From UHGV virus genome UHGV-1332848: a DNA stretch of 64,000 bases. One strand, written 5' to 3'. Below are positions 1 to 64,000 of the stretch, piece after piece. Numbering within the stretch: the stretch's first letter is position 1; each line of letters opens with the position of its first letter. The position numbers and the translations under genes are program-made. The notes under the pieces were generated by a model. The model saw only the letters and a list, made by a program, of their open reading frames with translations. It was not told the DNA's origin and did not search any database. This stretch comes from a virus.

Positions 1-250
1 TATAGAAAAATATTATTCAAAGAAATACAAGAATAAATACAAGATATGCAAGTATTATACTGATTATATTTATTCTTATTCACATTGTGGTTGTGTGATA
101 CCTGAAGAATCTTACTATGAACAAAATTTATCAGATGATGGAAGTGAATTTATATCTAAGAGAAATATATATAGGTATAGAGAGATTTAAAAATTAACTA
201 AAAGTTGTTAAAATCAAGATTTTATTAAGAGAGGAGATGTGTGAATTATT

Positions 251-565
251 ATGAATATATTGGTTTATGATGAGTATTGTGGCGATATGGGTTGTTTGTA
301 TAGAAATAACTATGATGATTATCACGTAATACAAGTAGAAGAAATACACAACAAAGGAAAAATAGATTTAGATGATCTTATTAATAAAATATACAAAGAA
401 TGGATAAAGGTTTCTAGGTTTGAGTTTGAAAATGTAATTTTAAAAAACAGAGAAATATTGAATTATAATGGAATGTCAAAAGTTAAATGGATTATATTAC
501 CTGATGGCGATAATAATAGATATTCACAAGAAATTATAATAAAAGAGAGGTTTAAGGAGGTGTAA
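251..565 (+). CDS. hypothetical protein (104 aa)
   Basis: ORF with RBS-like AGAGGAG upstream; no recognised motif. Confidence 0.45.
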   Translation: MNILVYDEYCGDMGCLYRNNYDDYHVIQVEEIHNKGKIDLDDLINKIYKEWIKVSRFEFENVILKNREILNYNGMSKVKWIILPDGDNNRYSQEIIIKERFKEV

Positions 566-567
566 AA

Positions 568-732
568 ATGGTTAGTATTATTTTCTTTGTAAAGAATGGC
601 ATAGGTGGCTTTACGCCTCAGCATAGTGAAGAATTTAATACTTATGATGAAGCTTTAGATTTCTATATTATGAATAAAGAAAAGTATAGAAATCAAGGTG
701 TATTTTTAAAAATTAATGTGAAGGGAGAATAG
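568..732 (+). CDS. small hypothetical protein (54 aa), not in ORF table (below 60 aa)
   Basis: ATG 10 nt after AAGGAGG; fills an otherwise empty gap between tightly packed genes. Confidence 0.35.
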   Translation: MVSIIFFVKNGIGGFTPQHSEEFNTYDEALDFYIMNKEKYRNQGVFLKINVKGE

Positions 733-734
733 TT

Positions 735-1049
735 ATGGATAGAAGTTTAATAATGTTAACTTATAACCATAGAGATGGTATAACGGAAATAAAGCCTATC
801 AAAGCAGAACTTACTAGCGAGAGAAAATGTAAATATGTAATTAGATTAAATGATAATAATACATATATTTATGAACATAATTTTAATATAAGGCAGAAGA
901 TTGGAAAACTCAAAGATAGTAGGTATCGTGAGTATTTCATAATATCAGAGAATGAAGAAACTGCTGTAAAATCTTATAGTGAAGAGATCAAGAAACTTGT
1001 TAAAGTTCATTTAAGTAGCGTAGATTATCTTTTAAAATTATTAAAGTGA
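735..1049 (+). CDS. hypothetical protein (104 aa)
   Basis: ORF preceded by GGGAGAATAG RBS-like sequence. Confidence 0.45.
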   Translation: MDRSLIMLTYNHRDGITEIKPIKAELTSERKCKYVIRLNDNNTYIYEHNFNIRQKIGKLKDSRYREYFIISENEETAVKSYSEEIKKLVKVHLSSVDYLLKLLK

Positions 1050-1215
1050 AAAACGAGAGGTGTAATAATATATTGAAAAATAAAATGATTTACTGGTTAG
1101 AGTGTCTAGGTTTAACTATTGAAATTATACTTATAACATTGCTTTATACAGTTGTAATTAAAATGGGAGGATAGAAATTTTTTAAAATTGTTGTTTCAAC
1201 AGCTAATTAAAGGAT

Positions 1216-1593
1216 GTGATAGATATGGATTATTTTGATGAAGGTAATAAGCTTTACGATATAAGAAATTATAAACAGGCTATTAAAAAATACAAAAAGA
1301 GCATTGAATTTAAGGTGCATGAGGAACGTAGCTATTATAATATGGGGTGTTGTTACATAAAGCTAAAAGACTACAATAAAGCCATTGAATGTTTAAGGAA
1401 AGCAATGTCATTTAGTAGAGAAAGTGAATATTATTTTAATTTAGGATATTGCTATGCGTATAAAGAAGACTATGGATCTTCATTATTTAATTTTATAATA
1501 GCTTCAAAATTAGATGAAAATGATTATGACGCAGTAAAAGCTATAAATGTGCTTACAGAAGAAATAAAAGAGTTAAATTGCAACAATAATTAA
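1216..1593 (+). CDS. TPR-repeat protein
   Basis: Repeated 'YxxxGxxYxxxxxYxxAIexxxKA' TPR-like units (e.g. YYNMGCCYIKLKDYNKAIECLRKA). Confidence 0.5.
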   Translation: MIDMDYFDEGNKLYDIRNYKQAIKKYKKSIEFKVHEERSYYNMGCCYIKLKDYNKAIECLRKAMSFSRESEYYFNLGYCYAYKEDYGSSLFNFIIASKLDENDYDAVKAINVLTEEIKELNCNNN

Positions 1594-1641
1594 AATGCGA
1601 ATTTTATTAACAATTAATTAAAATATAAAAAGAGGTGTTAA

Positions 1642-2355
1642 ATGCAATACGTTGGAAGTAAAAATAGGTTATCTAAAGAGTTGATACCTATAATACAATC
1701 ATACATAAATGAAAACACAAAAGGTTATTTAGAGCCTTTTGTTGGTGGAGCAAATATAATAGATAAAATTAAATGTAATAACAAAATAGGATTCGATATA
1801 CACAAAGAGTTAATAGCATTACTTAAATATGTTTCAGAAGGAAAAGATTTGCCCAATACAATCACAAAAGAAGAGTATGATTATGTTAAAAATAATAGAG
1901 ATAAGTTTGAAGATTGGTATATAGGTTTAGTTGGTTTTTGTGGTAGTTATGGTGCAAAATATTTCGGTGGTTATGCTAAGGGTAATGATAAAAGAGATAG
2001 ACAAAATGAAGCCATAAGAAATTTAGCAAATCAGTCATATAATTTAAGAAACATATCTTTTATACATAGGGATTTTAGTGATATAGATAAAGATGAGTTT
2101 AAAAATTACGTTATATACTGTGATATACCTTATAAAGATACAACAAAATACAGTACAAAAGAATTTCCATATGAAGAATTTTATGAATGGGTAAAAGAAA
2201 TGTCAATACATAATACAGTGTTAATAAGTGAATATGATATGCCTGATGAGTTTGAGTGCATATGGTCAAAAGAACATAAGGTTAATTTTGATAGCAATAG
2301 AAATAACGCAGAAAAAAGAGTAGAAAAACTATTTACATACAATAAACAAATATAA
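1642..2355 (+). CDS. DNA N6-adenine methyltransferase, Dam/D12 class (orphan, no cognate endonuclease seen)
   Basis: N-terminal motif X (YVGSKNRL) and motif I (EPFVGGANI, FxGxG). C-terminal motif IV DPPY-like (CDIPY). The alpha-class order matches Dam-type MTases. Confidence 0.75.
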   Translation: MQYVGSKNRLSKELIPIIQSYINENTKGYLEPFVGGANIIDKIKCNNKIGFDIHKELIALLKYVSEGKDLPNTITKEEYDYVKNNRDKFEDWYIGLVGFCGSYGAKYFGGYAKGNDKRDRQNEAIRNLANQSYNLRNISFIHRDFSDIDKDEFKNYVIYCDIPYKDTTKYSTKEFPYEEFYEWVKEMSIHNTVLISEYDMPDEFECIWSKEHKVNFDSNRNNAEKRVEKLFTYNKQI

Positions 2356-2440
2356 TTGGTACATAATATATACTAATATATAACAAATAACTTAATAAAA
2401 TTTCTATTTTAAAAATTGTTTAATAATTAATTAAAAACTC

Positions 2441-2469
2441 TTTACAGTTTTTAGAATAAGTGGTAACAT
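2441..2469 (+). promoter_or_regulatory. sigma-A-type promoter TTTACA-17-TGgTAACAT preceded by AATAATTAATTAAAAA motif
   Basis: seen directly; same architecture at 11746-11773 (TTGACT-16-TGgTAAAAT) and 20585-20612 (TTTACA-16-TGgTATTAT). Confidence 0.5.
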
Positions 2470-2494
2470 ATAAATATAGGGAGGAGGTGAACGA

Positions 2495-2791
2495 ATGACA
2501 CCTTATGAACTAATAGAAACAATAAGTCAAAACCACAGTCCTTCTGAAACAATAGAAATAGTAAATGAGTTAATAGGTGAAATTGATAATAATCCAAGCA
2601 AATACATAAATGGATTATCACAATCTATTGAAGACTATGGCGAAATACATAACTTATGTCCTTTATGTGGATCTAAATTAACTACAAATACATACGAAGA
2701 AGATAGAGGAGAGTATTTCGGTTTTAACTCATACGAAACAATGTTTCATGGTGAATGTTCTAATCCAGAGTGTTCATATACAGAAGAGTAG
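2495..2791 (+). CDS. small zinc-ribbon protein
   Basis: CPLCG...HGECSNPEC paired Cys motifs. Confidence 0.45.
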   Translation: MTPYELIETISQNHSPSETIEIVNELIGEIDNNPSKYINGLSQSIEDYGEIHNLCPLCGSKLTTNTYEEDRGEYFGFNSYETMFHGECSNPECSYTEE

Positions 2792-3375
2792 AAAGGGGGA
2801 ATTTGATGGCAAAGAATAGGATTCTAAGCACTTTACTCTCGGTTATGTTATTAACACCATTGATTAAGGTAAGGGCTATAGAGATTCCTGCTTCTAAACC
2901 AAGAAAGGGAATTGAATTTGACAGGAATTTGAATTTAAGAAATTATGAAGTCGAACAAGTGGAAGAATTAATTAAAGTTGAATTTAAAAAACGTAAGAAA
3001 ATCGAATTGGAAGAACAAAAGAAAAGGGAAATTGAGGAGCAAAAGTTGGAAAATAAAAAGCAGTATTGGAAGTTTGAAGTGAGTTACTATTGTGGATGCT
3101 ACTACTGTACTCAGAATGGTAATTTAATTACAGCAAGTGGCGAGTGTGCACAAGAAGGAGTGACGATAGCTTTGCCCAAAGATATACCTTTTGGCAGTAA
3201 AGTGCATATAGACGATGTTGGGGATTTTATAGTACAAGACCGAGGTGGGTACATCGAATACACGTATGATGAAGAAGGAAACTTAATAATGAGGGCAGAT
3301 GTGTATATTGAAAATCATGATAGAGCTTTGGAGTTAGGAAGACATATTGAAAGTGGATATATAATAATTAATTAA
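2770..3375 (+). CDS. secreted 3D-domain (MltA/YuiC-like) protein
   Basis: N-terminal signal-peptide-like hydrophobic segment. C-terminal Cys/Asp-rich block GECAQEGVTIALPKDIPFGSKVHIDDVGDFIVQDRGGYI typical of the 3D domain. Confidence 0.55.
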   Translation: MFIYRRVERGNLMAKNRILSTLLSVMLLTPLIKVRAIEIPASKPRKGIEFDRNLNLRNYEVEQVEELIKVEFKKRKKIELEEQKKREIEEQKLENKKQYWKFEVSYYCGCYYCTQNGNLITASGECAQEGVTIALPKDIPFGSKVHIDDVGDFIVQDRGGYIEYTYDEEGNLIMRADVYIENHDRALELGRHIESGYIIIN

Positions 3376-3380
3376 AATAA

Positions 3381-3743
3381 TTGAGGGGTGGTTTTATGAA
3401 ACAATTTGCTTGTAAATCTTGTGGAAGTGTAGATTTATTTACAAAAGATAAAGGCGGAAATACAATGTTATATTGTTCAGATTGTGGAGCATATCAACAA
3501 AACTTAGGAAAGAATGACAAATTATTATTTGAAGAGTATAAAAAGTCTTTAGAGCCAGTTAAAAAGATAGCTAATAACATACAAGCTATGGAAAGTATTT
3601 TAAATTACGATGGTAGCACAGTTGCTGAATTAAACAATCTAATAGTTGCGGAAAAGGCTAGGCTAGAATTTATAAATAATAGTTTTCAAAGAGGAATAAT
3701 AAAAGGTTTAGAAATGGCTTTGAAACTTATGGTGGATAAATAA
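3381..3743 (+). CDS. zinc-ribbon protein
   Basis: CKSCGS...CSDCG motifs. Real start may be the ATG at about 3396 (MKQF). Confidence 0.45.
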   Translation: MRGGFMKQFACKSCGSVDLFTKDKGGNTMLYCSDCGAYQQNLGKNDKLLFEEYKKSLEPVKKIANNIQAMESILNYDGSTVAELNNLIVAEKARLEFINNSFQRGIIKGLEMALKLMVDK

Positions 3744-3766
3744 ATGAAAGATGTTGAGGGAGAGAA

Positions 3767-3937
3767 ATGAATATATTTTTAATACTATGGTTTATCGGTT
3801 TCTTTATATTTACTATAAGCTTTGTGCTTTGGGTAGTGTTTTTAATTAAAAAAGATATTGATAAAATGCTTAAATGGAATATGGTATTATTGGTTGGATG
3901 TCTTTTAATGAACCTATTTGGCAAATACATAAAATAA
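3767..3937 (+). CDS. small two-TM membrane protein (56 aa), not in ORF table
   Basis: ATG after GAGGGAGAGAA RBS; two hydrophobic helices. Explains a gap otherwise covered only by an antisense ORF. Confidence 0.4.
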   Translation: MNIFLILWFIGFFIFTISFVLWVVFLIKKDIDKMLKWNMVLLVGCLLMNLFGKYIK

Positions 3938-3961
3938 GTCTTTTATAATGTTTTTTAAGAG

Positions 3962-4366
3962 GTGAGAATTGTGAGAAAGATTAAGTTTAGGTTTAGATTA
4001 GAAGATAAAATAACAAAAGAAATAATAATGGTTTATGCTGAATTATATAATCCAAAGTATTCAAGTGATTTAATGCAATATCCTATAAATTTAGAAGAGT
4101 TTAATGTGTTATCTATTGATGAATATACAGGACTTAGAGATAAAAATGCAAAAGAAATCTATGAAGGTGATGTTATAAGACATAAAAATCCAAAACCATT
4201 TAAAGATTCAATTTATAAAGTAGTATTTTTAAATGGAGGATTTGCAATAAAGAATAGTGATTATGTAGAAGATTTAAATGAATTTTTGAAAGGTAGTTCA
4301 AGTGCTGAGGTCGTAGGAAACATATATGAAAATTTAGATTTGTTGAAAGGTTGCAATAATGGATAA
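3962..4366 (+). CDS. YopX-family phage protein
   Basis: Motif TGLRDKNAKEIYEGDVI matches the conserved YopX 'D.NGkEIyEGDiv' block. Confidence 0.6.
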   Translation: MRIVRKIKFRFRLEDKITKEIIMVYAELYNPKYSSDLMQYPINLEEFNVLSIDEYTGLRDKNAKEIYEGDVIRHKNPKPFKDSIYKVVFLNGGFAIKNSDYVEDLNEFLKGSSSAEVVGNIYENLDLLKGCNNG

Positions 4367-4640
4367 ATGGAAAGAGGTTTATAAATATTACAAAGAAAAT
4401 AAAATAGAGTATTATGAAGATTACTTAGGCGCAAAATTAACAAAATTTCAAAAGATTAAATTGAAAATATACAACATTTTCATTAGGTACTTGCAAGAAC
4501 TTATTGAAAGACAAAGAGAGATAATAGATGAAATGTTAATAGAACCTTATGGTAGTCTTAGATATGTAACTTTAAAGTTACATATGAATGTGTTGGATTT
4601 AAAAATTATATTTATTAAAGAGTTATTTAAAATTAAATAA
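4359..4640 (+). CDS. hypothetical protein
   Basis: ORF overlapping upstream stop; coding periodicity. Confidence 0.4.
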   Translation: MDKWKEVYKYYKENKIEYYEDYLGAKLTKFQKIKLKIYNIFIRYLQELIERQREIIDEMLIEPYGSLRYVTLKLHMNVLDLKIIFIKELFKIK

Positions 4641-4656
4641 CAAGAGGTGTTTAGAT

Positions 4657-4923
4657 ATGAAATTTTGTCCATTTTGTAAAACAAGATTGAGAGAGTATAA
4701 TTATACAAGTCATTATGACCCTCCAGAATATGGTACAGTTTGTGATAACACTAAATGTGGAAAATATTATAGTGGATATTTTTATTATGATGGTATTAGT
4801 TTAAAATGTGGGAATTGGACATATTTTGAGAAGTGTGACGAAACAGACAGTGTAGATTCTAAGTTGTTAGAGTTTAGAAAAAGAATTAATTACCAATTAA
4901 AGAAAAGCAATAAAAAGAGGTGA
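4657..4923 (+). CDS. zinc-ribbon protein
   Basis: CPFCK...CDNTKCG. Confidence 0.45.
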   Translation: MKFCPFCKTRLREYNYTSHYDPPEYGTVCDNTKCGKYYSGYFYYDGISLKCGNWTYFEKCDETDSVDSKLLEFRKRINYQLKKSNKKR

Positions 4924-4927
4924 TTGT

Positions 4928-5110
4928 ATGGATAATTGCTGTAACTGTAATAAAGAATGTGAATCTGAATATGTTTGTTCAGAATGTAGAGAAATAATGT
5001 GTTATAATTGTTGGCAAATTATGGTGGTATATGCGAAAGTTGCTATGATAAATATTATAGTGATGATGAAGAAGATATTTAAAAGAGGTATTTTATTAAA
5101 AATAAATTAA
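4928..5110 (+). CDS. Cys-rich small protein
   Basis: CCNCNKECESEYVCSECREIMCYNC. Confidence 0.4.
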   Translation: MDNCCNCNKECESEYVCSECREIMCYNCWQIMVVYAKVAMINIIVMMKKIFKRGILLKIN

Positions 5111-5124
5111 AAGGAGAAAGTTAA

Positions 5125-5559
5125 ATGAAAATTGAAGAAGCTGTACAAATTATAAAATCATTTGATATACCAGAGATTAATGAAGCTATGAGATGGATAA
5201 CACCAATGATTTACGAAAGAGATAAGTACAAAGAGAATTTTATAAAAATGGTGAAAATCTACAAAAAGATGTTGCCAACAATACATAAAGACAAAGAGAT
5301 AGAATTAAACAAAACCTATTGGGTTACCGAATGGTCTTGGAGTCCAATGTGTGACGGAAGATTTGTATATGAAGAAACTATAAGAAGTCATAAAGTTATT
5401 AATGGAATAGATTGTTATTTTACAGATAGTAATTATAGAACTTATTTTAAAGAAGATATTTACGAATCAAGAGAAGAAGCCGAAGAGGTAGTTAGGTGGC
5501 AAAATAAATTTGCCTACGATTATGAAACTATAATATCTAGGCAAAATGATATAAGATAA
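5125..5559 (+). CDS. hypothetical protein
   Basis: RBS AAGGAGAAAG upstream. Confidence 0.5.
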   Translation: MKIEEAVQIIKSFDIPEINEAMRWITPMIYERDKYKENFIKMVKIYKKMLPTIHKDKEIELNKTYWVTEWSWSPMCDGRFVYEETIRSHKVINGIDCYFTDSNYRTYFKEDIYESREEAEEVVRWQNKFAYDYETIISRQNDIR

Positions 5560-5624
5560 AATAAAAACATAATTTTAATAATTAATTTGTAACTATTATA
5601 AATTAATTTTGAGGGGGAAATGAA

Positions 5625-6086
5625 ATGGGAAGAGAATTGAAAAGAGTTCCTTTAGATTTTAATTATCCATTAAATGAAGTCTGGGAAGGTTATGCTCCAA
5701 CTATAGAGAAGATTAAGTCTATAAAAGGTATATTTAAAAAAGCACCCTACTTAAAAGATTGTAAGTCATCTTGGGATATATGCTCCAAATGTGATGAAAT
5801 AATAAATTGTTGCAGTGAAAGTGCAGAACATTGTATATGGTATAACAAGGACAATAAAAGAGAATGGTATAAAGAAGTACCTGAAGGTGAAGGGTATCAG
5901 TTATGGGAAACTACATCCGAAGGCTCTCCTATTAGTCCAGTATTCAAAACTTTGAATGATTTATGTGAATGGTGTGAAGATAATGCAACTACATTTGCAG
6001 ATTATAAAGCCACAAAAGAAGAATGGAGAAGAATGTTGCAAAGTGGGCTTGTAAGCCATAAAGAAGTAAATATTGAATTTATTTAA
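5625..6086 (+). CDS. hypothetical Cys-containing protein
   Basis: RBS GAGGGGGAAA upstream. Confidence 0.5.
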   Translation: MGRELKRVPLDFNYPLNEVWEGYAPTIEKIKSIKGIFKKAPYLKDCKSSWDICSKCDEIINCCSESAEHCIWYNKDNKREWYKEVPEGEGYQLWETTSEGSPISPVFKTLNDLCEWCEDNATTFADYKATKEEWRRMLQSGLVSHKEVNIEFI

Positions 6087-6501
6087 TATGTCATCCAGAA
6101 ATAATAATAATATGGGAAAAGGGGAGATTGATATGGGAATTTATAAAATAGGGAAATGCGATTATTGTGATAATAAAGGTGAAATAGTCAGACCTACACC
6201 TTTTATGGCAGACATAGCAATGATGTGTGAATATTGTTGGGGTGAAACTAAAAGAGAGTATGCTAATTCACATGGAGAATATATAGATGATTTTCAAAGT
6301 GACAAAGAAGATTATAAAAAATTAGACGAAATACAAAAGAATATGGCTTACGAAGAAGAACTAAAAAGACTAGAATTAAAATTTAGAGAATGTGGATATA
6401 GCGATGATGCTATAGAATCAATAAAATATAATGATGGGGCAACAGAAGTAGAAGAATTTATTGCAAATTTAGAAGAAGAGTTAAGTTGTTGGAGTGAGTA
6501 G
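6073..6501 (+). CDS. hypothetical zinc-ribbon protein
   Basis: CDYCDNKGE...CEYCWG. Real start possibly at internal MGIYKIG. Confidence 0.45.
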   Translation: MNLFNMSSRNNNNMGKGEIDMGIYKIGKCDYCDNKGEIVRPTPFMADIAMMCEYCWGETKREYANSHGEYIDDFQSDKEDYKKLDEIQKNMAYEEELKRLELKFRECGYSDDAIESIKYNDGATEVEEFIANLEEELSCWSE

Positions 6502-6551
6502 TAAACAATTCAGAAATAAAAATAAATTAAATAAAAAAAGGATGTGTAAAA

Positions 6552-6779
6552 ATGTATATAAATAATACAACATATTGTGGAAATCAAGATTGTGATAATT
6601 GCAAAAACAATGATATTTGCAAGTGGGTTTCTTCAAGAAAAGAGATAAATAGTAAGGTCAATGAAATGAGAAAAGATAAAGATTTTTGTTCTCCAGTACA
6701 GATAAAAGTTACTTGTAATAGCTTTGAAAAGAAGGAAGAGAAACGAGATGGTTGGAAGCTAACAAATAAATTTAATTAA
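6552..6779 (+). CDS. Cys-rich small protein
   Basis: CGNQDCDNCKNNDIC. Confidence 0.4.
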   Translation: MYINNTTYCGNQDCDNCKNNDICKWVSSRKEINSKVNEMRKDKDFCSPVQIKVTCNSFEKKEEKRDGWKLTNKFN

Positions 6780-6791
6780 GGTAGGTGAAAT

Positions 6792-7118
6792 ATGGACAAA
6801 TTTAAATACACTATAAACGATATATTTAAATTTCCAATAGGAACTAAATTACAAGATGAAGAGGGTAATACATATAAAATATTTCAAGATAAACTTGGTT
6901 CGAAAACATTCAAGTATGCAATATTAAATGATAGATTAATGAATAGTAAATTTAAAGTGGTTGATTATAATGATGTTGAAGATAAGGATTTAATATGCCC
7001 TGATTGTGGTAGAGAGCTGGGAAGAAGATTTGTAAAAATAGATGACCACGGCGGATATGATTTCATTCTTGGAGTAGAATACGATTGTGAGTGTGGTTAT
7101 TACAGAGTAGATAAATAA
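6792..7118 (+). CDS. zinc-ribbon protein
   Basis: CPDCG...CECG. Confidence 0.45.
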   Translation: MDKFKYTINDIFKFPIGTKLQDEEGNTYKIFQDKLGSKTFKYAILNDRLMNSKFKVVDYNDVEDKDLICPDCGRELGRRFVKIDDHGGYDFILGVEYDCECGYYRVDK

Positions 7119-7145
7119 TAAATTAAAAAGTGAGAGGTGTAAAAT

Positions 7146-7370
7146 ATGGAAATGATTCAAAGAGATATAGAGCATGACAACCTTGAAGAAGCTAGAAATA
7201 ATTTAAATGATTTTACTGGTAAAATAAAGAGAAGATATGAAAGAGAAATACATATGGATAATGATAGATTAATAGATGAATGGCAATTAGGTTTTATAAA
7301 TGAGAATCCTGATTTGAGTTTTGATGAAATATTATTAGTAAAAAGAGTTTTTGATTATAGAAGGGATTAG
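7146..7370 (+). CDS. hypothetical protein
   Basis: RBS GAGAGGTG upstream. Confidence 0.4.
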   Translation: MEMIQRDIEHDNLEEARNNLNDFTGKIKRRYEREIHMDNDRLIDEWQLGFINENPDLSFDEILLVKRVFDYRRD

Positions 7371-7380
7371 ATAGAAAATA

Positions 7381-7605
7381 ATGATTGAATTGTGGTTTGT
7401 AATCTCAATGTTAACATGCATCATTTATTTCCTTATTCTGTTCAGATGTGAAAAGATTATAAAAAAACATTTGAGCATAAAATTTATTGAAACAATCAAA
7501 ACACTTTTAATATGTTTTATACCAATAGTACACATGTTCGTGATGCTGGGTTTAATGTTTGTATTGTTATTTGTGAGTGACGAAAAATTAAAGAGTTTAG
7601 TGTAG
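7381..7605 (+). CDS. small membrane protein
   Basis: two hydrophobic helices. Confidence 0.35.
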   Translation: MIELWFVISMLTCIIYFLILFRCEKIIKKHLSIKFIETIKTLLICFIPIVHMFVMLGLMFVLLFVSDEKLKSLV

Positions 7606-7697
7606 AGTAGATAAAACATTGATTTTATTAATAATTAATTAAAAATAAGCCAACGTTGCTGAAACAGGGGTGAGTATAGATTAAAGGGAGGAATTAC

Positions 7698-8851
7698 ATG
7701 AAAGTTATTAAAAGAGACGGAACAGATGTAGATTTTCAAAAGGAGAAAATAGAAAATGCAATATTTAAAGCTATGAAAAATGGTAGTGGTGTAGTAAAGG
7801 AGAAGATTGCACAAAAGATATCAGAAGAAATACAACAATCTGCAATAAGTGTTCTATCAGTATCACAGATAGAAAAAATGGTTTATGATCTGTTAATTAA
7901 ATATAAACAAAAAGATACAGCTAGAGCATATGAGAGGTTCAGGGCAGTACAAGAATTTAAAAGAAATAATAATACAACAGACGAAAGTATACTAAGTCTT
8001 TTAAATAAAACTAATGAAGATGTTGCTAAAGAAAATTCCAATAAAAACTCAGTTATTGCGTCTACTCAAAGAGATTTGATAGCAGGTGAAGTTTCAAAAG
8101 ATATAGCAAAAAGAAAACTTATTCCAACACATATAGTTCAAGCACATGAAGAAGGGGCAATCCACTACCACGACCTAGATTATGCAATACAAAATATTTT
8201 CAATTGTTGTTTAATAAACCTACAAGACATGCTTGATAACGGGACGGTGATTAATGATAAATTAGTCGAATCACCAAAATCCTTTAGTACAGCATGTACA
8301 ATAACAACTCAAATAATGGCTCAAGTTGCAAGTAATCAGTACGGTGGACAAAGTATAACTATTGCACATTTAGCTCCTTATTTAAGAAGAACAAGAGACA
8401 AAGCATTTAAACATTATTATAATGACTTAGGCTTTGATGTTGAAACTTCTAATAAATTATCTAAAGATATAATGATGAAAGAACTTAAAGATGGTGTTCA
8501 GACTATAAGATATCAGCTTTCAACATTACAAACTACTAACGGTCAAGCTCCATTTGCAACTATTTACCTTGAAATTGATGAAGGTAATGAGTATGAGGAA
8601 GAAATGGCTTTGATTTGTGAAGAAATGATAAAGCAAAGATTAGAGGGCATGAAAAATTATAAAGGACAAGAAATAGGAGAGGCTTTCCCAAAACTTGTTT
8701 ATTTATTAGATGAACACAATTGTCTTGAAGGTGGAAAATATGACTACATAACTAAATTATCAGCTAAGTGTACAGCAAAAAGACTTGTTCCAGACTATCA
8801 GTCGGCAAAAATTATGAGAATGAATTATGAAGGAAATACTTTCCCACCGAT
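7698..8851 (+). CDS. nrdD: anaerobic ribonucleoside-triphosphate reductase NrdD, exon 1
   Basis: N-terminal ATP-cone (VIKRDGTDVDFQKEKIENAI); RBS AAGGGAGG. The ORF frame runs into a stop at 8858, just after the inferred 5' splice site (U8851). Confidence 0.75.
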
Positions 8852-9737
8852 AAACTAAAACTGTCGCATATAGTAGTGATATTATATGAAAACCCATCTA
8901 AACGGAGAAAGTCCTATATAAAGGATAACTCACCGTACTAAATTGTTGAATATTTAAAAATTAATTAAATAGGAGGTGTTATATTGTGGAAAGATATTCA
9001 AAATTGGGAAGATTTATATGAAGTTAGCGATACTGGGGAGGTTAGAAATAAATTATCCAATAATTTATTAGTTGGTGATATTAATAACGCAGGTTACTAT
9101 CGTGTATGTTTATATAATAAGAACCACATACCGCCAAAACAAAGGTTCTTTAGACATAGACTGGTGGCAAAACATTTTATAGATAACCATAAAAATCTAC
9201 CTCAAGTAAACCATATAGATGGTGATAAATCAAATAATTCGATGAATAACTTAGAATGGGTTAGCCCAAAAGAGAATGAAATACATAGTAGAAAAGTTAT
9301 TGGCGTAAAAGAATATAAACCATTTGCTGTAGTTTTTGATAATGGTAAAACCATTGTTTGTAATTCAAAATCAGAATTAAGCAATGAAATTGGGTTAACA
9401 AAAACTTCTATAAAAGAATGGTTGCATAAAGGTAACACCGGTTATTTAAAAAGAGGGATTAAAGATATATACTACATATAAAGTAAAAGTATTCAACATA
9501 AAAGTCTAAAGACTAACGAAAACAATTAATAGAGAAACACTATTAAGGGAATGAGTAGTGTAGAGCCACAAGCTTATGGTGGTAAGGCACGGGAGATAAG
9601 ACCTTTTAAATCGAAACGATGGGGCTCTTATCAATGGTAACAGTTGTAAGAGTGTGATATAGTCTAATATCTTATGGTAACATAAGGAAGTTCATAAGAG
9701 AACTGTACAACAGTTGCGATGTTGTATGAATATTATG
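8852..9737 (+). mobile_element. group I self-splicing intron interrupting nrdD, carrying a homing-endonuclease ORF
   Basis: Splicing U8851 to G9738 gives ...FPP-M-GCRSHVG...GRFNQGVISLNLPQIA. This matches, from memory, the conserved NrdD block (E. coli ...SPMGCRSFLG...GRNNLGVVSLNLPRIA). Intron ends in G (9737) and exon 1 ends in U. A structured GC-richer RNA segment lies at 9481-9737. Confidence 0.65.
8984..9481 (+). CDS. HNH homing endonuclease (NUMOD4 + HNH_3), intron-encoded
   Basis: NUMOD4-like WEDLYEVSDTGEVRN. HNH core VNHIDGDKSNNSMNNLEWVSPKEN. Own RBS AGGAGGTG. Confidence 0.85.
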   Translation: MWKDIQNWEDLYEVSDTGEVRNKLSNNLLVGDINNAGYYRVCLYNKNHIPPKQRFFRHRLVAKHFIDNHKNLPQVNHIDGDKSNNSMNNLEWVSPKENEIHSRKVIGVKEYKPFAVVFDNGKTIVCNSKSELSNEIGLTKTSIKEWLHKGNTGYLKRGIKDIYYI

Positions 9738-10701
9738 GGGATGTAGATCACATGTAGGATGTGGTTGGAAAGATGAAAATAACAACTATAAGTTTTACGG
9801 AAGATTTAATCAGGGTGTAATATCGTTGAATTTACCACAAATAGCAATTCTATCTAATGGAGATATTGAAACATTTTGGGATATACTTGACCAAAGATTA
9901 CAACTGTGTAAAGAAGCATTATTGGTTAGACATAATCATTTAATTGGAACTCTTTCAGATGTTTCACCTATTCATTGGCAACATGGAGCAATAGCCAGAC
10001 TAGATAAAGGAGAGAAGATAGATAAATTACTGCAAAATGGTTATTCTACACTTTCATTAGGGTATGTTGGTGTATGCGAGATGACATACGCTATGTTAGG
10101 TGTAAGTCATACGACACTTGAGGGTGAGAGGTTTGCTTTGGAAGTAATGAATCATATGAATGAAGCATGTCAAAAATGGAAAGATGAAACTGGATTAGGC
10201 TTCAGTCTATATGGCACTCCAGCAGAAAATTTAATATATAGATTTTGCAAACTAGACAAGCAAAGGTTCGGTAATATACCAAATGTAACAGATAAGTTAT
10301 ACTATACTAATTCTTATCATGTTCATGTTTGTGAAGAAATAGATGCATTTAGTAAATTAAAATTTGAATCTCAATTCCATAACATAAGCCTAGGTGGATG
10401 TATTTCTTATATAGAAGTTCCTGATATGAGCAAAAACTTAGATGCAATTGAACAAATTATAAACTTTATATATCACAATATACAATATGCAGAAATAAAT
10501 ACTAAACCAGATATCTGTTATAAATGTGGATTTACTGGTGAAATAAAGAATGATGATAACTTAGAATGGTATTGTCCTAATTGTGGCAATAGAGATGAGT
10601 CAGAAATGCAAGTAATGAGAAGAACTTGTGGTTATATAGGGACTAATTATTGGAATAAAGGAAGAACTGCTGAAATAAAAGATAGAGTAATTCATTTATA
10701 A
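9738..10701 (+). CDS. nrdD: anaerobic ribonucleoside-triphosphate reductase NrdD, exon 2
   Basis: Glycyl-radical motif RRTCGYIG near C-terminus; CPNCG zinc ribbon. The table ORF 9826-10701 is the in-frame tail of this exon. Confidence 0.75.
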
Positions 10702-10705
10702 GAAG

Positions 10706-11212
10706 GTGTTTTGTATGAATTATGCAGAAATTAAAAAGTTTGATATAGCTAATGCTCCAAAAGTTTGTTGTACAATATTTTTTAGTGGGTGTACTCATAA
10801 TTGCAAGGGATGCTTTAACAAAGAAGTACAAAATTTTAATTATGGAAAAGAATTTTCTAACGAGGTTATGAATTACTTCATAAGCAAAGCTAGTCATAAA
10901 CAGATTAAAAATATATGTATATTAGGAGGAGAACCGTTCCAGCAAGAAATTGATATAATGATTAATTTCCTTGAAAGGCTTAAAATTGAAGTTAAAAAAC
11001 CAATCTGGGTTTGGACGGGATATCTATACGAAGAGTTACTAAAAGACAGAAATAAAAATAGACTATTAAAATACATAGACGTTTTAATTGATGGTAGATT
11101 TGAATTGGATAAAAAAGATTTAAATTTAAGGTTTAGAGGTTCAAGTAATCAAAGAATTATAGATGTACAAAAAAGCCTTAAGCAAAATAGAATAATAGAA
11201 TTTTTATATTAA
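10706..11212 (+). CDS. nrdG: anaerobic RNR activating protein NrdG (radical SAM)
   Basis: CTHNCKGC radical-SAM cluster. Strong similarity to E. coli NrdG (FVSGCVHECPGC, IWVWTGY, RGSSNQ). Start may be MNYAEI. Confidence 0.85.
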   Translation: MFCMNYAEIKKFDIANAPKVCCTIFFSGCTHNCKGCFNKEVQNFNYGKEFSNEVMNYFISKASHKQIKNICILGGEPFQQEIDIMINFLERLKIEVKKPIWVWTGYLYEELLKDRNKNRLLKYIDVLIDGRFELDKKDLNLRFRGSSNQRIIDVQKSLKQNRIIEFLY

Positions 11213-11228
11213 AGGAGATTAAAAAAAT

Positions 11229-11711
11229 ATGTTTAAAATAATATTGGTGTTATGGTTTTTGAGATTTTTTATAAATCTATTTACAAACAATTTTACATTT
11301 AAATATTTATATAAAAGGTATTTAAAAAGTTTAGAGAGATACAATGTGACAAAAAGTGGTGATATAGACTCGATAGAGGAAGATGGTAAGATTGAGATAA
11401 TGTTAGAAAGGTTCTGTATAATCGTTGTTGGTATTTATAAGATTTTAATGCTAATAATTGGTTTAATAATGATGTTGACTATGGTTAAATACGATCCAAC
11501 ACTTATAACAAAGATATTTATACTTTTAAATATTACATATATAATTGTATCAATGATAAAAGCTAAATTTGCTAAAAAGAAAGATGATAATCTTATTGAA
11601 TCAACCAGAAAAACTATTTACGATATAGAAAGATTTTCTTTTTATAAGCTTATATGTAGACTTATAAATGTTTTATATTGGGGTTATGCAATATATCTAT
11701 TATTCTTCTAA
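11229..11711 (+). CDS. hypothetical membrane protein
   Basis: several hydrophobic helices. Confidence 0.4.
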   Translation: MFKIILVLWFLRFFINLFTNNFTFKYLYKRYLKSLERYNVTKSGDIDSIEEDGKIEIMLERFCIIVVGIYKILMLIIGLIMMLTMVKYDPTLITKIFILLNITYIIVSMIKAKFAKKKDDNLIESTRKTIYDIERFSFYKLICRLINVLYWGYAIYLLFF

Positions 11712-11830
11712 TAGAATATTTATTTAATAATTAATTAAAAACTTATTGACTTCCTTACAGTATGTGGTAAAATATAAATTGTAAGGAAGTTATTTCTTTA
11801 TAATCAATTAAATGAAAAGGAGAGGATGAA

Positions 11831-12316
11831 ATGAAGATTAGAATTAAATACTTTAATAATGCAACAAAATTACAAAAGATTGAGAAAGGTAACTGGATAG
11901 ACCTATATGCAAATGAAGATGTTTTTGTACCACAAGGAGAAAAAGCAATGATTCCATTGGGAATAGCTTTAGAGTTACCTAAAGGCTGGGAGGCACATGT
12001 AGTCCCAAGATCAAGCACATTCAAAACATGGGGAATAATACAAACTAATCACATGGGCGTAATTGATGATACGTATATAGGAGATAATGATATGTGGTGG
12101 TTTCCAGCCTATTGTTTAAAAGGTAAGGAACATAAGGTAGAAACTGAACCTCACTCTACAACATATCCATTGGGAGTTAAAGGAACTTGGATTAGAAAAG
12201 GGGATAAAATTTGCCAATTTAGAATAATGGAAATTATGCCTGAAATAGAATTTGAAGAAGTAGAACATTTTGGCAATGTTGATCGTTCAGGATTTGGTTC
12301 TACGGGAGCTAGGTAA
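11831..12316 (+). CDS. dut: dUTP diphosphatase (trimeric dUTPase)
   Basis: Motifs [20 protein letters not shown] and C-terminal RSGFGSTG; resembles SPbeta-type phage dUTPases. Confidence 0.9.
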
Positions 12317-12560
12317 TATGTATAATGCAAGAATATTAAATAATAAACTTCTATGTGGACATTGTGGAAGTAATAAAATATCTGGAATAAGAGATTATAA
12401 AGAGGTCTTTATGAACGATATCGCTTACACTATGTTTCAAGTAAAGTGTTACTCATGTAACTCTGATAATAGGTATTTAGCCGACGTTACTTTGGAAGGT
12501 ACAACTAGATATGAGATAAATCATAAAATAACTGACATGAAACAATACAATAATAATTAA
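12317..12560 (+). CDS. zinc-ribbon protein
   Basis: CGHCGS...CYSC. Started at MYNARIL rather than the table's overlapping 12270. Confidence 0.4.
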
Positions 12561-12589
12561 TTAAATAGTAGATTTATAAAGTAAGTAAG

Positions 12590-12907
12590 TTGATATTATT
12601 ACGAATCGTAATGGAGGTAGGAATGAAAAAAAGAGCAATGAAAAAATGGATACCCAAAGGTGCATATTGTCATGGAAATGGGACTAAAAAGCGTCCTAAT
12701 TGTAAATGGAGAAAGTATATAACCACTATAAAAAGGAATAAGAACAATTGCGAATATTCGAATGAATGCAACGAAGAGTGTTGGAGCAAACCTAATAACT
12801 CATGCTATCATGTGGTTTATAAATGTGAATATATGAAATACATTGATTGGACACAAGATAGTTTACTTTGGGACGCTTGTAAAGAATGTGGAATAAAAGA
12901 TTATTAA
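12590..12907 (+). CDS. Cys-rich protein
   Basis: many Cys (CHGNG...CKWRK...CEYSNECNEECW...). Confidence 0.4.
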   Translation: MILLRIVMEVGMKKRAMKKWIPKGAYCHGNGTKKRPNCKWRKYITTIKRNKNNCEYSNECNEECWSKPNNSCYHVVYKCEYMKYIDWTQDSLLWDACKECGIKDY

Positions 12908-12926
12908 TTCGAAATTTAGAAAAGGA

Positions 12927-13124
12927 GTGAATATATTGTTGGACAATATTTATGTTGGTTGTAAAAGATGTGACTATAAAAAAGTTGATGTAATGTCGGT
13001 CAGAGAAGAAACAGTAAAATATGAAGGCAAGGAAATTCCAACAGCAACAATAACTTATATATGTCCTAGCTGTGGATGGATTGAGGATGATGAACATTAT
13101 TTATATAAGAAGAAAGTGAAATAA
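12927..13124 (+). CDS. zinc-ribbon protein
   Basis: CKRCD...CPSCG. Confidence 0.45.
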   Translation: MNILLDNIYVGCKRCDYKKVDVMSVREETVKYEGKEIPTATITYICPSCGWIEDDEHYLYKKKVK

Positions 13125-13203
13125 TTGAAGATATGAAAAGACTAAAAGGTATCTCGGAAATATTAATAACTATGAAAAATATTATTGAAAATGAGGATTA
13201 ACT

Positions 13204-13380
13204 ATGATTGATGATGTTGATAGAAATAAACAATTTAAAAGCACAGTGAAGTATAATGGTTTGACTTATTTAGAAGATATTCTAAAAATCATAACAAACA
13301 TGTCAGATGAGGAGTTTATAGAATATATAGATGTGGTTATTAACAAAAATGATAATTGGAGGATTAAAAATGAAATATGA
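13204..13380 (+). CDS. small hypothetical protein (58 aa), not in ORF table
   Basis: ATG after GAGGA; ends overlapping the phosphatase start. Confidence 0.3.
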   Translation: MIDDVDRNKQFKSTVKYNGLTYLEDILKIITNMSDEEFIEYIDVVINKNDNWRIKNEI

Positions 13381-13939
13381 GATACAAATACTTAGCAAAG
13401 ATGAAATGACTTTGTTTTCAACTAAAGATTTAGCCAAAGATTATATTGTAATATCAATAAATGACACAGGATACAATACAGTAATTTATAAAAACAAACA
13501 TATAGTAGATAGGTTAAAGTTATGGTTTGACGATATTTTCTTAAAGGAACATGAAGATGAAGATTTAAAATTAATGATACCAACAGATGCACAAAAGATA
13601 AAGAATTTTATAGATACATATAAGAATAAAATAAATAATATTATAGTTCATTGTACTGCTGGAATAAGTAGAAGCGGAGCTGTAGGTTGTGCTTTATCTA
13701 GGTATTTAAATGGGGATGACGAATATTTATTAGCAACAGGAAAATACATCCCTAATAAACACGTTTATAAATTAATGTGTGAAGTATTGGGTTTAGATTA
13801 TTCAGAAGAAATGTTTAAAGAGAAGCTAAGGATAAGAAATAAAGGTAATAGAAGCAATTTAAAGGGTTACGGGGATTATGGTATAGATTTGAATGATATG
13901 TTTTGCGATGTGACAATAAAGGAGGATTTAAATGAGTAG
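13370..13939 (+). CDS. dual-specificity/tyrosine protein phosphatase (CX5R)
   Basis: Active-site signature HCTAGISRSG. Started at MKYEIQ (RBS GGAGGATTAAAA) rather than table start 13331. Confidence 0.7.
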   Translation: MKYEIQILSKDEMTLFSTKDLAKDYIVISINDTGYNTVIYKNKHIVDRLKLWFDDIFLKEHEDEDLKLMIPTDAQKIKNFIDTYKNKINNIIVHCTAGISRSGAVGCALSRYLNGDDEYLLATGKYIPNKHVYKLMCEVLGLDYSEEMFKEKLRIRNKGNRSNLKGYGDYGIDLNDMFCDVTIKEDLNE

Positions 13940-14093
13940 ATTAGATTTTGAATTGAAGATAGCAGATTTATTAGATGAAGCTAATGGTAAATTAAAAAGC
14001 GAAGATTTCAATAAGTTATTAGCTAACTTGAAGGAGGTTGTCGAGGACTATGAATAATGTAGCAATAGAATGTAGTAAGGTAGGTGAGAGAAC

Positions 14094-14315
14094 TTGATTA
14101 ATAAAAGATTAGAAGAATTACTTAGAATAAATAACAGACAAGACTTTGAAAGTAAATTTCTTATAAATGGTGACAGTTCCTGTGCTTTTCTTCGTACCAA
14201 AGATGGAGATTTTGAATGTGAGTGCCCTTGGATAAAGAGATGTAATCCTAAAGATGATTGCATGGAATGTTGGGAAAATGCAATACAAAACTCAAAATTT
14301 AATGGGGAATATTAG
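14094..14315 (+). CDS. Cys-rich small protein
   Basis: CAF...CECPWIKRCNPKDDCMEC. Confidence 0.4.
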   Translation: MINKRLEELLRINNRQDFESKFLINGDSSCAFLRTKDGDFECECPWIKRCNPKDDCMECWENAIQNSKFNGEY

Positions 14316-14744
14316 TTTATAATACAAATAATTAAACGCAAATGGTGTTTATTACGCATTAAATGGAGGGAGTTTACGAGATATAAATACTAACCATGTT
14401 TATGGTAGCTCTGTTGTTAGTTATAAGAAAATAAATTAATTTGTATTTTAAAGATAGGAGGATAAGAATGGTAGAAGTGAAGAAGATAGAGAAAAAATAA
14501 CAGAAATTAAAGTTTCTAATAAACAGAATAGATTTTTTATAGAACAATTGAAGTTTATAGGAGCAATACCGACAAAAGAAAGTAGTAGATATACGTATTT
14601 TAGATTTAATGGGGATTTTGCAGAGTGTAGAAAGTATTTAGGAATTGAATAGTTCATCATTCAAAAATATTATGTAGTAACTAGGTGAATTTATGAATTT
14701 TAAATTAATATTTATTTTATTGCAAATTAGAAAGGAGATTTTAA

Positions 14745-14945
14745 ATGATAAAATTTGATGTAATTATAACTAATGGTTATATAGATAGAGACACTATATA
14801 TAATAAGTGTAATGAAGGATGGAACTTTGTTGTTACTTTACCAGCAAAGGCTTTACACCCTAATGCTTTAGAAACAGATAAAGCAACGATATTTTCTAAA
14901 TATATAAAACCAACTATAGAGGAATTGTCAAACACTGAAGCATAG
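14745..14945 (+). CDS. hypothetical protein
   Basis: RBS AAAGGAGA upstream. Confidence 0.4.
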   Translation: MIKFDVIITNGYIDRDTIYNKCNEGWNFVVTLPAKALHPNALETDKATIFSKYIKPTIEELSNTEA

Positions 14946-15074
14946 TTAATGAATAATACATATAAAGAAAGCAAATACCGTATTTAGTATATAAATAAAA
15001 TTCAGACACAATATATGGTATATAAAAGTTTATAAAACTAAGATTTTAATAATTAATTGAAAGGAGATAAAGTT

Positions 15075-15260
15075 ATGAAGATAATAGCAATAGATAATTT
15101 TGATAGAGATTGGGTGAGCGATACTCTTATTTGTGAAAATATAAATGAATATTATGGTAAAATAATTGTTGATTATTTAAACGAAAAAGAAGGTGAAAAA
15201 TCTCAAAATTTCTATGTTTTAAAGGAAGATGATTATAAATTATATGTATATGAAGATTAA
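15075..15260 (+). CDS. hypothetical protein
   Basis: RBS AAGGAGATAAAGTT then ATG (MKIIAID). Confidence 0.4.
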   Translation: MKIIAIDNFDRDWVSDTLICENINEYYGKIIVDYLNEKEGEKSQNFYVLKEDDYKLYVYED

Positions 15261-15277
15261 TTAAAGAGGTAATTACT

Positions 15278-15466
15278 ATGATTGTAATATGTCGAGAATG
15301 GAATATACTTACAGATGTAGGAAAAACATATGAAGTAATAAAAATCATAGAGGATGAATATGGCGATAGATGGTATAAAATAAAGGATATCAAATATGGT
15401 TCAATTGCTACATGGTGTTTTGACATTATAGATTCGACTATATATCCGCAGGTGGAAACATGCTAA
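15278..15466 (+). CDS. hypothetical protein
   Basis: ORF with RBS GAGGTAATTACT. Confidence 0.4.
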   Translation: MIVICREWNILTDVGKTYEVIKIIEDEYGDRWYKIKDIKYGSIATWCFDIIDSTIYPQVETC

Positions 15467-15511
15467 TTTTTAAGAGTATAACCATTTACTAAATTTTAGG
15501 AGGAGTAATAA

Positions 15512-15733
15512 ATGATAACAATAGCTTATCAATCAATACAATATTTAGATATTGAAATAGAGGGGTTAACCGAAGAAGATATTAAAGATATGTCAGATGA
15601 TGAAGTTATGAAACTGGTTGAAGATACATATGTACACAACGAAAGAGATGATTTTTCTTGTAGTGAAAACATTATAGAAAGACATGAAATATTAAATGAA
15701 AATGACGAATCTATACGATATATTGAGAGGTGA
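15512..15733 (+). CDS. small acidic protein
   Basis: high Asp/Glu content; RBS AGGAGGAG. Confidence 0.45.
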   Translation: MITIAYQSIQYLDIEIEGLTEEDIKDMSDDEVMKLVEDTYVHNERDDFSCSENIIERHEILNENDESIRYIER

Positions 15734-15987
15734 ATTTTATGAATATGGATATAATTTATGTAGTTTATTTTGATGAAGAAATGTATAAAGACAGAGGGAG
15801 AAAATCAACCTATTTGAAGCTAGGAAGTGCAAAACAAATAGTTAGTTCAGATTCTAAATATATCGCTCAACGTATGTGTGAAAATGAGAAAATTGATTGG
15901 TATGATTTAGGCAAAGAACAAAGGGAAGAATGGTTGGATAAAGCAAAACAAAGGTTTGAAATTAAAGAATTTATAGAGAGGGTGTAA
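15730..15987 (+). CDS. hypothetical protein
   Basis: overlapping start/stop coupling. Confidence 0.4.
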   Translation: MNFMNMDIIYVVYFDEEMYKDRGRKSTYLKLGSAKQIVSSDSKYIAQRMCENEKIDWYDLGKEQREEWLDKAKQRFEIKEFIERV

Positions 15988-15992
15988 GTTAT

Positions 15993-16376
15993 ATGAAAGA
16001 GGAATGGATAGTTGAATTAACCGAAAGTGATAGTGAAATATGGAGTTCTGACATTGATTGTGATAGTAGAGAAGAAGCAATTCAAGAAGGAATGAAATGT
16101 GCTAAAGATGATGGTTTAAAATCTTTTAGAATAGGTAGAGTTATTCCTTGCGGAATCCCGAATATAGATACTGATTGGCTCTTGGAAAAAGCACAAGAGG
16201 AATTATATGATGAAGTAGGTGAATCATCAGAAGTATATTTAGATGGGGTTAGCAAAGAACAAATTGAAGAATTAGATGAACAACTTAACGAGGTTTTTTA
16301 TCAATGGCATAAAAAACATAAGTTAGAGCCTGATTGCTATACAGTTGTTAATGACGAGGTTATTGAGGTGGAGTAA
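15993..16376 (+). CDS. strongly acidic protein (possible DNA mimic)
   Basis: very high D/E fraction throughout (ESDSEIWSSDIDCDSREE, EELDEQLNE). Confidence 0.45.
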   Translation: MKEEWIVELTESDSEIWSSDIDCDSREEAIQEGMKCAKDDGLKSFRIGRVIPCGIPNIDTDWLLEKAQEELYDEVGESSEVYLDGVSKEQIEELDEQLNEVFYQWHKKHKLEPDCYTVVNDEVIEVE

Positions 16377-16835
16377 ATGAGTAAATTGTTTTATTGTCCA
16401 GAATGTAAATCCGAGGATGCTGAATTTAAATTTAAAAATGAATCAGAAAGAAGAAGGTTATTAATATGGATAAATACTAGGGGTGGTTATGGTAGAGTTA
16501 TAGAACATATAAGATGCCCTAAGTGTGATAACCCTTTGAGTGGTGTAATGTTGTTATTAAAAGATAAAGATTTTGATGATAATTATACAGAAATTGATTA
16601 CTGTAAAGATTTAATAACCGCATATAATACAGAAATAAAAGATGGTGGGTACTTAGTTGGTGATTTGGATTGTTTAAAATCAAAGCTGATAGCTAAAAAT
16701 GAAAAGAGAAATAAAAAGGAAGCTACACCATTAACAGAAGAGAAAAAGAAAATCCTTAAAGATTTAATGGGTAGTGCATCTAATCAACAAATAGATTTTA
16801 ATAAAGTTAGAGATGAGTGGAGGGATAATAGATGA
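16377..16835 (+). CDS. zinc-ribbon protein
   Basis: CPECK...CPKCD. Confidence 0.45.
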   Translation: MSKLFYCPECKSEDAEFKFKNESERRRLLIWINTRGGYGRVIEHIRCPKCDNPLSGVMLLLKDKDFDDNYTEIDYCKDLITAYNTEIKDGGYLVGDLDCLKSKLIAKNEKRNKKEATPLTEEKKKILKDLMGSASNQQIDFNKVRDEWRDNR

Positions 16836-17029
16836 GCGTTTTTAGTAAATTAATGACTATGATGGGATTGATAGGTATATATTTTATCGCTTTTACAATT
16901 GTTTCTTCGGTTTATATATTCATCAACATACTAATTCCTAATTTATCAACAACTATCGTTTGTTTGGTTATAACATTTTTATTATTAAAGAAGTTTATAA
17001 TAAAAGTTTGTGACGAATTAGAAAAATGA
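16832..17029 (+). CDS. small membrane protein
   Basis: two hydrophobic helices. Confidence 0.35.
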   Translation: MSVFSKLMTMMGLIGIYFIAFTIVSSVYIFINILIPNLSTTIVCLVITFLLLKKFIIKVCDELEK

Positions 17030-17088
17030 ATAATAGATAAAATTCGTGTTTTAATTAAAAAATGTAAGTTTGATAAGAGGGGTATAAC

Positions 17089-17289
17089 ATGGAGAAAACA
17101 AAAGACCGATTGCTTTATAATATATGTTTATTAGAAACATATAAAGAAATTTTTGAAGATTATGGTTACACTAAAGAACGAGTGGATGAAGTTATGGATA
17201 TCCTAGATAAAGAATTATCATTAATTTATAGAGTTATGTGTGACGAAAAGTGGGACTTTGAAGACAGTGATTATAAAAAGGAGAAATAA
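17089..17289 (+). CDS. hypothetical protein
   Basis: RBS AAGAGGGG upstream. Confidence 0.4.
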   Translation: MEKTKDRLLYNICLLETYKEIFEDYGYTKERVDEVMDILDKELSLIYRVMCDEKWDFEDSDYKKEK

Positions 17290-17291
17290 AT

Positions 17292-17681
17292 ATGAGATTG
17301 TCAGAAGTGGAAAATATTCAAAATGAAATTATAACCAAAAGTGGCGTTCAAACTTGTTTTGAAAGAATATTAATTGATATATACAAAGGACGAAAAGGAA
17401 AGAAACCGAAATATTATCATAGAGGTACTGAGGTTGAAATTGATGTAATTAAAGATGACATAGAAAAGATAGCTTATTGTGACCGTTGTATGATTTGCGT
17501 TCCTGATGAAATAGCTAAAGTGAAATGTAATAAATGCGGTAATGAAATATCTTGGATACAAGGATATAAATTGAAAAATAAAAAATATTATTTATACTCA
17601 GATAATGAATGGAGTGGGTTTAATAAAGATTATACATCCACAAGATCAAATGAAATGATTAGATATGAGGGGGAAATATGA
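17292..17681 (+). CDS. zinc-ribbon protein
   Basis: CDRC...CNKCGN. Confidence 0.45.
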   Translation: MRLSEVENIQNEIITKSGVQTCFERILIDIYKGRKGKKPKYYHRGTEVEIDVIKDDIEKIAYCDRCMICVPDEIAKVKCNKCGNEISWIQGYKLKNKKYYLYSDNEWSGFNKDYTSTRSNEMIRYEGEI

Positions 17682-18151
17682 GAAGAAAAATAATGGCATT
17701 AGTAACTAATAAAAATATTAAAGAAGGAGAAGTATATATTTCTCGCCACCATAATAAAGATAACGATACTGAAATGATAAGGCTTGGAAGTATGGATAGT
17801 CCCAAATACATATATGAACCTACATCTAATTTTAAAGAACTACCAAGAGATGTAGCATTTTATGAATTTGAAAATAACGATTATTATTTGTTAGCACTAG
17901 TTGATAGATTAGAAAGTAATAAAAGCAAAAAGGCAATGGAGATATATTGGAAATATATAGGCGATGGGGACTTTGATAATTTTGATTCATTCTATTGTCA
18001 AAGTGGAATTTACCCTATAGAAATAACAGAGGAGACAGCATTGCTAAAATGGTATAGTGTAAATAAAAAGGAAACTGTAGAAAAAGCTCATAGAGAATTT
18101 TATATAAACTTAGAGGATGATGCATTGCTAATAGATGGAGACTTACTATAA
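17678..18151 (+). CDS. hypothetical protein
   Basis: overlap-coupled ORF. Confidence 0.45.
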   Translation: MRRKIMALVTNKNIKEGEVYISRHHNKDNDTEMIRLGSMDSPKYIYEPTSNFKELPRDVAFYEFENNDYYLLALVDRLESNKSKKAMEIYWKYIGDGDFDNFDSFYCQSGIYPIEITEETALLKWYSVNKKETVEKAHREFYINLEDDALLIDGDLL

Positions 18152-18163
18152 AGGAGTGATTTA

Positions 18164-18553
18164 ATGAGAATTATAATAGCAGGTTCAAGAGATTTTAATG
18201 ACTACAATAAACTTAAATCAGAAACATTAAAAATAATCAATGAATTGAATTTCAAAGATTATAATACAAAAAGAGAAAATGTAGAAATAATTAGTGGTAC
18301 TGCAAGAGGGGCTGACCAATTAGGTGAAAGATTTGCTAAAGAATACAAATTAAACTTGGTTAAGTTTCCTGCCAATTGGGATAGCTTCGGAAAGCGAGCT
18401 GGTTATTTAAGAAATGCCGAAATGAGTAAATATGCTAAACAAGATGCAGAATTAGGTGTATTGATAGCGTTTTGGAATGGGAGTAAAGGAACTAAACATA
18501 TGATAGATTTAGCGACCAAAGATGGTTTGAAAGTTTATGTTGTGAAATTTTAA
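18164..18553 (+). CDS. DUF2493/SLOG-family Rossmann protein
   Basis: MRIIIAGSRDF...ISGTARGADQLGERFA...FPANWDSFGKRAGYLRNAEM matches the conserved DUF2493 blocks (GSR, GxARGAD, HPADW..GKxAGxxRN). Confidence 0.6.
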   Translation: MRIIIAGSRDFNDYNKLKSETLKIINELNFKDYNTKRENVEIISGTARGADQLGERFAKEYKLNLVKFPANWDSFGKRAGYLRNAEMSKYAKQDAELGVLIAFWNGSKGTKHMIDLATKDGLKVYVVKF

Positions 18554-18558
18554 GAGAG

Positions 18559-19074
18559 GTGATTATCATTAATAAAATACAATTGCAAATAAAAATCAAA
18601 AGATTAAAAAGAAGGTTAATTGAAAAGTGGTATAAATTAGTTAAACCATTAGCTAATTTAATAGATAAAGTAGACAGTATAAAAGATAAAATACACAACA
18701 AGAAAGTAGAGAATATAACTATTGAAAAAGCATCTAAGTTACTTTCCAAGACTATCATCAAAGATTTGGTCAGACATTCTTCGGTAGATGGGTACGAAAT
18801 TGAATTAGAGGTAGCTAAAAGGAGTCAAGAATATTGCGGTGATACCGTTTTAGAATATATTAATAAATTTACGAACAATAAGTACTTAAAAACTTGGGCT
18901 TGGAGAGTTAAAGATGAGGACAAAGTTAATCATTGTAAAACTTTGGCTGAAATATTAATACATGGAGATTTAAAGAAATCTGGAGTTTCTATAAAAGTCT
19001 ATAAAAGAGATTACGGAATATACAAACATAGGATCCCAGAAGACTACCAATATACAATACAGATAAGTTTATAA
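18559..19074 (+). CDS. hypothetical protein
   Basis: ORF with RBS GAGAGGTG. Confidence 0.4.
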   Translation: MIIINKIQLQIKIKRLKRRLIEKWYKLVKPLANLIDKVDSIKDKIHNKKVENITIEKASKLLSKTIIKDLVRHSSVDGYEIELEVAKRSQEYCGDTVLEYINKFTNNKYLKTWAWRVKDEDKVNHCKTLAEILIHGDLKKSGVSIKVYKRDYGIYKHRIPEDYQYTIQISL

Positions 19075-19115
19075 AATGTGGATTTCAATAATTAATTAAA
19101 GGAGTGGATTATAAA

Positions 19116-19706
19116 ATGACATGTGTGGTAGGAATGTTAGATAAAGAGAATAAAACAGTTTACTTGGGTGGAGATAGCTTAGGCTCAAATGGTTATATAA
19201 AGACAATTTATAAACAAAGAAAGGTTTTTCATTCAAAAGATACAAATGATTTAATTATAGGTATTTGTGGTTCTTTCAATTTTCAAGGGTTAGAATATGA
19301 AAAATTGCTAGATGAAACAAAATTATTGAAAGGCGAGATAGATAGAGAATATTTAATAACAAAGTTTATACCAAATTTAAGAAGAATAATATCGTCATAT
19401 AACTGTAACGAATCCAAAAGCGGGATAGATAGTATGGAAGGAGTTTTACTATTCGGATATAGAGATAATTTATTTATGATACAATCCGATTACTCGTTAG
19501 TGGAATCTACTGATGATTATTTGGCAATTGGTAGTGGGATGGATTACGCTTTAGGAAGTTTAGCAACAACTTATGATAATGAAATACCTATAATAGACAA
19601 AATACATATGGCTTTAAAGTCAGCTACAAAACATGTGGTAGGAGTTGAACCACCGTTCTACATAATAAATACAGCTAATGACGAAGTAATAGAATTGTTA
19701 GAATAA
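19116..19706 (+). CDS. HslV-like Ntn-hydrolase (proteasome-type peptidase homologue)
   Basis: Start at ATG 19116 (RBS AAAGGAGTGG) gives Met-Thr N-terminus (MTCVVGML), so Thr1 is exposed. Blocks VYLGGDSLGSNGYIKT...KQRKV and DYLAIGSGMDYALGSLA align with HslV VIAGDGQATLGNTVMKG...KVRRL and DLIAIGSGGPYAQAAARA. Confidence 0.6.
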   Translation: MTCVVGMLDKENKTVYLGGDSLGSNGYIKTIYKQRKVFHSKDTNDLIIGICGSFNFQGLEYEKLLDETKLLKGEIDREYLITKFIPNLRRIISSYNCNESKSGIDSMEGVLLFGYRDNLFMIQSDYSLVESTDDYLAIGSGMDYALGSLATTYDNEIPIIDKIHMALKSATKHVVGVEPPFYIINTANDEVIELLE

Positions 19707-19726
19707 ATTAAAAGGAGATGAGAATA

Positions 19727-19882
19727 ATGAAAATCAAAGCAATAACTAATTTAAGAGAATTTGTATTCGATACTGAAGATATGAAAACTCAAAATAGAGG
19801 TGGAGTAGGTGTCAGCTTATTAGGATTAGCCAAAAATCAATTAGAAAAAGGAGAAAATCTAGTAAGACTAGTGGAAGTGTAA
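19727..19882 (+). CDS. small hypothetical protein (51 aa), not in ORF table
   Basis: ATG after AAAAGGAGATGAG; fills the 19707-19883 gap. Confidence 0.3.
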   Translation: MKIKAITNLREFVFDTEDMKTQNRGGVGVSLLGLAKNQLEKGENLVRLVEV

Positions 19883-19883
19883 G

Positions 19884-20573
19884 ATGAAGAGAAAATTAAT
19901 CAATAAGATTATATTAACATTATCTTTAACATTAGCGATAACAACATATTATACAATAGATAAATACATAAATATAAAACAACAACAAAAGGTTATGCCG
20001 TTATCAACTAAAGAAGAAATTGATCTAATATCTAAAGATGTGATAATTAAAAAACTTAATAATGAGAACCAAATGTTAGTAGTGTCTGGAGAAACAGAAG
20101 TCCAAGTTACATATTCAAATAAAGATATAGCTGAAGATGATGTTAATTTTAAATGGATTAAAGATTGGTTTTCTAAGATGAATAGTAAAGACTTAAAGAT
20201 TAATGCTACTTATACATATCAATTCCATTACGATTTAAAGGACTTAGACATAACAATAGTTAATAATAAACCCAGTATGAATCTTAGTAAGAATAGACTA
20301 AACTGTGAAGCTGAATTGATAGATAATAAATCTATTTATGCTGATAGGGTAGGCATATTTGAATCTCAGTTTACTCCACAGGAAGTTAGTTCTATTAATG
20401 CAAGAACTAAAGCAATAGTATTAAATAAAATACAGAATGATAAAGAACTTAGGGATAAAGCTATGGCTAATGTACAAAAGAATATAGAGGATTTATTAAA
20501 GATTGATTGTAAATTTAGTGTAGCAAAATATGATGTAGTTGAATATAATAATGAAATTTTATTTAATAATTAA
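19884..20573 (+). CDS. membrane-anchored hypothetical protein
   Basis: N-terminal TM (ILTLSLTLAITTYYTI) then soluble domain. Confidence 0.45.
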   Translation: MKRKLINKIILTLSLTLAITTYYTIDKYINIKQQQKVMPLSTKEEIDLISKDVIIKKLNNENQMLVVSGETEVQVTYSNKDIAEDDVNFKWIKDWFSKMNSKDLKINATYTYQFHYDLKDLDITIVNNKPSMNLSKNRLNCEAELIDNKSIYADRVGIFESQFTPQEVSSINARTKAIVLNKIQNDKELRDKAMANVQKNIEDLLKIDCKFSVAKYDVVEYNNEILFNN

Positions 20574-20659
20574 TTAAAAACTATTTACAATGTAAGAAAA
20601 TGATGGTATTATTAATACAAGAACAGAAGTTCTTAAAAATAAGATGGTGGGTGGATAAT

Positions 20660-20818
20660 ATGAATATTGAAAAAATGAGTTATGAAGAATTAAAGGCTTT
20701 TGCAAATGAACTAATGAGGGAGAATGAAAAGCTAAAGAGTAAAGTTGATACTTATTCAGTAGATATGACAGTTGAAGATATGGAGGCACAATATAAAGAT
20801 TATTACAGTCAATATTAA
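20660..20818 (+). CDS. small coiled-coil protein
   Basis: Start MNIEKMSYEEL after GGTGGGTGG; promoter-like TTTACA-16-TGgTATTAT at 20585-20612. Confidence 0.4.
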   Translation: MNIEKMSYEELKAFANELMRENEKLKSKVDTYSVDMTVEDMEAQYKDYYSQY

Positions 20819-20856
20819 TACATAATAATTAATTAAAAATATTATAATAAAGGAGA

Positions 20857-21372
20857 ATGATTATGAATAAAAACAAAAAAATCTACATCGCAGGGAGTTT
20901 ATTTTCTGAAGCTGAGGTTGCACAAAGAATAAAGGAGGGAGAGTTGTTAAAAAAAGTTGGGTTTGAAAATATATATAATCCTATACAAGCCCCATGCAAT
21001 TCCAAGGAAGATTTGCCGACTGCTGAAGATATTTTCTGGGGAGACACAAAAGAAGTATTAGAATCAGAAATTGTAGTGATTGATATAAGTAACCCACTAG
21101 ATGCAGGAGTTTTTTGTGAAACTGGGATAGCTTGGGCTTGTAATTACATCCATAGGTTAGCTAATGAAGGTAAGAATTTAGATGAAGTTTTAAACATAAT
21201 GAAAGAAAAGATGGTAGTAGCACATCTATCTGATATAAGGAAATCGACATCACATAGATATAATGGCAACCATATTCCAGTAGGATTTAATCAATTTGCA
21301 GTAGCCTGTATTGAAGATGTTGGTGTTATAAAAGACAGTTTCAATGAAGTATTAGAAGAGTTAAATGATTAA
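20857..21372 (+). CDS. nucleoside 2-deoxyribosyltransferase-family protein (NDT / dNMP N-glycosidase-like)
   Basis: N-terminal IYIAGSLFSEAE block resembles the NDT/Rcl signature (IYLAGPFF). Size (~170 aa) fits the family. Confidence 0.55.
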   Translation: MIMNKNKKIYIAGSLFSEAEVAQRIKEGELLKKVGFENIYNPIQAPCNSKEDLPTAEDIFWGDTKEVLESEIVVIDISNPLDAGVFCETGIAWACNYIHRLANEGKNLDEVLNIMKEKMVVAHLSDIRKSTSHRYNGNHIPVGFNQFAVACIEDVGVIKDSFNEVLEELND

Positions 21373-21405
21373 TTTGTATCTATTGCGAAGAAAATGGAGG
21401 TAACT

Positions 21406-21684
21406 ATGGATTTAAAAATAAAAGATAAAGTTATATTCACTAATATGCAAAATGGAAATGAAGAAGTTGGAGAAATACAACTAATTGCACAAGTCACAGA
21501 TTGTGATACTACTGGAATAGTCGGTAAAAATGTTTATTATGTTAGAACTATAACGGGAGGACAACTATTTTTTAGGCAAAACTTAGAAAAATATACAGAA
21601 GGAGTTAAGGATCAATGTCCTTGTATGAAAGAGCCAAGCTATAATTGTGGCATGAAATGTTCAAGATGTGGAAGAGAATTGTAA
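21406..21684 (+). CDS. zinc-ribbon protein
   Basis: CPCM...CGMKCSRCG at C-terminus; RBS GGAGG. Confidence 0.45.
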   Translation: MDLKIKDKVIFTNMQNGNEEVGEIQLIAQVTDCDTTGIVGKNVYYVRTITGGQLFFRQNLEKYTEGVKDQCPCMKEPSYNCGMKCSRCGREL

Positions 21685-21729
21685 TTCGCAATTCAGAAAT
21701 AAGAATAAATTAGGGGAGGAAATGAAAAT

Positions 21730-22014
21730 ATGAATTTAGCAACATTATTTAGTACATTTCAATTAGTAGGAGGTGTAGTTCTGTTTATATCGTATTTACC
21801 GATGATTAAGTTGCTACACACTACAAAATCAGCTAAAAATCAAAGTATTAGTTTTTGGATCATATTAGATGTAGGAATGGTTTTATTTGAGTTAAATGCT
21901 CTATATTTAGCAATTACACTAGGACAACTATCATATGCAATAAGCCAATCATTAAATTTATTATGCGGTATTATTGTATTAATTCAATTATTAATTTATA
22001 GAAAGAATGATTAG
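21730..22014 (+). CDS. SemiSWEET / PQ-loop family 3-TM membrane protein
   Basis: 94 aa with three TM helices. TM1 has a PQ-loop-like motif (LFISYLPMIKLL) followed by TKSAKNQS loop, matching SemiSWEET 'lPQi.k..ktKs..g.S'. Confidence 0.55.
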   Translation: MNLATLFSTFQLVGGVVLFISYLPMIKLLHTTKSAKNQSISFWIILDVGMVLFELNALYLAITLGQLSYAISQSLNLLCGIIVLIQLLIYRKND

Positions 22015-22024
22015 GAGTAAGTGG

Positions 22025-22663
22025 ATGAAGAAATTAAAATTATTTATAGATATGGATGAGTGTATTTTCGACCTTTCAGATGCTATAAGATTAAGAGTAA
22101 ACAAAGACTTTAACAAAAATTATCCGAAGGGATTCAATAAATCTTATTGGTGGTCAGATTATGAAATACCAAAGAAATATTTTGAAAATTTACTAAATCA
22201 AAAAGGATTATTTTTAGATTTGCAACCATATGAATGTGCAATAGAAACATTAACTAAACTACATGAAGAAGGTTATGATATACATATTCTAACTTGCCCA
22301 CAGTACAATGAAACGTGTTTCATAGAAAAAGTATTGTCGGTTAAAAAATACTTACCATTCATAAATATAGAAACTAATTTTCATACAAGTGGCAATAAAG
22401 GTTTGTTTGCTAAAGAGAATAGAATATTAGTTGATGATAATCCAATTTACATAAACCAATTTAGAGACAATGGTGGCTATGCGATAGTATTCAATCAACC
22501 TTGGAATAAAGAATGTAATGATGCTAGGGCGTTTAATTGGAATGATGTTTATGAGTATATAAAATTATATGATGAAGTTTATAATTTTAATAATACAAAT
22601 GTAAAAGTTAATGTAGATATAAATAATTATAAAAAGTATATGGAAGGAGCTTATCATGAGTAG
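22025..22663 (+). CDS. 5'(3')-deoxyribonucleotidase (HAD superfamily, NT5C-like)
   Basis: HAD motif I LFIDMDECIFD (DxD); family size and downstream blocks match NT5C. Start taken at the second ATG (RBS AGGAG). Confidence 0.7.
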   Translation: MKKLKLFIDMDECIFDLSDAIRLRVNKDFNKNYPKGFNKSYWWSDYEIPKKYFENLLNQKGLFLDLQPYECAIETLTKLHEEGYDIHILTCPQYNETCFIEKVLSVKKYLPFINIETNFHTSGNKGLFAKENRILVDDNPIYINQFRDNGGYAIVFNQPWNKECNDARAFNWNDVYEYIKLYDEVYNFNNTNVKVNVDINNYKKYMEGAYHE

Positions 22664-23273
22664 TAAATTATATTTCAAGTATGGCTGTATGAACTCAAGT
22701 AAATCATTAAATCTTTTAGCAACAGCTCATAACTATGAATCACAGGGTAAAAAAGTATTGCTAATAAAACCAACTTTAGATACAAGGACAGACAAAGGAA
22801 TTATTGAAAGTAGAGTAGGTATTTCTAAAAAATGTATTGATGTAGATAAGGATACTAACTTAATAAATTTATTTAAAATGCATATAAAGTATAATGATTT
22901 AATACATTGTATTTTGATTGATGAAGCACAATTCTTAACGAAAGATCAGGTAAAACAATTAGCAAAAATAGTTGATACATACGATATTCCAGTTCTTTGT
23001 TATGGTCTTAAAAACAGTTATATCGAATCTGAATTGTTTGAAGGAAGTCAAGCACTTTTATACTACGCAGACAAGTTGGAAGAAATTAAAACAACTTGCT
23101 TTTGTGAGGGATGTAATTCAAAGGCTACAATGAATCTTAGGATATTAAATGGTGAAGCCGTATATAACGGAGAAATGATTAATTGCGGAGATACCAAACC
23201 AACAAGCGATTATTATATGCCAGTATGTAGAAAACATTATTACAATCAAATAGGTTATTATAATCTTAAATAA
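22656..23273 (+). CDS. tdk: thymidine kinase
   Basis: P-loop YFKYGCMNSSKS; IHCILIDEAQFLT; DIPVLCYGLKNSYIESELFEGSQALL; VCRKHY. Near-colinear with E. coli Tdk. Confidence 0.9.
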   Translation: MSSKLYFKYGCMNSSKSLNLLATAHNYESQGKKVLLIKPTLDTRTDKGIIESRVGISKKCIDVDKDTNLINLFKMHIKYNDLIHCILIDEAQFLTKDQVKQLAKIVDTYDIPVLCYGLKNSYIESELFEGSQALLYYADKLEEIKTTCFCEGCNSKATMNLRILNGEAVYNGEMINCGDTKPTSDYYMPVCRKHYYNQIGYYNLK

Positions 23274-23384
23274 GTTACTCGTAAATGATATAGATATTAT
23301 AATTAATTAAACTATATCAAAATTACTTCTGAAACATATAATATATCATAATAAGTTTATAGGAAGAGTTTTTATGAAAAAATA

Positions 23385-23428
23385 AAAAAATAGGGGATAT
23401 ACACTCAAATTAATGAATATATATCCCC
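23385..23428 (-). terminator. rho-independent terminator (minus strand)
   Basis: 9-bp GC-containing stem GGGGATATA/TATATCCCC followed on the minus strand by a U-rich tract. Confidence 0.45.
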
Positions 23429-23472
23429 TAAATTAAAAATGATAATTTACATATACTAATAGATTTAATACA

Positions 23473-23516
23473 GAAAGGAGTGAGTTTTACATGCAGGTGA
23501 CTCACTCCTTTCTTTT
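23473..23516 (+). terminator. rho-independent terminator (plus strand) closing the early arm
   Basis: 12-bp stem GAAAGGAGTGAG/CTCACTCCTTTC followed by TTTT. Confidence 0.5.
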
Positions 23517-23670
23517 ACCCAATTTTAGAATCCAGCTCTTCAAGCAAATCTAATAAGCATTTTCTATAGCCCTGAGAATAATTATATGTATTCTCGTTAT
23601 AATTGTCTATTTCATAACTTATTAATTTTTCTTGGAGTTGAGATTTAAATCTTTGTAGTATTAAATCCAT
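23515..23670 (-). CDS. small hypothetical protein (51 aa), not in ORF table
   Basis: ATG preceded by strong RBS AAAGGGGATGGG; has its own downstream terminator. Confidence 0.3.
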   Translation of the reverse strand: MDLILQRFKSQLQEKLISYEIDNYNENTYNYSQGYRKCLLDLLEELDSKIG

Positions 23671-23795
23671 TTTCCCATCCCCTTTATACTATATATAGTA
23701 TTTTTTATTATCAACATCTACAATATGTAGTATTGAAAACTTTTTAAAATAACAATTTTATCTATTTACTTTAACTTTAGTTTATTATATAATTA

Positions 23796-23845
23796 AACTT
23801 ATAATTGATAATATTTTGTTATTTTTATATCAATTATAAGTTTCT
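23796..23845. promoter_or_regulatory. perfect 15-bp inverted repeat AACTTATAATTGATA/TATCAATTATAAGTT
   Basis: seen directly; sits in the convergent intergenic zone. Confidence 0.35.
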
Positions 23846-23857
23846 ATTTTTTTATAC

Positions 23858-23927
23858 AGATAGATTAAACCTAAACAAAGTAAATGCATTATGTGTTGAA
23901 TGTAAAGTTTAATCTATCTTTTTTATT
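23858..23927 (+). terminator. long-loop hairpin terminator
   Basis: 13-bp stem AGATAGATTAAAC/GTTTAATCTATCT followed by TTTTTATT. Confidence 0.4.
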
Positions 23928-24021
23928 GTAATATTAATTATTACGAATATTGGTATCACTAATATCTTTTATATTCGTACTCATATTTTATCGTTAGTGC
24001 GTAATATGTTTCTATTATTAC

Positions 24022-24453
24022 CTACATATTTCTATATTTTATTACCTTTGCAGGAGATCCAACTGCTACAGCGTTATTTGGTATATCTCTAGTAACAACG
24101 CTATTAGCCCCTATTATTACATTGTCGCCAACAATCACATTCCCTATAATTTTCGCACCAGCACCTATTACTACACTATCTCCAATTCTTGGAACTTCCT
24201 TTTGACCTATACTTCCTCCAATAGTTACTTGTTGACTTATCTTACAATTCTTCCCAATGATAGCATTGGGATGCAAAACTATTCCTAACCCATAATATCC
24301 AAAGCTTGTACCTTCTCCGATTTTTGTCTGGTATGGTATAACACATCCGAATACTATTCTCATCAATATTTTTATTAATTTAGGAATTACAGGTATTTTA
24401 TGTTTATATAGAAAATGTGACATATTATACAAATAGTTTATTATTTTAATCAT
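24022..24453 (-). CDS. hexapeptide-repeat O-acetyltransferase (CysE/LacA/NodL family, short form)
   Basis: LYKHKIPVIPKLIKILMRIVFGCVIPYQTKIGEGTSF...IGKNCKISQQVTIGG aligns with the serine-acetyltransferase C-terminal region. Left-handed beta-helix hexapeptide repeats follow. Confidence 0.7.
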   Translation of the reverse strand: MIKIINYLYNMSHFLYKHKIPVIPKLIKILMRIVFGCVIPYQTKIGEGTSFGYYGLGIVLHPNAIIGKNCKISQQVTIGGSIGQKEVPRIGDSVVIGAGAKIIGNVIVGDNVIIGANSVVTRDIPNNAVAVGSPAKVIKYRNM

Positions 24454-24526
24454 CCCCTTTAAAATTCTTATTAATCTTATTCACACCTTCTATTTTACAA
24501 TGTAATTGAATTTGTTACAACTTTTG

Positions 24527-26026
24527 TTATTCTGCATTAAATATAATCTCTTTAGTTATGGTTGCAGTAGATTTATCTAAGAAGCTTGTAGATGCTCTTC
24601 TTACAGTATTTTTTACATTTATAAACTTAATCAAGTTGTGTGTACCTGTTAAATACAACATTGTTGTACTATCATTTGTATAAGTTCCATTCATAATTAT
24701 AGTATTTAAAAATGAAATATCATCAGAACCGCTTGATGATAATAAATAGCTTCCACCAGTTCCATTTATCCATATTGTACAACCAATTATTTTAAATTCA
24801 CATTTGTTATTTATTCCAAATCCCCCGTATGGAGACTTTCCTCTATCGTAATAAATTGAGCAATTTTCAAAGTTGACATAACATTTCCCATTAGAATTCG
24901 TTACCAATCTATTACAGCTATCCTCTATAATTGAATTTCTAATAGTTATTTTAGTATAAGATATACCGTTATTTTCTTTATTAGCTTCTACAAAACTTGA
25001 ATTAACAAGGTTATTAGAGTTGTAAAATACACAATTATCGACTTTAACATTAGAAAGTTCACCTAAAACAATATTTATATTGCTTATGTCAGAATTTTTA
25101 ATGGAAAGTTTAGTTTCCTTATCAGTTGCCCCATACTGAGTCAGTTTTATACCTGCTCCACTAGATATGATAAAACTTCCACTTTTTGAAGTAATAATAT
25201 TAAGATTATCTATAACCGCATCACTTGTTCTAAACACCTCTATTGGATTGAAAGGTAATCTGCTTCCTGTTACTATCATTTTACAATCCTGTAGCTTTGC
25301 ACCACTTATAAATGATTTTTTTCCACTGAATTTAACGGGGGTTTGAGTCGAATTATTTAAATAAGATGGTCTTAATACGTCCAAATCAACAATCCAAGTT
25401 ACATTCTTGTATACTATGTTATGTAAACAAGTTGCATAACCTTGCTGTTGAATTATACAATTTTCTACAAGTAAGTTACTAGCAAAATTAACGACCTCAT
25501 TATCATTTAAACTTCCTATATTTATTACTGATTGGTATGCTTTTCCCTTTGTATAAATATTTTTTATAGTTACATTAAATTCTGTTATTTTTGTACTATC
25601 ATATCTAAAATAAAATAAATCATAAAAATCAGTATCATCTGTGAGTGTTATTTTAGTTGTATCGACCGTAAAGTCTCGATAACTTGAATCATGCATATTT
25701 AAACATTTAAAAATACCACTAACACCATTTGGAGAATTATTATCTAAATATATAACAGTTTCTTCACCAGCACCAATTAAATCAATGTTAGGATAAGCTT
25801 CTATAAAACAGTCTCCTTTAGAAGTTTTAGTTTTAAAATAGTAATTCTCTTGATTAAGTTTTATTTTTCCTTTCTTGCCATTTAAATAATCGTATGCTCT
25901 TTGGAGTCTAGGTGCATCATCCATTTCTAGTGTCAATCGTGGAAACTGATTAATATTTACTGTTGCAATATGTTCCAATGACGCACTATGTTCTTTTATT
26001 TTACTTTCTACTTCTCTGTATAACAT
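24527..26026 (-). CDS. tail fibre / receptor-binding protein with right-handed beta-helix (pectin-lyase-like, putative depolymerase)
   Basis: Asn/Ile/Val-rich repeating beta-helix pattern. First 18 aa identical to protein 30159-31472. Confidence 0.55.
   Translation of the reverse strand: MLYREVESKIKEHSASLEHIATVNINQFPRLTLEMDDAPRLQRAYDYLNGKKGKIKLNQENYYFKTKTSKGDCFIEAYPNIDLIGAGEETVIYLDNNSPNGVSGIFKCLNMHDSSYRDFTVDTTKITLTDDTDFYDLFYFRYDSTKITEFNVTIKNIYTKGKAYQSVINIGSLNDNEVVNFASNLLVENCIIQQQGYATCLHNIVYKNVTWIVDLDVLRPSYLNNSTQTPVKFSGKKSFISGAKLQDCKMIVTGSRLPFNPIEVFRTSDAVIDNLNIITSKSGSFIISSGAGIKLTQYGATDKETKLSIKNSDISNINIVLGELSNVKVDNCVFYNSNNLVNSSFVEANKENNGISYTKITIRNSIIEDSCNRLVTNSNGKCYVNFENCSIYYDRGKSPYGGFGINNKCEFKIIGCTIWINGTGGSYLLSSSGSDDISFLNTIIMNGTYTNDSTTMLYLTGTHNLIKFINVKNTVRRASTSFLDKSTATITKEIIFNAE
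25971..26026 (-). repeat. 56-nt direct repeat copy B (47-nt identical core) = 5' end of beta-helix fibre gene
   Basis: TGTTCCAATGACGCACTATGTTCTTTTATTTTACTTTCTACTTCTCT is identical to 31417-31463. Confidence 0.9.
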
Positions 26027-26041
26027 TCGTCATTCACCTCC

Positions 26042-26317
26042 TTATTCCTTAGCCAAGATCACAATTTTGCAGTTCATAGGCTCACCATTGTAAATCTTTA
26101 TTGTATTTGAATCAATTATTTCTATATTATTCATTGACAGGGAAGTATTATCTTTAAAAATACTAATTGTCAAATTATCAGTTCTTAAATTATGAGTTAC
26201 ATTAGTTGTATATTCATTTCCAATCAAAGTCCAATCAGATATAATCACATTCTTAATTGACTGTTTTATATTTCCTCCTCCAGAGAATATGCCGAATCTA
26301 AAATCATTTATAAACAC
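26042..26317 (-). CDS. hypothetical protein (91 aa)
   Basis: ORF tightly upstream of fibre gene. Confidence 0.4.
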   Translation of the reverse strand: MFINDFRFGIFSGGGNIKQSIKNVIISDWTLIGNEYTTNVTHNLRTDNLTISIFKDNTSLSMNNIEIIDSNTIKIYNGEPMNCKIVILAKE

Positions 26318-26325
26318 ATCACCAC

Positions 26326-26619
26326 CTACATTCCTAACAAGATATCATAATTAGTTCCTACAGGAGCTTTAATTTTTAAACTAACCCAAGGAACAAAATT
26401 ATCTAAAATAACAGATTGACCACTTTTAATTTTTATACTTGAAATGCTATTATTTATAGTTCCAACAAATTCACAGTCAGCATCAGCCCAAAGAGTAGCA
26501 TAATAAATATAATTTTTATCATACTTACCTTTAAATAATTCTTCTTCAGCAGAAGTAGTAACTCCGTATTTTTTAATTAATTTTTCATATTGGGTATTAA
26601 AATGTATTAAATTTGCCAA
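26326..26619 (-). CDS. hypothetical protein (97 aa)
   Basis: ORF with RBS. Confidence 0.4.
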   Translation of the reverse strand: MANLIHFNTQYEKLIKKYGVTTSAEEELFKGKYDKNYIYYATLWADADCEFVGTINNSISSIKIKSGQSVILDNFVPWVSLKIKAPVGTNYDILLGM

Positions 26620-26768
26620 AAACCCACCTACTTTCTTAAATTTTAAAAATTCACACCTCCAAGAATGGCTATATTACTAGCTTTCAGGAGTTGAATTTAT
26701 TTATAAAATGTTGATTTTAACAATTGTATCAAAATAGGGTAGAGAGTTAGCCCTACCCGTAAAAATTA

Positions 26769-27239
26769 TTAAACTTGATATTTAACTTCAGCTAAAACTT
26801 CTTCTATTTTCACCTCGATATATGAATTTATATCTTTTATTCCACCATTTAAAATATCTAACGTCCCATCTGTTAGTTGATTTAATACATTTTCTTTTAC
26901 TTGAACAGCAAGGTGTTTTAATTCTTCCTTGTCAATCTCTCCATCAAGCATAGCCTTTTCAATTAATTCTTTCTTAAGTGTGTTTTCCATAGCGATTATA
27001 TTTGTTTGAATTAATTTTTCAGTTTTCTCTATAGCGTTATTAAACATAGCCTGAACTCTTTCGTCTTCTAGTCTAGCAACCTCGATTTTAGCCTTTTGTG
27101 TAGCCTTAGCAACCCATAAACCAATATAAGCAGTAGCAATAGCGATAAGACCTCCTAAGACAACTGATAGTAATTGTAAAGCACTTTCTTGTAACATTTC
27201 CATTGTAAAATCCCTCCATTTAATTATTTTTATTGACAC
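26769..27239 (-). CDS. holin-like membrane protein (single N-terminal TM + coiled coil; LL-H-type)
   Basis: TM LLSVVLGGLIAIATAYIGLWVA then charged coiled coil; resembles Holin_LLH architecture. Confidence 0.4.
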   Translation of the reverse strand: MSIKIIKWRDFTMEMLQESALQLLSVVLGGLIAIATAYIGLWVAKATQKAKIEVARLEDERVQAMFNNAIEKTEKLIQTNIIAMENTLKKELIEKAMLDGEIDKEELKHLAVQVKENVLNQLTDGTLDILNGGIKDINSYIEVKIEEVLAEVKYQV

Positions 27240-27357
27240 CTAGACTCAACTAGGTTAAAATACACTTGTTAGAATAATCCATTTCTAACGTAATAGGAGT
27301 TATATCCTATTACCTCACATCAGTGTAATAGGTTTTAGCATTACCTATTGCACTTTT

Positions 27358-27675
27358 TTATTTATCTAATTTATTTTTTATATCAGTTACATCTTTTTTA
27401 ATTTCTTCCATAACGTCAAACTTATCAGCTAGATCAGAAATTATTTCTTGATTTTTATTTATAATATCCTGATTATTGTTTATTATCTCTTGGTTCTTGT
27501 TTATCGTATTTTGCATTTTTTCTTCTCTATTTTTACTTTCCAGTTCCCTTTCCCTACTTTCTTCTCTAGTATCCTCAACAAGTTTGTTATAGTCTTTTCT
27601 TTGATAAAACCACATAATAGCCATCAATCCCAAGATAGGACTAGATTTAAATATATCTACAAACATTGATTCCAT
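27358..27675 (-). CDS. membrane protein with tandem heptad repeats
   Basis: N-terminal TM (ILGLMAIMWFY) then coiled coil with NKNQEII x3 encoded by 21-nt DNA repeats. Confidence 0.4.
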   Translation of the reverse strand: MESMFVDIFKSSPILGLMAIMWFYQRKDYNKLVEDTREESRERELESKNREEKMQNTINKNQEIINNNQDIINKNQEIISDLADKFDVMEEIKKDVTDIKNKLDK

Positions 27676-27804
27676 TCAAATACCTCCTTATTTATGTTTT
27701 ATTTTTATGTTTCGTAAGGAGGTATTGAATAGTGATTTTTACTATGCAAAATAGTGATAGGGCAATAATAAATTTCATTTTAACCGCCTCCTTTTTTTAA
27801 TTTA

Positions 27805-28860
27805 TTATTTCTCAAATAGTTTATTAGCTTCTTCAGAATCGTCTCTTAAATCATAATGATTTGAAGTGGTAGAAATATCATTATGTTGACCAACATATTT
27901 GCTGACTACCTTTATATCTTTACCTTGTTCTAACAAATATGTTATAGCACTAGCTTTAAATAAGTGAGGATTTATTCTTCTGCCTAATATATCTGATAAG
28001 GTATCAGAACAAAAGAAATCAGCCCATTCCAAACCTATTTGGATAACTTCATCTTTGAACTTTTTAGCAAATATATATTTACTTTCAAAACCTCTTTTTT
28101 CTAACCACAACCTACAATACTTCAAAACTTCTTCATTAGCCATATATCTTACACGTTTGCCGTCATCAGATTTACCTTTTTCTCTAACGTAATTTGTATT
28201 AACGAACGTTCTACCTTCTGGAATTTCTTGGTATACAAAACTGGTTTCAAATTGTCTTATTCCTCCACGTCTAGCACCAGTATTAAAAGCACACACAACC
28301 CAAGCTAATCCCATGTAATTTTCATCATCCATTAATGTTTCTTTTAATATTTCATATTCTTCTTTAGAGATAGGTATTTTCTCATAAACATGGTTTTTGG
28401 GAATGTCTTTAAATGCTTTTGTAAAGTTTCTAAAATTCTTATATTCTTCAAAATCATCATCTTCAGCAATTACATCTTCTATATACGCACATAGAGTACT
28501 AACTGATGATTTTTTAAATCTCAAACCTGAACCGCTCATCCCTCTATTTGTTAAATAACTCATATACCTATTAAAATCTCTTTTCTTTATTTTATATAAG
28601 GGTTTATCATTACAAGATGAATATATCCAATATATAAATTGCTTTAATCCTGATATATATTGTCTTTTAGTGGCTGGAGATAGTTGAGGATTCATTTGCA
28701 AAAATTCTTCCATCATATCTCTATTTTCTTTATTACACAAGTTATACATTTCATCCGTTACTGAAGGAAGTTTTAATGCTCTTTCTCTAATCATATTTTT
28801 ATTTATTGTCAAATAAATACCTCCTTTATGTTTAATTTCGCATTTTATTTCGTTTTTCAA
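27805..28860 (-). CDS. tyrosine site-specific recombinase (phage integrase family)
   Basis: C-terminal catalytic region with conserved R (TGARRGGIR), H-x-x-R (HLFKASAITYL) and terminal Tyr (SNHYDL). N-terminal SAM-like core-binding domain. Confidence 0.85.
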   Translation of the reverse strand: MKNEIKCEIKHKGGIYLTINKNMIRERALKLPSVTDEMYNLCNKENRDMMEEFLQMNPQLSPATKRQYISGLKQFIYWIYSSCNDKPLYKIKKRDFNRYMSYLTNRGMSGSGLRFKKSSVSTLCAYIEDVIAEDDDFEEYKNFRNFTKAFKDIPKNHVYEKIPISKEEYEILKETLMDDENYMGLAWVVCAFNTGARRGGIRQFETSFVYQEIPEGRTFVNTNYVREKGKSDDGKRVRYMANEEVLKYCRLWLEKRGFESKYIFAKKFKDEVIQIGLEWADFFCSDTLSDILGRRINPHLFKASAITYLLEQGKDIKVVSKYVGQHNDISTTSNHYDLRDDSEEANKLFEK

Positions 28861-29006
28861 ACTTAACCATATATGACCATATAGTTATTTTAAGGCTTTA
28901 TAAATAACCTTTATTACTCTTAGCCATATTCATTTAATCAGCATTTATTAGATATTTTTTATAACCATGTTGAAAAATATTTAACCATATAGTATAATTT
29001 GCTTAA
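28861..29006. promoter_or_regulatory. repeated AACCATAT(A/G) motifs next to the recombinase gene (candidate arm-type or operator sites) plus TATAAT -10 for the divergent ORF
   Basis: Four copies of (T)AACCATAT-like motif at about 28862, 28872, 28922 and 28985; TAGTATAAT at about 28990. Confidence 0.35.
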
Positions 29007-29258
29007 ATGATGCATATACTAGGAGGTTACATTTTGTTTAATATAAATGGTTATCAAATAAAAGAGGGGAATGAATATCTAAAACACCCAAGAACAAAGG
29101 TCACAACAACTATAAGAAGTGAATATTACACAGAATATAAAAAGTTGATGAGTGCGATAGGTGAAGAATATTGTAAGGGCTTTGATATAATGATTGAATT
29201 ACTAAGTCAAAACGAAGAATTACTAGATGAATTTGTATCAAGAGTTAAAAAATACTAA
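29007..29258 (+). CDS. small protein transcribed divergently from the recombinase (candidate excisionase/regulator)
   Basis: Only + strand gene in the late arm; RBS AGGAGG; likely start TTG/ATG near 29031. Confidence 0.4.
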   Translation: MMHILGGYILFNINGYQIKEGNEYLKHPRTKVTTTIRSEYYTEYKKLMSAIGEEYCKGFDIMIELLSQNEELLDEFVSRVKKY

Positions 29259-29394
29259 CTCAATACATAGTTTATATAACTACAACATGTAGTAATCAAA
29301 ATATATAAAACTTCAATTTTAAATAAAATTCAAATTAGTAATTATAAGTACAGTAGGGGAGTTAAAATTTAAATTCTCCTACAAATCAACCCTA

Positions 29395-29961
29395 TTATTT
29401 TTGCTTTTTCTTTTTTAATTTATTATTCCTCAACGTTTCTTCACGCTTTTTAGATTTTGCAATTTCTTTAATGGCAGTTTCATATAACAATTCCTCATCG
29501 TATTCACAATCATAAAATTCTATTCTTGATCCTTCAATTCCTTTATGGTATTCAACGGTGATAGTTAATTCTTTTATGCATAAATAACTATCATCAACTA
29601 ATACGCCACTAGCTTCAGCAGTAAGACCATCTAAAATCATCTTCGGAGTATAATTGTCAATATCTTTTCTCCTTGAAGTAGAATTGTAAACCACATATTT
29701 ACATTTACAATTTGATATTCCTAAATCTTCTAAGCCATAATGTTTTACCACATAAACAACGAAATCTTTCCAGTCTTGTTTCAGTTTATTCATAGTTATT
29801 CTCTGCAAAATCACCCATTTATTCAAAGATGGATGACTAGGGTTATCTATTGGTCTTTTTTTACTTCTTGGATGCTTTTTAAAATATTCTTTTGTCCAAT
29901 TCTCCAAAAGTTCCTCCGTAAACTCTATTACTATTTTTTCATTATTCATCCTTAACCTCAT
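29395..29961 (-). CDS. RusA-family Holliday-junction resolvase-like protein with Lys-rich tail
   Basis: RKDIDNYTPKMILDGLTAEASGVLVDDSYL...KELTITVEY matches RusA catalytic block ([25 protein letters not shown]...LELTITEM). Confidence 0.6.
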   Translation of the reverse strand: MRLRMNNEKIVIEFTEELLENWTKEYFKKHPRSKKRPIDNPSHPSLNKWVILQRITMNKLKQDWKDFVVYVVKHYGLEDLGISNCKCKYVVYNSTSRRKDIDNYTPKMILDGLTAEASGVLVDDSYLCIKELTITVEYHKGIEGSRIEFYDCEYDEELLYETAIKEIAKSKKREETLRNNKLKKKKQK

Positions 29962-30158
29962 TTTCTATTTCAATATAAAATGACTAGCCAAATCAATGAC
30001 TAGTCAAAGTATTTAATTAATTATTTTATTGCGTAATATTTATCAATTTACTAGTAATAACACTTGCTAGGTGAGCTAATTTCCTTATAACTATCATCTT
30101 TATCCCTCGCCTAGCATTATTTTTTATAATAAATAAAAAAGACTAGCTTTCACTACTC

Positions 30159-31472
30159 TTAGATTCCACCACCAAATATTGAATTATAAGCTTCTTCATA
30201 CATCTCTATATGACCATTGGCGTTCGGATGTATTTTATCTTCTTGTAATAATGTTAAATCATTTTTAAAAGTATTAAAGAAGTCTATACAGATAATTTTT
30301 TCTTTAGAGCATAATCGTCTCACTTTATTATTATACTCTATTATCCAAGCCCAACTTTGACTATTTACAGCCGAGGTATTTTTTGTTCTATCCATAGGTG
30401 GGCAAGTACAAACAACTGGAATTGCTCCATTTCCTTTACATTGCCATATAGCTTGTCTTAATTGATTTATTGCTGTATTAATATCAGTACCAGTACCATC
30501 AATTCTTGAATTATTTGTACCACCAAGAATAGTTACTAAATCATAACCTTTAAGTATATTATTAACTACCTGACTTAATATAACTTCCATATTTGAGCCA
30601 CTAACTGCAACATTTTCACTTTGAACTTCTGCATTTAATTCTTTAATTTTATTATATAATAAAGTAGTCCATCGTTCTTCTGTATTTACTCCTGCTCCAA
30701 ATGTTAAGCTATCTCCGACATGAAGAATTTTATCTACTTTGTTAGGTAAAATATCGAATTTATATTCCTTAACCCAAGGATTTTCAAATACTATATTTTT
30801 AATCCATGTATCTATATTTGTAGACCCATTATAAATACCAAATCCAAATAATCCTATACTTTCTCTTAAAGTAAAACAACTTGAGACATCTTCATCGAAT
30901 AAAGCACTCCCATTCATATAAACACTAAATCTAGTACCTATAAATCTAACAGATAGATTTATACCTTCACCATTTTTCGGAACAATTTGATTAACATCAT
31001 AACTAATTGCTTTAGCTCTTTCGAAAGCTCCATTTGTAGTTTTACCTAGCCAAAGTTGTTTAAAATTAAAAAATAATAAGCATGAAAAGTAATCTGTTTT
31101 ATTTTTCCCTTTAAAATTTATTGCTACAGCATTGTTGTCCGTAGAATTTATATCAAATCCTTTTATTGTAACTCCTATTTCACCATCTTGAATTAACTTA
31201 GTCTTATGAAAAATATTCACTCCATGAGTATTAAATTGAGTGAAAGTAGGTTTAAGTGTTTCATCACTGAATATCCAATCGCCCTGTTCTTGATTAGGTG
31301 TTAACCAACAACTTTTTTTCCAATCTTCTTGACCATTAAAAAGATTTATAAATTCTAATTTTGTTCTATTTATTAGACTTGATACATTATTATTTTCTTT
31401 ATTTATAGTATTCATTTGTTCCAATGACGCACTATGTTCTTTTATTTTACTTTCTACTTCTCTATATAGCAT
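30159..31472 (-). CDS. tail protein with C-terminal SGNH/GDSL hydrolase (esterase) domain
   Basis: SGNH blocks I (ILHVGDSLTFGAG), III (ILGGTNNS) and V (DKIHPNANGH). N-terminal 18 aa identical to fibre 24527-26026. Confidence 0.7.
   Translation of the reverse strand: MLYREVESKIKEHSASLEQMNTINKENNNVSSLINRTKLEFINLFNGQEDWKKSCWLTPNQEQGDWIFSDETLKPTFTQFNTHGVNIFHKTKLIQDGEIGVTIKGFDINSTDNNAVAINFKGKNKTDYFSCLLFFNFKQLWLGKTTNGAFERAKAISYDVNQIVPKNGEGINLSVRFIGTRFSVYMNGSALFDEDVSSCFTLRESIGLFGFGIYNGSTNIDTWIKNIVFENPWVKEYKFDILPNKVDKILHVGDSLTFGAGVNTEERWTTLLYNKIKELNAEVQSENVAVSGSNMEVILSQVVNNILKGYDLVTILGGTNNSRIDGTGTDINTAINQLRQAIWQCKGNGAIPVVCTCPPMDRTKNTSAVNSQSWAWIIEYNNKVRRLCSKEKIICIDFFNTFKNDLTLLQEDKIHPNANGHIEMYEEAYNSIFGGGI
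31417..31472 (-). repeat. 56-nt direct repeat copy A = 5' end of SGNH tail protein gene
   Basis: identical 47-nt core plus 3 mismatches in the first three codons; sequence diverges abruptly beyond the core. Confidence 0.9.
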
Positions 31473-31504
31473 TTAATAAAATTACCTCCTTTTGTAATTA
31501 ATTT

Positions 31505-32515
31505 TTATATAGCCAAAGGCGTCATGTATCCATAACACACTGTATCAGTATTCAAATCTTTTGATATATTACTTTTAACAAATAATTTATATCCAGTTGC
31601 ATTATAATCTATAGCACCTGATAAATCACCATATGTGATACTTGGACTTAAATTTTTACCATCTATAGTTCTGTCATTTAAATTAACAACAAATGGATTG
31701 ATTTTACCGTTATATAAATTAAAACTTAATAAAAAAGTAGCTGAATTAAAAGTACCCGGGCTAACAACTCCTCCGATAGATATTAAATATTGCTTATTTA
31801 AAAGATTTTTTGCAGGTTCATTAATTAAGTCAGTTGACAAATAAATGTAATTTGAACCTAAAAGTCTATAAGGATTCAATTTAATTCTTTTGGTTAGCTG
31901 ATAATTTACAACATGGTTAATTCCATTAATGTCATTTTCTAATACATTTATCTCTGTTTGTATATTGTTTTTTAGTTCAACAAATTCAATATTTACATCA
32001 TTAGTTTTTTGAGTAACTAAATCCTTCATATTTATTACAGATTGATTGATATTATTTAAATCACCTCGATAAGAATTTAGTAAATTATTTAACTCTCTTA
32101 ACGTTTCAATATCTTCTCTGGATTCAACAATTATGCCGGTAGCCATTGATTTAACAACATTAACCACGAATCTTTGGAGATTAATAGATTCATCTCCATC
32201 CTCAATTAATAAACAACATATATTTCTACCTTCAACATTGAATATATCAACTCTGGGGTAAAGTTTTACTATACCATTTGGGGCATCAACTATATTTATT
32301 TTTTCTATTTGTTCAAAATATTCACCATTAGATTTTACTCCTACAAACCTGCATGTAGCTCCAGTTATATCTTTAGGCAGATTGTTTTCTTCTATATTTA
32401 TAGTTATCTCAATGCTGTCGCCTACAACTGCAACAAAATCTTTTATACTTAATATGTTTTGTTTGATTGTATCTAATTTTATATTTAACTTTTTTGCTAT
32501 TATATTTTCAGGCAA
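31505..32515 (-). CDS. baseplate / receptor-binding-complex protein (BppU-like N-terminus)
   Basis: N-terminal domain then Asn-rich coiled coil then C-terminal beta domain; position between endolysin and fibre genes. Confidence 0.45.
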   Translation of the reverse strand: MPENIIAKKLNIKLDTIKQNILSIKDFVAVVGDSIEITINIEENNLPKDITGATCRFVGVKSNGEYFEQIEKINIVDAPNGIVKLYPRVDIFNVEGRNICCLLIEDGDESINLQRFVVNVVKSMATGIIVESREDIETLRELNNLLNSYRGDLNNINQSVINMKDLVTQKTNDVNIEFVELKNNIQTEINVLENDINGINHVVNYQLTKRIKLNPYRLLGSNYIYLSTDLINEPAKNLLNKQYLISIGGVVSPGTFNSATFLLSFNLYNGKINPFVVNLNDRTIDGKNLSPSITYGDLSGAIDYNATGYKLFVKSNISKDLNTDTVCYGYMTPLAI

Positions 32516-32546
32516 TGTTAAATCACCACCTTTCTTTTAATTAATT

Positions 32547-33413
32547 TTACCTATTTATAGTTGCATTTTTTCTTATATATGCTCTAGTTCCATCTATATC
32601 TAAAGCATAATATCCGCTCATTTCAAATCTTGCAGTTATTAATTCATCTTTATAGAAAGGTTTAATTTCTTTTTCCCAAACCCTACAAGGATAGTCTATT
32701 ACTTGAAGTCTAAACCTTCTATATCTTTCATCAGTTCGTCCTAATAACTCTACATTAGCCTTTTCTACCCAACAGCGTTTCCCATCAAACTCTATAGCAT
32801 ATGCCCATTGATTTTCTGCATCAGAAGTTAATAAATCGCCCTTATTGAATATCTTAACTTCTCCATCATATGACATTGCATCTGAACTCATTTTCAAAGG
32901 TAGCGGGAAACTAGATTTAACATCTGTATCAAGTTTATTTAACTCAGCTTGAATCATATTTAAGAATCTTTGCCACCCCATATCCAAAGTTCTGTGAGGA
33001 CAGTACTTTCCACTAAAATCTTGATGTTTCTTTACTTTATCTATTCCCCAACCTCTTTCCTTTAGTATTTCAGCAACCAATTCAGCACAATTCCTTTCAG
33101 CTTTATCAAACCTTTCTCCGCCTGATCTTGAATAACAAATTTCTATACCTATGTATTTTCTATTACCTCTTCCACTTCCACCATCGCCAGTATGCCAAGC
33201 ATTTCTATTAAGTGGCAACCCTTGAATAGCACACACATCATCTACTGCAATATGAAAGCTTACTTCGTTATTATTGCTTTGCATATAAGCTATTTCATTT
33301 TCAGCACTTGCATCATTGGCTGTGTTATGAATTGCTATACCTTCAGCTTCCATTGGATAAGGGCACTTTATGTCGTACCTATTTGATGATATAAGTTTTT
33401 GTATTATTTTCAT
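32547..33413 (-). CDS. N-acetylmuramoyl-L-alanine amidase (Amidase_2/PGRP) with C-terminal cell-wall-binding repeats; endolysin
   Basis: AIHNTANDASAENEIAYM...AWHTGDGGSGRGNRKYIGIEIC...KHQDFSGKYCPHR zinc-amidase motifs; duplicated SH3-like C-terminal halves. Confidence 0.85.
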   Translation of the reverse strand: MKIIQKLISSNRYDIKCPYPMEAEGIAIHNTANDASAENEIAYMQSNNNEVSFHIAVDDVCAIQGLPLNRNAWHTGDGGSGRGNRKYIGIEICYSRSGGERFDKAERNCAELVAEILKERGWGIDKVKKHQDFSGKYCPHRTLDMGWQRFLNMIQAELNKLDTDVKSSFPLPLKMSSDAMSYDGEVKIFNKGDLLTSDAENQWAYAIEFDGKRCWVEKANVELLGRTDERYRRFRLQVIDYPCRVWEKEIKPFYKDELITARFEMSGYYALDIDGTRAYIRKNATINR

Positions 33414-33594
33414 AAAACTCTCTCCTTTTTATATAATTTTTCTATATTCAAACATAATATTAATATCCAAAAAAGTATTTCCAAATACAATTTATTAGTT
33501 ACTTTTTTATATAAATATGGATATGATTCACACAATTTATTCTGCCAGAATTATCATTTTAATATATAATAGTTATGGGAAATAAACCATAAAT

Positions 33595-34407
33595 CTAATA
33601 GCCATACTTGTTCCACCTCCCAATAGCCCTTATATGTATATCAAAAGAAAGTGGAGTTGTTGTAGCTGTGCCTCTAAAAAATATTATCTTCCCGGGTGAC
33701 GTTTTAGTTGGTAAAGATTTTAGACTAGACATAAAAGACCAATCTTCGGTGTTAAAAACACTTACCTGTACTGTAGGCGGTTCTGTGAATTCTACGGGGT
33801 AATTTGATAGATTATATGTTTCACTTCCAAATATTTGCCCCCATGCCCCCTTTATTTCAACATTATTCAACCTTTGTGTCATATTTATTTCCATAAGACC
33901 ATTGTCGTATCTTATAATACTACTGTTTGAATATATGTCTGAGTTACTATATTTTGAATCCACAGTAATTACTACGTTTCTGAGCTTATACTCTCCTATC
34001 TCGCCTTGTGACAATCCAATAACACAAGAAGTATATTTGGAATTATTTTTAGATATAAAATTAAATGTTATAGTTTCCCAAACACCTGAACTGTTTATAG
34101 ATTCTAAACCACTCGTGTCAAAATTAGTACCCACATAACTTTGGTTAGAATAGTCTATTGAAAAATGAGGTTTGATTCCACTTACACACATTATCTCTGC
34201 TTGTACCTTTATCTTATCACCAATGCCAATTTCTCCAAGGGCAATTCGAAAATAACCTCTATTGCAATTTGCGTGAACGTACTTACCATTATCATTCCAT
34301 ATGTATTGATTAACATTTGGTGCAACGCCCTCTGTATATGTTAAATCTCTAGTTATACAGTTTTGAAATTCTTCTTTTTTTACTAAACTAAAAACCCTAA
34401 TATTCAT
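33595..34407 (-). CDS. hypothetical tail/receptor-binding protein (beta-sandwich-like)
   Basis: position within tail cluster; no motif. Confidence 0.4.
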   Translation of the reverse strand: MNIRVFSLVKKEEFQNCITRDLTYTEGVAPNVNQYIWNDNGKYVHANCNRGYFRIALGEIGIGDKIKVQAEIMCVSGIKPHFSIDYSNQSYVGTNFDTSGLESINSSGVWETITFNFISKNNSKYTSCVIGLSQGEIGEYKLRNVVITVDSKYSNSDIYSNSSIIRYDNGLMEINMTQRLNNVEIKGAWGQIFGSETYNLSNYPVEFTEPPTVQVSVFNTEDWSFMSSLKSLPTKTSPGKIIFFRGTATTTPLSFDIHIRAIGRWNKYGY

Positions 34408-36360
34408 TTAAAAATCACCACCTTCTATTAAAAAATCAGTTGTCATTAAATCAACACCCAAATCCATTTGATCTCTAAATTGCATTATTGATGTGGCACT
34501 GTAAGATATTATTGCAACATTATTATTGTGGGCATACTTAATTAAATCTTCAGTTACATAATTGGTTGGAGTTGATATGAATGAGTTTCCTAAAACTATA
34601 CAATTATCAATATTTGAGTTGCTAATGTTTGCATTATAACCCAACATTATGTTTTTATCTTTATTTCTTATCTCACTCAATAATGTGTAGTTAAAGGATA
34701 AAAATACTACTTTATCTCTAACTTTATATTTGTCTATAATAGCGAAAAGTTTATCGTAATTATATATAGTCCCTTTTAGTTCTAAAAATAAATATTTATT
34801 ATATCTTTGAAGTATTTTTAATAAATCTTCTATTTTGGGTATTCTTAAATCAGTATAATAGGAAGGATTGCCATCGCCCCCATCTATTTTTAGGCTACTT
34901 ATATAATCATAATTTAAATTCTCAACTCTACCAGTTCCATTAGTTGTTCTATCTAACGTATCGTCATGTATTATTACAAATTCGCCATCTCTCGTTTGAT
35001 ATATATCAACTTCAACCCCGAACATCCCAATTTCAAAAGCCTTCTCTACTGCAAATGCTGTATTTTCTGGATATATATGACCTAATCCCCTATGTCCTAT
35101 TAATTTAGATTTGGAATTTTTTATAATATTAAAAAAATCTTTTTTATTTTTTTCATTTATTATATTACCAATCTCAATAGTATTTTCATTGATTCTCTTA
35201 TCAATATCATCAATCTTTTTAGTTAATTTTGTAGTTCCATCCTGCATAAATACTGCATCTGAATCAGTAACTGGATTTTCTAACAAACCATTCCCATCTT
35301 TTAATCTAACTTTTTTTGTATCAACGCCTATACTATCACTAGCAAATTCTTCAACATTAGTTCCAAATAAAGCATTACCTTGATAATAACTAGCCGAAAG
35401 TACCACTTTTATATTTGGGTGTTCAGCACTATTCCTTATTAAAATATTGTTTTTATCAATTATCTTACAATCTGGGAACAACAATTCATCCAAAACACTA
35501 TCATACATAACTACATGTAGTTCTTTACTATTCATATTATGTGTCCAAGTATATTCATTATTTACAAATTGAGATGCTCCAATAATTAAACTTTTATTTC
35601 CTGTTGCATTAATTTTATCTACAGAATCTTTTCCACTCGCAATTGTTTGTTGTAATACCAAGTTTGTCTGTGTTGCCGATTGATTTGTATTTGATAAGGT
35701 TGTGTTTGTATCCGTAGCACTGTCTATAGATTGGTCTAAATCTTTTTTCTTTTGTGTAGCGGTATTGTTTGCATCAACTAGACTAGGTAACAAAGTATTG
35801 CCTTCTTGTATATTTTCTTTCAAATTTGTATTTAATGGTGTTCCTACCCTTATGTCTTCAAGCAAATTTTCATGTAATATAGTACCAGTTTCTATATCTT
35901 TCTCTAATCTTTTTAATATAGTTACAGAATCTCCAAAGAGTTCCAAAGCTCTTAATCCCTCGTATCCTTTATCTATCAACTCTTGAAGTATTCTAACCAC
36001 GTTATCTTTATTTTTATAGAATATTCTATTGGTTGAAAGTAAAGTTACTCCTAATGAGTTGTATCTAAATTCCAGCGTTCTTCCCTTTAAATTAGGATGA
36101 AAATAAATTAGCCCATCTTTTGTTATATAATAATTATTTTCACTCTTATATACATCATCCAAGTTGTCGACTTCCATCATATTATCTCCATCAACTATTG
36201 TCACCCCTTGATATGTTTCTGGTGTACCAGTTAATTGTACGAGGTTTTTATCAGATGAAACTTGTTGTTGTTCCACCATTAATTTAGCATAAGGTCTATC
36301 GTTTTCATCTAAGAACCATCTGCTTATAATGGAGTTTTCATATCTATCCTCTATACTCAC
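34408..36360 (-). CDS. tail-associated glycerophosphodiester phosphodiesterase (GDPD domain)
   Basis: C-terminal IGHRGLGHIYPENTAFAVEKAFEIGMFGVEVDIYQTRDGEFVIIHDDTLDRTTNG is a canonical GP-PDE catalytic block; N-terminal structural domain. Confidence 0.75.
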   Translation of the reverse strand: MSIEDRYENSIISRWFLDENDRPYAKLMVEQQQVSSDKNLVQLTGTPETYQGVTIVDGDNMMEVDNLDDVYKSENNYYITKDGLIYFHPNLKGRTLEFRYNSLGVTLLSTNRIFYKNKDNVVRILQELIDKGYEGLRALELFGDSVTILKRLEKDIETGTILHENLLEDIRVGTPLNTNLKENIQEGNTLLPSLVDANNTATQKKKDLDQSIDSATDTNTTLSNTNQSATQTNLVLQQTIASGKDSVDKINATGNKSLIIGASQFVNNEYTWTHNMNSKELHVVMYDSVLDELLFPDCKIIDKNNILIRNSAEHPNIKVVLSASYYQGNALFGTNVEEFASDSIGVDTKKVRLKDGNGLLENPVTDSDAVFMQDGTTKLTKKIDDIDKRINENTIEIGNIINEKNKKDFFNIIKNSKSKLIGHRGLGHIYPENTAFAVEKAFEIGMFGVEVDIYQTRDGEFVIIHDDTLDRTTNGTGRVENLNYDYISSLKIDGGDGNPSYYTDLRIPKIEDLLKILQRYNKYLFLELKGTIYNYDKLFAIIDKYKVRDKVVFLSFNYTLLSEIRNKDKNIMLGYNANISNSNIDNCIVLGNSFISTPTNYVTEDLIKYAHNNNVAIISYSATSIMQFRDQMDLGVDLMTTDFLIEGGDF

Positions 36361-36459
36361 TTATCTCATCACTCCTAACACTTCTATATTTTTACATAAA
36401 TAAAACAGCCATAATATTTTACAAATCCTTTACGATTCGCTTAATAAAATGACTGTTTT

Positions 36460-36693
36460 TTATCGTTCATTCTTTTCTAATTCTTCAATTATTTCTTGGA
36501 ATGTGTTTATTTCGGTTTCTAAATTCTTATTTAGGTTTTTTAAATTTTGATTCATTTCTCCTACTTCTTTTAAATCCTTTTTCATATCATTTATCTTTAT
36601 CTCTCTATTTATCAAATAAACACCAGCTATTAAAATGCAAACTACTATTAAAAAATTTCTTATAGTATCTATTTTGTTAATACTTTTTTTCAT
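36460..36693 (-). CDS. small TM + coiled-coil protein (holin/XhlA-like candidate)
   Basis: TM FLIVVCILIAGVYLI then coiled coil. Confidence 0.4.
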   Translation of the reverse strand: MKKSINKIDTIRNFLIVVCILIAGVYLINREIKINDMKKDLKEVGEMNQNLKNLNKNLETEINTFQEIIEELEKNER

Positions 36694-36763
36694 AATACTC
36701 TCCTCATATAACCTTTATACTATTATAGTATGTCTTTTGGCTATTTATGTCAACTATTACTGA

Positions 36764-39700
36764 TTAAAAACCAACAAACATCTTTGAAAATACTGTTAAT
36801 TGTAATCTTCCTAATGTAGAGCTTGTTATTTTAATTTTATTAGCTTTTCCTATTGTTAAATAATTCTTTATATCAATAGTTATATCAGAATTTATTCCAC
36901 TTCTAACCAATACATCATTTACATAAAGAGAACAATTTGAAGGTTTCGAACCCAGATATATACCCTGAACCAAAGTGTGATTATGTGTTGTGTCTATTGT
37001 TAATGAGTGCCTGTGATCTGGGATAACCACACTATGTTCATGTAGTGGGATTTCTATTTGGATGTCATGCCAGTGCTTTAGAGTTTCCCTAAATATGTAA
37101 TGATAATGCCTTCCATAATAGTCTAAATTCTCGCTTGGAGAATCTATTGCATATGGAGTAGTTGTTGCAATATCTCTATCTGAATTATATTGCAGGTTTT
37201 GCGTTGATCTAGTATCATAGTAATACCCCCCCGCACCACTTGTACCAGTATAACCACCTCCACTGGATGACGTTTGGCTGACAGAAGCCCCCCCGGAATT
37301 TAATGATTTCACTGTCGCTCTAAATTCTTTAAAAGCTAAAGATATTGTTGTTTTTCTAATTTCGTAAACTCCCTCATCCACTATATGCTCAAATTCTAAA
37401 GGATTACTTGAATCCAAATCATTTGAATATATATATTGGTTTGTTTGTATTATACCATTTTCATCCAAAACTACTGAACGTCCAGTCTTATCATATAAAG
37501 TTAACCCAGCTTTTCTATTGCCATTACCATCATCAAATAATCCTAATTTAACTCTAACTCTTTTAAATTCATCATATATAGTTAATCCATCACCAGTTAT
37601 CTCAAAAGCGCCCGTATCAGATGTAGCTATTAGTTTTTCCCCAAATATTATTTCGCCCCATAAATTTTCAGCGAAAATACCATCTGGACTAATAGCAGTC
37701 TTACTGCTTGCAAATCCATCTGTTGATATACATATAAGTCCACTTCCAATATATAAGCATTTATTCATATCACTTTGGTCATATAAATAAATTCCAGCTT
37801 CACTAATGTCTATAAAATTACTAATTCCGCGACCCCTGGCAATATATGCAGATAAATCCAAGCCATTCTTCAATACCTCACCAACAAAGTTATTACTTAA
37901 CATAGCATCATCTATTATTGGTCTTAAACTATTTAATAAATTATTTGATGAATTAGCTTTTTTCCCTAAATCTGCTAAACTTTTCGCAACATTATATCTA
38001 TGTGTTTTATTAGTAAAAATTAGATTGCTTATTGTATTTGTCTTAGGCTCATATTCATAACCAATAAACCTAACTATATCCTCACCTAACTCTTCCTTTA
38101 ATTCAGGTTCATCAAACTTAAATAGACTACCTAACTCCAATATGTAATTCCAGCCACGTTTATTTTGAATTACTTTACATAAATTAACACAATTAATATC
38201 AAAATCAAGTTGAGGTTTAATCATTTCCTCCAAAACCTTTTTAGAAGCATTTAATAATGAAAAACTATTACTATAATAATCATCTTCATATACCCCAAAT
38301 TGTTCTATATCATTTAATTCATCTAAATCATTATCAGTAAATATTTTACCCTGATTATCCACAACAACTTTTCTATCAATAGATGAGCTTATAGCCATTA
38401 ACTCATTATTTAAGTTTTCTATATTATGAGTATAGCTTAATCTTAAAGCTAAACATTGGTTCAATCTCGATTCTAGTCCATCAATTTCGCCCTTTATTCG
38501 AGCTTGGTTAGTTGTATCATTTTTAGACATATAATCTGCCAATATACTCTTTAAATCTTTTACCCTTAATTGTAGAGATTGCACTTCACTATCAATCCTT
38601 ACTTGCTTTTGTTTCTCTGTTATTACATTATTTTTTATTCCCAACCATTCCTGTTGTTTAGTGGTTAGTAGCGTTTCATATCTTTTTAAAGCTAACTGTA
38701 GTTCATCTGACATATTTCCAAGCCTTATATATTCACTATAATTTCTGACTATATCATCCCCATAAATATTTTCAGAAACAATGCTTAAACCATTTTTCCC
38801 CATAACTTTTAATCCAGTTACATAGTCACTATTTTCAGTAACATTAATATCTATAATTGCATTATCATAAGTTAATATATACGGCTTCTCTTCTCCTAGG
38901 TTATCTCTATGTACTACGCTTACTGTTTTATTATAACTATCAAATAAAAATACACTTTTAAAATTATCTTGTAAACTTCTTAACGCTTCATACCAATCCA
39001 TATCAAGATTTTCTATATTTATATATTTTACATTCTCAGTTTCTATAATATTACCCGTTTCCCAAGTCAGTCTTATGTTTTCACAACTAAAAGTTTTATT
39101 AATAATATTTGTAAAAACCGCTATTCTTTCAACTCTAGTATTATCTGTTAAGGTGAATACATATTTAATGCCATATCTATTACCTACATCACTATGATGA
39201 TAAGCTTGTACCTTCTTTATGTTAGTATATAATGCATCAGTTAAAGTATTATAAATAGTAGGAGTATCAATTAACAATTTACCATTATCATATGTCTTAA
39301 AATTACTATACTCAAAAGATATATATAAAGGTCTATTTTCATCTATTGTAGTCGTTATATCTTTCTCAAATAACAATTCACCTTCCGTAACATTAGTTGG
39401 CTTGTTATAATTCTTAAACAAATCTACATTAATCTTTTCAGTAGTAGACATTAGTTCGGTTCTTGATTTTGGATCTACATAATCTACGCCCCAACCAGTT
39501 TCTCTTGCAAATTTATCTAACACTCCCTCAGCTATATGCACATCGTCTTTTTTTAACTGGATAACCTTGCCTTCAAAGCTAGTCCTTTTTTTCTTTAATG
39601 TATATTCAAACGACATAGCCTTAAAGGTTTTAGAGCCATTGTTCTTACTTATACTTTTACTCGGTTGTATTAATACAAATCTTTCTTTCTTTTCAATACC

Positions 39701-39958
39701 ATCCACAACAGTAGTAACTATAACATGTTGCATAGGCTTTATTTTCATGTACAATGGCGTTATCTTTTTCTTATCCTTGACTTGAATATACTTAGGAATA
39801 TTTATTTCAAACTCAGTAATAGATTCTAATTGTCTTTTTACATTTCCTATATAATCATTTGGTATATCATCTATTTTTTCATGTCTATTCCTATATAGCT
39901 CGGCTCTAAAGTCTTCGCCTGTATTCTTTATATTAATCTGCCTAAATATTTCTCTCAC
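36764..39958 (-). CDS. tail-associated lysin / tail tip protein (Tal-like, 1064 aa)
   Basis: large protein directly after Dit-like gene; coiled-coil segments; Gly/Ser-rich linker. Confidence 0.55.
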   Translation of the reverse strand: MREIFRQINIKNTGEDFRAELYRNRHEKIDDIPNDYIGNVKRQLESITEFEINIPKYIQVKDKKKITPLYMKIKPMQHVIVTTVVDGIEKKERFVLIQPSKSISKNNGSKTFKAMSFEYTLKKKRTSFEGKVIQLKKDDVHIAEGVLDKFARETGWGVDYVDPKSRTELMSTTEKINVDLFKNYNKPTNVTEGELLFEKDITTTIDENRPLYISFEYSNFKTYDNGKLLIDTPTIYNTLTDALYTNIKKVQAYHHSDVGNRYGIKYVFTLTDNTRVERIAVFTNIINKTFSCENIRLTWETGNIIETENVKYINIENLDMDWYEALRSLQDNFKSVFLFDSYNKTVSVVHRDNLGEEKPYILTYDNAIIDINVTENSDYVTGLKVMGKNGLSIVSENIYGDDIVRNYSEYIRLGNMSDELQLALKRYETLLTTKQQEWLGIKNNVITEKQKQVRIDSEVQSLQLRVKDLKSILADYMSKNDTTNQARIKGEIDGLESRLNQCLALRLSYTHNIENLNNELMAISSSIDRKVVVDNQGKIFTDNDLDELNDIEQFGVYEDDYYSNSFSLLNASKKVLEEMIKPQLDFDINCVNLCKVIQNKRGWNYILELGSLFKFDEPELKEELGEDIVRFIGYEYEPKTNTISNLIFTNKTHRYNVAKSLADLGKKANSSNNLLNSLRPIIDDAMLSNNFVGEVLKNGLDLSAYIARGRGISNFIDISEAGIYLYDQSDMNKCLYIGSGLICISTDGFASSKTAISPDGIFAENLWGEIIFGEKLIATSDTGAFEITGDGLTIYDEFKRVRVKLGLFDDGNGNRKAGLTLYDKTGRSVVLDENGIIQTNQYIYSNDLDSSNPLEFEHIVDEGVYEIRKTTISLAFKEFRATVKSLNSGGASVSQTSSSGGGYTGTSGAGGYYYDTRSTQNLQYNSDRDIATTTPYAIDSPSENLDYYGRHYHYIFRETLKHWHDIQIEIPLHEHSVVIPDHRHSLTIDTTHNHTLVQGIYLGSKPSNCSLYVNDVLVRSGINSDITIDIKNYLTIGKANKIKITSSTLGRLQLTVFSKMFVGF

Positions 39959-40759
39959 CTACCTTAATGCCACTGGCAATTGATACTCTACTTTCAATCT
40001 ACAATCACCTATTATTTTAATTCTATTAACTCCATAATCAATATAAGGGAAACTATTGTATTCTAAACTCTTAAACATATTTTTAGTTGGCATAGTCAAT
40101 GACTCTACTTCAAGAACACCATCGCCAAGAATTCTCACCACCTCACCAACTTCCATATCTTTGACCTTAAATTTCCTTCCATTTTTAAGATTTAAAATTT
40201 CTACACTCCCTACATTTTTATGCTTTTCTATATGAATATCCAAATAAACTTTGTCATTTAGATTAGATTTATTTTCTAATTCAATTATTTTTTCACCGAC
40301 TACTTTTATATTGGAAGTCATAATTGGTGTATAAGCATAAGGGCATATACTCTCAAATTCTAATTTAATTATTCCTTGTCTATGAGGATTATGGAATTCA
40401 GTTGCAGATACAAATTTACCATAATGAATTAACCCATCAACCTCTAGTTTGCCAACACCTTTAATCATTAGCCAACCAATTATTCTATCATATTCTTTTT
40501 TACTCATTGGCAACACATCATTCCAACTATTTAGCCTCATTATCTCAACTGGGAAACTATAAGTATTATTCTTTTCATCTATGTATAGTTTTTTATCACC
40601 TATTCCATCTTGAGTTTGTACTGTTTTATTAACACCAAAAATTCTTTCAGTGTTATTACTATCTGTTGTAACTATTGATATTCCAAACATATCTGAACTA
40701 ACGCCATTAAACCTAAAGTAAGAACTATCTATAAATTGTGCCATTATTATCACCTCCAC
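39959..40759 (-). CDS. distal tail protein (Dit-like)
   Basis: 266-aa gene immediately after tape measure. Confidence 0.55.
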   Translation of the reverse strand: MEVIIMAQFIDSSYFRFNGVSSDMFGISIVTTDSNNTERIFGVNKTVQTQDGIGDKKLYIDEKNNTYSFPVEIMRLNSWNDVLPMSKKEYDRIIGWLMIKGVGKLEVDGLIHYGKFVSATEFHNPHRQGIIKLEFESICPYAYTPIMTSNIKVVGEKIIELENKSNLNDKVYLDIHIEKHKNVGSVEILNLKNGRKFKVKDMEVGEVVRILGDGVLEVESLTMPTKNMFKSLEYNSFPYIDYGVNRIKIIGDCRLKVEYQLPVALR

Positions 40760-40791
40760 ATATAAAATAAGGAGGGTATAAACCCCTCCAA

Positions 40792-43700
40792 TTATCTAGT
40801 ACCAGCTAATTCACCTATTTCTCTCATTGTTTCATATTTTGCCTCCTTAATCATCTTTTCCACTTTCGGCAATACATCTTCATTCATATTCCCTTTAACA
40901 ATTAATTTATATTCTAAGTTAATATCACCAATTTGTTGTTTAGAGTTTGCATTACTCATATTTCTATTTACATTTGAATTTAAATTCAAGTCAACCGTAC
41001 TAATGCCTTTCAACTCAGTTATGAATTTATCTAGGTTTCCTAGCCAATCATTTTGAATTATATCTCCAACATTTGTAAATGTAGATGTAATACTTTTGTT
41101 TGCATTACCTACGCTATCTAATACTGAGGATAAATCTCTAACACCATTCTGAACCATTTTAAGAATTTCTTCGTCTGTTAATTTACTATTAATTTCATCA
41201 ATTTTATTTTGAGCATTCTCTTCTATCCTTTCAAGTTCTTCATCGTATCTTTCATTAGCCTTATCTCTTTCATTATCTCTAATGAAGCTATTTATATCTT
41301 GCTGTGCCGATTCAATTTGCTTTTTAATATTAGCTATTAATTCCCCATCCGCCATTCTCATGGCATCTTGAAGTTGAGATTCTAGATCAATTAAACTATC
41401 TTGACGCTTCTTTAACTCGTCTCTATAATCATCTTCGTCCCATTCTTTATTTCTTAAATCTTTCCTTTTTTGAATAGCTTTTTTTAATGCATCAGTTTCT
41501 TTGTTAATGTTTTCTATATATGAATCTTTTTGCTTTTTAATTAACTCTACTATTTCTTTTTGTGTATCTATTGTAGTATTTTTTAAGTCTAATATAGCAT
41601 TGCTAACTTCTGGTATTTGATTAAGTAAAAGGTCATTATATCTTTCTAAACTTTCAGCAATAGCTTTGGCATTCTTTTGTGCATTTTCTCTGGCATCTCC
41701 GCTTAAACTATTAGCCCAGTTAGTAAGAGCGTCAAGCCTGCTATTAGCATTTGTTATCCTGCCACTACCATCAGCATTGAATCCATTGGCAACTAACGAA
41801 TTCTTTAATTCAGATAATTCCTTCTCTTGTTCTTTATTTTTATTTTTATATGCCATTTCTTGTTTTTTAATTAATTCTAATTCTTTCTCTAAGTATTTTA
41901 ATTTTTCTTCATCTGAAGTGTTTTCCATTAAAATTTTATTTCTATCTAATTCATTGTCTAATTCCTTTAATGCATTATTTACATCCCTATATCTATCAGA
42001 TAACTTCTCCATGTTGGCAATTTCTTTTTCAGCCTTATCTTTAGAACCCTTATCCCCTATTAATGAGCTTCCTCGTCCAAACGTTGGCGAAGAAGTGTTA
42101 AAACTGGCGTAAAATTCATTAAAAGCAGTATCTATTTTTGCCTTTTCAGTTTGTATAGTTTTTATTTGTTGTAGTGCTTTGGTTGCAAATTTTTCATTAT
42201 TAAGTGCATCTATAGACGTTGCAGATTCAACAGACTTTTCAGCAAAACTGTTTAACCTACTTTCAGCCTTACTTATCTGTTCGTCTAGTTTTGCAAGAAT
42301 TTTACTCTTCATTTCAGCCCAGCTACGTGCATTAGCTAAGTCATCTCTGTAAGTTTTCGCACTTCCCCCAAGTAAATTTGCTAGAAAATCAGATAAAGGT
42401 TCAGATAGTTTCGTAATAAACCCAGCTTTTGCTTCGTTTAAAGTAGCAAAATTATCTAAATCAAAATCATAACTTTCACTATTTACGTCCACAAATTGAC
42501 TAGCAAATTTATCAAATGCATTTTGAGCCTCAGAGCTATTTTTAATTTTTTCAGCATAGTATTTTTGATCATTACCTATCATTACTTGATATGCTTCTTG
42601 TTGTATTGCCACTTGATCTTGAATCTTGTTATTTAAATACTCTTGAACAGCGTTAATATCTGTAATATTCCCACCTAAATCAGAATAGTTTTTAGCAAGT
42701 TCAGCTACTATATCAGGTGTGAGTTGTTGCTCCTTATTTATCTTCTGTAGTAACGTGTCAAGTTTTTCCACTTCTTCAACTGCTTTACCATAGTTTTGAG
42801 TTGCTTGTTCTATTGATACTTCAGCAAATCCACCAACTTCGGCATCAACATTGTCTTGTTTTGCCTTAGTATTTTCTTTTGTTGCTTCTGTTGCTTTATT
42901 TACAGAATTTATATAATTATTAACAGCACTCGTGTCGAATCCCATTTGAGTTAATTGAGAAGATTTATATCCATTATCTAACAACCATTTTATATGAACT
43001 TGAGCTTGCGATGCTTTTAAGGTTGTATCCTGTATTTCCTGATTGAGCTTGTCTAAATCAGATTGTGTTACTTTTTGAGAATATGTACCAGTTGTAGTTT
43101 TACCTCTTTCAGTGTAAGATACCTGCTTTGTGTATTCTTCTCCTTTTATCATAGCAAGTTTCATTTCTTCATATTGCTTTTTCTTCTGTTCCAAAGCATT
43201 TAGTTCATTAGTCAATCCTCTGTTCGTTTCTATAAACCCTAAAGCTTCAATTTCCATTTGTTCTTTTTTTAATCTGATCTGTTCCTCAATTAACCCATTG
43301 TTTTGACTTATTGCATCTCCCTGTAAGCTAAAACCACTAGCTGACTCAGGGAGTACACTTGCCAGTTGTTTTTCTATCTCAACTAGTTGAGATTCCAAAT
43401 CTTTTCTTTGACTTAAATTTGAAGTATTTGTTATTTGTTGTTCTAGCTTTGTTTTTTCATCAAGTAATTTTTGTGCTTGGGTTATAGCTTTACCACTATC
43501 TGTAATAAAAGCAGTGGATTCAGCATTCATTTCTTTCATCTCTTCTTTTGTTACTATTAATTTGTCTATAAGTTTAGTTACGCCAGTTATTATTCCAGTT
43601 ATAGCAAAACTCAATCCTAAAGTCATAGTTGCTGTAGCCAAAGCAGATGCGACTTCAACAGCTTTAAAACTAACAGCTAACGCTGTATTTTTTGCACTTA

Positions 43701-45957
43701 AAACACTTGCTTTAGCACTAGCATTAGTCATACCATCAGCAAACTTGTTAAAAGCACCAGATATAACTCTACCTATACTCATTTGAGTAGCTTTAGCAAG
43801 ATTGTCTATTTTTAAAGACATTGATCCGACTATGGGAATTCCCTTGGAAATCCCCATATACATCTCTTTATTAAAAAGAACTAATGCGGTTGTAGCAACC
43901 CCTATTGTAGCAGGTAATGCTCCAAACGTATTAGCCATTCCACCGAATACTTCTAGTGAGGTTGTACCTAAATCCACAACGTTTTTTATAGTGTCCGAAT
44001 TAATTGCATTAACCCACACAGACTTCAATGTTTCAGAAAACTGATTCATTTTTCCCTCTATTGAGTCCATGAACCTCTGTTGTTCGTTATAAGCTGAACC
44101 AGAGCTTTCCAGTGCACTATTATAAGCTTCGATACCCTCTTGCATATTTTTCATAGTTCCCGAGAAGACATTCCCCTGTCTCTGACCAGCTATAACATAT
44201 TGCAAGTATGCTCTTTGCCCATCGGTCAATTTAGGATATACCTGTGCAAGTTCAGTCATTTGTTCATAAGTTGATTTAAAAGTATTGTCATCAACCATTA
44301 TGTCAACCATTTGTCCAGCAGAAGCAGTTAGTTGTTTTATTTCATCTCTTAATTTAGAAACTGGAACAGATGTTTCGTCTATCTCTGTTTTCATTCCACG
44401 TAATCTCATAGCGATTGTCTTGAGTGCTGTTCCTGTGACATCAGCATCTTGTATTGAAGCGTTTCCAGCAACAAATATTCCAACAGCTTGTTCATAACTG
44501 TTTCCAGCCTCATAAAGTGCATTACCCATTTTTTGCAATCCGTCAGCTACATCCTTGGTAGAACTTGAAAATTTATTTCCAGTATTATTAGCAACATCAA
44601 TTATTCTAGTAATATCTTCTAATGTGTTTAAATCAAAACCCTTGCTTATAGTAATAAGTGCCTTGGAAGCCTCGTCAATTGACTGGAAATCTCCTACATT
44701 TTTAAAAATTGTCGCTTGAGACGCTCTTTTAGATGCCTCATCAATAGCATATCCTAATTTTGAATAATATTCAGTTGCTTTAATAATATTTTCCGTACTT
44801 GTACCCACTTCTTTAGCCATATTATTAGCAACAGATGTAAACATATCTAACTGTTCTTGTGTAGCCTTAGCCACCTTTGCTAAGTCCCTCATAGCAGTAT
44901 CTAGCGAAATTATATCATTTATTCCTTTTCTTACTTCCGCTATCCCATTGTAAATAATGCTTCCACCAAAGGCATACATTCCCATTCTCTTAAATAAATT
45001 AGAAAATGAGGATTCATATTTAACTAATTCGTTAGTTTGAATCCTCATTTGACTTATTGTTGAATTTATTCTATTTTTTTCAGCAGTACCTAGTAAATTA
45101 TTTTGATTTTTCAAACTCTCTATGTTAGATATTTGTCTAGATATTTCATCATTTAACCGTTTCTGCTCTGTGGGTTTACCTCCACCTTTGTTATTAACAG
45201 CTTGCTGATATATCTTTAATTTTGCTATTGTTTTATCCAAATAATCATTCTGCTTTAATAAATCTTGATTAAATTTATTTATATTGCCAGTTTCAATTTT
45301 AGACTTAGCTATAGCATATTTGTCTTCAAGTATAGACCTTTCTTTTAATAAATTATTATATAAGGTTTCATCAGCTAAGTTGGATTTACTAACACTACTT
45401 ACACTTTCTTTGCTTATTTGTTGAGTATAATTCAATTGTTCTTGTAATACTTTTGCATATTCACCATCAGCAGTTAGTAACTTTGTTTTTAAATCATACT
45501 CAACTTTTTGTAATTGAACTATTTCTGAATAAGCGTTTTTCTTATTCTTGTCTACATCTCCAATAATACTAATATCTGTATTGCCATTGGTTAGATTCTT
45601 AACCGTTCTAACAGTTTCCTTTAACTGATTATTTATATCAGTTACAACTTTAACTTCCCCATCTGACATTAATTGAATTTTATATTTAGACATTCCTTGA
45701 ATTTCTCTTAGTGTTTTCGCTAATTTTTCTAGCGATTTTTCAGATGAGAGCCCGTCAATATCAAGTTTAGAACCACTTAGAGTTTTAATTTTTTTATTTA
45801 TCTTATCAATATTTTTATCAAAATTCATAAAATCTACATTTGTAATTTTTAAGTTTATTTGCTTAGAAACACTATCTAATATTCCTTGTGCTTCTTTCTT
45901 TAATTGATCAATAGAGTCGAACTGAATGCCAGAAGATACCATTAATCGTTTAGCCAT
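40792..45957 (-). CDS. tail tape measure protein (1721 aa)
   Basis: Size, extensive coiled coil, central TMP-type domain (AMRDLAKVAKATQEQLD...GTALKTIAMRLRG), hydrophobic TM-like core segments. Confidence 0.85.
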   Translation of the reverse strand: MAKRLMVSSGIQFDSIDQLKKEAQGILDSVSKQINLKITNVDFMNFDKNIDKINKKIKTLSGSKLDIDGLSSEKSLEKLAKTLREIQGMSKYKIQLMSDGEVKVVTDINNQLKETVRTVKNLTNGNTDISIIGDVDKNKKNAYSEIVQLQKVEYDLKTKLLTADGEYAKVLQEQLNYTQQISKESVSSVSKSNLADETLYNNLLKERSILEDKYAIAKSKIETGNINKFNQDLLKQNDYLDKTIAKLKIYQQAVNNKGGGKPTEQKRLNDEISRQISNIESLKNQNNLLGTAEKNRINSTISQMRIQTNELVKYESSFSNLFKRMGMYAFGGSIIYNGIAEVRKGINDIISLDTAMRDLAKVAKATQEQLDMFTSVANNMAKEVGTSTENIIKATEYYSKLGYAIDEASKRASQATIFKNVGDFQSIDEASKALITISKGFDLNTLEDITRIIDVANNTGNKFSSSTKDVADGLQKMGNALYEAGNSYEQAVGIFVAGNASIQDADVTGTALKTIAMRLRGMKTEIDETSVPVSKLRDEIKQLTASAGQMVDIMVDDNTFKSTYEQMTELAQVYPKLTDGQRAYLQYVIAGQRQGNVFSGTMKNMQEGIEAYNSALESSGSAYNEQQRFMDSIEGKMNQFSETLKSVWVNAINSDTIKNVVDLGTTSLEVFGGMANTFGALPATIGVATTALVLFNKEMYMGISKGIPIVGSMSLKIDNLAKATQMSIGRVISGAFNKFADGMTNASAKASVLSAKNTALAVSFKAVEVASALATATMTLGLSFAITGIITGVTKLIDKLIVTKEEMKEMNAESTAFITDSGKAITQAQKLLDEKTKLEQQITNTSNLSQRKDLESQLVEIEKQLASVLPESASGFSLQGDAISQNNGLIEEQIRLKKEQMEIEALGFIETNRGLTNELNALEQKKKQYEEMKLAMIKGEEYTKQVSYTERGKTTTGTYSQKVTQSDLDKLNQEIQDTTLKASQAQVHIKWLLDNGYKSSQLTQMGFDTSAVNNYINSVNKATEATKENTKAKQDNVDAEVGGFAEVSIEQATQNYGKAVEEVEKLDTLLQKINKEQQLTPDIVAELAKNYSDLGGNITDINAVQEYLNNKIQDQVAIQQEAYQVMIGNDQKYYAEKIKNSSEAQNAFDKFASQFVDVNSESYDFDLDNFATLNEAKAGFITKLSEPLSDFLANLLGGSAKTYRDDLANARSWAEMKSKILAKLDEQISKAESRLNSFAEKSVESATSIDALNNEKFATKALQQIKTIQTEKAKIDTAFNEFYASFNTSSPTFGRGSSLIGDKGSKDKAEKEIANMEKLSDRYRDVNNALKELDNELDRNKILMENTSDEEKLKYLEKELELIKKQEMAYKNKNKEQEKELSELKNSLVANGFNADGSGRITNANSRLDALTNWANSLSGDARENAQKNAKAIAESLERYNDLLLNQIPEVSNAILDLKNTTIDTQKEIVELIKKQKDSYIENINKETDALKKAIQKRKDLRNKEWDEDDYRDELKKRQDSLIDLESQLQDAMRMADGELIANIKKQIESAQQDINSFIRDNERDKANERYDEELERIEENAQNKIDEINSKLTDEEILKMVQNGVRDLSSVLDSVGNANKSITSTFTNVGDIIQNDWLGNLDKFITELKGISTVDLNLNSNVNRNMSNANSKQQIGDINLEYKLIVKGNMNEDVLPKVEKMIKEAKYETMREIGELAGTR

Positions 45958-46023
45958 AAATCACTCCTCCTTCCATATTATTTTTAAAATAAAAAGAACC
46001 ACAAGAAGTGATTCAAAATAACA

Positions 46024-46467
46024 TTATTTATTTTTCTTTTCCAAACCATTTATTTCTTTTGCCTTTTTACTCATAGCATTTATTCTTGTTATAGCTTCTA
46101 CTTGAATTAATTTTAATTCGGTATCCATTAACTGTGCTATATTATTCCTCAATACACTTTTGATGCAATCAGAAACAACCTTGCCTATCTCAAAACATAT
46201 GGTTTCCATCTCGGATGTTGGATTATGATAACATTCCATAAATTTAAATTCATTTATATTTTTTACCTCTGGAACATCACTTACTACTAACTTTTTGAAA
46301 AGCATATAAATAGCTTTTGGGTTATCATAATCTATATCTCCAGTTTCAGTCTTGGCAATGCTATTCAGTTTTTTTATTAATTTATTAGTTTCCTCTAAAT
46401 TAGGAATCTTAATTTTAACACCTTCCAAAATCTCTCTTTCTTCCTCTCTTTTTAACATATATTCCAC
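46024..46467 (-). CDS. tail assembly chaperone (downstream partner)
   Basis: pair of small genes immediately upstream of tape measure. Confidence 0.4.
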   Translation of the reverse strand: MEYMLKREEEREILEGVKIKIPNLEETNKLIKKLNSIAKTETGDIDYDNPKAIYMLFKKLVVSDVPEVKNINEFKFMECYHNPTSEMETICFEIGKVVSDCIKSVLRNNIAQLMDTELKLIQVEAITRINAMSKKAKEINGLEKKNK

Positions 46468-46472
46468 TCCCC

Positions 46473-46949
46473 CTATTTTATTTCAAAATCTATATTATTC
46501 TTTATTGTTTTAACAACTATATCACTTTCATCTATTTTCTTTTGAGTTATTTTAGTAAAAGGTCTTGGTAGCTTCTTTTTATATATCTCAGAATTTTTCC
46601 ATGTATATTCTCCATATTCCACCATTTCATCTATATAACCACTAGTGCTATTAGGATAATCAGGGTTCCCTCTTGTATCATTTGTTATATTCACTTGTAT
46701 AGAATCTCTTGTTTCTACATAATCAGCAACCATATTATCTCTTGACATCAAACCTTCCTCGCCATTGCTCTCCTCACTTCTTCTATCATAATAACTTGGA
46801 GTGTAAGTATCTAATACAACTTCCTGAATTGTTTCTTGTTCCACCTCTTTTATTGCTTCCACAACCTCATCCTTCATAACTTCTTTAATTTCTTTTTGTA
46901 CATATTTCCATAAAGATTCTAAATCATTAAAAACCAATTTATATATCAC
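46473..46949 (-). CDS. tail assembly chaperone (upstream partner)
   Basis: position; acidic small protein. Confidence 0.4.
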   Translation of the reverse strand: MIYKLVFNDLESLWKYVQKEIKEVMKDEVVEAIKEVEQETIQEVVLDTYTPSYYDRRSEESNGEEGLMSRDNMVADYVETRDSIQVNITNDTRGNPDYPNSTSGYIDEMVEYGEYTWKNSEIYKKKLPRPFTKITQKKIDESDIVVKTIKNNIDFEIK

Positions 46950-46954
46950 CCCAC

Positions 46955-46995
46955 TTATAATTTAAAATAACAAAAAAAAGAGCCTGATAAAATAT
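46955..46995 (-). terminator. weak hairpin + U8 tract after the lipoprotein gene
   Basis: minus strand CTGATATTTTATCAG stem-loop followed by TTTTTTTT. Confidence 0.35.
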
Positions 46996-47016
46996 CAGTC
47001 CCTTAATTAAATAACA

Positions 47017-47457
47017 TTATTTATTTTTAGTTTCTTCAACCATATCAAAAACAACACCAGTACTATCTATAATAAGCAATGGAATCTCTTTATCTGTTTT
47101 TGAACTTTCTTTATCAATTATTACTATTTCATACCCAACGTCTTTTATATTGCTTGAATCTGCAAGGTTTTTAACATCATTATATAAACTCAAAGCATTT
47201 TCCCTTAATATAACCCATTGTTTATACACACTGTCTTTTGAAACAGCATCAATTATCGTGTCTTTACTTAAATAATCTGTAATTCTTATGACATTTCTAT
47301 CTTCTCTATATTCAACATCATACTCCACCATATCTTGTAACACTTTTACAAATTCCGGTATTTTTGTTTTACTACCCGAAGTCGAACAACCTATCATAAA
47401 TACAAAAGTCAAAATAAAGTTAATAAAAATTATTGCATACTTCTTTTGATTCCACAT
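47017..47457 (-). CDS. lipoprotein moron (candidate superinfection-exclusion lipoprotein)
   Basis: Signal peptide with lipobox-like FMIGC. Own promoter (TGgTATTAT extended -10) and own RBS AAGGGG; flanked by terminators. Confidence 0.6.
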   Translation of the reverse strand: MWNQKKYAIIFINFILTFVFMIGCSTSGSKTKIPEFVKVLQDMVEYDVEYREDRNVIRITDYLSKDTIIDAVSKDSVYKQWVILRENALSLYNDVKNLADSSNIKDVGYEIVIIDKESSKTDKEIPLLIIDSTGVVFDMVEETKNK

Positions 47458-47561
47458 ATAATTTACCCCTTATATAAAATATTATTTATATTTTATCATA
47501 TATGAGGTTATAATACCATAATTTAACTATGAAAAGAAGTATTTTATCTATTATTTAATCC

Positions 47562-47625
47562 GAAAAAATAAGGGGATAGAAAGGATTTTTTTACTTTTAT
47601 CCCCACTATCCCCTTTCTATATTTT
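47562..47625 (-). terminator. rho-independent terminator after the major tail protein gene
   Basis: 10-bp stem AAGGGGATAG/CTATCCCCTT followed on minus strand by ATTTTTTC. Confidence 0.5.
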
Positions 47626-47701
47626 CAATAAAATTCCACTTTTATTTAATTAATTATTATAATAATGCACACCATTTATAGATGTGCATAGGTTTTAATA
47701 A

Positions 47702-48457
47702 TTAAACAGCATCTGGAACTAAAGCCCAGTTAACCATTTTCTCTAAACTATCACCTAATATATCTACTTTTAAGCTGAATGGTGATACATTTTCAGCATC
47801 AAATGTAAATGCATTTTCAGCAAGAGTTGTTACGTTAGGGAATGTTAATTGCATATCAACAAAAGCTCCTTCTGCATGTGTTTTACCCTTACATCTTAAT
47901 ATCATAGTACATGATTCAGATAATTCATTTGTTGCTTTAATAGTAAAGTTTAAGGCTTCTTTTGAAGTGTAGTATGTGGCAACAATTATATCTCCCTTTT
48001 TAGCTCCAGTTAGTGTCGCACTCTTTCCTGATGTAACTTGTGCTGTTGAAAGTTCCCCTATCTTTGTTCTTCTGTCCTTTTGTAATTTATAGAACTTAAC
48101 TACACCAACAGGAGTTTCTTTTAAAGTGACTACTTCGTCATTTGTTGTAACCTCAAACTCATCACGATTATAGAATTTAACTGCTGATGTTTGTAATTGG
48201 CTACCATTAGCAAATGACATAACTTCTAAAGATGTTAATTCTAAATCAAATGTACCCTCACCTTGCTTTGGCTGGTCAAAAGAAACCATGTCGCCACCAT
48301 TACCTTTTGCTTTAACAGTTTCGCCTGTTGCCGAAAATTCAAATTTGTTTGCGAAATTTATATATACTTTCTCTTCATTTGTCTTGTTAGATATAAATGA
48401 AATTCTTCCAACATCTTTTATCGCAAAAATACCTACATTTTCTAATCCACTATACAT
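47702..48457 (-). CDS. major tail (tube) protein
   Basis: 251-aa beta-rich protein upstream of chaperones and tape measure; strong RBS AAGGAGGAAAATG. Confidence 0.5.
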   Translation of the reverse strand: MYSGLENVGIFAIKDVGRISFISNKTNEEKVYINFANKFEFSATGETVKAKGNGGDMVSFDQPKQGEGTFDLELTSLEVMSFANGSQLQTSAVKFYNRDEFEVTTNDEVVTLKETPVGVVKFYKLQKDRRTKIGELSTAQVTSGKSATLTGAKKGDIIVATYYTSKEALNFTIKATNELSESCTMILRCKGKTHAEGAFVDMQLTFPNVTTLAENAFTFDAENVSPFSLKVDILGDSLEKMVNWALVPDAV

Positions 48458-48503
48458 TCATTTTCCTCCTTTTAATTAATTTTTATAAATATGGCATTAC
48501 CCA

Positions 48504-49313
48504 CTATTCATCAATAATTCTTTCGTTAAACCCTCTAGTGTCCATCTTTTTAACATCGGATAACATTCCACTTGATAGTAACCTCATGTCGTATCTATAC
48601 TTCTCTGCCTTATTTAAAATTATATATGTATTATAAAGTTGATACAGGTTGAAGCTAAGTGGCTTTTCATAATCAACTGAATTTGAAGCATGACAAACAT
48701 AATTAAAGACACTATATAAACTTAGTGCCTTCTTGTTTTTACTATCTTCTTTTTTATTTTTATTATAAATTGCTAACTGATACTCTCTTTCTCTTCTATC
48801 CTTAATATTCATTATCTGTTCGTAAGTTAGCTTTTTTTCTTTCTTATCTTTATTTATATCATTTTCTGTCACTTTTTTTAAATGACACATTTTCTGTATT
48901 ATTTCAGATAACTGTTCAAATTTAATTTTATCCAGCCACAACATATCATCAATAACTATCTCTTTATGAACTTCGTCAGGCTTATCATCATTAGGCATAT
49001 AATTTAACTTTACATTATTAGTTTCAAATACTATTTTTAAAAACTCTATACAATAATCTATTTGAATATCATCAGTTGATAAAATATCTAGTAGAAACCT
49101 TTCCTCTCCAATTGGTGGTTTGCCTAATAATGCATCTGAATTCAACCTAAATGGATTTACTAATGAATTATAGACTTCTTCGCTCATAGTAAAAACATCT
49201 TTAACTTTAATGTGATGTAGATGTTTATTATAGAAAGGTATTGGTAATCCAGTTAAACATAACCCCTTTAAATATTCACAATACTCTTCATCTTCAATAT
49301 TATATAAATCCAT
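48504..49313 (-). CDS. head-tail joining / tail completion protein (putative)
   Basis: position between capsid and tail tube genes. Confidence 0.4.
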   Translation of the reverse strand: MDLYNIEDEEYCEYLKGLCLTGLPIPFYNKHLHHIKVKDVFTMSEEVYNSLVNPFRLNSDALLGKPPIGEERFLLDILSTDDIQIDYCIEFLKIVFETNNVKLNYMPNDDKPDEVHKEIVIDDMLWLDKIKFEQLSEIIQKMCHLKKVTENDINKDKKEKKLTYEQIMNIKDRREREYQLAIYNKNKKEDSKNKKALSLYSVFNYVCHASNSVDYEKPLSFNLYQLYNTYIILNKAEKYRYDMRLLSSGMLSDVKKMDTRGFNERIIDE

Positions 49314-49319
49314 AATTTA

Positions 49320-49814
49320 TCACCCTATTTCGCCTTTAAAATCACTAAATTTAAACTGTAACTCTATAGCGTAATAATCTTTTCTGCTTGTTATTTCCTG
49401 AAAACCATTCATATAACACTTACCAACCCAATTGCCATATGAACTATCAAAGCTTTTCATAAGTTCATCACAAATACTTATAACCCTTGTGTCACCATTT
49501 TCTAAGGAGTAAATATCATTGTGCGATATTACATAGAAGTACAAATACACATCTGCAAAGGCTGTATTTACCCTATTTGGTGCTACTCTAAAATTAGTTA
49601 ATAAAAATGTCCTGACTTCCTGTATTGTTGAATCCCAAACAACAGGATTTAAGTATATGTAGTTATTAAGCAAGGATTGTGGGTCATCTATGTCTGGTAA
49701 ATCAAACGGATTTTCCTCATTATAAACTATCATTTTTAATAAATTTTGATTTGATAATAACCTTTCTTTTATAATAGATTTTAAATCATTAATTTTTTTA
49801 AATATTGTATCCAT
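49320..49814 (-). CDS. head-tail joining / tail completion protein (putative)
   Basis: position. Confidence 0.4.
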   Translation of the reverse strand: MDTIFKKINDLKSIIKERLLSNQNLLKMIVYNEENPFDLPDIDDPQSLLNNYIYLNPVVWDSTIQEVRTFLLTNFRVAPNRVNTAFADVYLYFYVISHNDIYSLENGDTRVISICDELMKSFDSSYGNWVGKCYMNGFQEITSRKDYYAIELQFKFSDFKGEIG

Positions 49815-50785
49815 TATTTAGTTAATCCCACCTCCTGACTTACATTAACTACACCATTAGAGAAATTTATAATTATCTTGTTTAAATTTTCACCTTTTAG
49901 ATTTCTCATCTTTATACTATTACTAGCCTTACTTTCCACACTAATATGAGATGAATCAACACCATTGTAATCAATAGATATATCCCAATTTCCTGTATCC
50001 GCAATATTGTCCTTCATTACAGTAAATTTAGACGAACTATATTGTCTCATATCAAAAGCACCTAAACTAGATGATATTGAATAACCATTTTGAGGTCTTA
50101 TCTCAGGTTCTTCTTCACCTGATAAGAATGCATTGTAAGCAATATTGTTTACCAAGTCATCTTTGCCATCGAAATGCTCAACCTTTTTCATTACTATTTT
50201 ATAAATATTAGGTGTAGATACATTCTTAATAGAAATAGTCTCAAACTTCATCATTGGGTTGTGATTAAATATAAATTTCATATTCTGTTTTATTTGATTT
50301 GTGGTAGAATTCACAGGGACAAAACACGCAATCTTCCCATCAACCATCGAGAAGTAATCTAAGTTAATTTCGCCTTTGTCATTATAAGCTGTATCTTCGC
50401 AAACACATGGTATAGGAGCAGATAACCCCTTCCAATTCAATGTTTGGTTACAATATTTTGCGATAGAATACGGAGCAATTGTATTATCACTTTCACACTC
50501 AATTATTAAATATGATTTATCATTATATTTTATATAACTACCAACTTCTATATTGGAATCAGGTAAAAATACTATTCTTTTTTGAGCGGTTGTTCTTTCT
50601 ATGTTGGTAACCCTTACATCCATTATTGTCTCTGTTAAATCTAATTTTTGCAAAGTAGCTTGTCTATATGAAGGGTCATTTTTAAATTCTCTAATAAAAA
50701 GCTCTTTAGAGGTATTTAATCTAGCCTCACTAACATTAGAGCCTTGATTATTCATTTTCTTTTTCCAAATATCATAATATCTCAT
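49814..50785 (-). CDS. hypothetical structural protein
   Basis: position; start overlaps upstream stop. Confidence 0.4.
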   Translation of the reverse strand: MRYYDIWKKKMNNQGSNVSEARLNTSKELFIREFKNDPSYRQATLQKLDLTETIMDVRVTNIERTTAQKRIVFLPDSNIEVGSYIKYNDKSYLIIECESDNTIAPYSIAKYCNQTLNWKGLSAPIPCVCEDTAYNDKGEINLDYFSMVDGKIACFVPVNSTTNQIKQNMKFIFNHNPMMKFETISIKNVSTPNIYKIVMKKVEHFDGKDDLVNNIAYNAFLSGEEEPEIRPQNGYSISSSLGAFDMRQYSSSKFTVMKDNIADTGNWDISIDYNGVDSSHISVESKASNSIKMRNLKGENLNKIIINFSNGVVNVSQEVGLTK

Positions 50786-51210
50786 TATTTAAACCCAACC
50801 TTAGACAATCTAGTTAAGTTATATCTTCCTATCCAATACTGAAATTCTTTTTCGGCATCAGATTTTAACTCTCTAAGCTCCCTCAAATGATTAGCTTGAC
50901 TATAAAAGTTAAAATCCTTAGAGCTTAATGATTGTTTTAATAATTCTATATTATTTATCTTTGGTGTCAACCAAGACACGACCATCCCATAAGCTAGTAT
51001 TTCTACTTCTAAATCTTCCAATTCTCTATTAAAACATCCCATATCATAATCTGCAACTAAATCATTTCTACTTATAAACTTTGAAATCGAAGTCTTTAAA
51101 AGCATTTTCAGTTCAATATTTAATTCCTCTTCCGTAAGGTTAGTATATTCACTTAAAGTCGTTATCTTTGACAAAAACACAGCAAAAATATCTTCAAAAT
51201 AAGTTCCCAA
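50785..51210 (-). CDS. head-tail connector protein (putative)
   Basis: position. Confidence 0.4.
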   Translation of the reverse strand: MGTYFEDIFAVFLSKITTLSEYTNLTEEELNIELKMLLKTSISKFISRNDLVADYDMGCFNRELEDLEVEILAYGMVVSWLTPKINNIELLKQSLSSKDFNFYSQANHLRELRELKSDAEKEFQYWIGRYNLTRLSKVGFK

Positions 51211-51224
51211 TTATATCTCACCAC

Positions 51225-51935
51225 CTATAATAGCAATGTAGTGCCTAAAATTTCTTCCAACTTTCTTATTAAAACAATATCTCTAATTTCGTTGTTATTT
51301 ACTTTTGTAAAAATAACGCCAGCTAAAGTTTTTTTGTATTCATATGGAGCTTTATTTATCACTTCTTCAATTTCATCAACATTCATATCTAACAGGTTAT
51401 CAACATCTTCCATTTGTTCAATTACTTCATATAAGTTCTTTAGCCCCAACGCCTCAATCACTTCTTCATCATCTACAATCAACCAAGGTGTATTTAAGAA
51501 ACGTCTAGATGTACTATCCATAGTTAAAATTTCATCAATAGTTAGCACTTCTTCATCTCCAATTGCCATCCATTTATATAGAGTATTTGTTTTCGGAGAT
51601 TTAAAAGAAACAACTCCCGCTACACTTCTTACAACAACTTCTTTATCTTTAATTGTTCTTAAATATGATTTTGTTATTTTTTTAGGTCTCTCATTGTTTT
51701 TATGTGAAACTTCTATTTCGTTTAATTTATTTTTATCTTGCATTTGCTGAAACATAGCAAACATTTGATTCATTAACTCAGGTGGTATATCATTTATAGT
51801 CAACTCTTTTTTAGAGTTGAGTTCTTCTTTAACTACCTCTTCTTTCTTTTTAGGAGTTGTTTTTCTATTAGTCGTTTTCTTTTTTTGTTCAACTTCCCCT
51901 ATAACATTTATATCCTCTTTTTTCTTTACACCCAT
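51225..51935 (-). CDS. hypothetical structural protein with Lys-rich N-terminus
   Basis: position after capsid gene. Confidence 0.4.
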   Translation of the reverse strand: MGVKKKEDINVIGEVEQKKKTTNRKTTPKKKEEVVKEELNSKKELTINDIPPELMNQMFAMFQQMQDKNKLNEIEVSHKNNERPKKITKSYLRTIKDKEVVVRSVAGVVSFKSPKTNTLYKWMAIGDEEVLTIDEILTMDSTSRRFLNTPWLIVDDEEVIEALGLKNLYEVIEQMEDVDNLLDMNVDEIEEVINKAPYEYKKTLAGVIFTKVNNNEIRDIVLIRKLEEILGTTLLL

Positions 51936-51965
51936 TTTATATTCCTCCTACTAGAACTCTTATTA

Positions 51966-52175
51966 TTATGAAAATTTAATGTCATTTAATTTATTTAATT
52001 TTTCATGAAAGTAATCATCTACAAGAAAGCTGTAAGATATCAACCCTTCATCATCAAATTTATAATATTTATATCCTATATAATTCAAAGCATAAGCTAA
52101 TGTTTTACTTTTAGTTTGAAAGTATTTGTTATTCATATTACACCCCATTAAATAAAAAGTAGGGCAGTAAACCAC
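51966..52175 (-). CDS. small hypothetical protein
   Basis: ORF between structural genes. Confidence 0.35.
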   Translation of the reverse strand: MVYCPTFYLMGCNMNNKYFQTKSKTLAYALNYIGYKYYKFDDEGLISYSFLVDDYFHEKLNKLNDIKFS

Positions 52176-52190
52176 CCTACCTAAAATTCA

Positions 52191-53210
52191 CTATTCTAAT
52201 TCAATAGAACCAATCATTTTATTGTAACCAACTGAACAACCCGCTTTAAAAGTAACAGCAGTTTCTAAACTTCTATCTGCATTATCAGTTCCATCAGAAA
52301 CTTCCTTAACTTCAGTGTCTCCCTCAAGTAACATTTGGACAACCTTTGTATTGTTTCCACAAACAGCATAAACTTTATTTGTAGGCATAGTAAAGTCTAA
52401 TGTTCCAACTTTATGCCCCTGTGCTATTTCCATACAAGTATATCCATTCCAAACTGGTAAAATAAAATCTTCATTTCTTTGGTCTTTCATCTTGTCTGAG
52501 AACTTAGTATCTACAACACCTTGAAGTTTTCTTATTGCGGTAGCTACCCCTACTAATATAGGTTTTTCGCCATTACTAGCTTCTAAATGGGTTAACATAG
52601 TTAATATATTGTCTTCGTTATATGTACCCGTAACCTTAAATGTAGTTGGCAACTTATCAATAGCAACAGCAAAAGTAGCTTGTGCAATTTCAGCTAGTTT
52701 TTTATCAATAGCTATAGCAATTAATGAAACCAACTTATCAATAGAAGCTCTACCACTTGCCACTCTCTCATAGTATTCATAAACTTTTATACCAAAATCC
52801 TTCATAGAAGGAGTGAATGATTGTCCAACATCTACTCTTTGTCTTCTTAAGTCAAAATGTGAACCAGAGAATTCAGAAACAATTAATTCATTTCCCCCTT
52901 CTACATAGAACTCAGGCTTGTCACCCAAAGCTAAATTTCTAACTTCTACAAACTGGTTGAAGAAAGCATTCTTTTGATACTCTCCATCAACCATTACTTG
53001 ATTTGCGACTTCTTCTATAATCGCATAAACCTTGTATTTATTTTCATTCCAAGCCCTTCTAAAAACCTTCTTCTCAAACTTCTCTATTCCCAATGCATTT
53101 AATAATTCCGTCCTAATAGCTTCTTCTCTTTCAGATTTTGAAACTGAAGCATATTTTGCTGGAATTTCACCCTTGTATGTATCATATATAATTTTTACTA
53201 AATCGTTCAT
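52191..53210 (-). CDS. major capsid protein (HK97-fold, putative)
   Basis: 339-aa gene with strongest RBS context (AAAAGGAGGTAAG) in the head module. Confidence 0.6.
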   Translation of the reverse strand: MNDLVKIIYDTYKGEIPAKYASVSKSEREEAIRTELLNALGIEKFEKKVFRRAWNENKYKVYAIIEEVANQVMVDGEYQKNAFFNQFVEVRNLALGDKPEFYVEGGNELIVSEFSGSHFDLRRQRVDVGQSFTPSMKDFGIKVYEYYERVASGRASIDKLVSLIAIAIDKKLAEIAQATFAVAIDKLPTTFKVTGTYNEDNILTMLTHLEASNGEKPILVGVATAIRKLQGVVDTKFSDKMKDQRNEDFILPVWNGYTCMEIAQGHKVGTLDFTMPTNKVYAVCGNNTKVVQMLLEGDTEVKEVSDGTDNADRSLETAVTFKAGCSVGYNKMIGSIELE

Positions 53211-53239
53211 ATTATTTCTTACCTCCTTTTAATTAATTA

Positions 53240-53848
53240 TTAAGCTATAACTCTGACTAATTCTAGTTGAACCATCTTATAATCGGTTGGGAACATTGAA
53301 GCTGTAGCACTACCATCAGTGTAAACATAATTAGCTATGTGCGAATTCACAACTCTAACAACTTTAAAATAGAAACAAGTTTTAGCTAATAATGGTGCAT
53401 CTGTTGAGTATTTTAACTGAGTTCCAGCTACAGCATTTGCTTCTAATGTAAACTTGTCGCCAACCTCGACCTCTTTTGTTTTTCCTGAAACCTTTCCTGT
53501 TAAATCAAAGTAATCGAATGATAAATCTATACCATCTAATTCTTCTAATGGAACAACTGGAAATGCTTTGTTTGCAGGATTCCTAAATATCCCTATCGCA
53601 TTGTCAACTTTTCTATCTTGCTTATAGTTTATTTCTGGTTTCATAACTATGACAGGCATTTTAGCTTTCACCAATTCTTCTGTTGGTGCTAAAAATTGTC
53701 TCACCTCTGTTGAACCCTCAACAAAATCACCTAAATACCCCAATACCCCATTTGGTATTTCTGTATTAAATTTAGCAGAGTGTAATCTTCCCCCTCTGTT
53801 AGTAGCCTTAACTTGTGATAAATCACATCTAAAATATGTTTTAGCCAT
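53240..53848 (-). CDS. head-associated protein (decoration/scaffold candidate)
   Basis: position directly upstream of capsid gene; RBS AAAGGAGGAA. Confidence 0.4.
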   Translation of the reverse strand: MAKTYFRCDLSQVKATNRGGRLHSAKFNTEIPNGVLGYLGDFVEGSTEVRQFLAPTEELVKAKMPVIVMKPEINYKQDRKVDNAIGIFRNPANKAFPVVPLEELDGIDLSFDYFDLTGKVSGKTKEVEVGDKFTLEANAVAGTQLKYSTDAPLLAKTCFYFKVVRVVNSHIANYVYTDGSATASMFPTDYKMVQLELVRVIA

Positions 53849-53868
53849 ATATTAATTCCTCCTTTAAT

Positions 53869-55368
53869 TTAATTATTTTTTATATACTTGTCTAAAATAC
53901 ACCATGCAGTGTCAGTATTTGATTCTTTTTCCATATTAACTACAGGAACTCTTACAATATTCTTAGAAAAGTCTCTCTTATTTTTAGAGTTGATATCTAT
54001 ATTGTTATCAAACGCTAAAACTTTAAGTGATTTAATTAATTCTTCTTTTTCTAATTCATATCTTTTTTCAAATAACTCATTATATCCCACAACTTTATTC
54101 AAGGCAGAATATTCAACAAATATTGAATTCAACTCAGCATCCTTTTGTTCTTTTTCTATTTTTAATTTAAATTCAGCAAGTTCCTTGTTTTCTTCTTGCA
54201 ATGATACATATGTAGAATTTAAATCGATATATTTGCCCTTCATATCTCTTAGTTCATCATCCTGCTTCGAATACTTACTATTATATTCTTCTACTTTTTC
54301 TTTATTATGTTTTATTTCTACTTCAAAAACGTTACTAACAACTTCTGATTCACCCTCGATATATTCTCTCCAGTCACCCCTAATATATCTCTTAAACTCA
54401 TCTAAATTTAAAATTATTCCATCACCTTCTAATGTGTAGGGAATCCCATAATATCTATACCAACATTCAGAATCTTCGCATATTGCAATGTTTTCTGTAG
54501 GTAATATATCTATTAAATAGTATTTTTGACACTCATATGTATCTCCCCACCAATCAGTATGAGTATGTGTAATTTCTTTTAATTTTTCTCTTATTTTTTT
54601 GTCTAAATCTTCAACACTTAAAGTAAATAATTTTTCTTTTAAATCATCAAAACTTAAAGATTCATCATTGATTACAGTTTCATATTTTTCAGATTTAAGA
54701 TATGAATATTTTTTTATCAATTCTTTCTTCTCATCCAATTTATTACCCCCTTTACCAAAATTTATATTTTTAACCTCTTCAAGCAACATAGAAAATTCTT
54801 TTTTGTAATCTTCTTTATTAAGAGAATATACTACTTTTGCACTAGGGAAGCATGGTGCAGTATTTTCACCAAGTATACAAATTCCTGTAAAATTAAAATT
54901 ATTTATAACCATTACTTGATTCTCATCCTCTTCGTAGTCTAAAACAGATATCTCCATAGATTGATTATTTAAGTTCTCCATGACCTTTTCTGCTTCAGGA
55001 TATCTGCTAGTCCAAAGTATCCCATCACAAACTAGATATTCAATTCCACTTTTATCAAATTCCCATCTCGGATTACAATTCTCAGGAATAACGCCATATG
55101 CTTTAGTTGTTTCAATAAACTTAATTCCATCATCTGATATTTCTAGCTTTCCACCATGCCCCTTAAAATCCTCGATACTTTCTGACCATTCGCCTAGTAT
55201 TGGAATATTATATAAACTATTCATAGCGTTTTCAAAAGCTTGCTTTGTTATATTAGAGCCATTTGCATTCTCGCCGTAAGTTGCAACCCAAATATTAACC
55301 TTAGTAAAGTCAGGATGTTCAAATTCTTTTACTTGTTCAAATTTAACACTCAAATTTAATTTATTCAC
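53869..55368 (-). CDS. head morphogenesis protein (possible prohead protease-scaffold fusion)
   Basis: N-terminal globular domain + long C-terminal coiled coil (KEKLFTLSVEDLDKKIREKLKE...). Confidence 0.35.
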   Translation of the reverse strand: MNKLNLSVKFEQVKEFEHPDFTKVNIWVATYGENANGSNITKQAFENAMNSLYNIPILGEWSESIEDFKGHGGKLEISDDGIKFIETTKAYGVIPENCNPRWEFDKSGIEYLVCDGILWTSRYPEAEKVMENLNNQSMEISVLDYEEDENQVMVINNFNFTGICILGENTAPCFPSAKVVYSLNKEDYKKEFSMLLEEVKNINFGKGGNKLDEKKELIKKYSYLKSEKYETVINDESLSFDDLKEKLFTLSVEDLDKKIREKLKEITHTHTDWWGDTYECQKYYLIDILPTENIAICEDSECWYRYYGIPYTLEGDGIILNLDEFKRYIRGDWREYIEGESEVVSNVFEVEIKHNKEKVEEYNSKYSKQDDELRDMKGKYIDLNSTYVSLQEENKELAEFKLKIEKEQKDAELNSIFVEYSALNKVVGYNELFEKRYELEKEELIKSLKVLAFDNNIDINSKNKRDFSKNIVRVPVVNMEKESNTDTAWCILDKYIKNN

Positions 55369-55573
55369 ATTATCACCTCCTTTGCTAAAAATAAAGCTTG
55401 TTTGTCTTATAAACTTTTATGTTTAATTTATTAAAATTTAATTTATTATCATTTTCAAAAACGTAAGCAAATTTATCTCCTATTTGGTTTTTACAAATAA
55501 ATTTATAACCATTTAAAATCAATTTTTCTCTTTCACTCTCGCTGAATACGTAAATAAACATCTAAACCACCAC

Positions 55574-57118
55574 CTAAATATCTCTATCATTACCATCACT
55601 ATCACGTGTAACTTCACCCTCATCCGATATTTTACTATCATCAACTTTTTCTCTACCACCTTCACCTGAAAGATCTGAACTTGACGTTGTATGAGAACTA
55701 GCTAATGGCTTCCATTCTTCCGATAGATTCAATATATTGTCTTCAAGGAAAGTTAATCCCCTTTCTACCCCCTGAGTAACTCCACATAATGCAGATAGCT
55801 GTAGTTTAACAGGAACACCATATTGTGCAAGTTTTAAAAGTTGAGTAATTGTTTCATCTAAGTTAAATACTGTTACATCTAAAAGCTTTATTGTAAATTT
55901 ACCATTATATTCTCTTTTAAATTTTCTATTTAACCAACGCTCAAACTGCCTATATATCTTAAATATCCTAGCTGAATCAACTAGATTTGATGATTTTAAT
56001 CCTGTACTTGTAGTCGCACCTTTACCAAAGTTTACTGGACTTATACCACTTGATGTAAATACATTATCTTCGGCTCTATTAACGTTATCTTTATCAGATA
56101 CAACTCCACTTCCAAAGTTTATATCTTTAAAATCAGTAACAGATAAAAAAGCACCTATACCTTCAGGTAGATTGTCTAATAACATACTGTAGAATTGTAT
56201 AGCAGTATTTGTATCAACTAAGAAATCATCAACTTTCCCACTATTCTTATTTAATGGTATTTGCATACCTATAAATTTATAGTTATCAACTTGTGTTTTT
56301 GTTTTAGTTAATTCTTTGTATGTTGCTAAATCTGATAAGTCATTAAATAAGCTTGAAAATGGTGGAAATACAAATGGTAATTCCTCAAGCATTTTTATAC
56401 AAATAGTATTTTCTTCACTCAATTCTTGCCACTTCATATTTGTCTTATCTTTTAAATACTTAGAATAACAGCTCCTAAATTCTTCTGGGTATGTTTTAAT
56501 TAATTCTTCATCAACACCTTTTATTTTCTTGTTCTTTTCAAAATAACTGAAATCAAATTGAAAATTAAAAACTCCATCTGTTATAGATGATATTCTACAA
56601 TAATCACTATCAAGTTGCTGTATATAAAAACTATCAGTTGTTTCATGCACATAACCGTAAAATACATCTTCTCTTACATTAATACCTAGTATTCTTTGGA
56701 ATTCATGTGCTATATTTAACTTCTCTAAGTTAGAGATAATTTTAAAATACTCTTTCTTTAGTTTTTTCTTATCTGAAATATCACCATTAGCAGAACTAAA
56801 TTTATCTACATTAGGCACAACAATAGGAATAAACTTACTAATAGAAGGAAGGTAATTCACTACTTGCTGATATTGTGGAGATAATGTCGTTAATACAGTA
56901 GATAAATTTCTTAATTTTGCTTCATGCTCTATTGGGTTCTCTAAGAACTTTTGAACATTCTCTTGAGTAAACTTATCTGAGAATGGTTTCTTTTTTTGAG
57001 CTGTAACAAGAGTGTTAGCAACACTACTATTTAATTTTTGTGCAAATTCTAAGAATAATTTAGTATTAATTTCATCTTTAATTTTATTAACTTGTTCTTC
57101 TGTGTATGTTTTCTCCAT
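55574..57118 (-). CDS. portal protein (putative)
   Basis: 514-aa gene immediately downstream of the large terminase; acidic C-terminus. Confidence 0.55.
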   Translation of the reverse strand: MEKTYTEEQVNKIKDEINTKLFLEFAQKLNSSVANTLVTAQKKKPFSDKFTQENVQKFLENPIEHEAKLRNLSTVLTTLSPQYQQVVNYLPSISKFIPIVVPNVDKFSSANGDISDKKKLKKEYFKIISNLEKLNIAHEFQRILGINVREDVFYGYVHETTDSFYIQQLDSDYCRISSITDGVFNFQFDFSYFEKNKKIKGVDEELIKTYPEEFRSCYSKYLKDKTNMKWQELSEENTICIKMLEELPFVFPPFSSLFNDLSDLATYKELTKTKTQVDNYKFIGMQIPLNKNSGKVDDFLVDTNTAIQFYSMLLDNLPEGIGAFLSVTDFKDINFGSGVVSDKDNVNRAEDNVFTSSGISPVNFGKGATTSTGLKSSNLVDSARIFKIYRQFERWLNRKFKREYNGKFTIKLLDVTVFNLDETITQLLKLAQYGVPVKLQLSALCGVTQGVERGLTFLEDNILNLSEEWKPLASSHTTSSSDLSGEGGREKVDDSKISDEGEVTRDSDGNDRDI

Positions 57119-57134
57119 AATAAATTCCTCCTTT

Positions 57135-58976
57135 CTATATAAGTCTATTTGATTGTTTCATTGGTGATTTGTATTGTAGTAGTTGTGAAATGTCAATTTT
57201 AGGTCTTTCCTTATTTACTATCCCGTCTCTTCTCATCTCTTTTAAATACCAAGCCAACATACAAAAAGTATACGCTCTATCATCATGGACTGTGGCTTTT
57301 TTGTCTTGTGGCAAATCATATCTGTATCCACTACCTGTGCTATCAAATCTATATGTCAATACTAATTCTTCTTTAGCTAAATCTATATTTTTTAAAGCTA
57401 ATTCCTCCTCAAAAGCAAGGTTTACCTTATCATAATCAATATTTCCATCATTACCTTCTATTGGTATATTAATAAAACCTTTCATATCGTATGAATCTGT
57501 AAACTCAATAAGACCTAAGTTTAACATTTCTATAAAAGCATCGTACATTTCAGTTCTATATTTTTTAGGAGAAATTAATCTTAGCTTATCTAAAGCATTT
57601 GGGAAGTTTGATAAATAATCAGAAGATTCAACATTATCTATAATCCCTTTATGTGCTACACCTTGTTTGTCAGTCCAATCCTCCATGAAATAATCTGCTA
57701 TATTTACCCCTGCACCACCTGCACCACTATCAATTAATAAACCTTCTATATTTTCATAATCTGCAAAGCCTTTTCCATTATATTTTAAAATCATATCTTT
57801 AACATATTCCACCTGTTCAGGTGTTCTCATAGGAGTTCTATTTTTCTTTCCTATATCAATTAAACTCACACAGTTTTGTATTTTTAATTTTAAGCCTACA
57901 TTTTCATCATTTATTAATTCTCCAACTGATACAATAGAATTGTCATAAGATCTTGCTGGATCATATGCAAGAATAAATCTTCTACTAGAATTGTTATCAT
58001 TACACAAAACTGGTTTTCTTACGCTTGAATTTTTAATTATTTCAGCTCTTTTAATAGGTTGATTACTTCCACCTTCAGTAGTAAATTTATTATAATATTC
58101 TCTAAGTGCTTTTTCTCTATTCTGTCTCATTGCATCATCAACCTTATCTTTAGTTAATAATGGTACGAATAACTTCTTACCCCTATTGGTTGCATTTATT
58201 ATAACTTCACAATCTAAATCTGCAACAAAATGATTTTTACTACCTGCAAACATCATTTTCGAATAATTCTTGTATATATTATAAAAATAAGAATCTACAC
58301 TAGAAGCAGAAGAACAGAATAATAATTGGTTAGGTATATTCCTAGCCAATGTTTCCATATCTAAATCTTTACCAAGTTTAAAGTCAGCATTTTGCAAACA
58401 GAAACCTGCTGTTGTAACTGCATAGTTTTCTGAAATCCAACCACTTTCATCGTATAAATTTAATGACGATCTTTTTCCTCTAATATTATCCTCAACACCT
58501 GATAGTGATGTTACTTTACTACCATTAAACAACTCGTACTTAAAACCTTGTGGAGAATGAGTGAATCCATCTGTATTAGATGCTGATTTAACTATTTCAT
58601 TATAGTAAATATCAGTTAAGCCAGTAAAAGATTCTATCTGCTTTTTTGCTATCTTCTCCATTTTCATAAATGTATCTTGAGATTGTGCAGATGTTGTAGA
58701 AAGTATATAAGATTCAAAATTAGGGAACAACATCATTTTAGTCATAATAAATGGTGCTGAAAGTGTTGATTTTCCACCATTTCTACTCATAAGCCAAAGA
58801 ACAAATTGTTTGTCCCAACTTGACTGAAAACAATATCTCTGATAATCCATGTATTCTACGCCTAGAAACATCTCGCTAAATGCAACAGGATTTTTTCTAC
58901 CCCATTGTACTATTTTTGACCATCTCAAGTAAGATTCTAGTTTCCTTTGTGAGAGATTTTCCTTATTTACACTCAT
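57135..58976 (-). CDS. terminase large subunit
   Basis: Walker A-like LWLMSRNGGKSTLSA; size 613 aa; acidic nuclease-like C-terminal half; followed by portal. Confidence 0.8.
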   Translation of the reverse strand: MSVNKENLSQRKLESYLRWSKIVQWGRKNPVAFSEMFLGVEYMDYQRYCFQSSWDKQFVLWLMSRNGGKSTLSAPFIMTKMMLFPNFESYILSTTSAQSQDTFMKMEKIAKKQIESFTGLTDIYYNEIVKSASNTDGFTHSPQGFKYELFNGSKVTSLSGVEDNIRGKRSSLNLYDESGWISENYAVTTAGFCLQNADFKLGKDLDMETLARNIPNQLLFCSSASSVDSYFYNIYKNYSKMMFAGSKNHFVADLDCEVIINATNRGKKLFVPLLTKDKVDDAMRQNREKALREYYNKFTTEGGSNQPIKRAEIIKNSSVRKPVLCNDNNSSRRFILAYDPARSYDNSIVSVGELINDENVGLKLKIQNCVSLIDIGKKNRTPMRTPEQVEYVKDMILKYNGKGFADYENIEGLLIDSGAGGAGVNIADYFMEDWTDKQGVAHKGIIDNVESSDYLSNFPNALDKLRLISPKKYRTEMYDAFIEMLNLGLIEFTDSYDMKGFINIPIEGNDGNIDYDKVNLAFEEELALKNIDLAKEELVLTYRFDSTGSGYRYDLPQDKKATVHDDRAYTFCMLAWYLKEMRRDGIVNKERPKIDISQLLQYKSPMKQSNRLI

Positions 58977-60076
58977 TAAATCACCTCACTAATTTCCTCA
59001 TCTTTATTGAATTTTATTTTTAACAACCTTAATTCTTCTTCCAATCTATCTTTTTCTCTACTTAACTTATACAATTCATCCTTTTGCCATGCCACCATAT
59101 CTGCGTAGTCATTTTCATCAAATTGCAGTTGTTCCATAATACTTTTATGTGACATATCAGCTACCTGTTTCATTCCTTCTGAAGTTTGTATATCAAAAAG
59201 GTTTACTTTAGATTCATCTAAATCTAATTCGCCTAATTTTTTAATCATTCCTGTTAATGTTCCTGAGCCTTTAGACTTATTTGTATTAAATTTAGTTGAT
59301 ATTCCATTATCTTCGCAAGTTTTTAATATAGTTGCCATTAGTTTTTGTTTAGTCTCTATTAACGACTTCATGCCACCATTGTTATCACTTAAAGCGTTTA
59401 TATTTGATGTTATTTTAGCTATAGCCATATCAACATATTCAACCTGATTAAAGCTTTTTACAATAGATATAACCGACATTAGTTTCACATTATCCTCTAC
59501 TACAGAATCATCTAACATATCCACAAGCCTATTAAATAAGAATTTTCTATCTCTTTTATTCTCATTCTCAAATGGATCATAACCTATTATTCTTATAACA
59601 TCTTTTTCATTTTGAAAATCTCTTTCATTTACATCAACTTCTACAATGTCATCTTTTATTGCTTCTTCTTTTAAGCCATTATCAATACTATCTCCATTTT
59701 CAAATGTATAAGATGAGTATTGTTTTAAACTATTTATATTTTTTATGTATACCTTAAAAACATTTGCATTACTTTTTTCAGCCTCATCTATTGCTGATTG
59801 GAAAGGAACTTCTAAGTATGGAAAGTCCAATAGTCTACATAATCTATAAGTTGCGATTTGTTCATTGCCACTTGACTGTTCAACAAACTCATCAAATAAT
59901 TGCCAAATACATTCCTTGCATACAGTTTGCTTCCCTATACTTTTATTTAAAATTGAATTGGATACATAAAATCCAATCTTTACATCTTTTTCTTTACCAC
60001 AACAGCTACAAGTCATTTTGGGCTTTTCAACCTTATCCATAGCTTTTGCAGTTTTTCTAGTAGCCATTATGTTCAC
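58976..60076 (-). CDS. terminase small subunit candidate with N-terminal zinc ribbon
   Basis: stop/start overlap with TerL; CSCCGKEK...CKEC. Confidence 0.35.
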   Translation of the reverse strand: MNIMATRKTAKAMDKVEKPKMTCSCCGKEKDVKIGFYVSNSILNKSIGKQTVCKECIWQLFDEFVEQSSGNEQIATYRLCRLLDFPYLEVPFQSAIDEAEKSNANVFKVYIKNINSLKQYSSYTFENGDSIDNGLKEEAIKDDIVEVDVNERDFQNEKDVIRIIGYDPFENENKRDRKFLFNRLVDMLDDSVVEDNVKLMSVISIVKSFNQVEYVDMAIAKITSNINALSDNNGGMKSLIETKQKLMATILKTCEDNGISTKFNTNKSKGSGTLTGMIKKLGELDLDESKVNLFDIQTSEGMKQVADMSHKSIMEQLQFDENDYADMVAWQKDELYKLSREKDRLEEELRLLKIKFNKDEEISEVI

Positions 60077-60184
60077 CCCTTTTTTTATTTTATTTAACTA
60101 CCTACCCATACAGATAAGCACTAGAAATACAATAAAGACTAGGCAGAAAACCACCTAGTCAATAAAATTACATTTTTATTAAGT

Positions 60185-60817
60185 TTAATTAATTTTTATA
60201 ATTGAATTACTAGCATCAATTACATTATAATCATCAATTCTAAGAGCATCATATACAACTATGCCAAATCCTCTAATATCCATATAAATAGGCACTTCCT
60301 TATTATAATTCAGTATTTCTTTTACTTTATTAGTCATAACGTCAGCATTGTTAACTTTAATTAATATTTTTTCTCCCTTGAAGTAAATACAAACACTATC
60401 TCTATCGACCTCTACATACGCTTTCTCACATTTAGTTATACGTTCCTCATTTTTTATTTCAAATTTTCTATGATTCTTAATTTCAGATCCTTTTTGTTCC
60501 CACACAGCAACATATTCTTTATCTTCAGATGAATATTTACTCCACTGTTGACTCCATTCTTCTCTTTGAACTAAACCTGCAATCTCCTTTAAAGCTAATA
60601 CTAAATTCTTATAAGTTCCTATATTATCATCATCTAAAGCTTTCTTCATCTTTGATAATAATAACTGTTGTTCATTTTTTAATGCTGATAATAAATCTAA
60701 TTGAAATTTGTGTGTATGTATTGGTAATTCGTCATTTGATTCATCAGGAACTTCCCAAGATAGATTTCCATTATATACTTTACTCATATTATATTCTCCT
60801 CCGATGTCAGCCATCAC
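60185..60817 (-). CDS. hypothetical protein
   Basis: ORF upstream of packaging genes. Confidence 0.4.
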   Translation of the reverse strand: MMADIGGEYNMSKVYNGNLSWEVPDESNDELPIHTHKFQLDLLSALKNEQQLLLSKMKKALDDDNIGTYKNLVLALKEIAGLVQREEWSQQWSKYSSEDKEYVAVWEQKGSEIKNHRKFEIKNEERITKCEKAYVEVDRDSVCIYFKGEKILIKVNNADVMTNKVKEILNYNKEVPIYMDIRGFGIVVYDALRIDDYNVIDASNSIIKIN

Positions 60818-60924
60818 CTTTAAATTTAAGGACTAAAAACCTTAACAACAATCACCGTTTGAGATGATTGCTATAAGGATTTTATTTAATTTTATACTTA
60901 TTTACGAGTACATCACTTAAGGAA

Positions 60925-62133
60925 CTACAATTTAATTTTATATGTACATTCCCTACCTTCTTCATTGTAAATCATCAAAGTTTGTGAAGGTTTATTACTC
61001 TTTCTAATATGTTTTGCGTATTTATCTACTCCACTTGCTGTTCCGTTTACAACAACAGACATATCATGTTCCTCTTTCTCGTAATGGCTGTGATAATGTC
61101 CCATATGCACTTCCGTTGGGAAAATCTTTAACATATTAGACAAATCATTAATAACTGTTCCGACTTTATCTTCATGTCCATGCACGGCAAATATAGTCTC
61201 ATTTAAAAACTTATAAACGATTATGTTATCATCATACAGATTCTCGCAAAATTCTATATTACCAACACCATCTAATCTTGATTTTAAATACCACGGTATC
61301 ATTCTTTCAAAATTTTCAGTATCAATTGAATCTTTTGCATTAGCCACACATCTTCCATGATTTCCAGTTGCAGAATATATCTTAATTTTATGTATATTTT
61401 CGGCTAGATTTTTAATCATATTGGCTAATATTTCAGCACATATCATGGTCTGTGATATTACATCTTCCTCATTTGATACTCTAGTTCCTAAATGAATTAT
61501 TCCATTAATCATATCTCCCAAAACCTCTAAATGTAACGTAGAGACTTCGTTTTGTTTGCAATATTTAATAATCTTATTCTGTAATTTCTCTATTCTTTCT
61601 CTTAATATTTCTACACTTATCTCATTCCAGTAGTTCTTCTCTTTTATTCCAGTATGCCAATCGCTTACAATTGATACCGCTTCATTATTGCTGTGTTTTT
61701 CAGGTACTCTAAACACTCTCAATGGTCTTATTTCATTTAATTTTTCAATTTCTTCTTTCATCGTTGAAACTAAATGCTCAAATCTTGCATCAGCTCTTAA
61801 GTAGTTTCTATATTCTCTTTTCTGATCTTGGAATCTTATTTTTTCTTTTTCTAATTCAATTTTTTTAGCCTCAATTTCTTTTAATATAGAATCTTCTTCT
61901 ATGTTTTCAATCTTTTCATTATCCAAAATCTCTAATATATTTCTTGCCCCGTAAAACATTCTTCTAGCAACATCACTAGAATATTCTTTACCGAATGCTA
62001 ATAGAGACAACTCGGTATAATCTTCGTCTATTGTTTTATCAACCAACTTTCCATATACTATTCTTCTTATATATTCAAGTCTACTTTCATCATCTCGCTT
62101 CTTTAAAATATCCTCTCTCATAACCCACCTCAT
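60925..62133 (-). CDS. calcineurin-like metallophosphoesterase (Mre11/SbcD-type) with N-terminal helix-turn-helix-like domain
   Basis: Phosphoesterase motifs VSDWHTG (I), GDMINGIIH (II), GNHG (III), HGHEDK, GHYH. Confidence 0.7.
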   Translation of the reverse strand: MRWVMREDILKKRDDESRLEYIRRIVYGKLVDKTIDEDYTELSLLAFGKEYSSDVARRMFYGARNILEILDNEKIENIEEDSILKEIEAKKIELEKEKIRFQDQKREYRNYLRADARFEHLVSTMKEEIEKLNEIRPLRVFRVPEKHSNNEAVSIVSDWHTGIKEKNYWNEISVEILRERIEKLQNKIIKYCKQNEVSTLHLEVLGDMINGIIHLGTRVSNEEDVISQTMICAEILANMIKNLAENIHKIKIYSATGNHGRCVANAKDSIDTENFERMIPWYLKSRLDGVGNIEFCENLYDDNIIVYKFLNETIFAVHGHEDKVGTVINDLSNMLKIFPTEVHMGHYHSHYEKEEHDMSVVVNGTASGVDKYAKHIRKSNKPSQTLMIYNEEGRECTYKIKL

Positions 62134-62306
62134 TATTTAATCTCTATTAATTGTTCAGCTTCGCACTTTATATTTGGACACATAATTACAAGACCACATT
62201 TTGTCTCCTCAACATAACCTTCTTCCTTTAGTTCTTGTAAGTTATATCTTTTTCCACAATATTTACATGTAAAATCTAAAGCTTTTTTAACTCTCTTTTC
62301 TCCCAT
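62134..62306 (-). CDS. small zinc-ribbon protein (57 aa), not in ORF table
   Basis: CKYCGK...CPNIKC; stop abuts the start of the downstream gene. Confidence 0.4.
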
Positions 62307-62376
62307 ATGTCATTCTCTCCATTTATTTAATTAATTTTTTATAATAAAAAGAGTGGCAAAACACCACTCATATGTA

Positions 62377-63222
62377 TTAACTAGCTAAATTTACACCATC
62401 TTTATAATGCTTAATCACATCAGAAATATCAATATTCTCTTCATTGCACATAGAAATAATAGTAGCTATTGCATTTGGAATTTCACTATCATCCAACATA
62501 TCAAGTGTTTTTGGTTTAGTTCGCTTTCCAGTTTTATTTAAATAATTCGTAATTCTACTGTTTATATTTATTGAATGGCTATATAATAAATTCTTTTTAT
62601 ATTCAGTCCAAGCACTACCAAAATCACCTTTAGCATATCTTCTAACTAATGCATTTATTAGGTTTCTATTAGCCCAACTAAACACTTCTCCACTCAATAA
62701 TCTTTTTTCAATCGATATAGTTTCATTTTCTAAAAGCAACTTTTCTTTTTCTTCTTCGGCTTCAACAAGCATCAATAGAGCCTCTTTAAAATTGGTCGGA
62801 AGTTTATATTGCTGTTGTTGGATTATTTCTCTCATCCTGAAATATTCTTCTATTATAGAATCCATAACTTCCCACTTCTTATCGTTTGAATTATCCATCA
62901 TTGCAACCAGCTTAGTATATCCTCTTTCAGATAGTAAAAATATATTTTTTGTTCTATTGTTAGTAATTAATCCATTTTCTTTAGCAAAATCTCTTAAACC
63001 TTCTGAAGGTTTTAGAAAATCCTTCAAATCATTATTATTAAATCTGTTGATATTATTGTTTATTAATGTATTTATTTTATCTAGCCTTAAATCATGTTGT
63101 AGTGCAATATCACTAGCTAAAATACATTTTTGATTTTCACCAAAACCACCTTCGACAACTTTTACACTTTTGCCATTAATTTCTTTTGTACCATTAATTT
63201 TGATTAACTCCATATATCTCAT
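62377..63222 (-). CDS. phage antirepressor-like / Bro-KilA-type regulatory protein
   Basis: architecture and position at the head of the late arm; assignment tentative. Confidence 0.4.
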   Translation of the reverse strand: MRYMELIKINGTKEINGKSVKVVEGGFGENQKCILASDIALQHDLRLDKINTLINNNINRFNNNDLKDFLKPSEGLRDFAKENGLITNNRTKNIFLLSERGYTKLVAMMDNSNDKKWEVMDSIIEEYFRMREIIQQQQYKLPTNFKEALLMLVEAEEEKEKLLLENETISIEKRLLSGEVFSWANRNLINALVRRYAKGDFGSAWTEYKKNLLYSHSININSRITNYLNKTGKRTKPKTLDMLDDSEIPNAIATIISMCNEENIDISDVIKHYKDGVNLAS

Positions 63223-63694
63223 TACCCTTTTGACCGTTCATATATTAACTCTTACAACTTAATAAGAAAAGGGCATGCCGTGGTCAATGTAAATTGCCTC
63301 ATCACAACTTACCCGTACAACCAAGTAACATCACTCGGATATTTTAATTAATTATTATTGTTGTCTGTAGCCATTTAATGCACTATAGAGTTGATTTTGA
63401 TAAAGGAGCTATTCTAACTCCTATCTACAGAATGTAGCTATCTATATTCAATTGTTCATACAAAGATACAATCAAATATATCCTTGGATTAACAATTGAT
63501 AAAATAGGTGATTTAATTAATTATTATACTATATGTGCTACTTACGATTGTTCTACAATCCTAAATCGCAGTACGTCTACCACTTGCACATATAGTAACC
63601 ACTATCCCACTCGTGAATAATATCTTTGTCTTTTTAAATGGAGCTATACTCCGTTGTTTTACGCTGTCCCCTTGGACGAAATATATCAATAGTC

Positions 63695-63800
63695 AAACCT
63701 CATACAAGTGTCTGCTAGCTATTTATTAAAACGATTTTGGTAGGCTTCGCAACCTCTATTAAAACAATTTTGATAGGCTTTGCAACCTCTATTAAACTGA
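63695..63800. repeat. about 33-nt imperfect tandem (iteron-like) repeats x3
   Basis: CTATTTATTAAAACGATTTTGGTAGGCTTCGCAAC / CTCTATTAAAACAATTTTGATAGGCTTTGCAAC / CTCTATTAAACTGATTTTATATTCACAAGTCGC. Confidence 0.6.
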
Positions 63801-64000
63801 TTTTATATTCACAAGTCGCTTCAAATCAATCCAGAAGCAATCCGAAATAAAACCCTTCACACTATCAGTAGAGCCCAATAATATTAACGTTAGCACAGCT
63901 AGAATACCTCCAACTTCCATTTATTATTATCTACCCTCACTCGACAACTACGGCGTACCGCCTATTTCCTCTATGTTGTATCAACTACGCCCTCATAAGC

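Follow-up and report, generated by a model that had tools for sequence, protein, structure and literature searches.

A short acetyltransferase gene on the minus strand of the phage genome UHGV-1332848 (positions 24022-24453 of the window, by which we mean the whole stretch of 64,000 nucleotides that was analyzed) raises the question of which molecule its product acetylates and whether it acts in concert with an SGNH protein encoded in the same late arm. According to a preliminary description, the two enzymes would write and erase the same receptor mark in the manner of lysogenic conversion. Receptor alteration by a phage-borne acetyltransferase is already known, and the gene considered here adds a predicted example. 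Acetylation of the capsule by NeuO of the Escherichia coli K1 prophage CUS-3 (PDB 3JQY) lowers susceptibility to K1 capsule-specific phage (PMC3046976, PMC13001214), and capsular polysaccharide is a receptor of a Clostridium perfringens phage (PMC6893597). SGNH receptor-binding proteins, such as G7C gp63.1, the petal domain of epsilon15 gp20 and those of Klebsiella prophages, deacetylate O-antigen or capsule receptors, and predicted acetyltransferases are encoded by 5-30% of Klebsiella prophages per K-locus (PMC13123978; bioRxiv 10.64898/2026.07.31.742079). The reading that we favor, with moderate confidence, is that the gene encodes an LbH capsule-type O-acetyltransferase that is linked to the neighboring tail-spike and acetylates the receptor polysaccharide of that spike, the SGNH protein being a separate accessory tail esterase.

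The open reading frame encodes 143 amino acids and matches the Pfam profile Hexapep (PF00132) with an E-value of 5.4e-17 (61.1 bits; cutoff 27), which confirms the hexapeptide-repeat acetyltransferase of the preliminary description. It is of the short serine-acetyltransferase-like type that occurs in cps/eps loci. In the NCBIfam scan no score reached any cutoff. The best models were EpsC (NF041874; 118.9 versus a cutoff of 150; model positions 32-166 of 168) and cysE (TIGR01172; positions 33-162 of 162), both matched in the LbH part only, so that the proposed alignment with the serine O-acetyltransferase family holds, while WcaB scored 59.1 versus 196. Judged by these scores, the protein is a relative, and not an equivalog, of EpsC or WcaB. 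The LacA and Maa models (36.8 versus 347 and 32.3 versus 314) matched residues 89-140 only. A comparison with Oac had also been suggested, Oac being a membrane acyltransferase-3 protein; that family was not detected by the Pfam scan, because only LbH-type families (Hexapep, Hexapep_2 and LbH_EIF2B) were returned. The motif GSPAKVIK at the C-terminus is of the CoA-binding type.

Relatives of the protein carry the database name 'serine O-acetyltransferase', and serine acetyltransferases are its best PDB matches (E 5e-20), as would be expected if it were a true CysE, that is, an auxiliary metabolic gene raising cysteine synthesis during infection. With CysE (TIGR01172; Haemophilus influenzae SAT, 1SSQ) there is indeed a good alignment of the LbH core and of the CoA-binding segment at the C-terminus (E 5e-18). 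However, the phage enzyme lacks the N-terminal domain, SATase_N (PF06426) being undetected at E <= 0.01, and its scores fall far short of the cutoffs of TIGR01172 (104.8 versus 210.65) and PRK11132 (71.8 versus 397), covering only positions 114-245 of 273 in the latter model. Furthermore, the residues whose roles in CysE have been described, including the catalytic His154/Asp139 and His189 (PMC3578862), are replaced: in H. influenzae numbering, Val38 stands in place of Asp139, Tyr53 in place of His154 and Val87 in place of His189, which removes both the catalytic dyad and the alternative base, and the positions of the substrate-binding Asp153 and Arg188 are taken by Gly52 and Glu86. Among the genomic contexts examined, homologues were found in cps loci and none beside cysK. 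A grouping with CysE proper, against which the preliminary description had been set, is contradicted by these features, and the probability of a cysteine-biosynthesis function appears negligible. A polysaccharide-type acetyltransferase is instead supported by the model scores, the residues and the capsule or exopolysaccharide (EPS) contexts of the homologues.

The presence of tyrosine at the canonical catalytic histidine position might also be taken as a sign of an inert or decaying gene that rides with the spike cassette and has no phage function. A poorly spaced ribosome-binding site, with an SD-like AAAGGGG that abuts the ATG, points in the same direction, as does the public gene call, which starts at Met11 and gives 133 amino acids; in addition, the allele is identical in a sibling phage, leaving no substitutions for a dN/dS estimate. 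However, the open reading frame is full-length, and all 20 columns that are invariant in an alignment of its 20 nearest relatives, including His61, Gly46, Thr49, Cys70 and Pro88, are retained. Tyr53 is itself the family norm, occurring in 18 of the 20 aligned sequences, bacterial cps-locus genes among them, and genes of the same kind recur near receptor-binding genes in unrelated phages. An inert passenger is thus very improbable. Since at least 90% of the relatives share Tyr9, the 143-residue form is favored over a start at Met11. His61, which like the other 19 columns shows no variation across the aligned relatives, is a candidate catalytic residue, and the predicted activity assumes that it serves as the base.

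The nearest relatives point to the probable acceptor. The four that were examined in context (P0002, P0003, P0006 and P0014; 56-64% identity) all lie in clostridial Wzx/Wzy capsule or EPS loci, next to genes for Wzz, CpsB, CpsD, a priming transferase and UDP-Glc dehydrogenase, as well as Wzy, Wzx, glycosyltransferases and heparinase II/III. Those of C. perfringens (P0014) and of Clostridium MULTISPECIES (P0006), both annotated as serine O-acetyltransferases, resemble the phage enzyme over more than 92% of its length, have the same size (140-150 amino acids), share its invariant residues including His61 and carry tyrosine at the CysE catalytic-histidine position. They differ in location, since the bacterial genes stand on chromosomes among Wzx, Wzy, glycosyltransferase and heparinase II/III-like genes, whereas the phage gene stands behind a tail-spike gene in the late arm, outside any polysaccharide biosynthesis locus. 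Most probably, to go by these similarities, the gene was captured from a clostridial capsule or EPS locus, and its acceptor, as far as the homologue contexts indicate, would be a polysaccharide of this type.

The acceptor could be of another kind, such as a teichoic-acid or peptidoglycan precursor, another nucleotide sugar, or a small molecule or antibiotic as in Vat/CatB, in which case the receptor of the spike would be uninvolved. The LbH superfamily is promiscuous, and the NCBIfam scan gave weak matches to the NeuD/PglB, DapD, WcaB and Vat/CatB models; the GDPD tail enzyme of this phage (34408-36360) would, moreover, point to teichoic-acid-type polymers as a second surface target. However, the matches to antibiotic acetyltransferases involve only the generic C-terminal 50 residues and reach 30-32 bits, where the cutoffs are 300-475; each of the four nearest homologues that were examined lies inside a Wzx/Wzy polysaccharide locus; and the tight link with receptor-binding genes in several unrelated phages is not expected of an unrelated housekeeping activity. 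A different acceptor therefore seems improbable.

The gene directly upstream, separated by a 73-nt spacer (24454-24526, minus strand), is an open reading frame of 499 amino acids (24527-26026, minus strand), so that the position ascribed to the acetyltransferase, immediately after the beta-helix gene, is correct. Its model is a right-handed parallel beta-helix (pLDDT 84, pTM 0.86) of the tail-spike or polysaccharide-depolymerase type, and Foldseek matched it to AlgE6, GH87, the lyase RbmB, the tailspikes of HK620, CBA120 and Sf6, and phi29 gp12. With this confident model, the protein can be described as a beta-helix like those of tailspikes and polysaccharide lyases or epimerases. In the 73-nt spacer, neither a terminator-like hairpin nor a convincing private promoter was found, the best promoter-like match being weak (9/12). 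The acetyltransferase is not the last gene of the arm, as had been supposed, but the penultimate one; it is followed by a 51-residue open reading frame with a good ribosome-binding site (23515-23670, minus strand), which differs from that of the sibling by two synonymous and no non-synonymous changes, and then by a strong intrinsic-terminator-like hairpin of 17 pairs with a T run (23391-23430, minus strand). The AT-rich, structured spacer beyond the acetyltransferase contains a perfect 16-nt inverted repeat (23795-23843; z = -4.7), which probably terminates transcription of the converging early arm, because a T7 run follows on the plus strand.

Comparison with the sibling phage, which is ~97% identical across the region compared, indicates with which gene the acetyltransferase is inherited. 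A block of 2,196 nt (23573-25768), comprising the beta-helix body, the acetyltransferase and the downstream spacer, is identical in the two phages without a single mismatch, and it extends to 26104 if one synonymous mismatch is allowed. The background is 189 mismatch columns in 6,774 nt (~2.8%), so that such a block has P ~1e-27 under the assumption of uniform divergence. Within it, the acetyltransferase gene is 100% identical at the nucleotide level. The SGNH gene, on the other hand, is absent from the sibling, in which a segment of 1,464 nt containing the entire gene (30031-31494) is replaced by 14 nt as a clean indel. The sibling thus keeps the acetyltransferase without the esterase, which links the acetyltransferase genetically to the spike and not to the SGNH gene. 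The spike and acetyltransferase genes move together as one cassette, and the supposed pairing of acetyltransferase and SGNH protein does not form a unit in this phage. The two phages also differ in the cargo found where the early arm ends.

The SGNH protein (30159-31472, minus strand; 437 amino acids) consists, in the structure model, of an N-terminal helix (residues 2-27), a CBM66-like lectin beta-sandwich (residues ~50-236; nt 30765-31325) and an SGNH esterase domain (residues ~248-433; nt 30174-30731). It matches PF13472 with an E-value of 9e-22 (score 78.8; cutoff 32.9), and the motif residues are GDS253-255, G292, GGTNN317-321, D412 and H415. Gly253-Asp254-Ser255, Gly292 and Gly317-Gly-Thr-Asn-Asn321 are invariant, and Asp412 and His415 are conserved in at least 90%. 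Structure comparison confirmed the SGNH fold, which resembles acetyl-xylan, peptidoglycan and sialate O-acetylesterases as well as many phage tail proteins. The combination of a CBM66-like domain with an acetylesterase-like fold bears out, at the level of predicted architecture, the earlier suggestion of an esterase that acts on polysaccharide. G7C gp63.1, epsilon15 gp20 and the Klebsiella SGNH fibers share with it the fold, the full set of motif residues together with a carbohydrate-binding module, and the tail-protein scaffold, although sequence homology to them is undetectable and, unlike gp63.1-type proteins, the 437-residue protein has no recognizable anchor. A GDPD enzyme is also encoded among the tail proteins of the phage.

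The first 18 residues of the SGNH protein are the same as those of the beta-helix protein. At the nucleotide level, the repeat extends over 74 nt with 88% identity, contains a perfect 45-nt core and has a chance expectation of zero matches. One copy (MLYREVESKIKEHSASLE, codons 1-24) opens the spike gene (25954-26027, minus strand; core 25973-26017) and the other opens the SGNH gene (31400-31473, minus strand; core 31419-31463), in which codons 2 and 3 differ, synonymously only. The fusion of the SGNH protein to a fiber N-terminus, as described earlier, is thus correct with regard to these 18 residues, but they form just a linker helix and no recognizable anchor domain. Relatives instead fuse their beta-helix or SGNH bodies to YomF_N or BppU_N anchor domains: spike relatives of 721 and 869 amino acids bear YomF_N, and SGNH relatives bear BppU_N or YomF_N, whereas the 499-residue spike begins at the linker helix and the SGNH protein has the 18-residue tag only. 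The contig of a further spike relative (P0134) stops right at the spike gene, leaving no downstream sequence in which an acetyltransferase could be sought. The common tag suggests that esterase and spike use one docking site, through which they would presumably be attached to the virion, and a stand-alone BppU-type baseplate protein, comprising BppU_N and ~190 further residues (31505-32515, minus strand; PF10651, E 3e-16), is a candidate docking partner. The tag would then suggest a simple rule for adding receptor-binding enzymes to such baseplates, which is relevant to host-range engineering.

A shufflon- or Cin-like fiber switch, in which the tyrosine recombinase, encoded between the two directly repeated 5' ends of the fiber genes, would act on these repeats, was considered and rejected, as was an integrative element formed by the segment. 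SPbeta-like and other giant siphoviruses, Geobacillus E3 and Lactococcus phages among them, share the recombinase as part of their conserved core (51-56% identity). The repeat has no more than two copies in the window, and since these have the same orientation, the holin would be lost upon recombination between them. Finally, the sibling has the recombinase but only one copy of the repeat.

Proximity to receptor-binding genes is not peculiar to this phage. Related acetyltransferase genes lie immediately downstream of an SGNH tail protein in two phages (L027 and L058), directly after a pectate-lyase-type beta-helix spike in a third (L026) and directly after a collagen-like fiber in a fourth (L065), none of which has any other gene in common with the phage studied here. 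The coupling of a receptor-binding gene with an acetyltransferase is therefore recurrent, and the association with an esterase, seen in L027 and L058, is so as well. Many of the 80 IMG/VR matches cover the generic C-terminal hexapeptide region only and were not counted as the same kind of gene; more distant open reading frames of ~185-250 amino acids, which stand in metabolic operons beside genes for BKACE or sugar aminotransferases, were likewise left out. In Streptococcus thermophilus 987-group phages, a 'serine acetyltransferase' gene has been described in the tail/RBP region (PMC6213268). The corresponding small SAT-like LbH gene of phage 9871 (gp20) directly follows a structural gene of the tail/RBP module, and that of Staphylococcus phage IME1323_01 is the last of the late arm, beside attP. 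However, both belong to lineages unrelated to this phage and show 42-48% identity over ~75% of the length only. The 9871 protein keeps histidine at the CysE position and is missing His61, which makes it another sub-type; the IME1323_01 protein has both histidines. The same beta-helix body occurs in two loci (L009 and L010) in which no acetyltransferase was found downstream, and this counts against the favored explanation.

These contexts bear on the original proposal that one and the same O-acetyl mark of a receptor glycan is written by the acetyltransferase and erased by the SGNH esterase, the former serving as a lock against competitors or in lysogenic conversion and the virion esterase as a key through acetylated polysaccharide. 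Both enzymes are encoded in one late arm, the SGNH protein has a predicted lectin and carbohydrate-esterase architecture, the shared tag suggests the same docking site for esterase and spike, and an SGNH tail protein adjoins a related acetyltransferase in the unrelated L027 and L058; SGNH deacetylases and Klebsiella prophage acetyltransferases are, moreover, known from the literature (PMC13123978; bioRxiv 10.64898/2026.07.31.742079). However, the acetyltransferase of the 97%-identical sibling needs no esterase, and the visible DNA of two loci with SGNH relatives (L012 and L013) contains no acetyltransferase gene. Furthermore, the SGNH-adjacent acetyltransferases of L058 and phage 9871 are of the sub-type without His61. 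We consider a write-and-erase pair doubtful. An extension in the form of an arms race is unlikely: the cassette would acetylate the capsule of occupied cells against sibling spikes, and the first 19 codons of the spike gene, as a portable docking tag, would have been pasted onto a foreign esterase body in this particular phage, whose virions could then strip the mark and gain renewed entry to populations that the acetyltransferase of its relatives or of host cps loci protects. The sibling pair offers a natural experiment on whether a virion esterase overcomes acetylation-based exclusion.

For the favored reading, that of a spike-linked capsule acetyltransferase, NeuO is the closest analogue. 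As expected of a receptor-modifying O-acetyltransferase of the NeuO or Oac type, the gene is phage-encoded and adjacent to a tail-spike gene, with which it is co-inherited in the 2.2-kb block; in CUS-3, neuO adjoins the endosialidase tailspike gene. NeuO is a cytoplasmic, acetyl-CoA-dependent LbH O-acetyltransferase that modifies the host capsule, and the phage enzyme is predicted to be of the same kind. However, the two sequences resemble each other only in residues 91-140, which belong to the generic hexapeptide region (E 1.4e-6), and NeuO is ~100 residues longer and carries a phase-variable heptanucleotide repeat, whereas no such tandem repeat was found in or upstream of the phage gene. NeuO acts on the finished polymer of an ABC-transporter-type capsule, while the homologue contexts here are Wzx/Wzy, and the presumed host of this phage is Gram-positive. 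CUS-3 is also a proven prophage. Here, the 64-kb window revealed no lysogeny module, the tyrosine recombinase is a core gene of the lineage, and a private promoter or terminator of the acetyltransferase is not evident; the earlier suggestion of lysogenic conversion is conjectural.

The proposed mechanism is as follows. A small cytoplasmic acetyl-CoA-dependent LbH O-acetyltransferase of the Wzx/Wzy capsule or EPS type, probably captured from a clostridial locus, would add O-acetyl groups to the repeat unit of a surface polysaccharide of the host, namely the one bound or cut by the spike. The receptor would thereby be altered on cells that carry or replicate the phage, so that related phages may be excluded and less progeny lost on cell debris, as with NeuO for CUS-3; both this exclusion function and the timing of expression are presumptive. 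The SGNH protein would probably strip O-acetyl groups off the surface polysaccharide, whereby the spike gains access. It counts against this mechanism that the capsule would change only slowly within a lytic cycle if the enzyme works in the cytoplasm, on intermediates of the Wzy pathway. If the capsule is indeed acetylated, the strategy of Gram-negative phages (NeuO in CUS-3 and Oac in Sf6), in which a receptor-modifying enzyme is carried right behind the receptor-binding gene, would extend to giant siphoviruses of clostridia, bacteria about whose capsule chemistry and phage receptors little is known.

Searches for close relatives by INPHARED megablast, or in IMG/VR with the spike, SGNH and BppU proteins as queries, returned none, a GTDB genome scan with the portal protein revealed no prophage relatives or host, and no match came from scanning the region or window with Rfam, for tRNAs or with PADLOC. 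Clues to the host are the GC content of 28% and the top matches, which are to Clostridium and C. perfringens. A spike homologue with 43% identity is encoded by a phi29-like podovirus, in which it follows the connector gene and no further gene is called behind it; the capsid relatives of this podovirus infect Clostridium symbiosum and Hungatella and not specifically C. perfringens; the host is therefore given as low-GC clostridial. Finally, two small open reading frames lie upstream of the spike gene (26042-26619, minus strand; phrog_13479). The first (26042-26317; 91 amino acids) is similar to an internal domain of the 869-residue spike relative, located ahead of the linker there (31% identity to residues 253-320 of P0133), and the second (26326-26619; 97 amino acids) is under purifying selection, with seven synonymous changes and one non-synonymous change relative to the sibling.

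The hexapeptide-repeat acetyltransferase gene placed by the preliminary description at 24022-24453 is a real open reading frame (minus strand, 143 aa) with a match to the hexapeptide-repeat profile (E = 5.4e-17), and it does lie behind the beta-helix gene, the 499-aa ORF at 24527-26026 being situated 73 nt upstream. It is among the last genes of the minus-strand arm, where the tail and lysis genes lie, but is not the very last as had been stated, since a 51-aa ORF at 23515-23670 and a strong terminator at 23430-23391 come after it on its 3' side. Public annotation of the source contig (ENA ERZ807474 NODE_1, 130,278 bp, coverage 211) starts the protein at Met11, giving 133 aa; the 143-aa form is plausible because Tyr9 is kept in at least 90% of relatives.

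Judged by its sequence, the protein is a member of a large family of 140-150-aa proteins named 'serine O-acetyltransferase' (4,361 database matches at E <= 1e-5), whereas identity with CysE is excluded. The top curated models, EpsC (118.9 bits, cutoff 150) and cysE TIGR01172 (104.8, cutoff 210.65), score below their cutoffs and cover only the beta-helix part, and the SATase_N domain (PF06426), which had been named as a profile to be checked, is absent in a Pfam search. Furthermore, on alignment with the Haemophilus influenzae serine acetyltransferase 1SSQ, Asp139, His154 and His189, which matter for catalysis according to mutagenesis cited in PMC3578862, are replaced by Val38, Tyr53 and Val87, and Asp153 and Arg188 by Gly52 and Glu86. 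In an alignment of the 20 nearest relatives Tyr53 is the usual residue and another histidine, His61, is invariant, a pattern that also argues against CysE. Matches to the LacA, Maa, Vat and CatB models are confined to the last 50 residues, with scores about one-tenth of their cutoffs.

The nearest relatives (56-64% identity) are mostly clostridial, with Clostridium perfringens among them. Because all four homologues examined (P0002, P0003, P0006 and P0014) are located within Wzx/Wzy-type polysaccharide loci, with genes for Wzz, CpsB, a CpsD-type kinase, a priming transferase, UDP-glucose dehydrogenase, Wzy, Wzx, glycosyltransferases and heparinase II/III-like proteins around them, the phage gene is best read as a captured capsule or exopolysaccharide (EPS) O-acetyltransferase.

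The upstream 499-aa protein, here called the spike, has no match in Pfam or PHROG; however, its model is a confident right-handed beta-helix (pLDDT 84, pTM 0.86) that matches the structures of mannuronan epimerases, a GH87 glucanase and the polysaccharide lyase RbmB, as well as the HK620, CBA120 and Sf6 tailspikes and phi29 gp12. In relatives of 721 and 869 aa (75% identity) the same body is fused to YomF_N, and in a phi29-like podovirus the beta-helix body (43% identity) is encoded beyond the connector gene, by the final gene called. Two small ORFs of 91 and 97 aa lie upstream of the spike gene at 26042-26619 (minus strand); the former resembles an internal domain of the fused 869-aa relative, the latter differs between the window and a sibling phage by seven synonymous changes and one non-synonymous change, and the two may derive from a fibre gene whose parts are now made as separate proteins. 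No terminator-like site was found between the spike and acetyltransferase genes, and promoter-like matches were no commoner than in shuffled sequence; late co-transcription of the two would be the simplest reading.

The IMG/VR loci that carry near-full-length relatives of the acetyltransferase have no other gene in common with the window, yet they still pair it with receptor-binding genes, so its placement beside such genes is a recurrent and independent event. The gene directly 5' encodes a pectate-lyase-type spike in one phage locus (L026) and a collagen-repeat fibre in another (L065), while SGNH/GDSL tail proteins occupy this position in two more (L027, 3004-4384; L058, two proteins, 859-4345), where small ORFs and an endolysin gene follow on the 3' side. 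In Streptococcus thermophilus 987-group phages a 'serine acetyltransferase' follows a structural gene of the tail/RBP module (PMC6213268), and in Staphylococcus phage IME1323_01 the acetyltransferase is the last late gene, adjoining attP. The phage enzymes include sub-types with histidine at position 53, at 61 or at both.

A sibling phage from another sample (contig SRR25948552_386, locus L022) is 97.3% identical to the window over the tail and lysis region. Its sequence is free of mismatches over 23573-25768 (2,196 nt), with a single synonymous mismatch as far as 26104, whereas the flanks diverge by 1-18%, from which it follows that the acetyltransferase shares its inheritance with the spike gene, the two forming one cassette that was recently exchanged or swept. 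The SGNH gene, in contrast, is missing: 30031-31494, which contains the whole gene, corresponds to 14 nt in the sibling, in which BppU is followed directly by a RusA-like gene, an order also found in the more distant relative L009. Since the spike and acetyltransferase genes are both retained there, the esterase is a dispensable addition. The proposal of the preliminary description that the acetyltransferase and the virion SGNH esterase write and erase the same receptor mark is possible, and their adjacency in L027 and L058 lends it some support; in this lineage, however, the acetyltransferase occurs without the esterase. The two phages thus provide a natural pair, one with and one without this enzyme.

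The early-arm edge holds thymidine kinase and 5'-nucleotidase (NT5C) genes in the window (21527-23273) and genes for FolD (THF dehydrogenase/cyclohydrolase) and a 237-aa protein in the sibling (L022, 12753-14287), for which reason the junction of the two arms is a hot spot for cargo exchange. Within the identical block, the AT-rich spacer 3' of the acetyltransferase (23700-24030) forms structure far more readily than shuffled sequence does (z = -4.7) and contains a perfect 16-nt palindrome (23795-23810/23828-23843) followed by T7 on the plus strand, a probable terminator for the converging early arm. The segment most divergent between the siblings (26750-26999; 46 mismatches in 250 nt and a 3-nt indel) adjoins this block and lies in the holin gene (26769-27239), beside which a BhlA/UviB-family holin-like protein is encoded (27358-27675, minus strand).

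The 437-aa ORF at 30159-31472 was identified as an SGNH/GDSL protein by Pfam search, and all of its SGNH motif residues are conserved. In its model (pLDDT 77, pTM 0.80) a helix at the N-terminus is followed by a CBM66-like beta-sandwich and by an SGNH domain resembling TesA, the acetyl-xylan esterase Axe2, the peptidoglycan O-acetylesterase Ape1 and a sialate O-acetylesterase; at full length it resembles many phage tail proteins. The reported fusion to a fibre N-terminus holds in part: the first 18 residues (MLYREVESKIKEHSASLE) are shared with the spike, but the large YomF_N or BppU_N anchors to which relatives (576 aa, 79% identity) fuse the same body are absent. Both proteins start exactly at the conserved linker helix, and a strong ribosome-binding site precedes each of the two genes. 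The shared 5' ends (25954-26027 and 31400-31473, both minus strand) match in DNA from 2 nt 5' of the ATG to near codon 19, with a perfect 45-nt core and two synonymous differences in codons 2-3. As the tag is similar to the linker that the beta-helix family has natively, the esterase gene seems to have acquired it as a copy from the spike gene, yielding a portable 18-aa N-terminal tag on two different tail enzymes; our guess is that these short forms dock to the stand-alone BppU protein (31505-32515). The same tail has a third enzyme active on surface polymers, a 650-aa protein (34408-36360, minus strand) in which a weak YomF_N anchor is combined with a GDPD glycerophosphodiesterase domain (E = 2.7e-26), and this suggests teichoic-acid-type polymers as an added target.

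The best-supported mechanism is that the phage has captured a cytoplasmic O-acetyltransferase for polysaccharide, now coupled to its spike gene, and that this enzyme would alter the surface polysaccharide that the spike recognizes, so that related phages are excluded or progeny are protected. Such exclusion or protection has been reported for the phage-borne enzyme NeuO (PMC13001214). The SGNH protein would be an accessory receptor-processing esterase, similar in this role to G7C gp63.1, epsilon15 gp20 and Klebsiella prophage fibres (PMC13123978; bioRxiv 10.64898/2026.07.31.742079). The contexts of the homologues, the invariant residues that the protein keeps and the recurrence make action on a different acceptor and an inert passenger gene both less likely. 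Phage-borne acetyltransferases that modify the receptor of the phage itself and SGNH receptor-binding proteins are already known, and a 2026 Klebsiella study noted both in prophages; new here is the case in an uncharacterized giant siphovirus whose host is clostridial.

With a portal ∼35% and a capsid ∼30% identical to those of Sundance, Tsamsa/PBC2, Lactococcus 949-type and SPbeta-like phages, the phage is a deep relative of the giant siphoviruses. A tyrosine recombinase encoded centrally in the tail and lysis region (27805-28860, minus strand) shares 51-56% identity with a core gene conserved in SPbeta-like phages (Goe11-14, SPbetaL), Geobacillus E3 and others, and was for this reason rejected as a sign of lysogeny or fibre switching; in a smaller phage (L012) one likewise lies between an SGNH fibre gene and a holin gene. 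The early arm carries many nucleotide-metabolism genes. The anaerobic ribonucleotide reductase NrdD is split into two ORFs that match the N- and C-halves of phrog_487, with a NUMOD4 and HNH_3 homing-endonuclease ORF between them (7698-8858, 8984-9481 and 9826-10701 for the three, plus strand); no Rfam intron family was above threshold there, and the gene may be divided either by an intron or by a free-standing endonuclease. An ORF6N-domain protein is encoded near the right end of the window (62377-63222, minus strand).

Follow-up and report, generated by a model that had tools for sequence, protein, structure and literature searches.

Two genes in the stretch of DNA analysed here (64,000 nt of the virus genome UHGV-1332848, called the window below) begin with the same 18 residues, MLYREVESKIKEHSASLE, and lie 5.4 kb apart, with lysis and recombination genes between them. 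The question raised by this locus is whether the common gene start marks the ends of a mobile element or belongs to the tail proteins themselves. The 18 residues are quite probably a conserved N-terminal docking peptide, and the cassettes that carry it would be exchanged by homologous recombination in conserved flanks. The two positions occupied by such genes are referred to as slot 1 and slot 2. A summary of the features is shown in Table 1.

The repeat and the genes that begin with it

The sequence-only reading of this DNA had described two genes with identical first 18 residues, a shared block of 56 nt with 47 nt identical and three mismatches of the synonymous type, and complete divergence thereafter. 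All of this was borne out by alignment and repeat search. Both ORFs are as described, the three mismatches fall in codons 2-3 and are all synonymous, and the similarity between the slot-1 and slot-2 genes stops 1-3 codons past the 47-nt core. The core, AGAGAAGTAGAAAGTAAAATAAAAGAACATAGTGCGTCATTGGAACA, occurs exactly twice in the window, at 25971-26017 and 31417-31463, both on the - strand; 0 chance matches are expected (100 shuffles, up to 3 mismatches allowed). The repeats are direct, not inverted, and no dyad symmetry was found in the 47-nt core. Residues 2-16 of the peptide are modelled by AF2 as a helix, with a pLDDT of only about 50, and the helical hydrophobic moment of the peptide is not significant (12% of shuffles attain it).

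Table 1. Features of the slot region in the window
Feature	Position	Strand	Description	Evidence
BppU-like baseplate adaptor, 336 aa	31505..32515	-	directly upstream of slot 1	Pfam BppU_N (PF10651) 3e-16
5' repeat copy 1	31417..31472	-	first 18-19 codons (MLYREVESKIKEHSASLEQ) of slot-1 gene; invariant core 31417-31463	sequence recurs in relatives
Slot-1 cassette gene	30159..31472	-	437-aa tail-associated SGNH/GDSL esterase with N-terminal candidate docking peptide	Pfam PF13472 9e-22, residues 252-421
3' junction motif, slot-1 cassette	30026..30049	-	AAATTGATAAATATTACGCAATAA	homology with relatives restarts here
RusA-like Holliday-junction resolvase	29395..29961	-		phrog_34 7.5e-10
Recombinase module	27805..29258		Xer-like tyrosine recombinase, divergent 83-aa gene and five TAACCATAT-like sites	
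Small divergent gene, 83 aa	29007-29258	+		
Xer-like tyrosine recombinase	27805-28860	-		PF00589 and SAM-like domain (Pfam)
Two holin genes	26769..27675 (26769-27239, 27358-27675)	-		phrog_36209 holin 5e-16; PF10960 BhlA 3.5e-6
Two small conserved tail proteins, 97 aa and 91 aa	26042..26619	-	directly upstream of slot 2	phrog_13479 tail fiber 3e-9
5' repeat copy 2	25971..26026	-	first 18-19 codons (MLYREVESKIKEHSASLEH) of slot-2 gene; core 25971-26017	sequence recurs in relatives
Slot-2 cassette gene 1	24527..26026	-	499-aa right-handed beta-helix, tailspike/depolymerase-like, with N-terminal candidate docking peptide	AF2 model and structure matches
Slot-2 cassette gene 2	24022..24453	-	hexapeptide-repeat acetyltransferase, co-travels with beta-helix gene in cassette	Pfam PF00132 5e-17
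3' junction motif, slot-2 cassette	23994..24017	-	TAATAGAAACATATTACGCACTAA	homology with L001 restarts at 24017

The GDSL/SGNH domain of the 437-aa protein occupies residues 248-427 (Pfam 9e-22). The 499-aa protein has no match in Pfam; its AlphaFold model (pLDDT 84, pTM 0.86) is a right-handed beta-helix, with structural matches to the tailspikes of HK620, CBA120 and Sf6 and to AlgE epimerases. The 336-aa protein encoded upstream of slot 1 has a BppU-like fold: in its AF2 model (pLDDT 83), residues 8-121 form strands, 126-206 a helix and 210-336 a beta domain, and the best PDB matches found by Foldseek are the TP901-1 BppU chains in 4v96 (E 1.6e-10, full length). Slot 2 is without an adjacent BppU-like gene.

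Exchange of cassettes among related phages

The window was compared with about 25 related contigs of a gut-type siphophage lineage of about 130 kb, ten of them found via the thymidine-kinase gene. Gene order and orientation of the slot region are constant in all relatives. Each slot holds at least 10 different enzyme bodies after the same peptide, which occurs in total on more than 20 bodies with different Pfam domains; they include SGNH esterases, CE4 deacetylases, beta-helix and pectin-lyase-like proteins and others, the slot-bound SGNH, CE4 and beta-helix enzymes being 437-823 aa long. Slot 1, for example, is occupied by other bodies in L002, L003, L008, L009, L018 and L019. The end of the shared 18 codons, earlier proposed to be a cassette junction, is thus one, with wholly different bodies behind the same peptide.

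The start codon and the 18-codon peptide form the beginning of every cassette; a cassette consists of one to three genes, with cargo that can include an acetyltransferase or a Wzy-like gene. Cassettes with canonical ends stop at a second shared boundary, overlooked in the sequence-only reading: a motif of about 24 nt located after the stop codon (TAATTGAAACATATTACGCAMTAA). In the relatives, most cassettes of either slot, whether of one gene or of two, are followed by the canonical motif, and degenerate versions are found in slot 1 of L008 and L009. Palindromy in the motif is limited to an AT stem of 5-6 bp (GTAAT..ATTAC). Another motif, AATAATTAATTAAA, is intergenic and co-oriented genome-wide.

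The breakpoints of blastn matches to the window coincide with the end of the peptide and with the 3' motif. L001 matches positions 25968-29387 at 94%, after which identity vanishes and comes back at 24017; the swapped segment, 24018-25967, includes the acetyltransferase gene, and accessory genes resembling it are also present in other cassettes. For L002 the breakpoints are 30048 and 31410. A cassette encoding a 745-aa protein occupies slot 2 in L001 and slot 1 in L002, with 91.5% identity over 2260 nt and homology that extends from the ATG to ...ATATTACGCA. The cassette boundaries, the diversity of the cassettes and the occurrence of one cassette in two slots are demonstrated by these comparisons.

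In the relatives, the peptide occurs in variants such as MLYREVEQEIKRHSASLEQ, MLYREVEEKIRSHSASLEE and MLNREIESKVREHSASLEQ, which differ by synonymous and conservative changes; nine residues (M1, L2, R4, E5, E7, H13, S14, S16 and L17) are invariant. In L008, L009, L018 and L019, the two copies of a genome are not identical to each other, either as DNA or as protein. Judged from these sequences, it is the protein sequence of the peptide that is conserved, the DNA having diverged in several genomes. That the repeat is merely the remnant of a recent tandem duplication or gene conversion in one genome, without function, is very improbable; the 47-nt identity within the window genome does exceed that in the four genomes just named, but the peptide is kept on more than 20 bodies in about 25 contigs, with conservative substitutions at a few positions and its nine invariant residues. 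Across 15 copies, the 47-nt core shows no change even at synonymous sites, and the stretch CATAGTG..TCATTGGA is unchanged even in diverged peptide variants. This invariance is beyond what protein-level selection alone needs, and could come from repeated homogenisation by recombination or from a function at the DNA or RNA level.

The invariant core, together with two boundaries that are common to both slots and delimit one- to three-gene cassettes, would also agree with a dedicated exchange system, one that recognises the 5' core and the 24-nt 3' motif and actively moves receptor-binding protein (RBP) cassettes between slots and genomes. The agent could be a site-specific enzyme, or short-homology recombination of the phage aided by the adjacent resolvase; wherever the region was seen in a relative, a RusA-like or DUF1064 gene separates slot 1 from the recombinase module (DUF1064 in L009, L022 and L026). 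Between part of the 5' core (TAGTGCGTCAT) and the reverse-complemented 3' motif (TAGTGCGTAAT), 10/11 positions agree, but this inverted match shows no co-variation in the L008 and L009 variants. Nor are the boundaries nucleotide-exact: L002 and slot 1 of the window have 9 nt past the core in common, slot 2 of L005/L016 has a 3' flank of the extended slot-1 type, and the slot-1 cassette of the window has 110 nt of extra 3' sequence. Similar protein junctions moreover occur inside fused fibres without repeated DNA, as in the 1106-aa BppU_N-M14 fibre of L005 (KKIDDISASLEQNK) and in P0005 (EKINSSLEQ followed by IATININQFPRL). The beta-helix body of the 499-aa protein is found fused to other anchors in P0003-P0007, and it also occurs on YomF_N anchors; the fused fibres and these fusions support the docking-peptide explanation as well. 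Mosaicism is general, since swaps at gene boundaries also affect the neighbouring modules (recombinase, holins, endolysin, resolvase). A dedicated system is unlikely on this evidence.

The block between the repeats

The genes listed earlier for the interval between the repeats were confirmed (SGNH, RusA-like, small + strand gene, tyrosine recombinase, two holins and two small ORFs). From the direct repeats, their sharp boundary and the tyrosine recombinase between them, the sequence-only reading had proposed that the resident recombinase uses the 47-nt cores as attL/attR-like sites, and that a 5.5-kb circle excises with the recombinase and the alternative enzyme and re-integrates, swapping host-range modules in the manner of an integron or shufflon. 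This model is extremely improbable and is largely refuted by the comparative data. When relatives were compared for the 26.0-31.5 kb segment, the resolvase-recombinase-holin block was present in 10/10 thymidine-kinase-anchored contigs, even in those with a single copy of the peptide, and the predicted core-to-core deletion was absent. L001, L005/L010, L022, L026 and L027 have only one peptide-bearing gene and still contain the recombinase block; the retention of recombinase and holin genes in such single-core genomes also speaks against an integrated element bounded by attL and attR. The holins are backbone genes, not cargo, and recombination from repeat to repeat would lose both. The divergence of the two copies in L008, L009, L018 and L019, an outcome that the sequence-only reading had itself named as refuting, and the lack of dyad symmetry in the core argue against excision as well.

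The tyrosine recombinase forms a module by itself, with separate candidate sites. Five co-oriented copies of AACCATAT/TAACCATAT are clustered at 28864-28990, between the start of the recombinase gene and the divergent 83-aa gene, and in relatives the module is swapped as a unit for an unrelated allele. The two recombinase alleles have no significant BLASTP similarity and occupy the same position in phages with identical 47-nt core and 3' motif; in allele A, the second catalytic Arg is replaced by Lys. The separate site cluster, the two unrelated alleles and this Lys all speak against the excision model too. Integron-type co-inheritance of integrase and site is thus absent, as is the imperfect palindrome of attC type at the 3' ends of the cassettes. 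A shufflon or invertible segment was rejected on the direct orientation of the repeats and the absence of inverted isoforms among the relatives.

The two small tail proteins next to slot 2 are represented by an identical protein in 24 contigs, and the 91-aa protein resembles residues 272-339, an Ig-like domain, of the 1106-aa fibre of L005 (BLASTP E 2e-4). The 5.5-kb interval, with resolvase, recombinase module, holins and small tail proteins, belongs to the conserved backbone of the phage and is no mobile element. Of the earlier interpretation, the cassette junction stands, and the recombinase-driven excision and re-integration is not supported; the simpler explanation offered with it, a short conserved attachment peptide on two co-resident tail proteins, is the one favoured by the evidence.

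A probable docking peptide and its likeness to known systems

According to the favoured explanation, MLYREVESKIKEHSASLE would be a docking or 'neck' peptide that mounts interchangeable carbohydrate-active enzymes on the tail tip, at two positions: slot 1, after the BppU-like adaptor gene, and slot 2, after the two small tail-protein genes. The use of one peptide by both resident enzymes would explain the common 5' end of the two genes of the window. The 336-aa adaptor is the presumed docking partner, to which the peptide would bind. L027 has the adaptor gene, an empty slot 1 and its sole peptide-bearing RBP in slot 2, a pattern consistent with a single adaptor for both slots. In the phage population as a whole, each slot is filled by different cassettes of one to three genes. 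The most likely source of new combinations would be ordinary homologous recombination within the conserved flanks when related phages co-infect a host. For moves from slot to slot, the sole homology available would be the 5' block of 47-56 nt and the 3' motif; 24 nt at the 3' end is little for classical homologous recombination and counts against this explanation, as do the synonymous-site invariance of the core, the absence of a BppU-like gene next to slot 2, and the low-confidence helix and non-significant hydrophobic moment of the peptide. Swapping of bodies on a conserved peptide would be an ordinary host-range mechanism.

Conserved intergenic linkers and regulatory repeats bound exchangeable phage modules, as in Botstein's modular theory and the promoter-stem-loop cassettes of T4-type phages. 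The exchange of gene-sized modules at short conserved boundaries is common to those systems and the present one, which also has the genome-wide motif AATAATTAATTAAA; here, however, the 5' boundary lies within coding sequence and encodes a putative functional peptide. Integrons, shufflons and invertible tail-fibre segments (Mu Gin, P1 Cin, R64 Rci) likewise place variable C-terminal or cargo modules on a constant 5' part with a recombinase nearby; unlike in shufflons and invertible segments, the repeats here are direct, and all relatives have the same orientation, with no rearranged forms seen.

In TP901-1 and Tuc2009, the C-terminus of BppU holds BppL via BppL residues 2-30 (PMC4742702). The baseplate tripod of these phages (PDB 4v96) resembles the present system in the BppU_N domain, long helix and C-terminal beta domain of the adaptor, for which BppU is the best structural match, in the RBP gene directly downstream of the adaptor gene, and in a short conserved RBP N-terminus on a variable distal part. 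It differs in that the bodies here are large enzymes (437-823 aa), not small lectin-like heads, and that a second slot lies away from the adaptor gene.

Conserved N-terminal docking peptides of 7-29 aa are known from the secondary RBPs of K1E/K1-5/SP6 and of the Klebsiella phages KP32/KP34 (Latka et al. 2019, PMC6872550). As in the 'anchor-branch' RBP systems of K1-5/SP6 and KP32/KP34, a very short N-terminus (18 aa here) is the sole part common to unrelated enzymatic bodies, there are two RBPs per virion (here known from the genes), and the bodies are exchanged horizontally at the junction; the peptide is here conserved at the protein level across diverged genomes. The present system differs in belonging to a siphovirus of about 130 kb from a Gram-positive-type host lineage, in having a BppU-like adaptor as the putative partner instead of a T4gp10-like branching domain or gp37, and in RBP genes set 5.4 kb apart, with lysis and recombination genes between them; both of its slots have a 24-nt 3' motif in common, and its cassettes may hold an acetyltransferase or Wzy-like gene.

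Direct repeat and the phage genome

The window has a G+C content of 28%. Its + strand early arm (1-23.3 kb) carries nrdD/nrdG, thymidine kinase (TK) and methyltransferase genes, and genes for terminase, portal, a tape measure of 1721 aa, a tail-tip protein and the tail enzymes lie in the late arm on the - strand. Two tail-enzyme genes, for a 437-aa SGNH protein (at the position termed slot 1) and a 499-aa protein (slot 2), share the N-terminus MLYREVESKIKEHSASLE, which includes the 18-residue peptide treated here. Differences within their common 56-nt block are confined to synonymous changes in codons 2-3. The 47-nt core of this block occurs exactly twice in the 64-kb window, with no match expected in shuffles even when three mismatches are allowed. 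The direct repeat described in the sequence-only reading was confirmed by the ORFs, the core positions and the shuffle test. The genes between the repeats also match its list: the SGNH/GDSL body, a RusA-like protein, a small + strand gene, a tyrosine recombinase, two holins and two small ORFs. The 499-aa protein had no match in Pfam. A PDB sequence search with this protein and with the 336-aa protein encoded directly upstream of slot 1 was uninformative, so that a fold search was required. The AlphaFold model of the 499-aa protein (pLDDT 84) is a right-handed beta-helix like the tailspikes of HK620, CBA120 and Sf6.

Megablast of window positions 22-36 kb against INPHARED gave no match, and tblastn of the two enzymes gave weak partial matches only; the collection contains no described close relative of this phage. 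The terminase is ~26% identical to those of Bacillus siphophages of the Basilisk/Slash type. Exact-protein look-ups led to a source-like contig, ENA ERZ807474 NODE_1 (130,278 bp), and to many relatives. Genome-length related contigs measure 128-137 kb, have differing start points and never exceed 200 kb, which argues for a free phage genome of ~130 kb. A prophage attL/attR reading was rejected on the same grounds and for want of any sign of integration. The sequence AATAATTAATTAAA occurs 29 times in the window (1.8 expected). Its copies always point the same way as the genes around them and mostly stand between genes. A role as promoter or 5'-UTR element is probable, and the motif may in addition supply homology for the exchange of modules. 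An HNH homing-endonuclease ORF interrupts the nrdD gene (anaerobic ribonucleotide reductase) and divides it into two ORFs. Rfam reported nothing in the window at the gathering threshold, and no intron at nrdD. In contig L018 a reverse-transcriptase (RVT_1) ORF adjoins an nrdD fragment; given this neighbour and the HNH insertion, selfish elements seem to concentrate at nrdD in the lineage.

Positions of features in the window and in related contigs (L numbers)
Feature	Sequence	Position	Strand
499-aa beta-helix gene (slot 2)	window	24527-26026	-
437-aa SGNH gene (slot 1)	window	30159-31472	-
47-nt core	window	25971-26017; 31417-31463	
3' motif	window	23994-24017; 30026-30049	
TAGTGCGTCAT within core	window	25977-25987; 31423-31433	
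TAGTGCGTAAT, reverse complement of slot-2 3' motif	window	23995-24005	
Exchanged unit of slot 2	window	24018-25967	
Region with GACTAGTC palindromes	window	29962-30025	-
Recombinase allele A	window	27805-28860	-
Five TAACCATAT-like sites	window	28864-28990	
329-aa and 57-aa genes	L012	2647-3845	
329-aa and 57-aa genes	L014	381-1579	
329-aa and 57-aa genes	L026	7660-8858	
Endolysin	window	32547-33413	-
Endolysin	L001	2170-2997	
Endolysin	L002	5685-6503	
Polysaccharide-modifying gene	window	24022-24453	
Polysaccharide-modifying gene	L013	1688-2185	
Polysaccharide-modifying gene	L020	11757-12773; 18416-18910	
Polysaccharide-modifying gene	L011	4656-5942	
YomF_N+GDPD gene (650 aa)	window	34408-36360	-
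YomF_N class	L028	5581-10610	
YomF_N class	L027	12050-12301	
nrdD ORFs and HNH ORF	window	7698-8858; 8984-9481; 9826-10701	+
AATAATTAATTAAA, examples	window	2422; 3363; 7630; 11726; 20565	+
AATAATTAATTAAA, examples	window	30012; 47645; 53228; 63343	-

Slot contents and cassette boundaries in relatives

Approximately 25 related contigs were collected by a degenerate DNA pattern of the peptide, by the 91-aa protein encoded upstream of the beta-helix gene, and by the TK gene. As the TK gene lies outside the region, the last route is unbiased for or against the recombinase block. The census of the peptide was built from DNA pattern scans and exact-protein look-ups, a 19-aa query being too short for protein search. 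A profile of 12 N-termini matched a single 69-aa fragment, and phmmer with 30 aa against 1.84 billion representatives gave one match (E 8.6e-4). The gene order is constant: TK, 51-aa ORF, slot 2, 91-aa and 97-aa genes, two holins, recombinase, small divergent gene, resolvase, slot 1, BppU_N protein and endolysin.

The slots hold varied cassettes, that is, exchangeable units of one to three genes. Slot 2 contains the 499-aa beta-helix protein with a hexapeptide acetyltransferase in the window and, in relatives, a 745-aa fibre, a 508-aa GDSL protein, polysaccharide deacetylases of 470 aa and 558 aa, an 823-aa GDSL_2 protein, a 718-aa protein with a Wzy_C protein, a 725-aa protein, a 494-aa pectin-lyase-like protein with an Acyl_transf_3 protein, or a 480-aa protein. 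Slot 1 contains the 437-aa SGNH protein in the window and elsewhere the 745-aa fibre, a 538-aa deacetylase, a 599-aa GDSL_2 protein, a 500-aa pectinesterase-like protein, a 722-aa or a 489-aa protein, a protein of at least 521 aa with a hexapeptide acetyltransferase, or a GDPD protein. It is empty in L027, filled by genes without the peptide in L001, L022 and L026, and replaced in L005 by a 1106-aa fused BppU_N-peptidase M14 fibre. Surface-polysaccharide-modifying genes (hexapeptide acetyltransferase, Acyl_transf_3, Wzy_C) often lie within the boundaries of receptor-binding-protein (RBP) cassettes, which suggests that recognition of a receptor is paired with a matching modification of it.

Blastn against L001 gave 94% identity from window position 29387 to 25968, exactly the end of the peptide, and none beyond until 24017; these two limits define the exchanged unit of slot 2 (beta-helix body and acetyltransferase). 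The slot-1 breakpoints against L002 are 31410 and 30048. At the 3' breakpoint of most cassettes in both slots stands a motif of ~24 nt following the stop codon, TAATTGAAACATATTACGCA(A/C)TAA, flanked by cassette-specific sequence upstream and slot-specific sequence downstream; it is degenerate in slot 1 of L008 and L009. Within the window the motif is statistically unexceptional (2 matches versus 1.1 expected at ≤3 mismatches), and its significance lies in its position at the breakpoints in relatives. Slot 2 of L001 and slot 1 of L002 share the 745-aa cassette at 91.5% identity over 2260 nt, with homology from the ATG to ...ATATTACGCA; one and the same cassette has thus come to occupy either slot, bounded by two short shared sequences. 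The "cassette junction" of the earlier reading is borne out at the population level.

Conserved upstream of the resolvase gene are two copies of the palindrome GACTAGTC (TTGACTAGTCATTGATTTGGCTAGTC). This region has equivalents in L002, L003, L008, L009 and L027, is retained before either RusA-like or DUF1064 genes, and is probably an operator or promoter.

Recombinase block and mechanism of exchange

The sequence-only reading had proposed that the tyrosine recombinase excises and re-integrates the 5.5-kb segment between the repeats. The relatives do not support this: the resolvase-recombinase-holin block is kept in 10/10 TK-anchored contigs, with no predicted deletion product among them. L001, L005/L010, L022, L026 and L027 possess the block but only one gene with the peptide. 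Both holins would moreover be lost on recombination between the direct repeats. The recombinase and its divergent small gene occur as two alleles. BLASTP found no significant similarity between the two recombinases, and the small proteins are 34% identical. Both alleles co-occur with identical core and 3' motif, which speaks against the recombinase as cognate to the core. Integron, shufflon and attL/attR readings were each set aside, as each fails a defining feature. A conspicuous direct repeat on either side of a recombinase can be a consequence of protein modularity and need not signal a mobile element.

Allele A, that of the window, is weakly Xer-like. At residues ~290-295 it has HLFK where XerD/XerA have HxLR, Lys replacing the second catalytic Arg. 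The protein is conserved all the same, being identical in L001 and near-identical in L004/L006, and may therefore have an atypical activity. Between the start of the recombinase and the divergent 83-aa gene lie five co-oriented TAACCATAT-like sites, two of them the window's only exact copies; the other allele has a different intergenic sequence. The cluster is a plausible candidate for a recombination site or operator of allele A. Some relatives (L012, L014, L026) have two additional genes, one of 329 aa, which overlaps the start of recombinase allele B, and one of 57 aa; neither has a Pfam match on record, and they may encode a second recombinase or an accessory factor.

Neighbouring modules are also swapped at gene boundaries (endolysin, holin alleles, RusA versus DUF1064, recombinase alleles), and the whole 24-34 kb region reads as a mosaic of gene-sized alternatives. 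Endolysins at this position are of two unrelated kinds, Amidase_2 (288 aa) and Amidase_3 (272 aa), and both holins have alternative alleles in relatives. Exchange most likely proceeds by homologous recombination between co-infecting relatives within conserved flanks, and selection would hold the junctions at the peptide/body boundary.

In the core, TAGTGCGTCAT matches TAGTGCGTAAT of the slot-2 3' motif in inverted orientation at 10/11 positions; the match encloses a GC-rich hexamer of rare occurrence in the genome. This match, the invariance of the core at synonymous sites and the shortness of the common 3' motif could reflect recognition ends of a dedicated phage system that moves RBP-enzyme cassettes between slots and genomes, driven by the resolvase or another enzyme and not by the tyrosine recombinase. 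The slot-1 variants of L008 and L009, however, show no covariation of the match, which may therefore be coincidence, and such a system is considered very improbable. If real, it would be a host-range 'integron' of a phage, capturing RBP enzymes with matching surface-modifying genes, and undescribed so far.

The peptide and known docking systems

The canonical core is invariant in 15 copies. Peptide variants are MLYREVEQEIKRHSVSLEE (L008 slot 1), MLNREIESKVREHSASLEQ (L009 slot 1), MLYREVEQEIKRHSASLEQ and MLYREVEEKIRSHSASLEE (L018), MLYREVEQEIRRHSESLEQ (L019) and ...SLDQ (L022, L027); they carry synonymous codon changes and keep M1, L2, R4, E5, E7, H13, S14, S16 and L17. In genomes with variants the two copies are not identical repeats. 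A junction-like KKIDDISASLEQNK lies inside the L005 BppU_N-M14 fibre (residues 398-412), ~60 residues past a domain of Ig-like type, a homologue of the 91-aa protein. The beta-helix body of the window is found on a BppU_N-type anchor in P0005, where the junction reads ...DIEKINSSLEQ and then IATININQFPRL, and on YomF_N anchors in P0003, P0004 and L028. These junctions within fused fibres and on other anchors indicate that the sharp boundary is a general domain boundary of the fibre family. What is conserved is an element of the protein rather than an att core; the simpler alternative once offered, a short N-terminal attachment peptide, is supported and extended.

The YomF_N anchor marks a third class of tail enzymes, represented by YomF_N+GDPD in the window and by YomF_N+beta-helix in relatives. 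As the slot-2 body occurs on a YomF_N anchor in another phage (75% identity), bodies move between anchor types. AF2 placed a helix at peptide residues 2-16 with low confidence; an amphipathic helix is not claimed, since 2477/20000 shuffles reach the hydrophobic moment, which is not significant.

A BppU_N domain (3e-16) was recognised in the 336-aa protein encoded upstream of slot 1. In the model of this protein (pLDDT 83) an Ig-like N-domain is followed by a helix of 80 residues and a C-terminal beta domain. Its best PDB matches, aligned along its whole length, are the BppU chains in the TP901-1 baseplate structure (4v96, E 1.6e-10). By analogy, we infer that the peptide docks on this BppU-like protein, its likely partner. 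The 18-residue tag and the BppU-like adaptor appear enough to mount at least 20 different cell-wall-polysaccharide enzymes at two positions. For an uncultured lineage of ~130-kb phages of anaerobic Bacillota this provides a natural map of host-range design on the plug-and-play principle. It is usable for RBP engineering in Gram-positive siphophages and for host-range prediction from metagenomes.

In TP901-1/Tuc2009, three BppL trimers are held by the BppU C-terminal domain via BppL residues 2-30 (PMC4742702). In phages K1E/K1-5/SP6 and Klebsiella phages KP32/KP34, N-terminal docking peptides of 7-29 residues are found on exchangeable secondary RBPs (PMC6872550). The system is of a known kind, modular RBP exchange on a short conserved N-terminal docking peptide; new here is a well-resolved example in an undescribed phage lineage.
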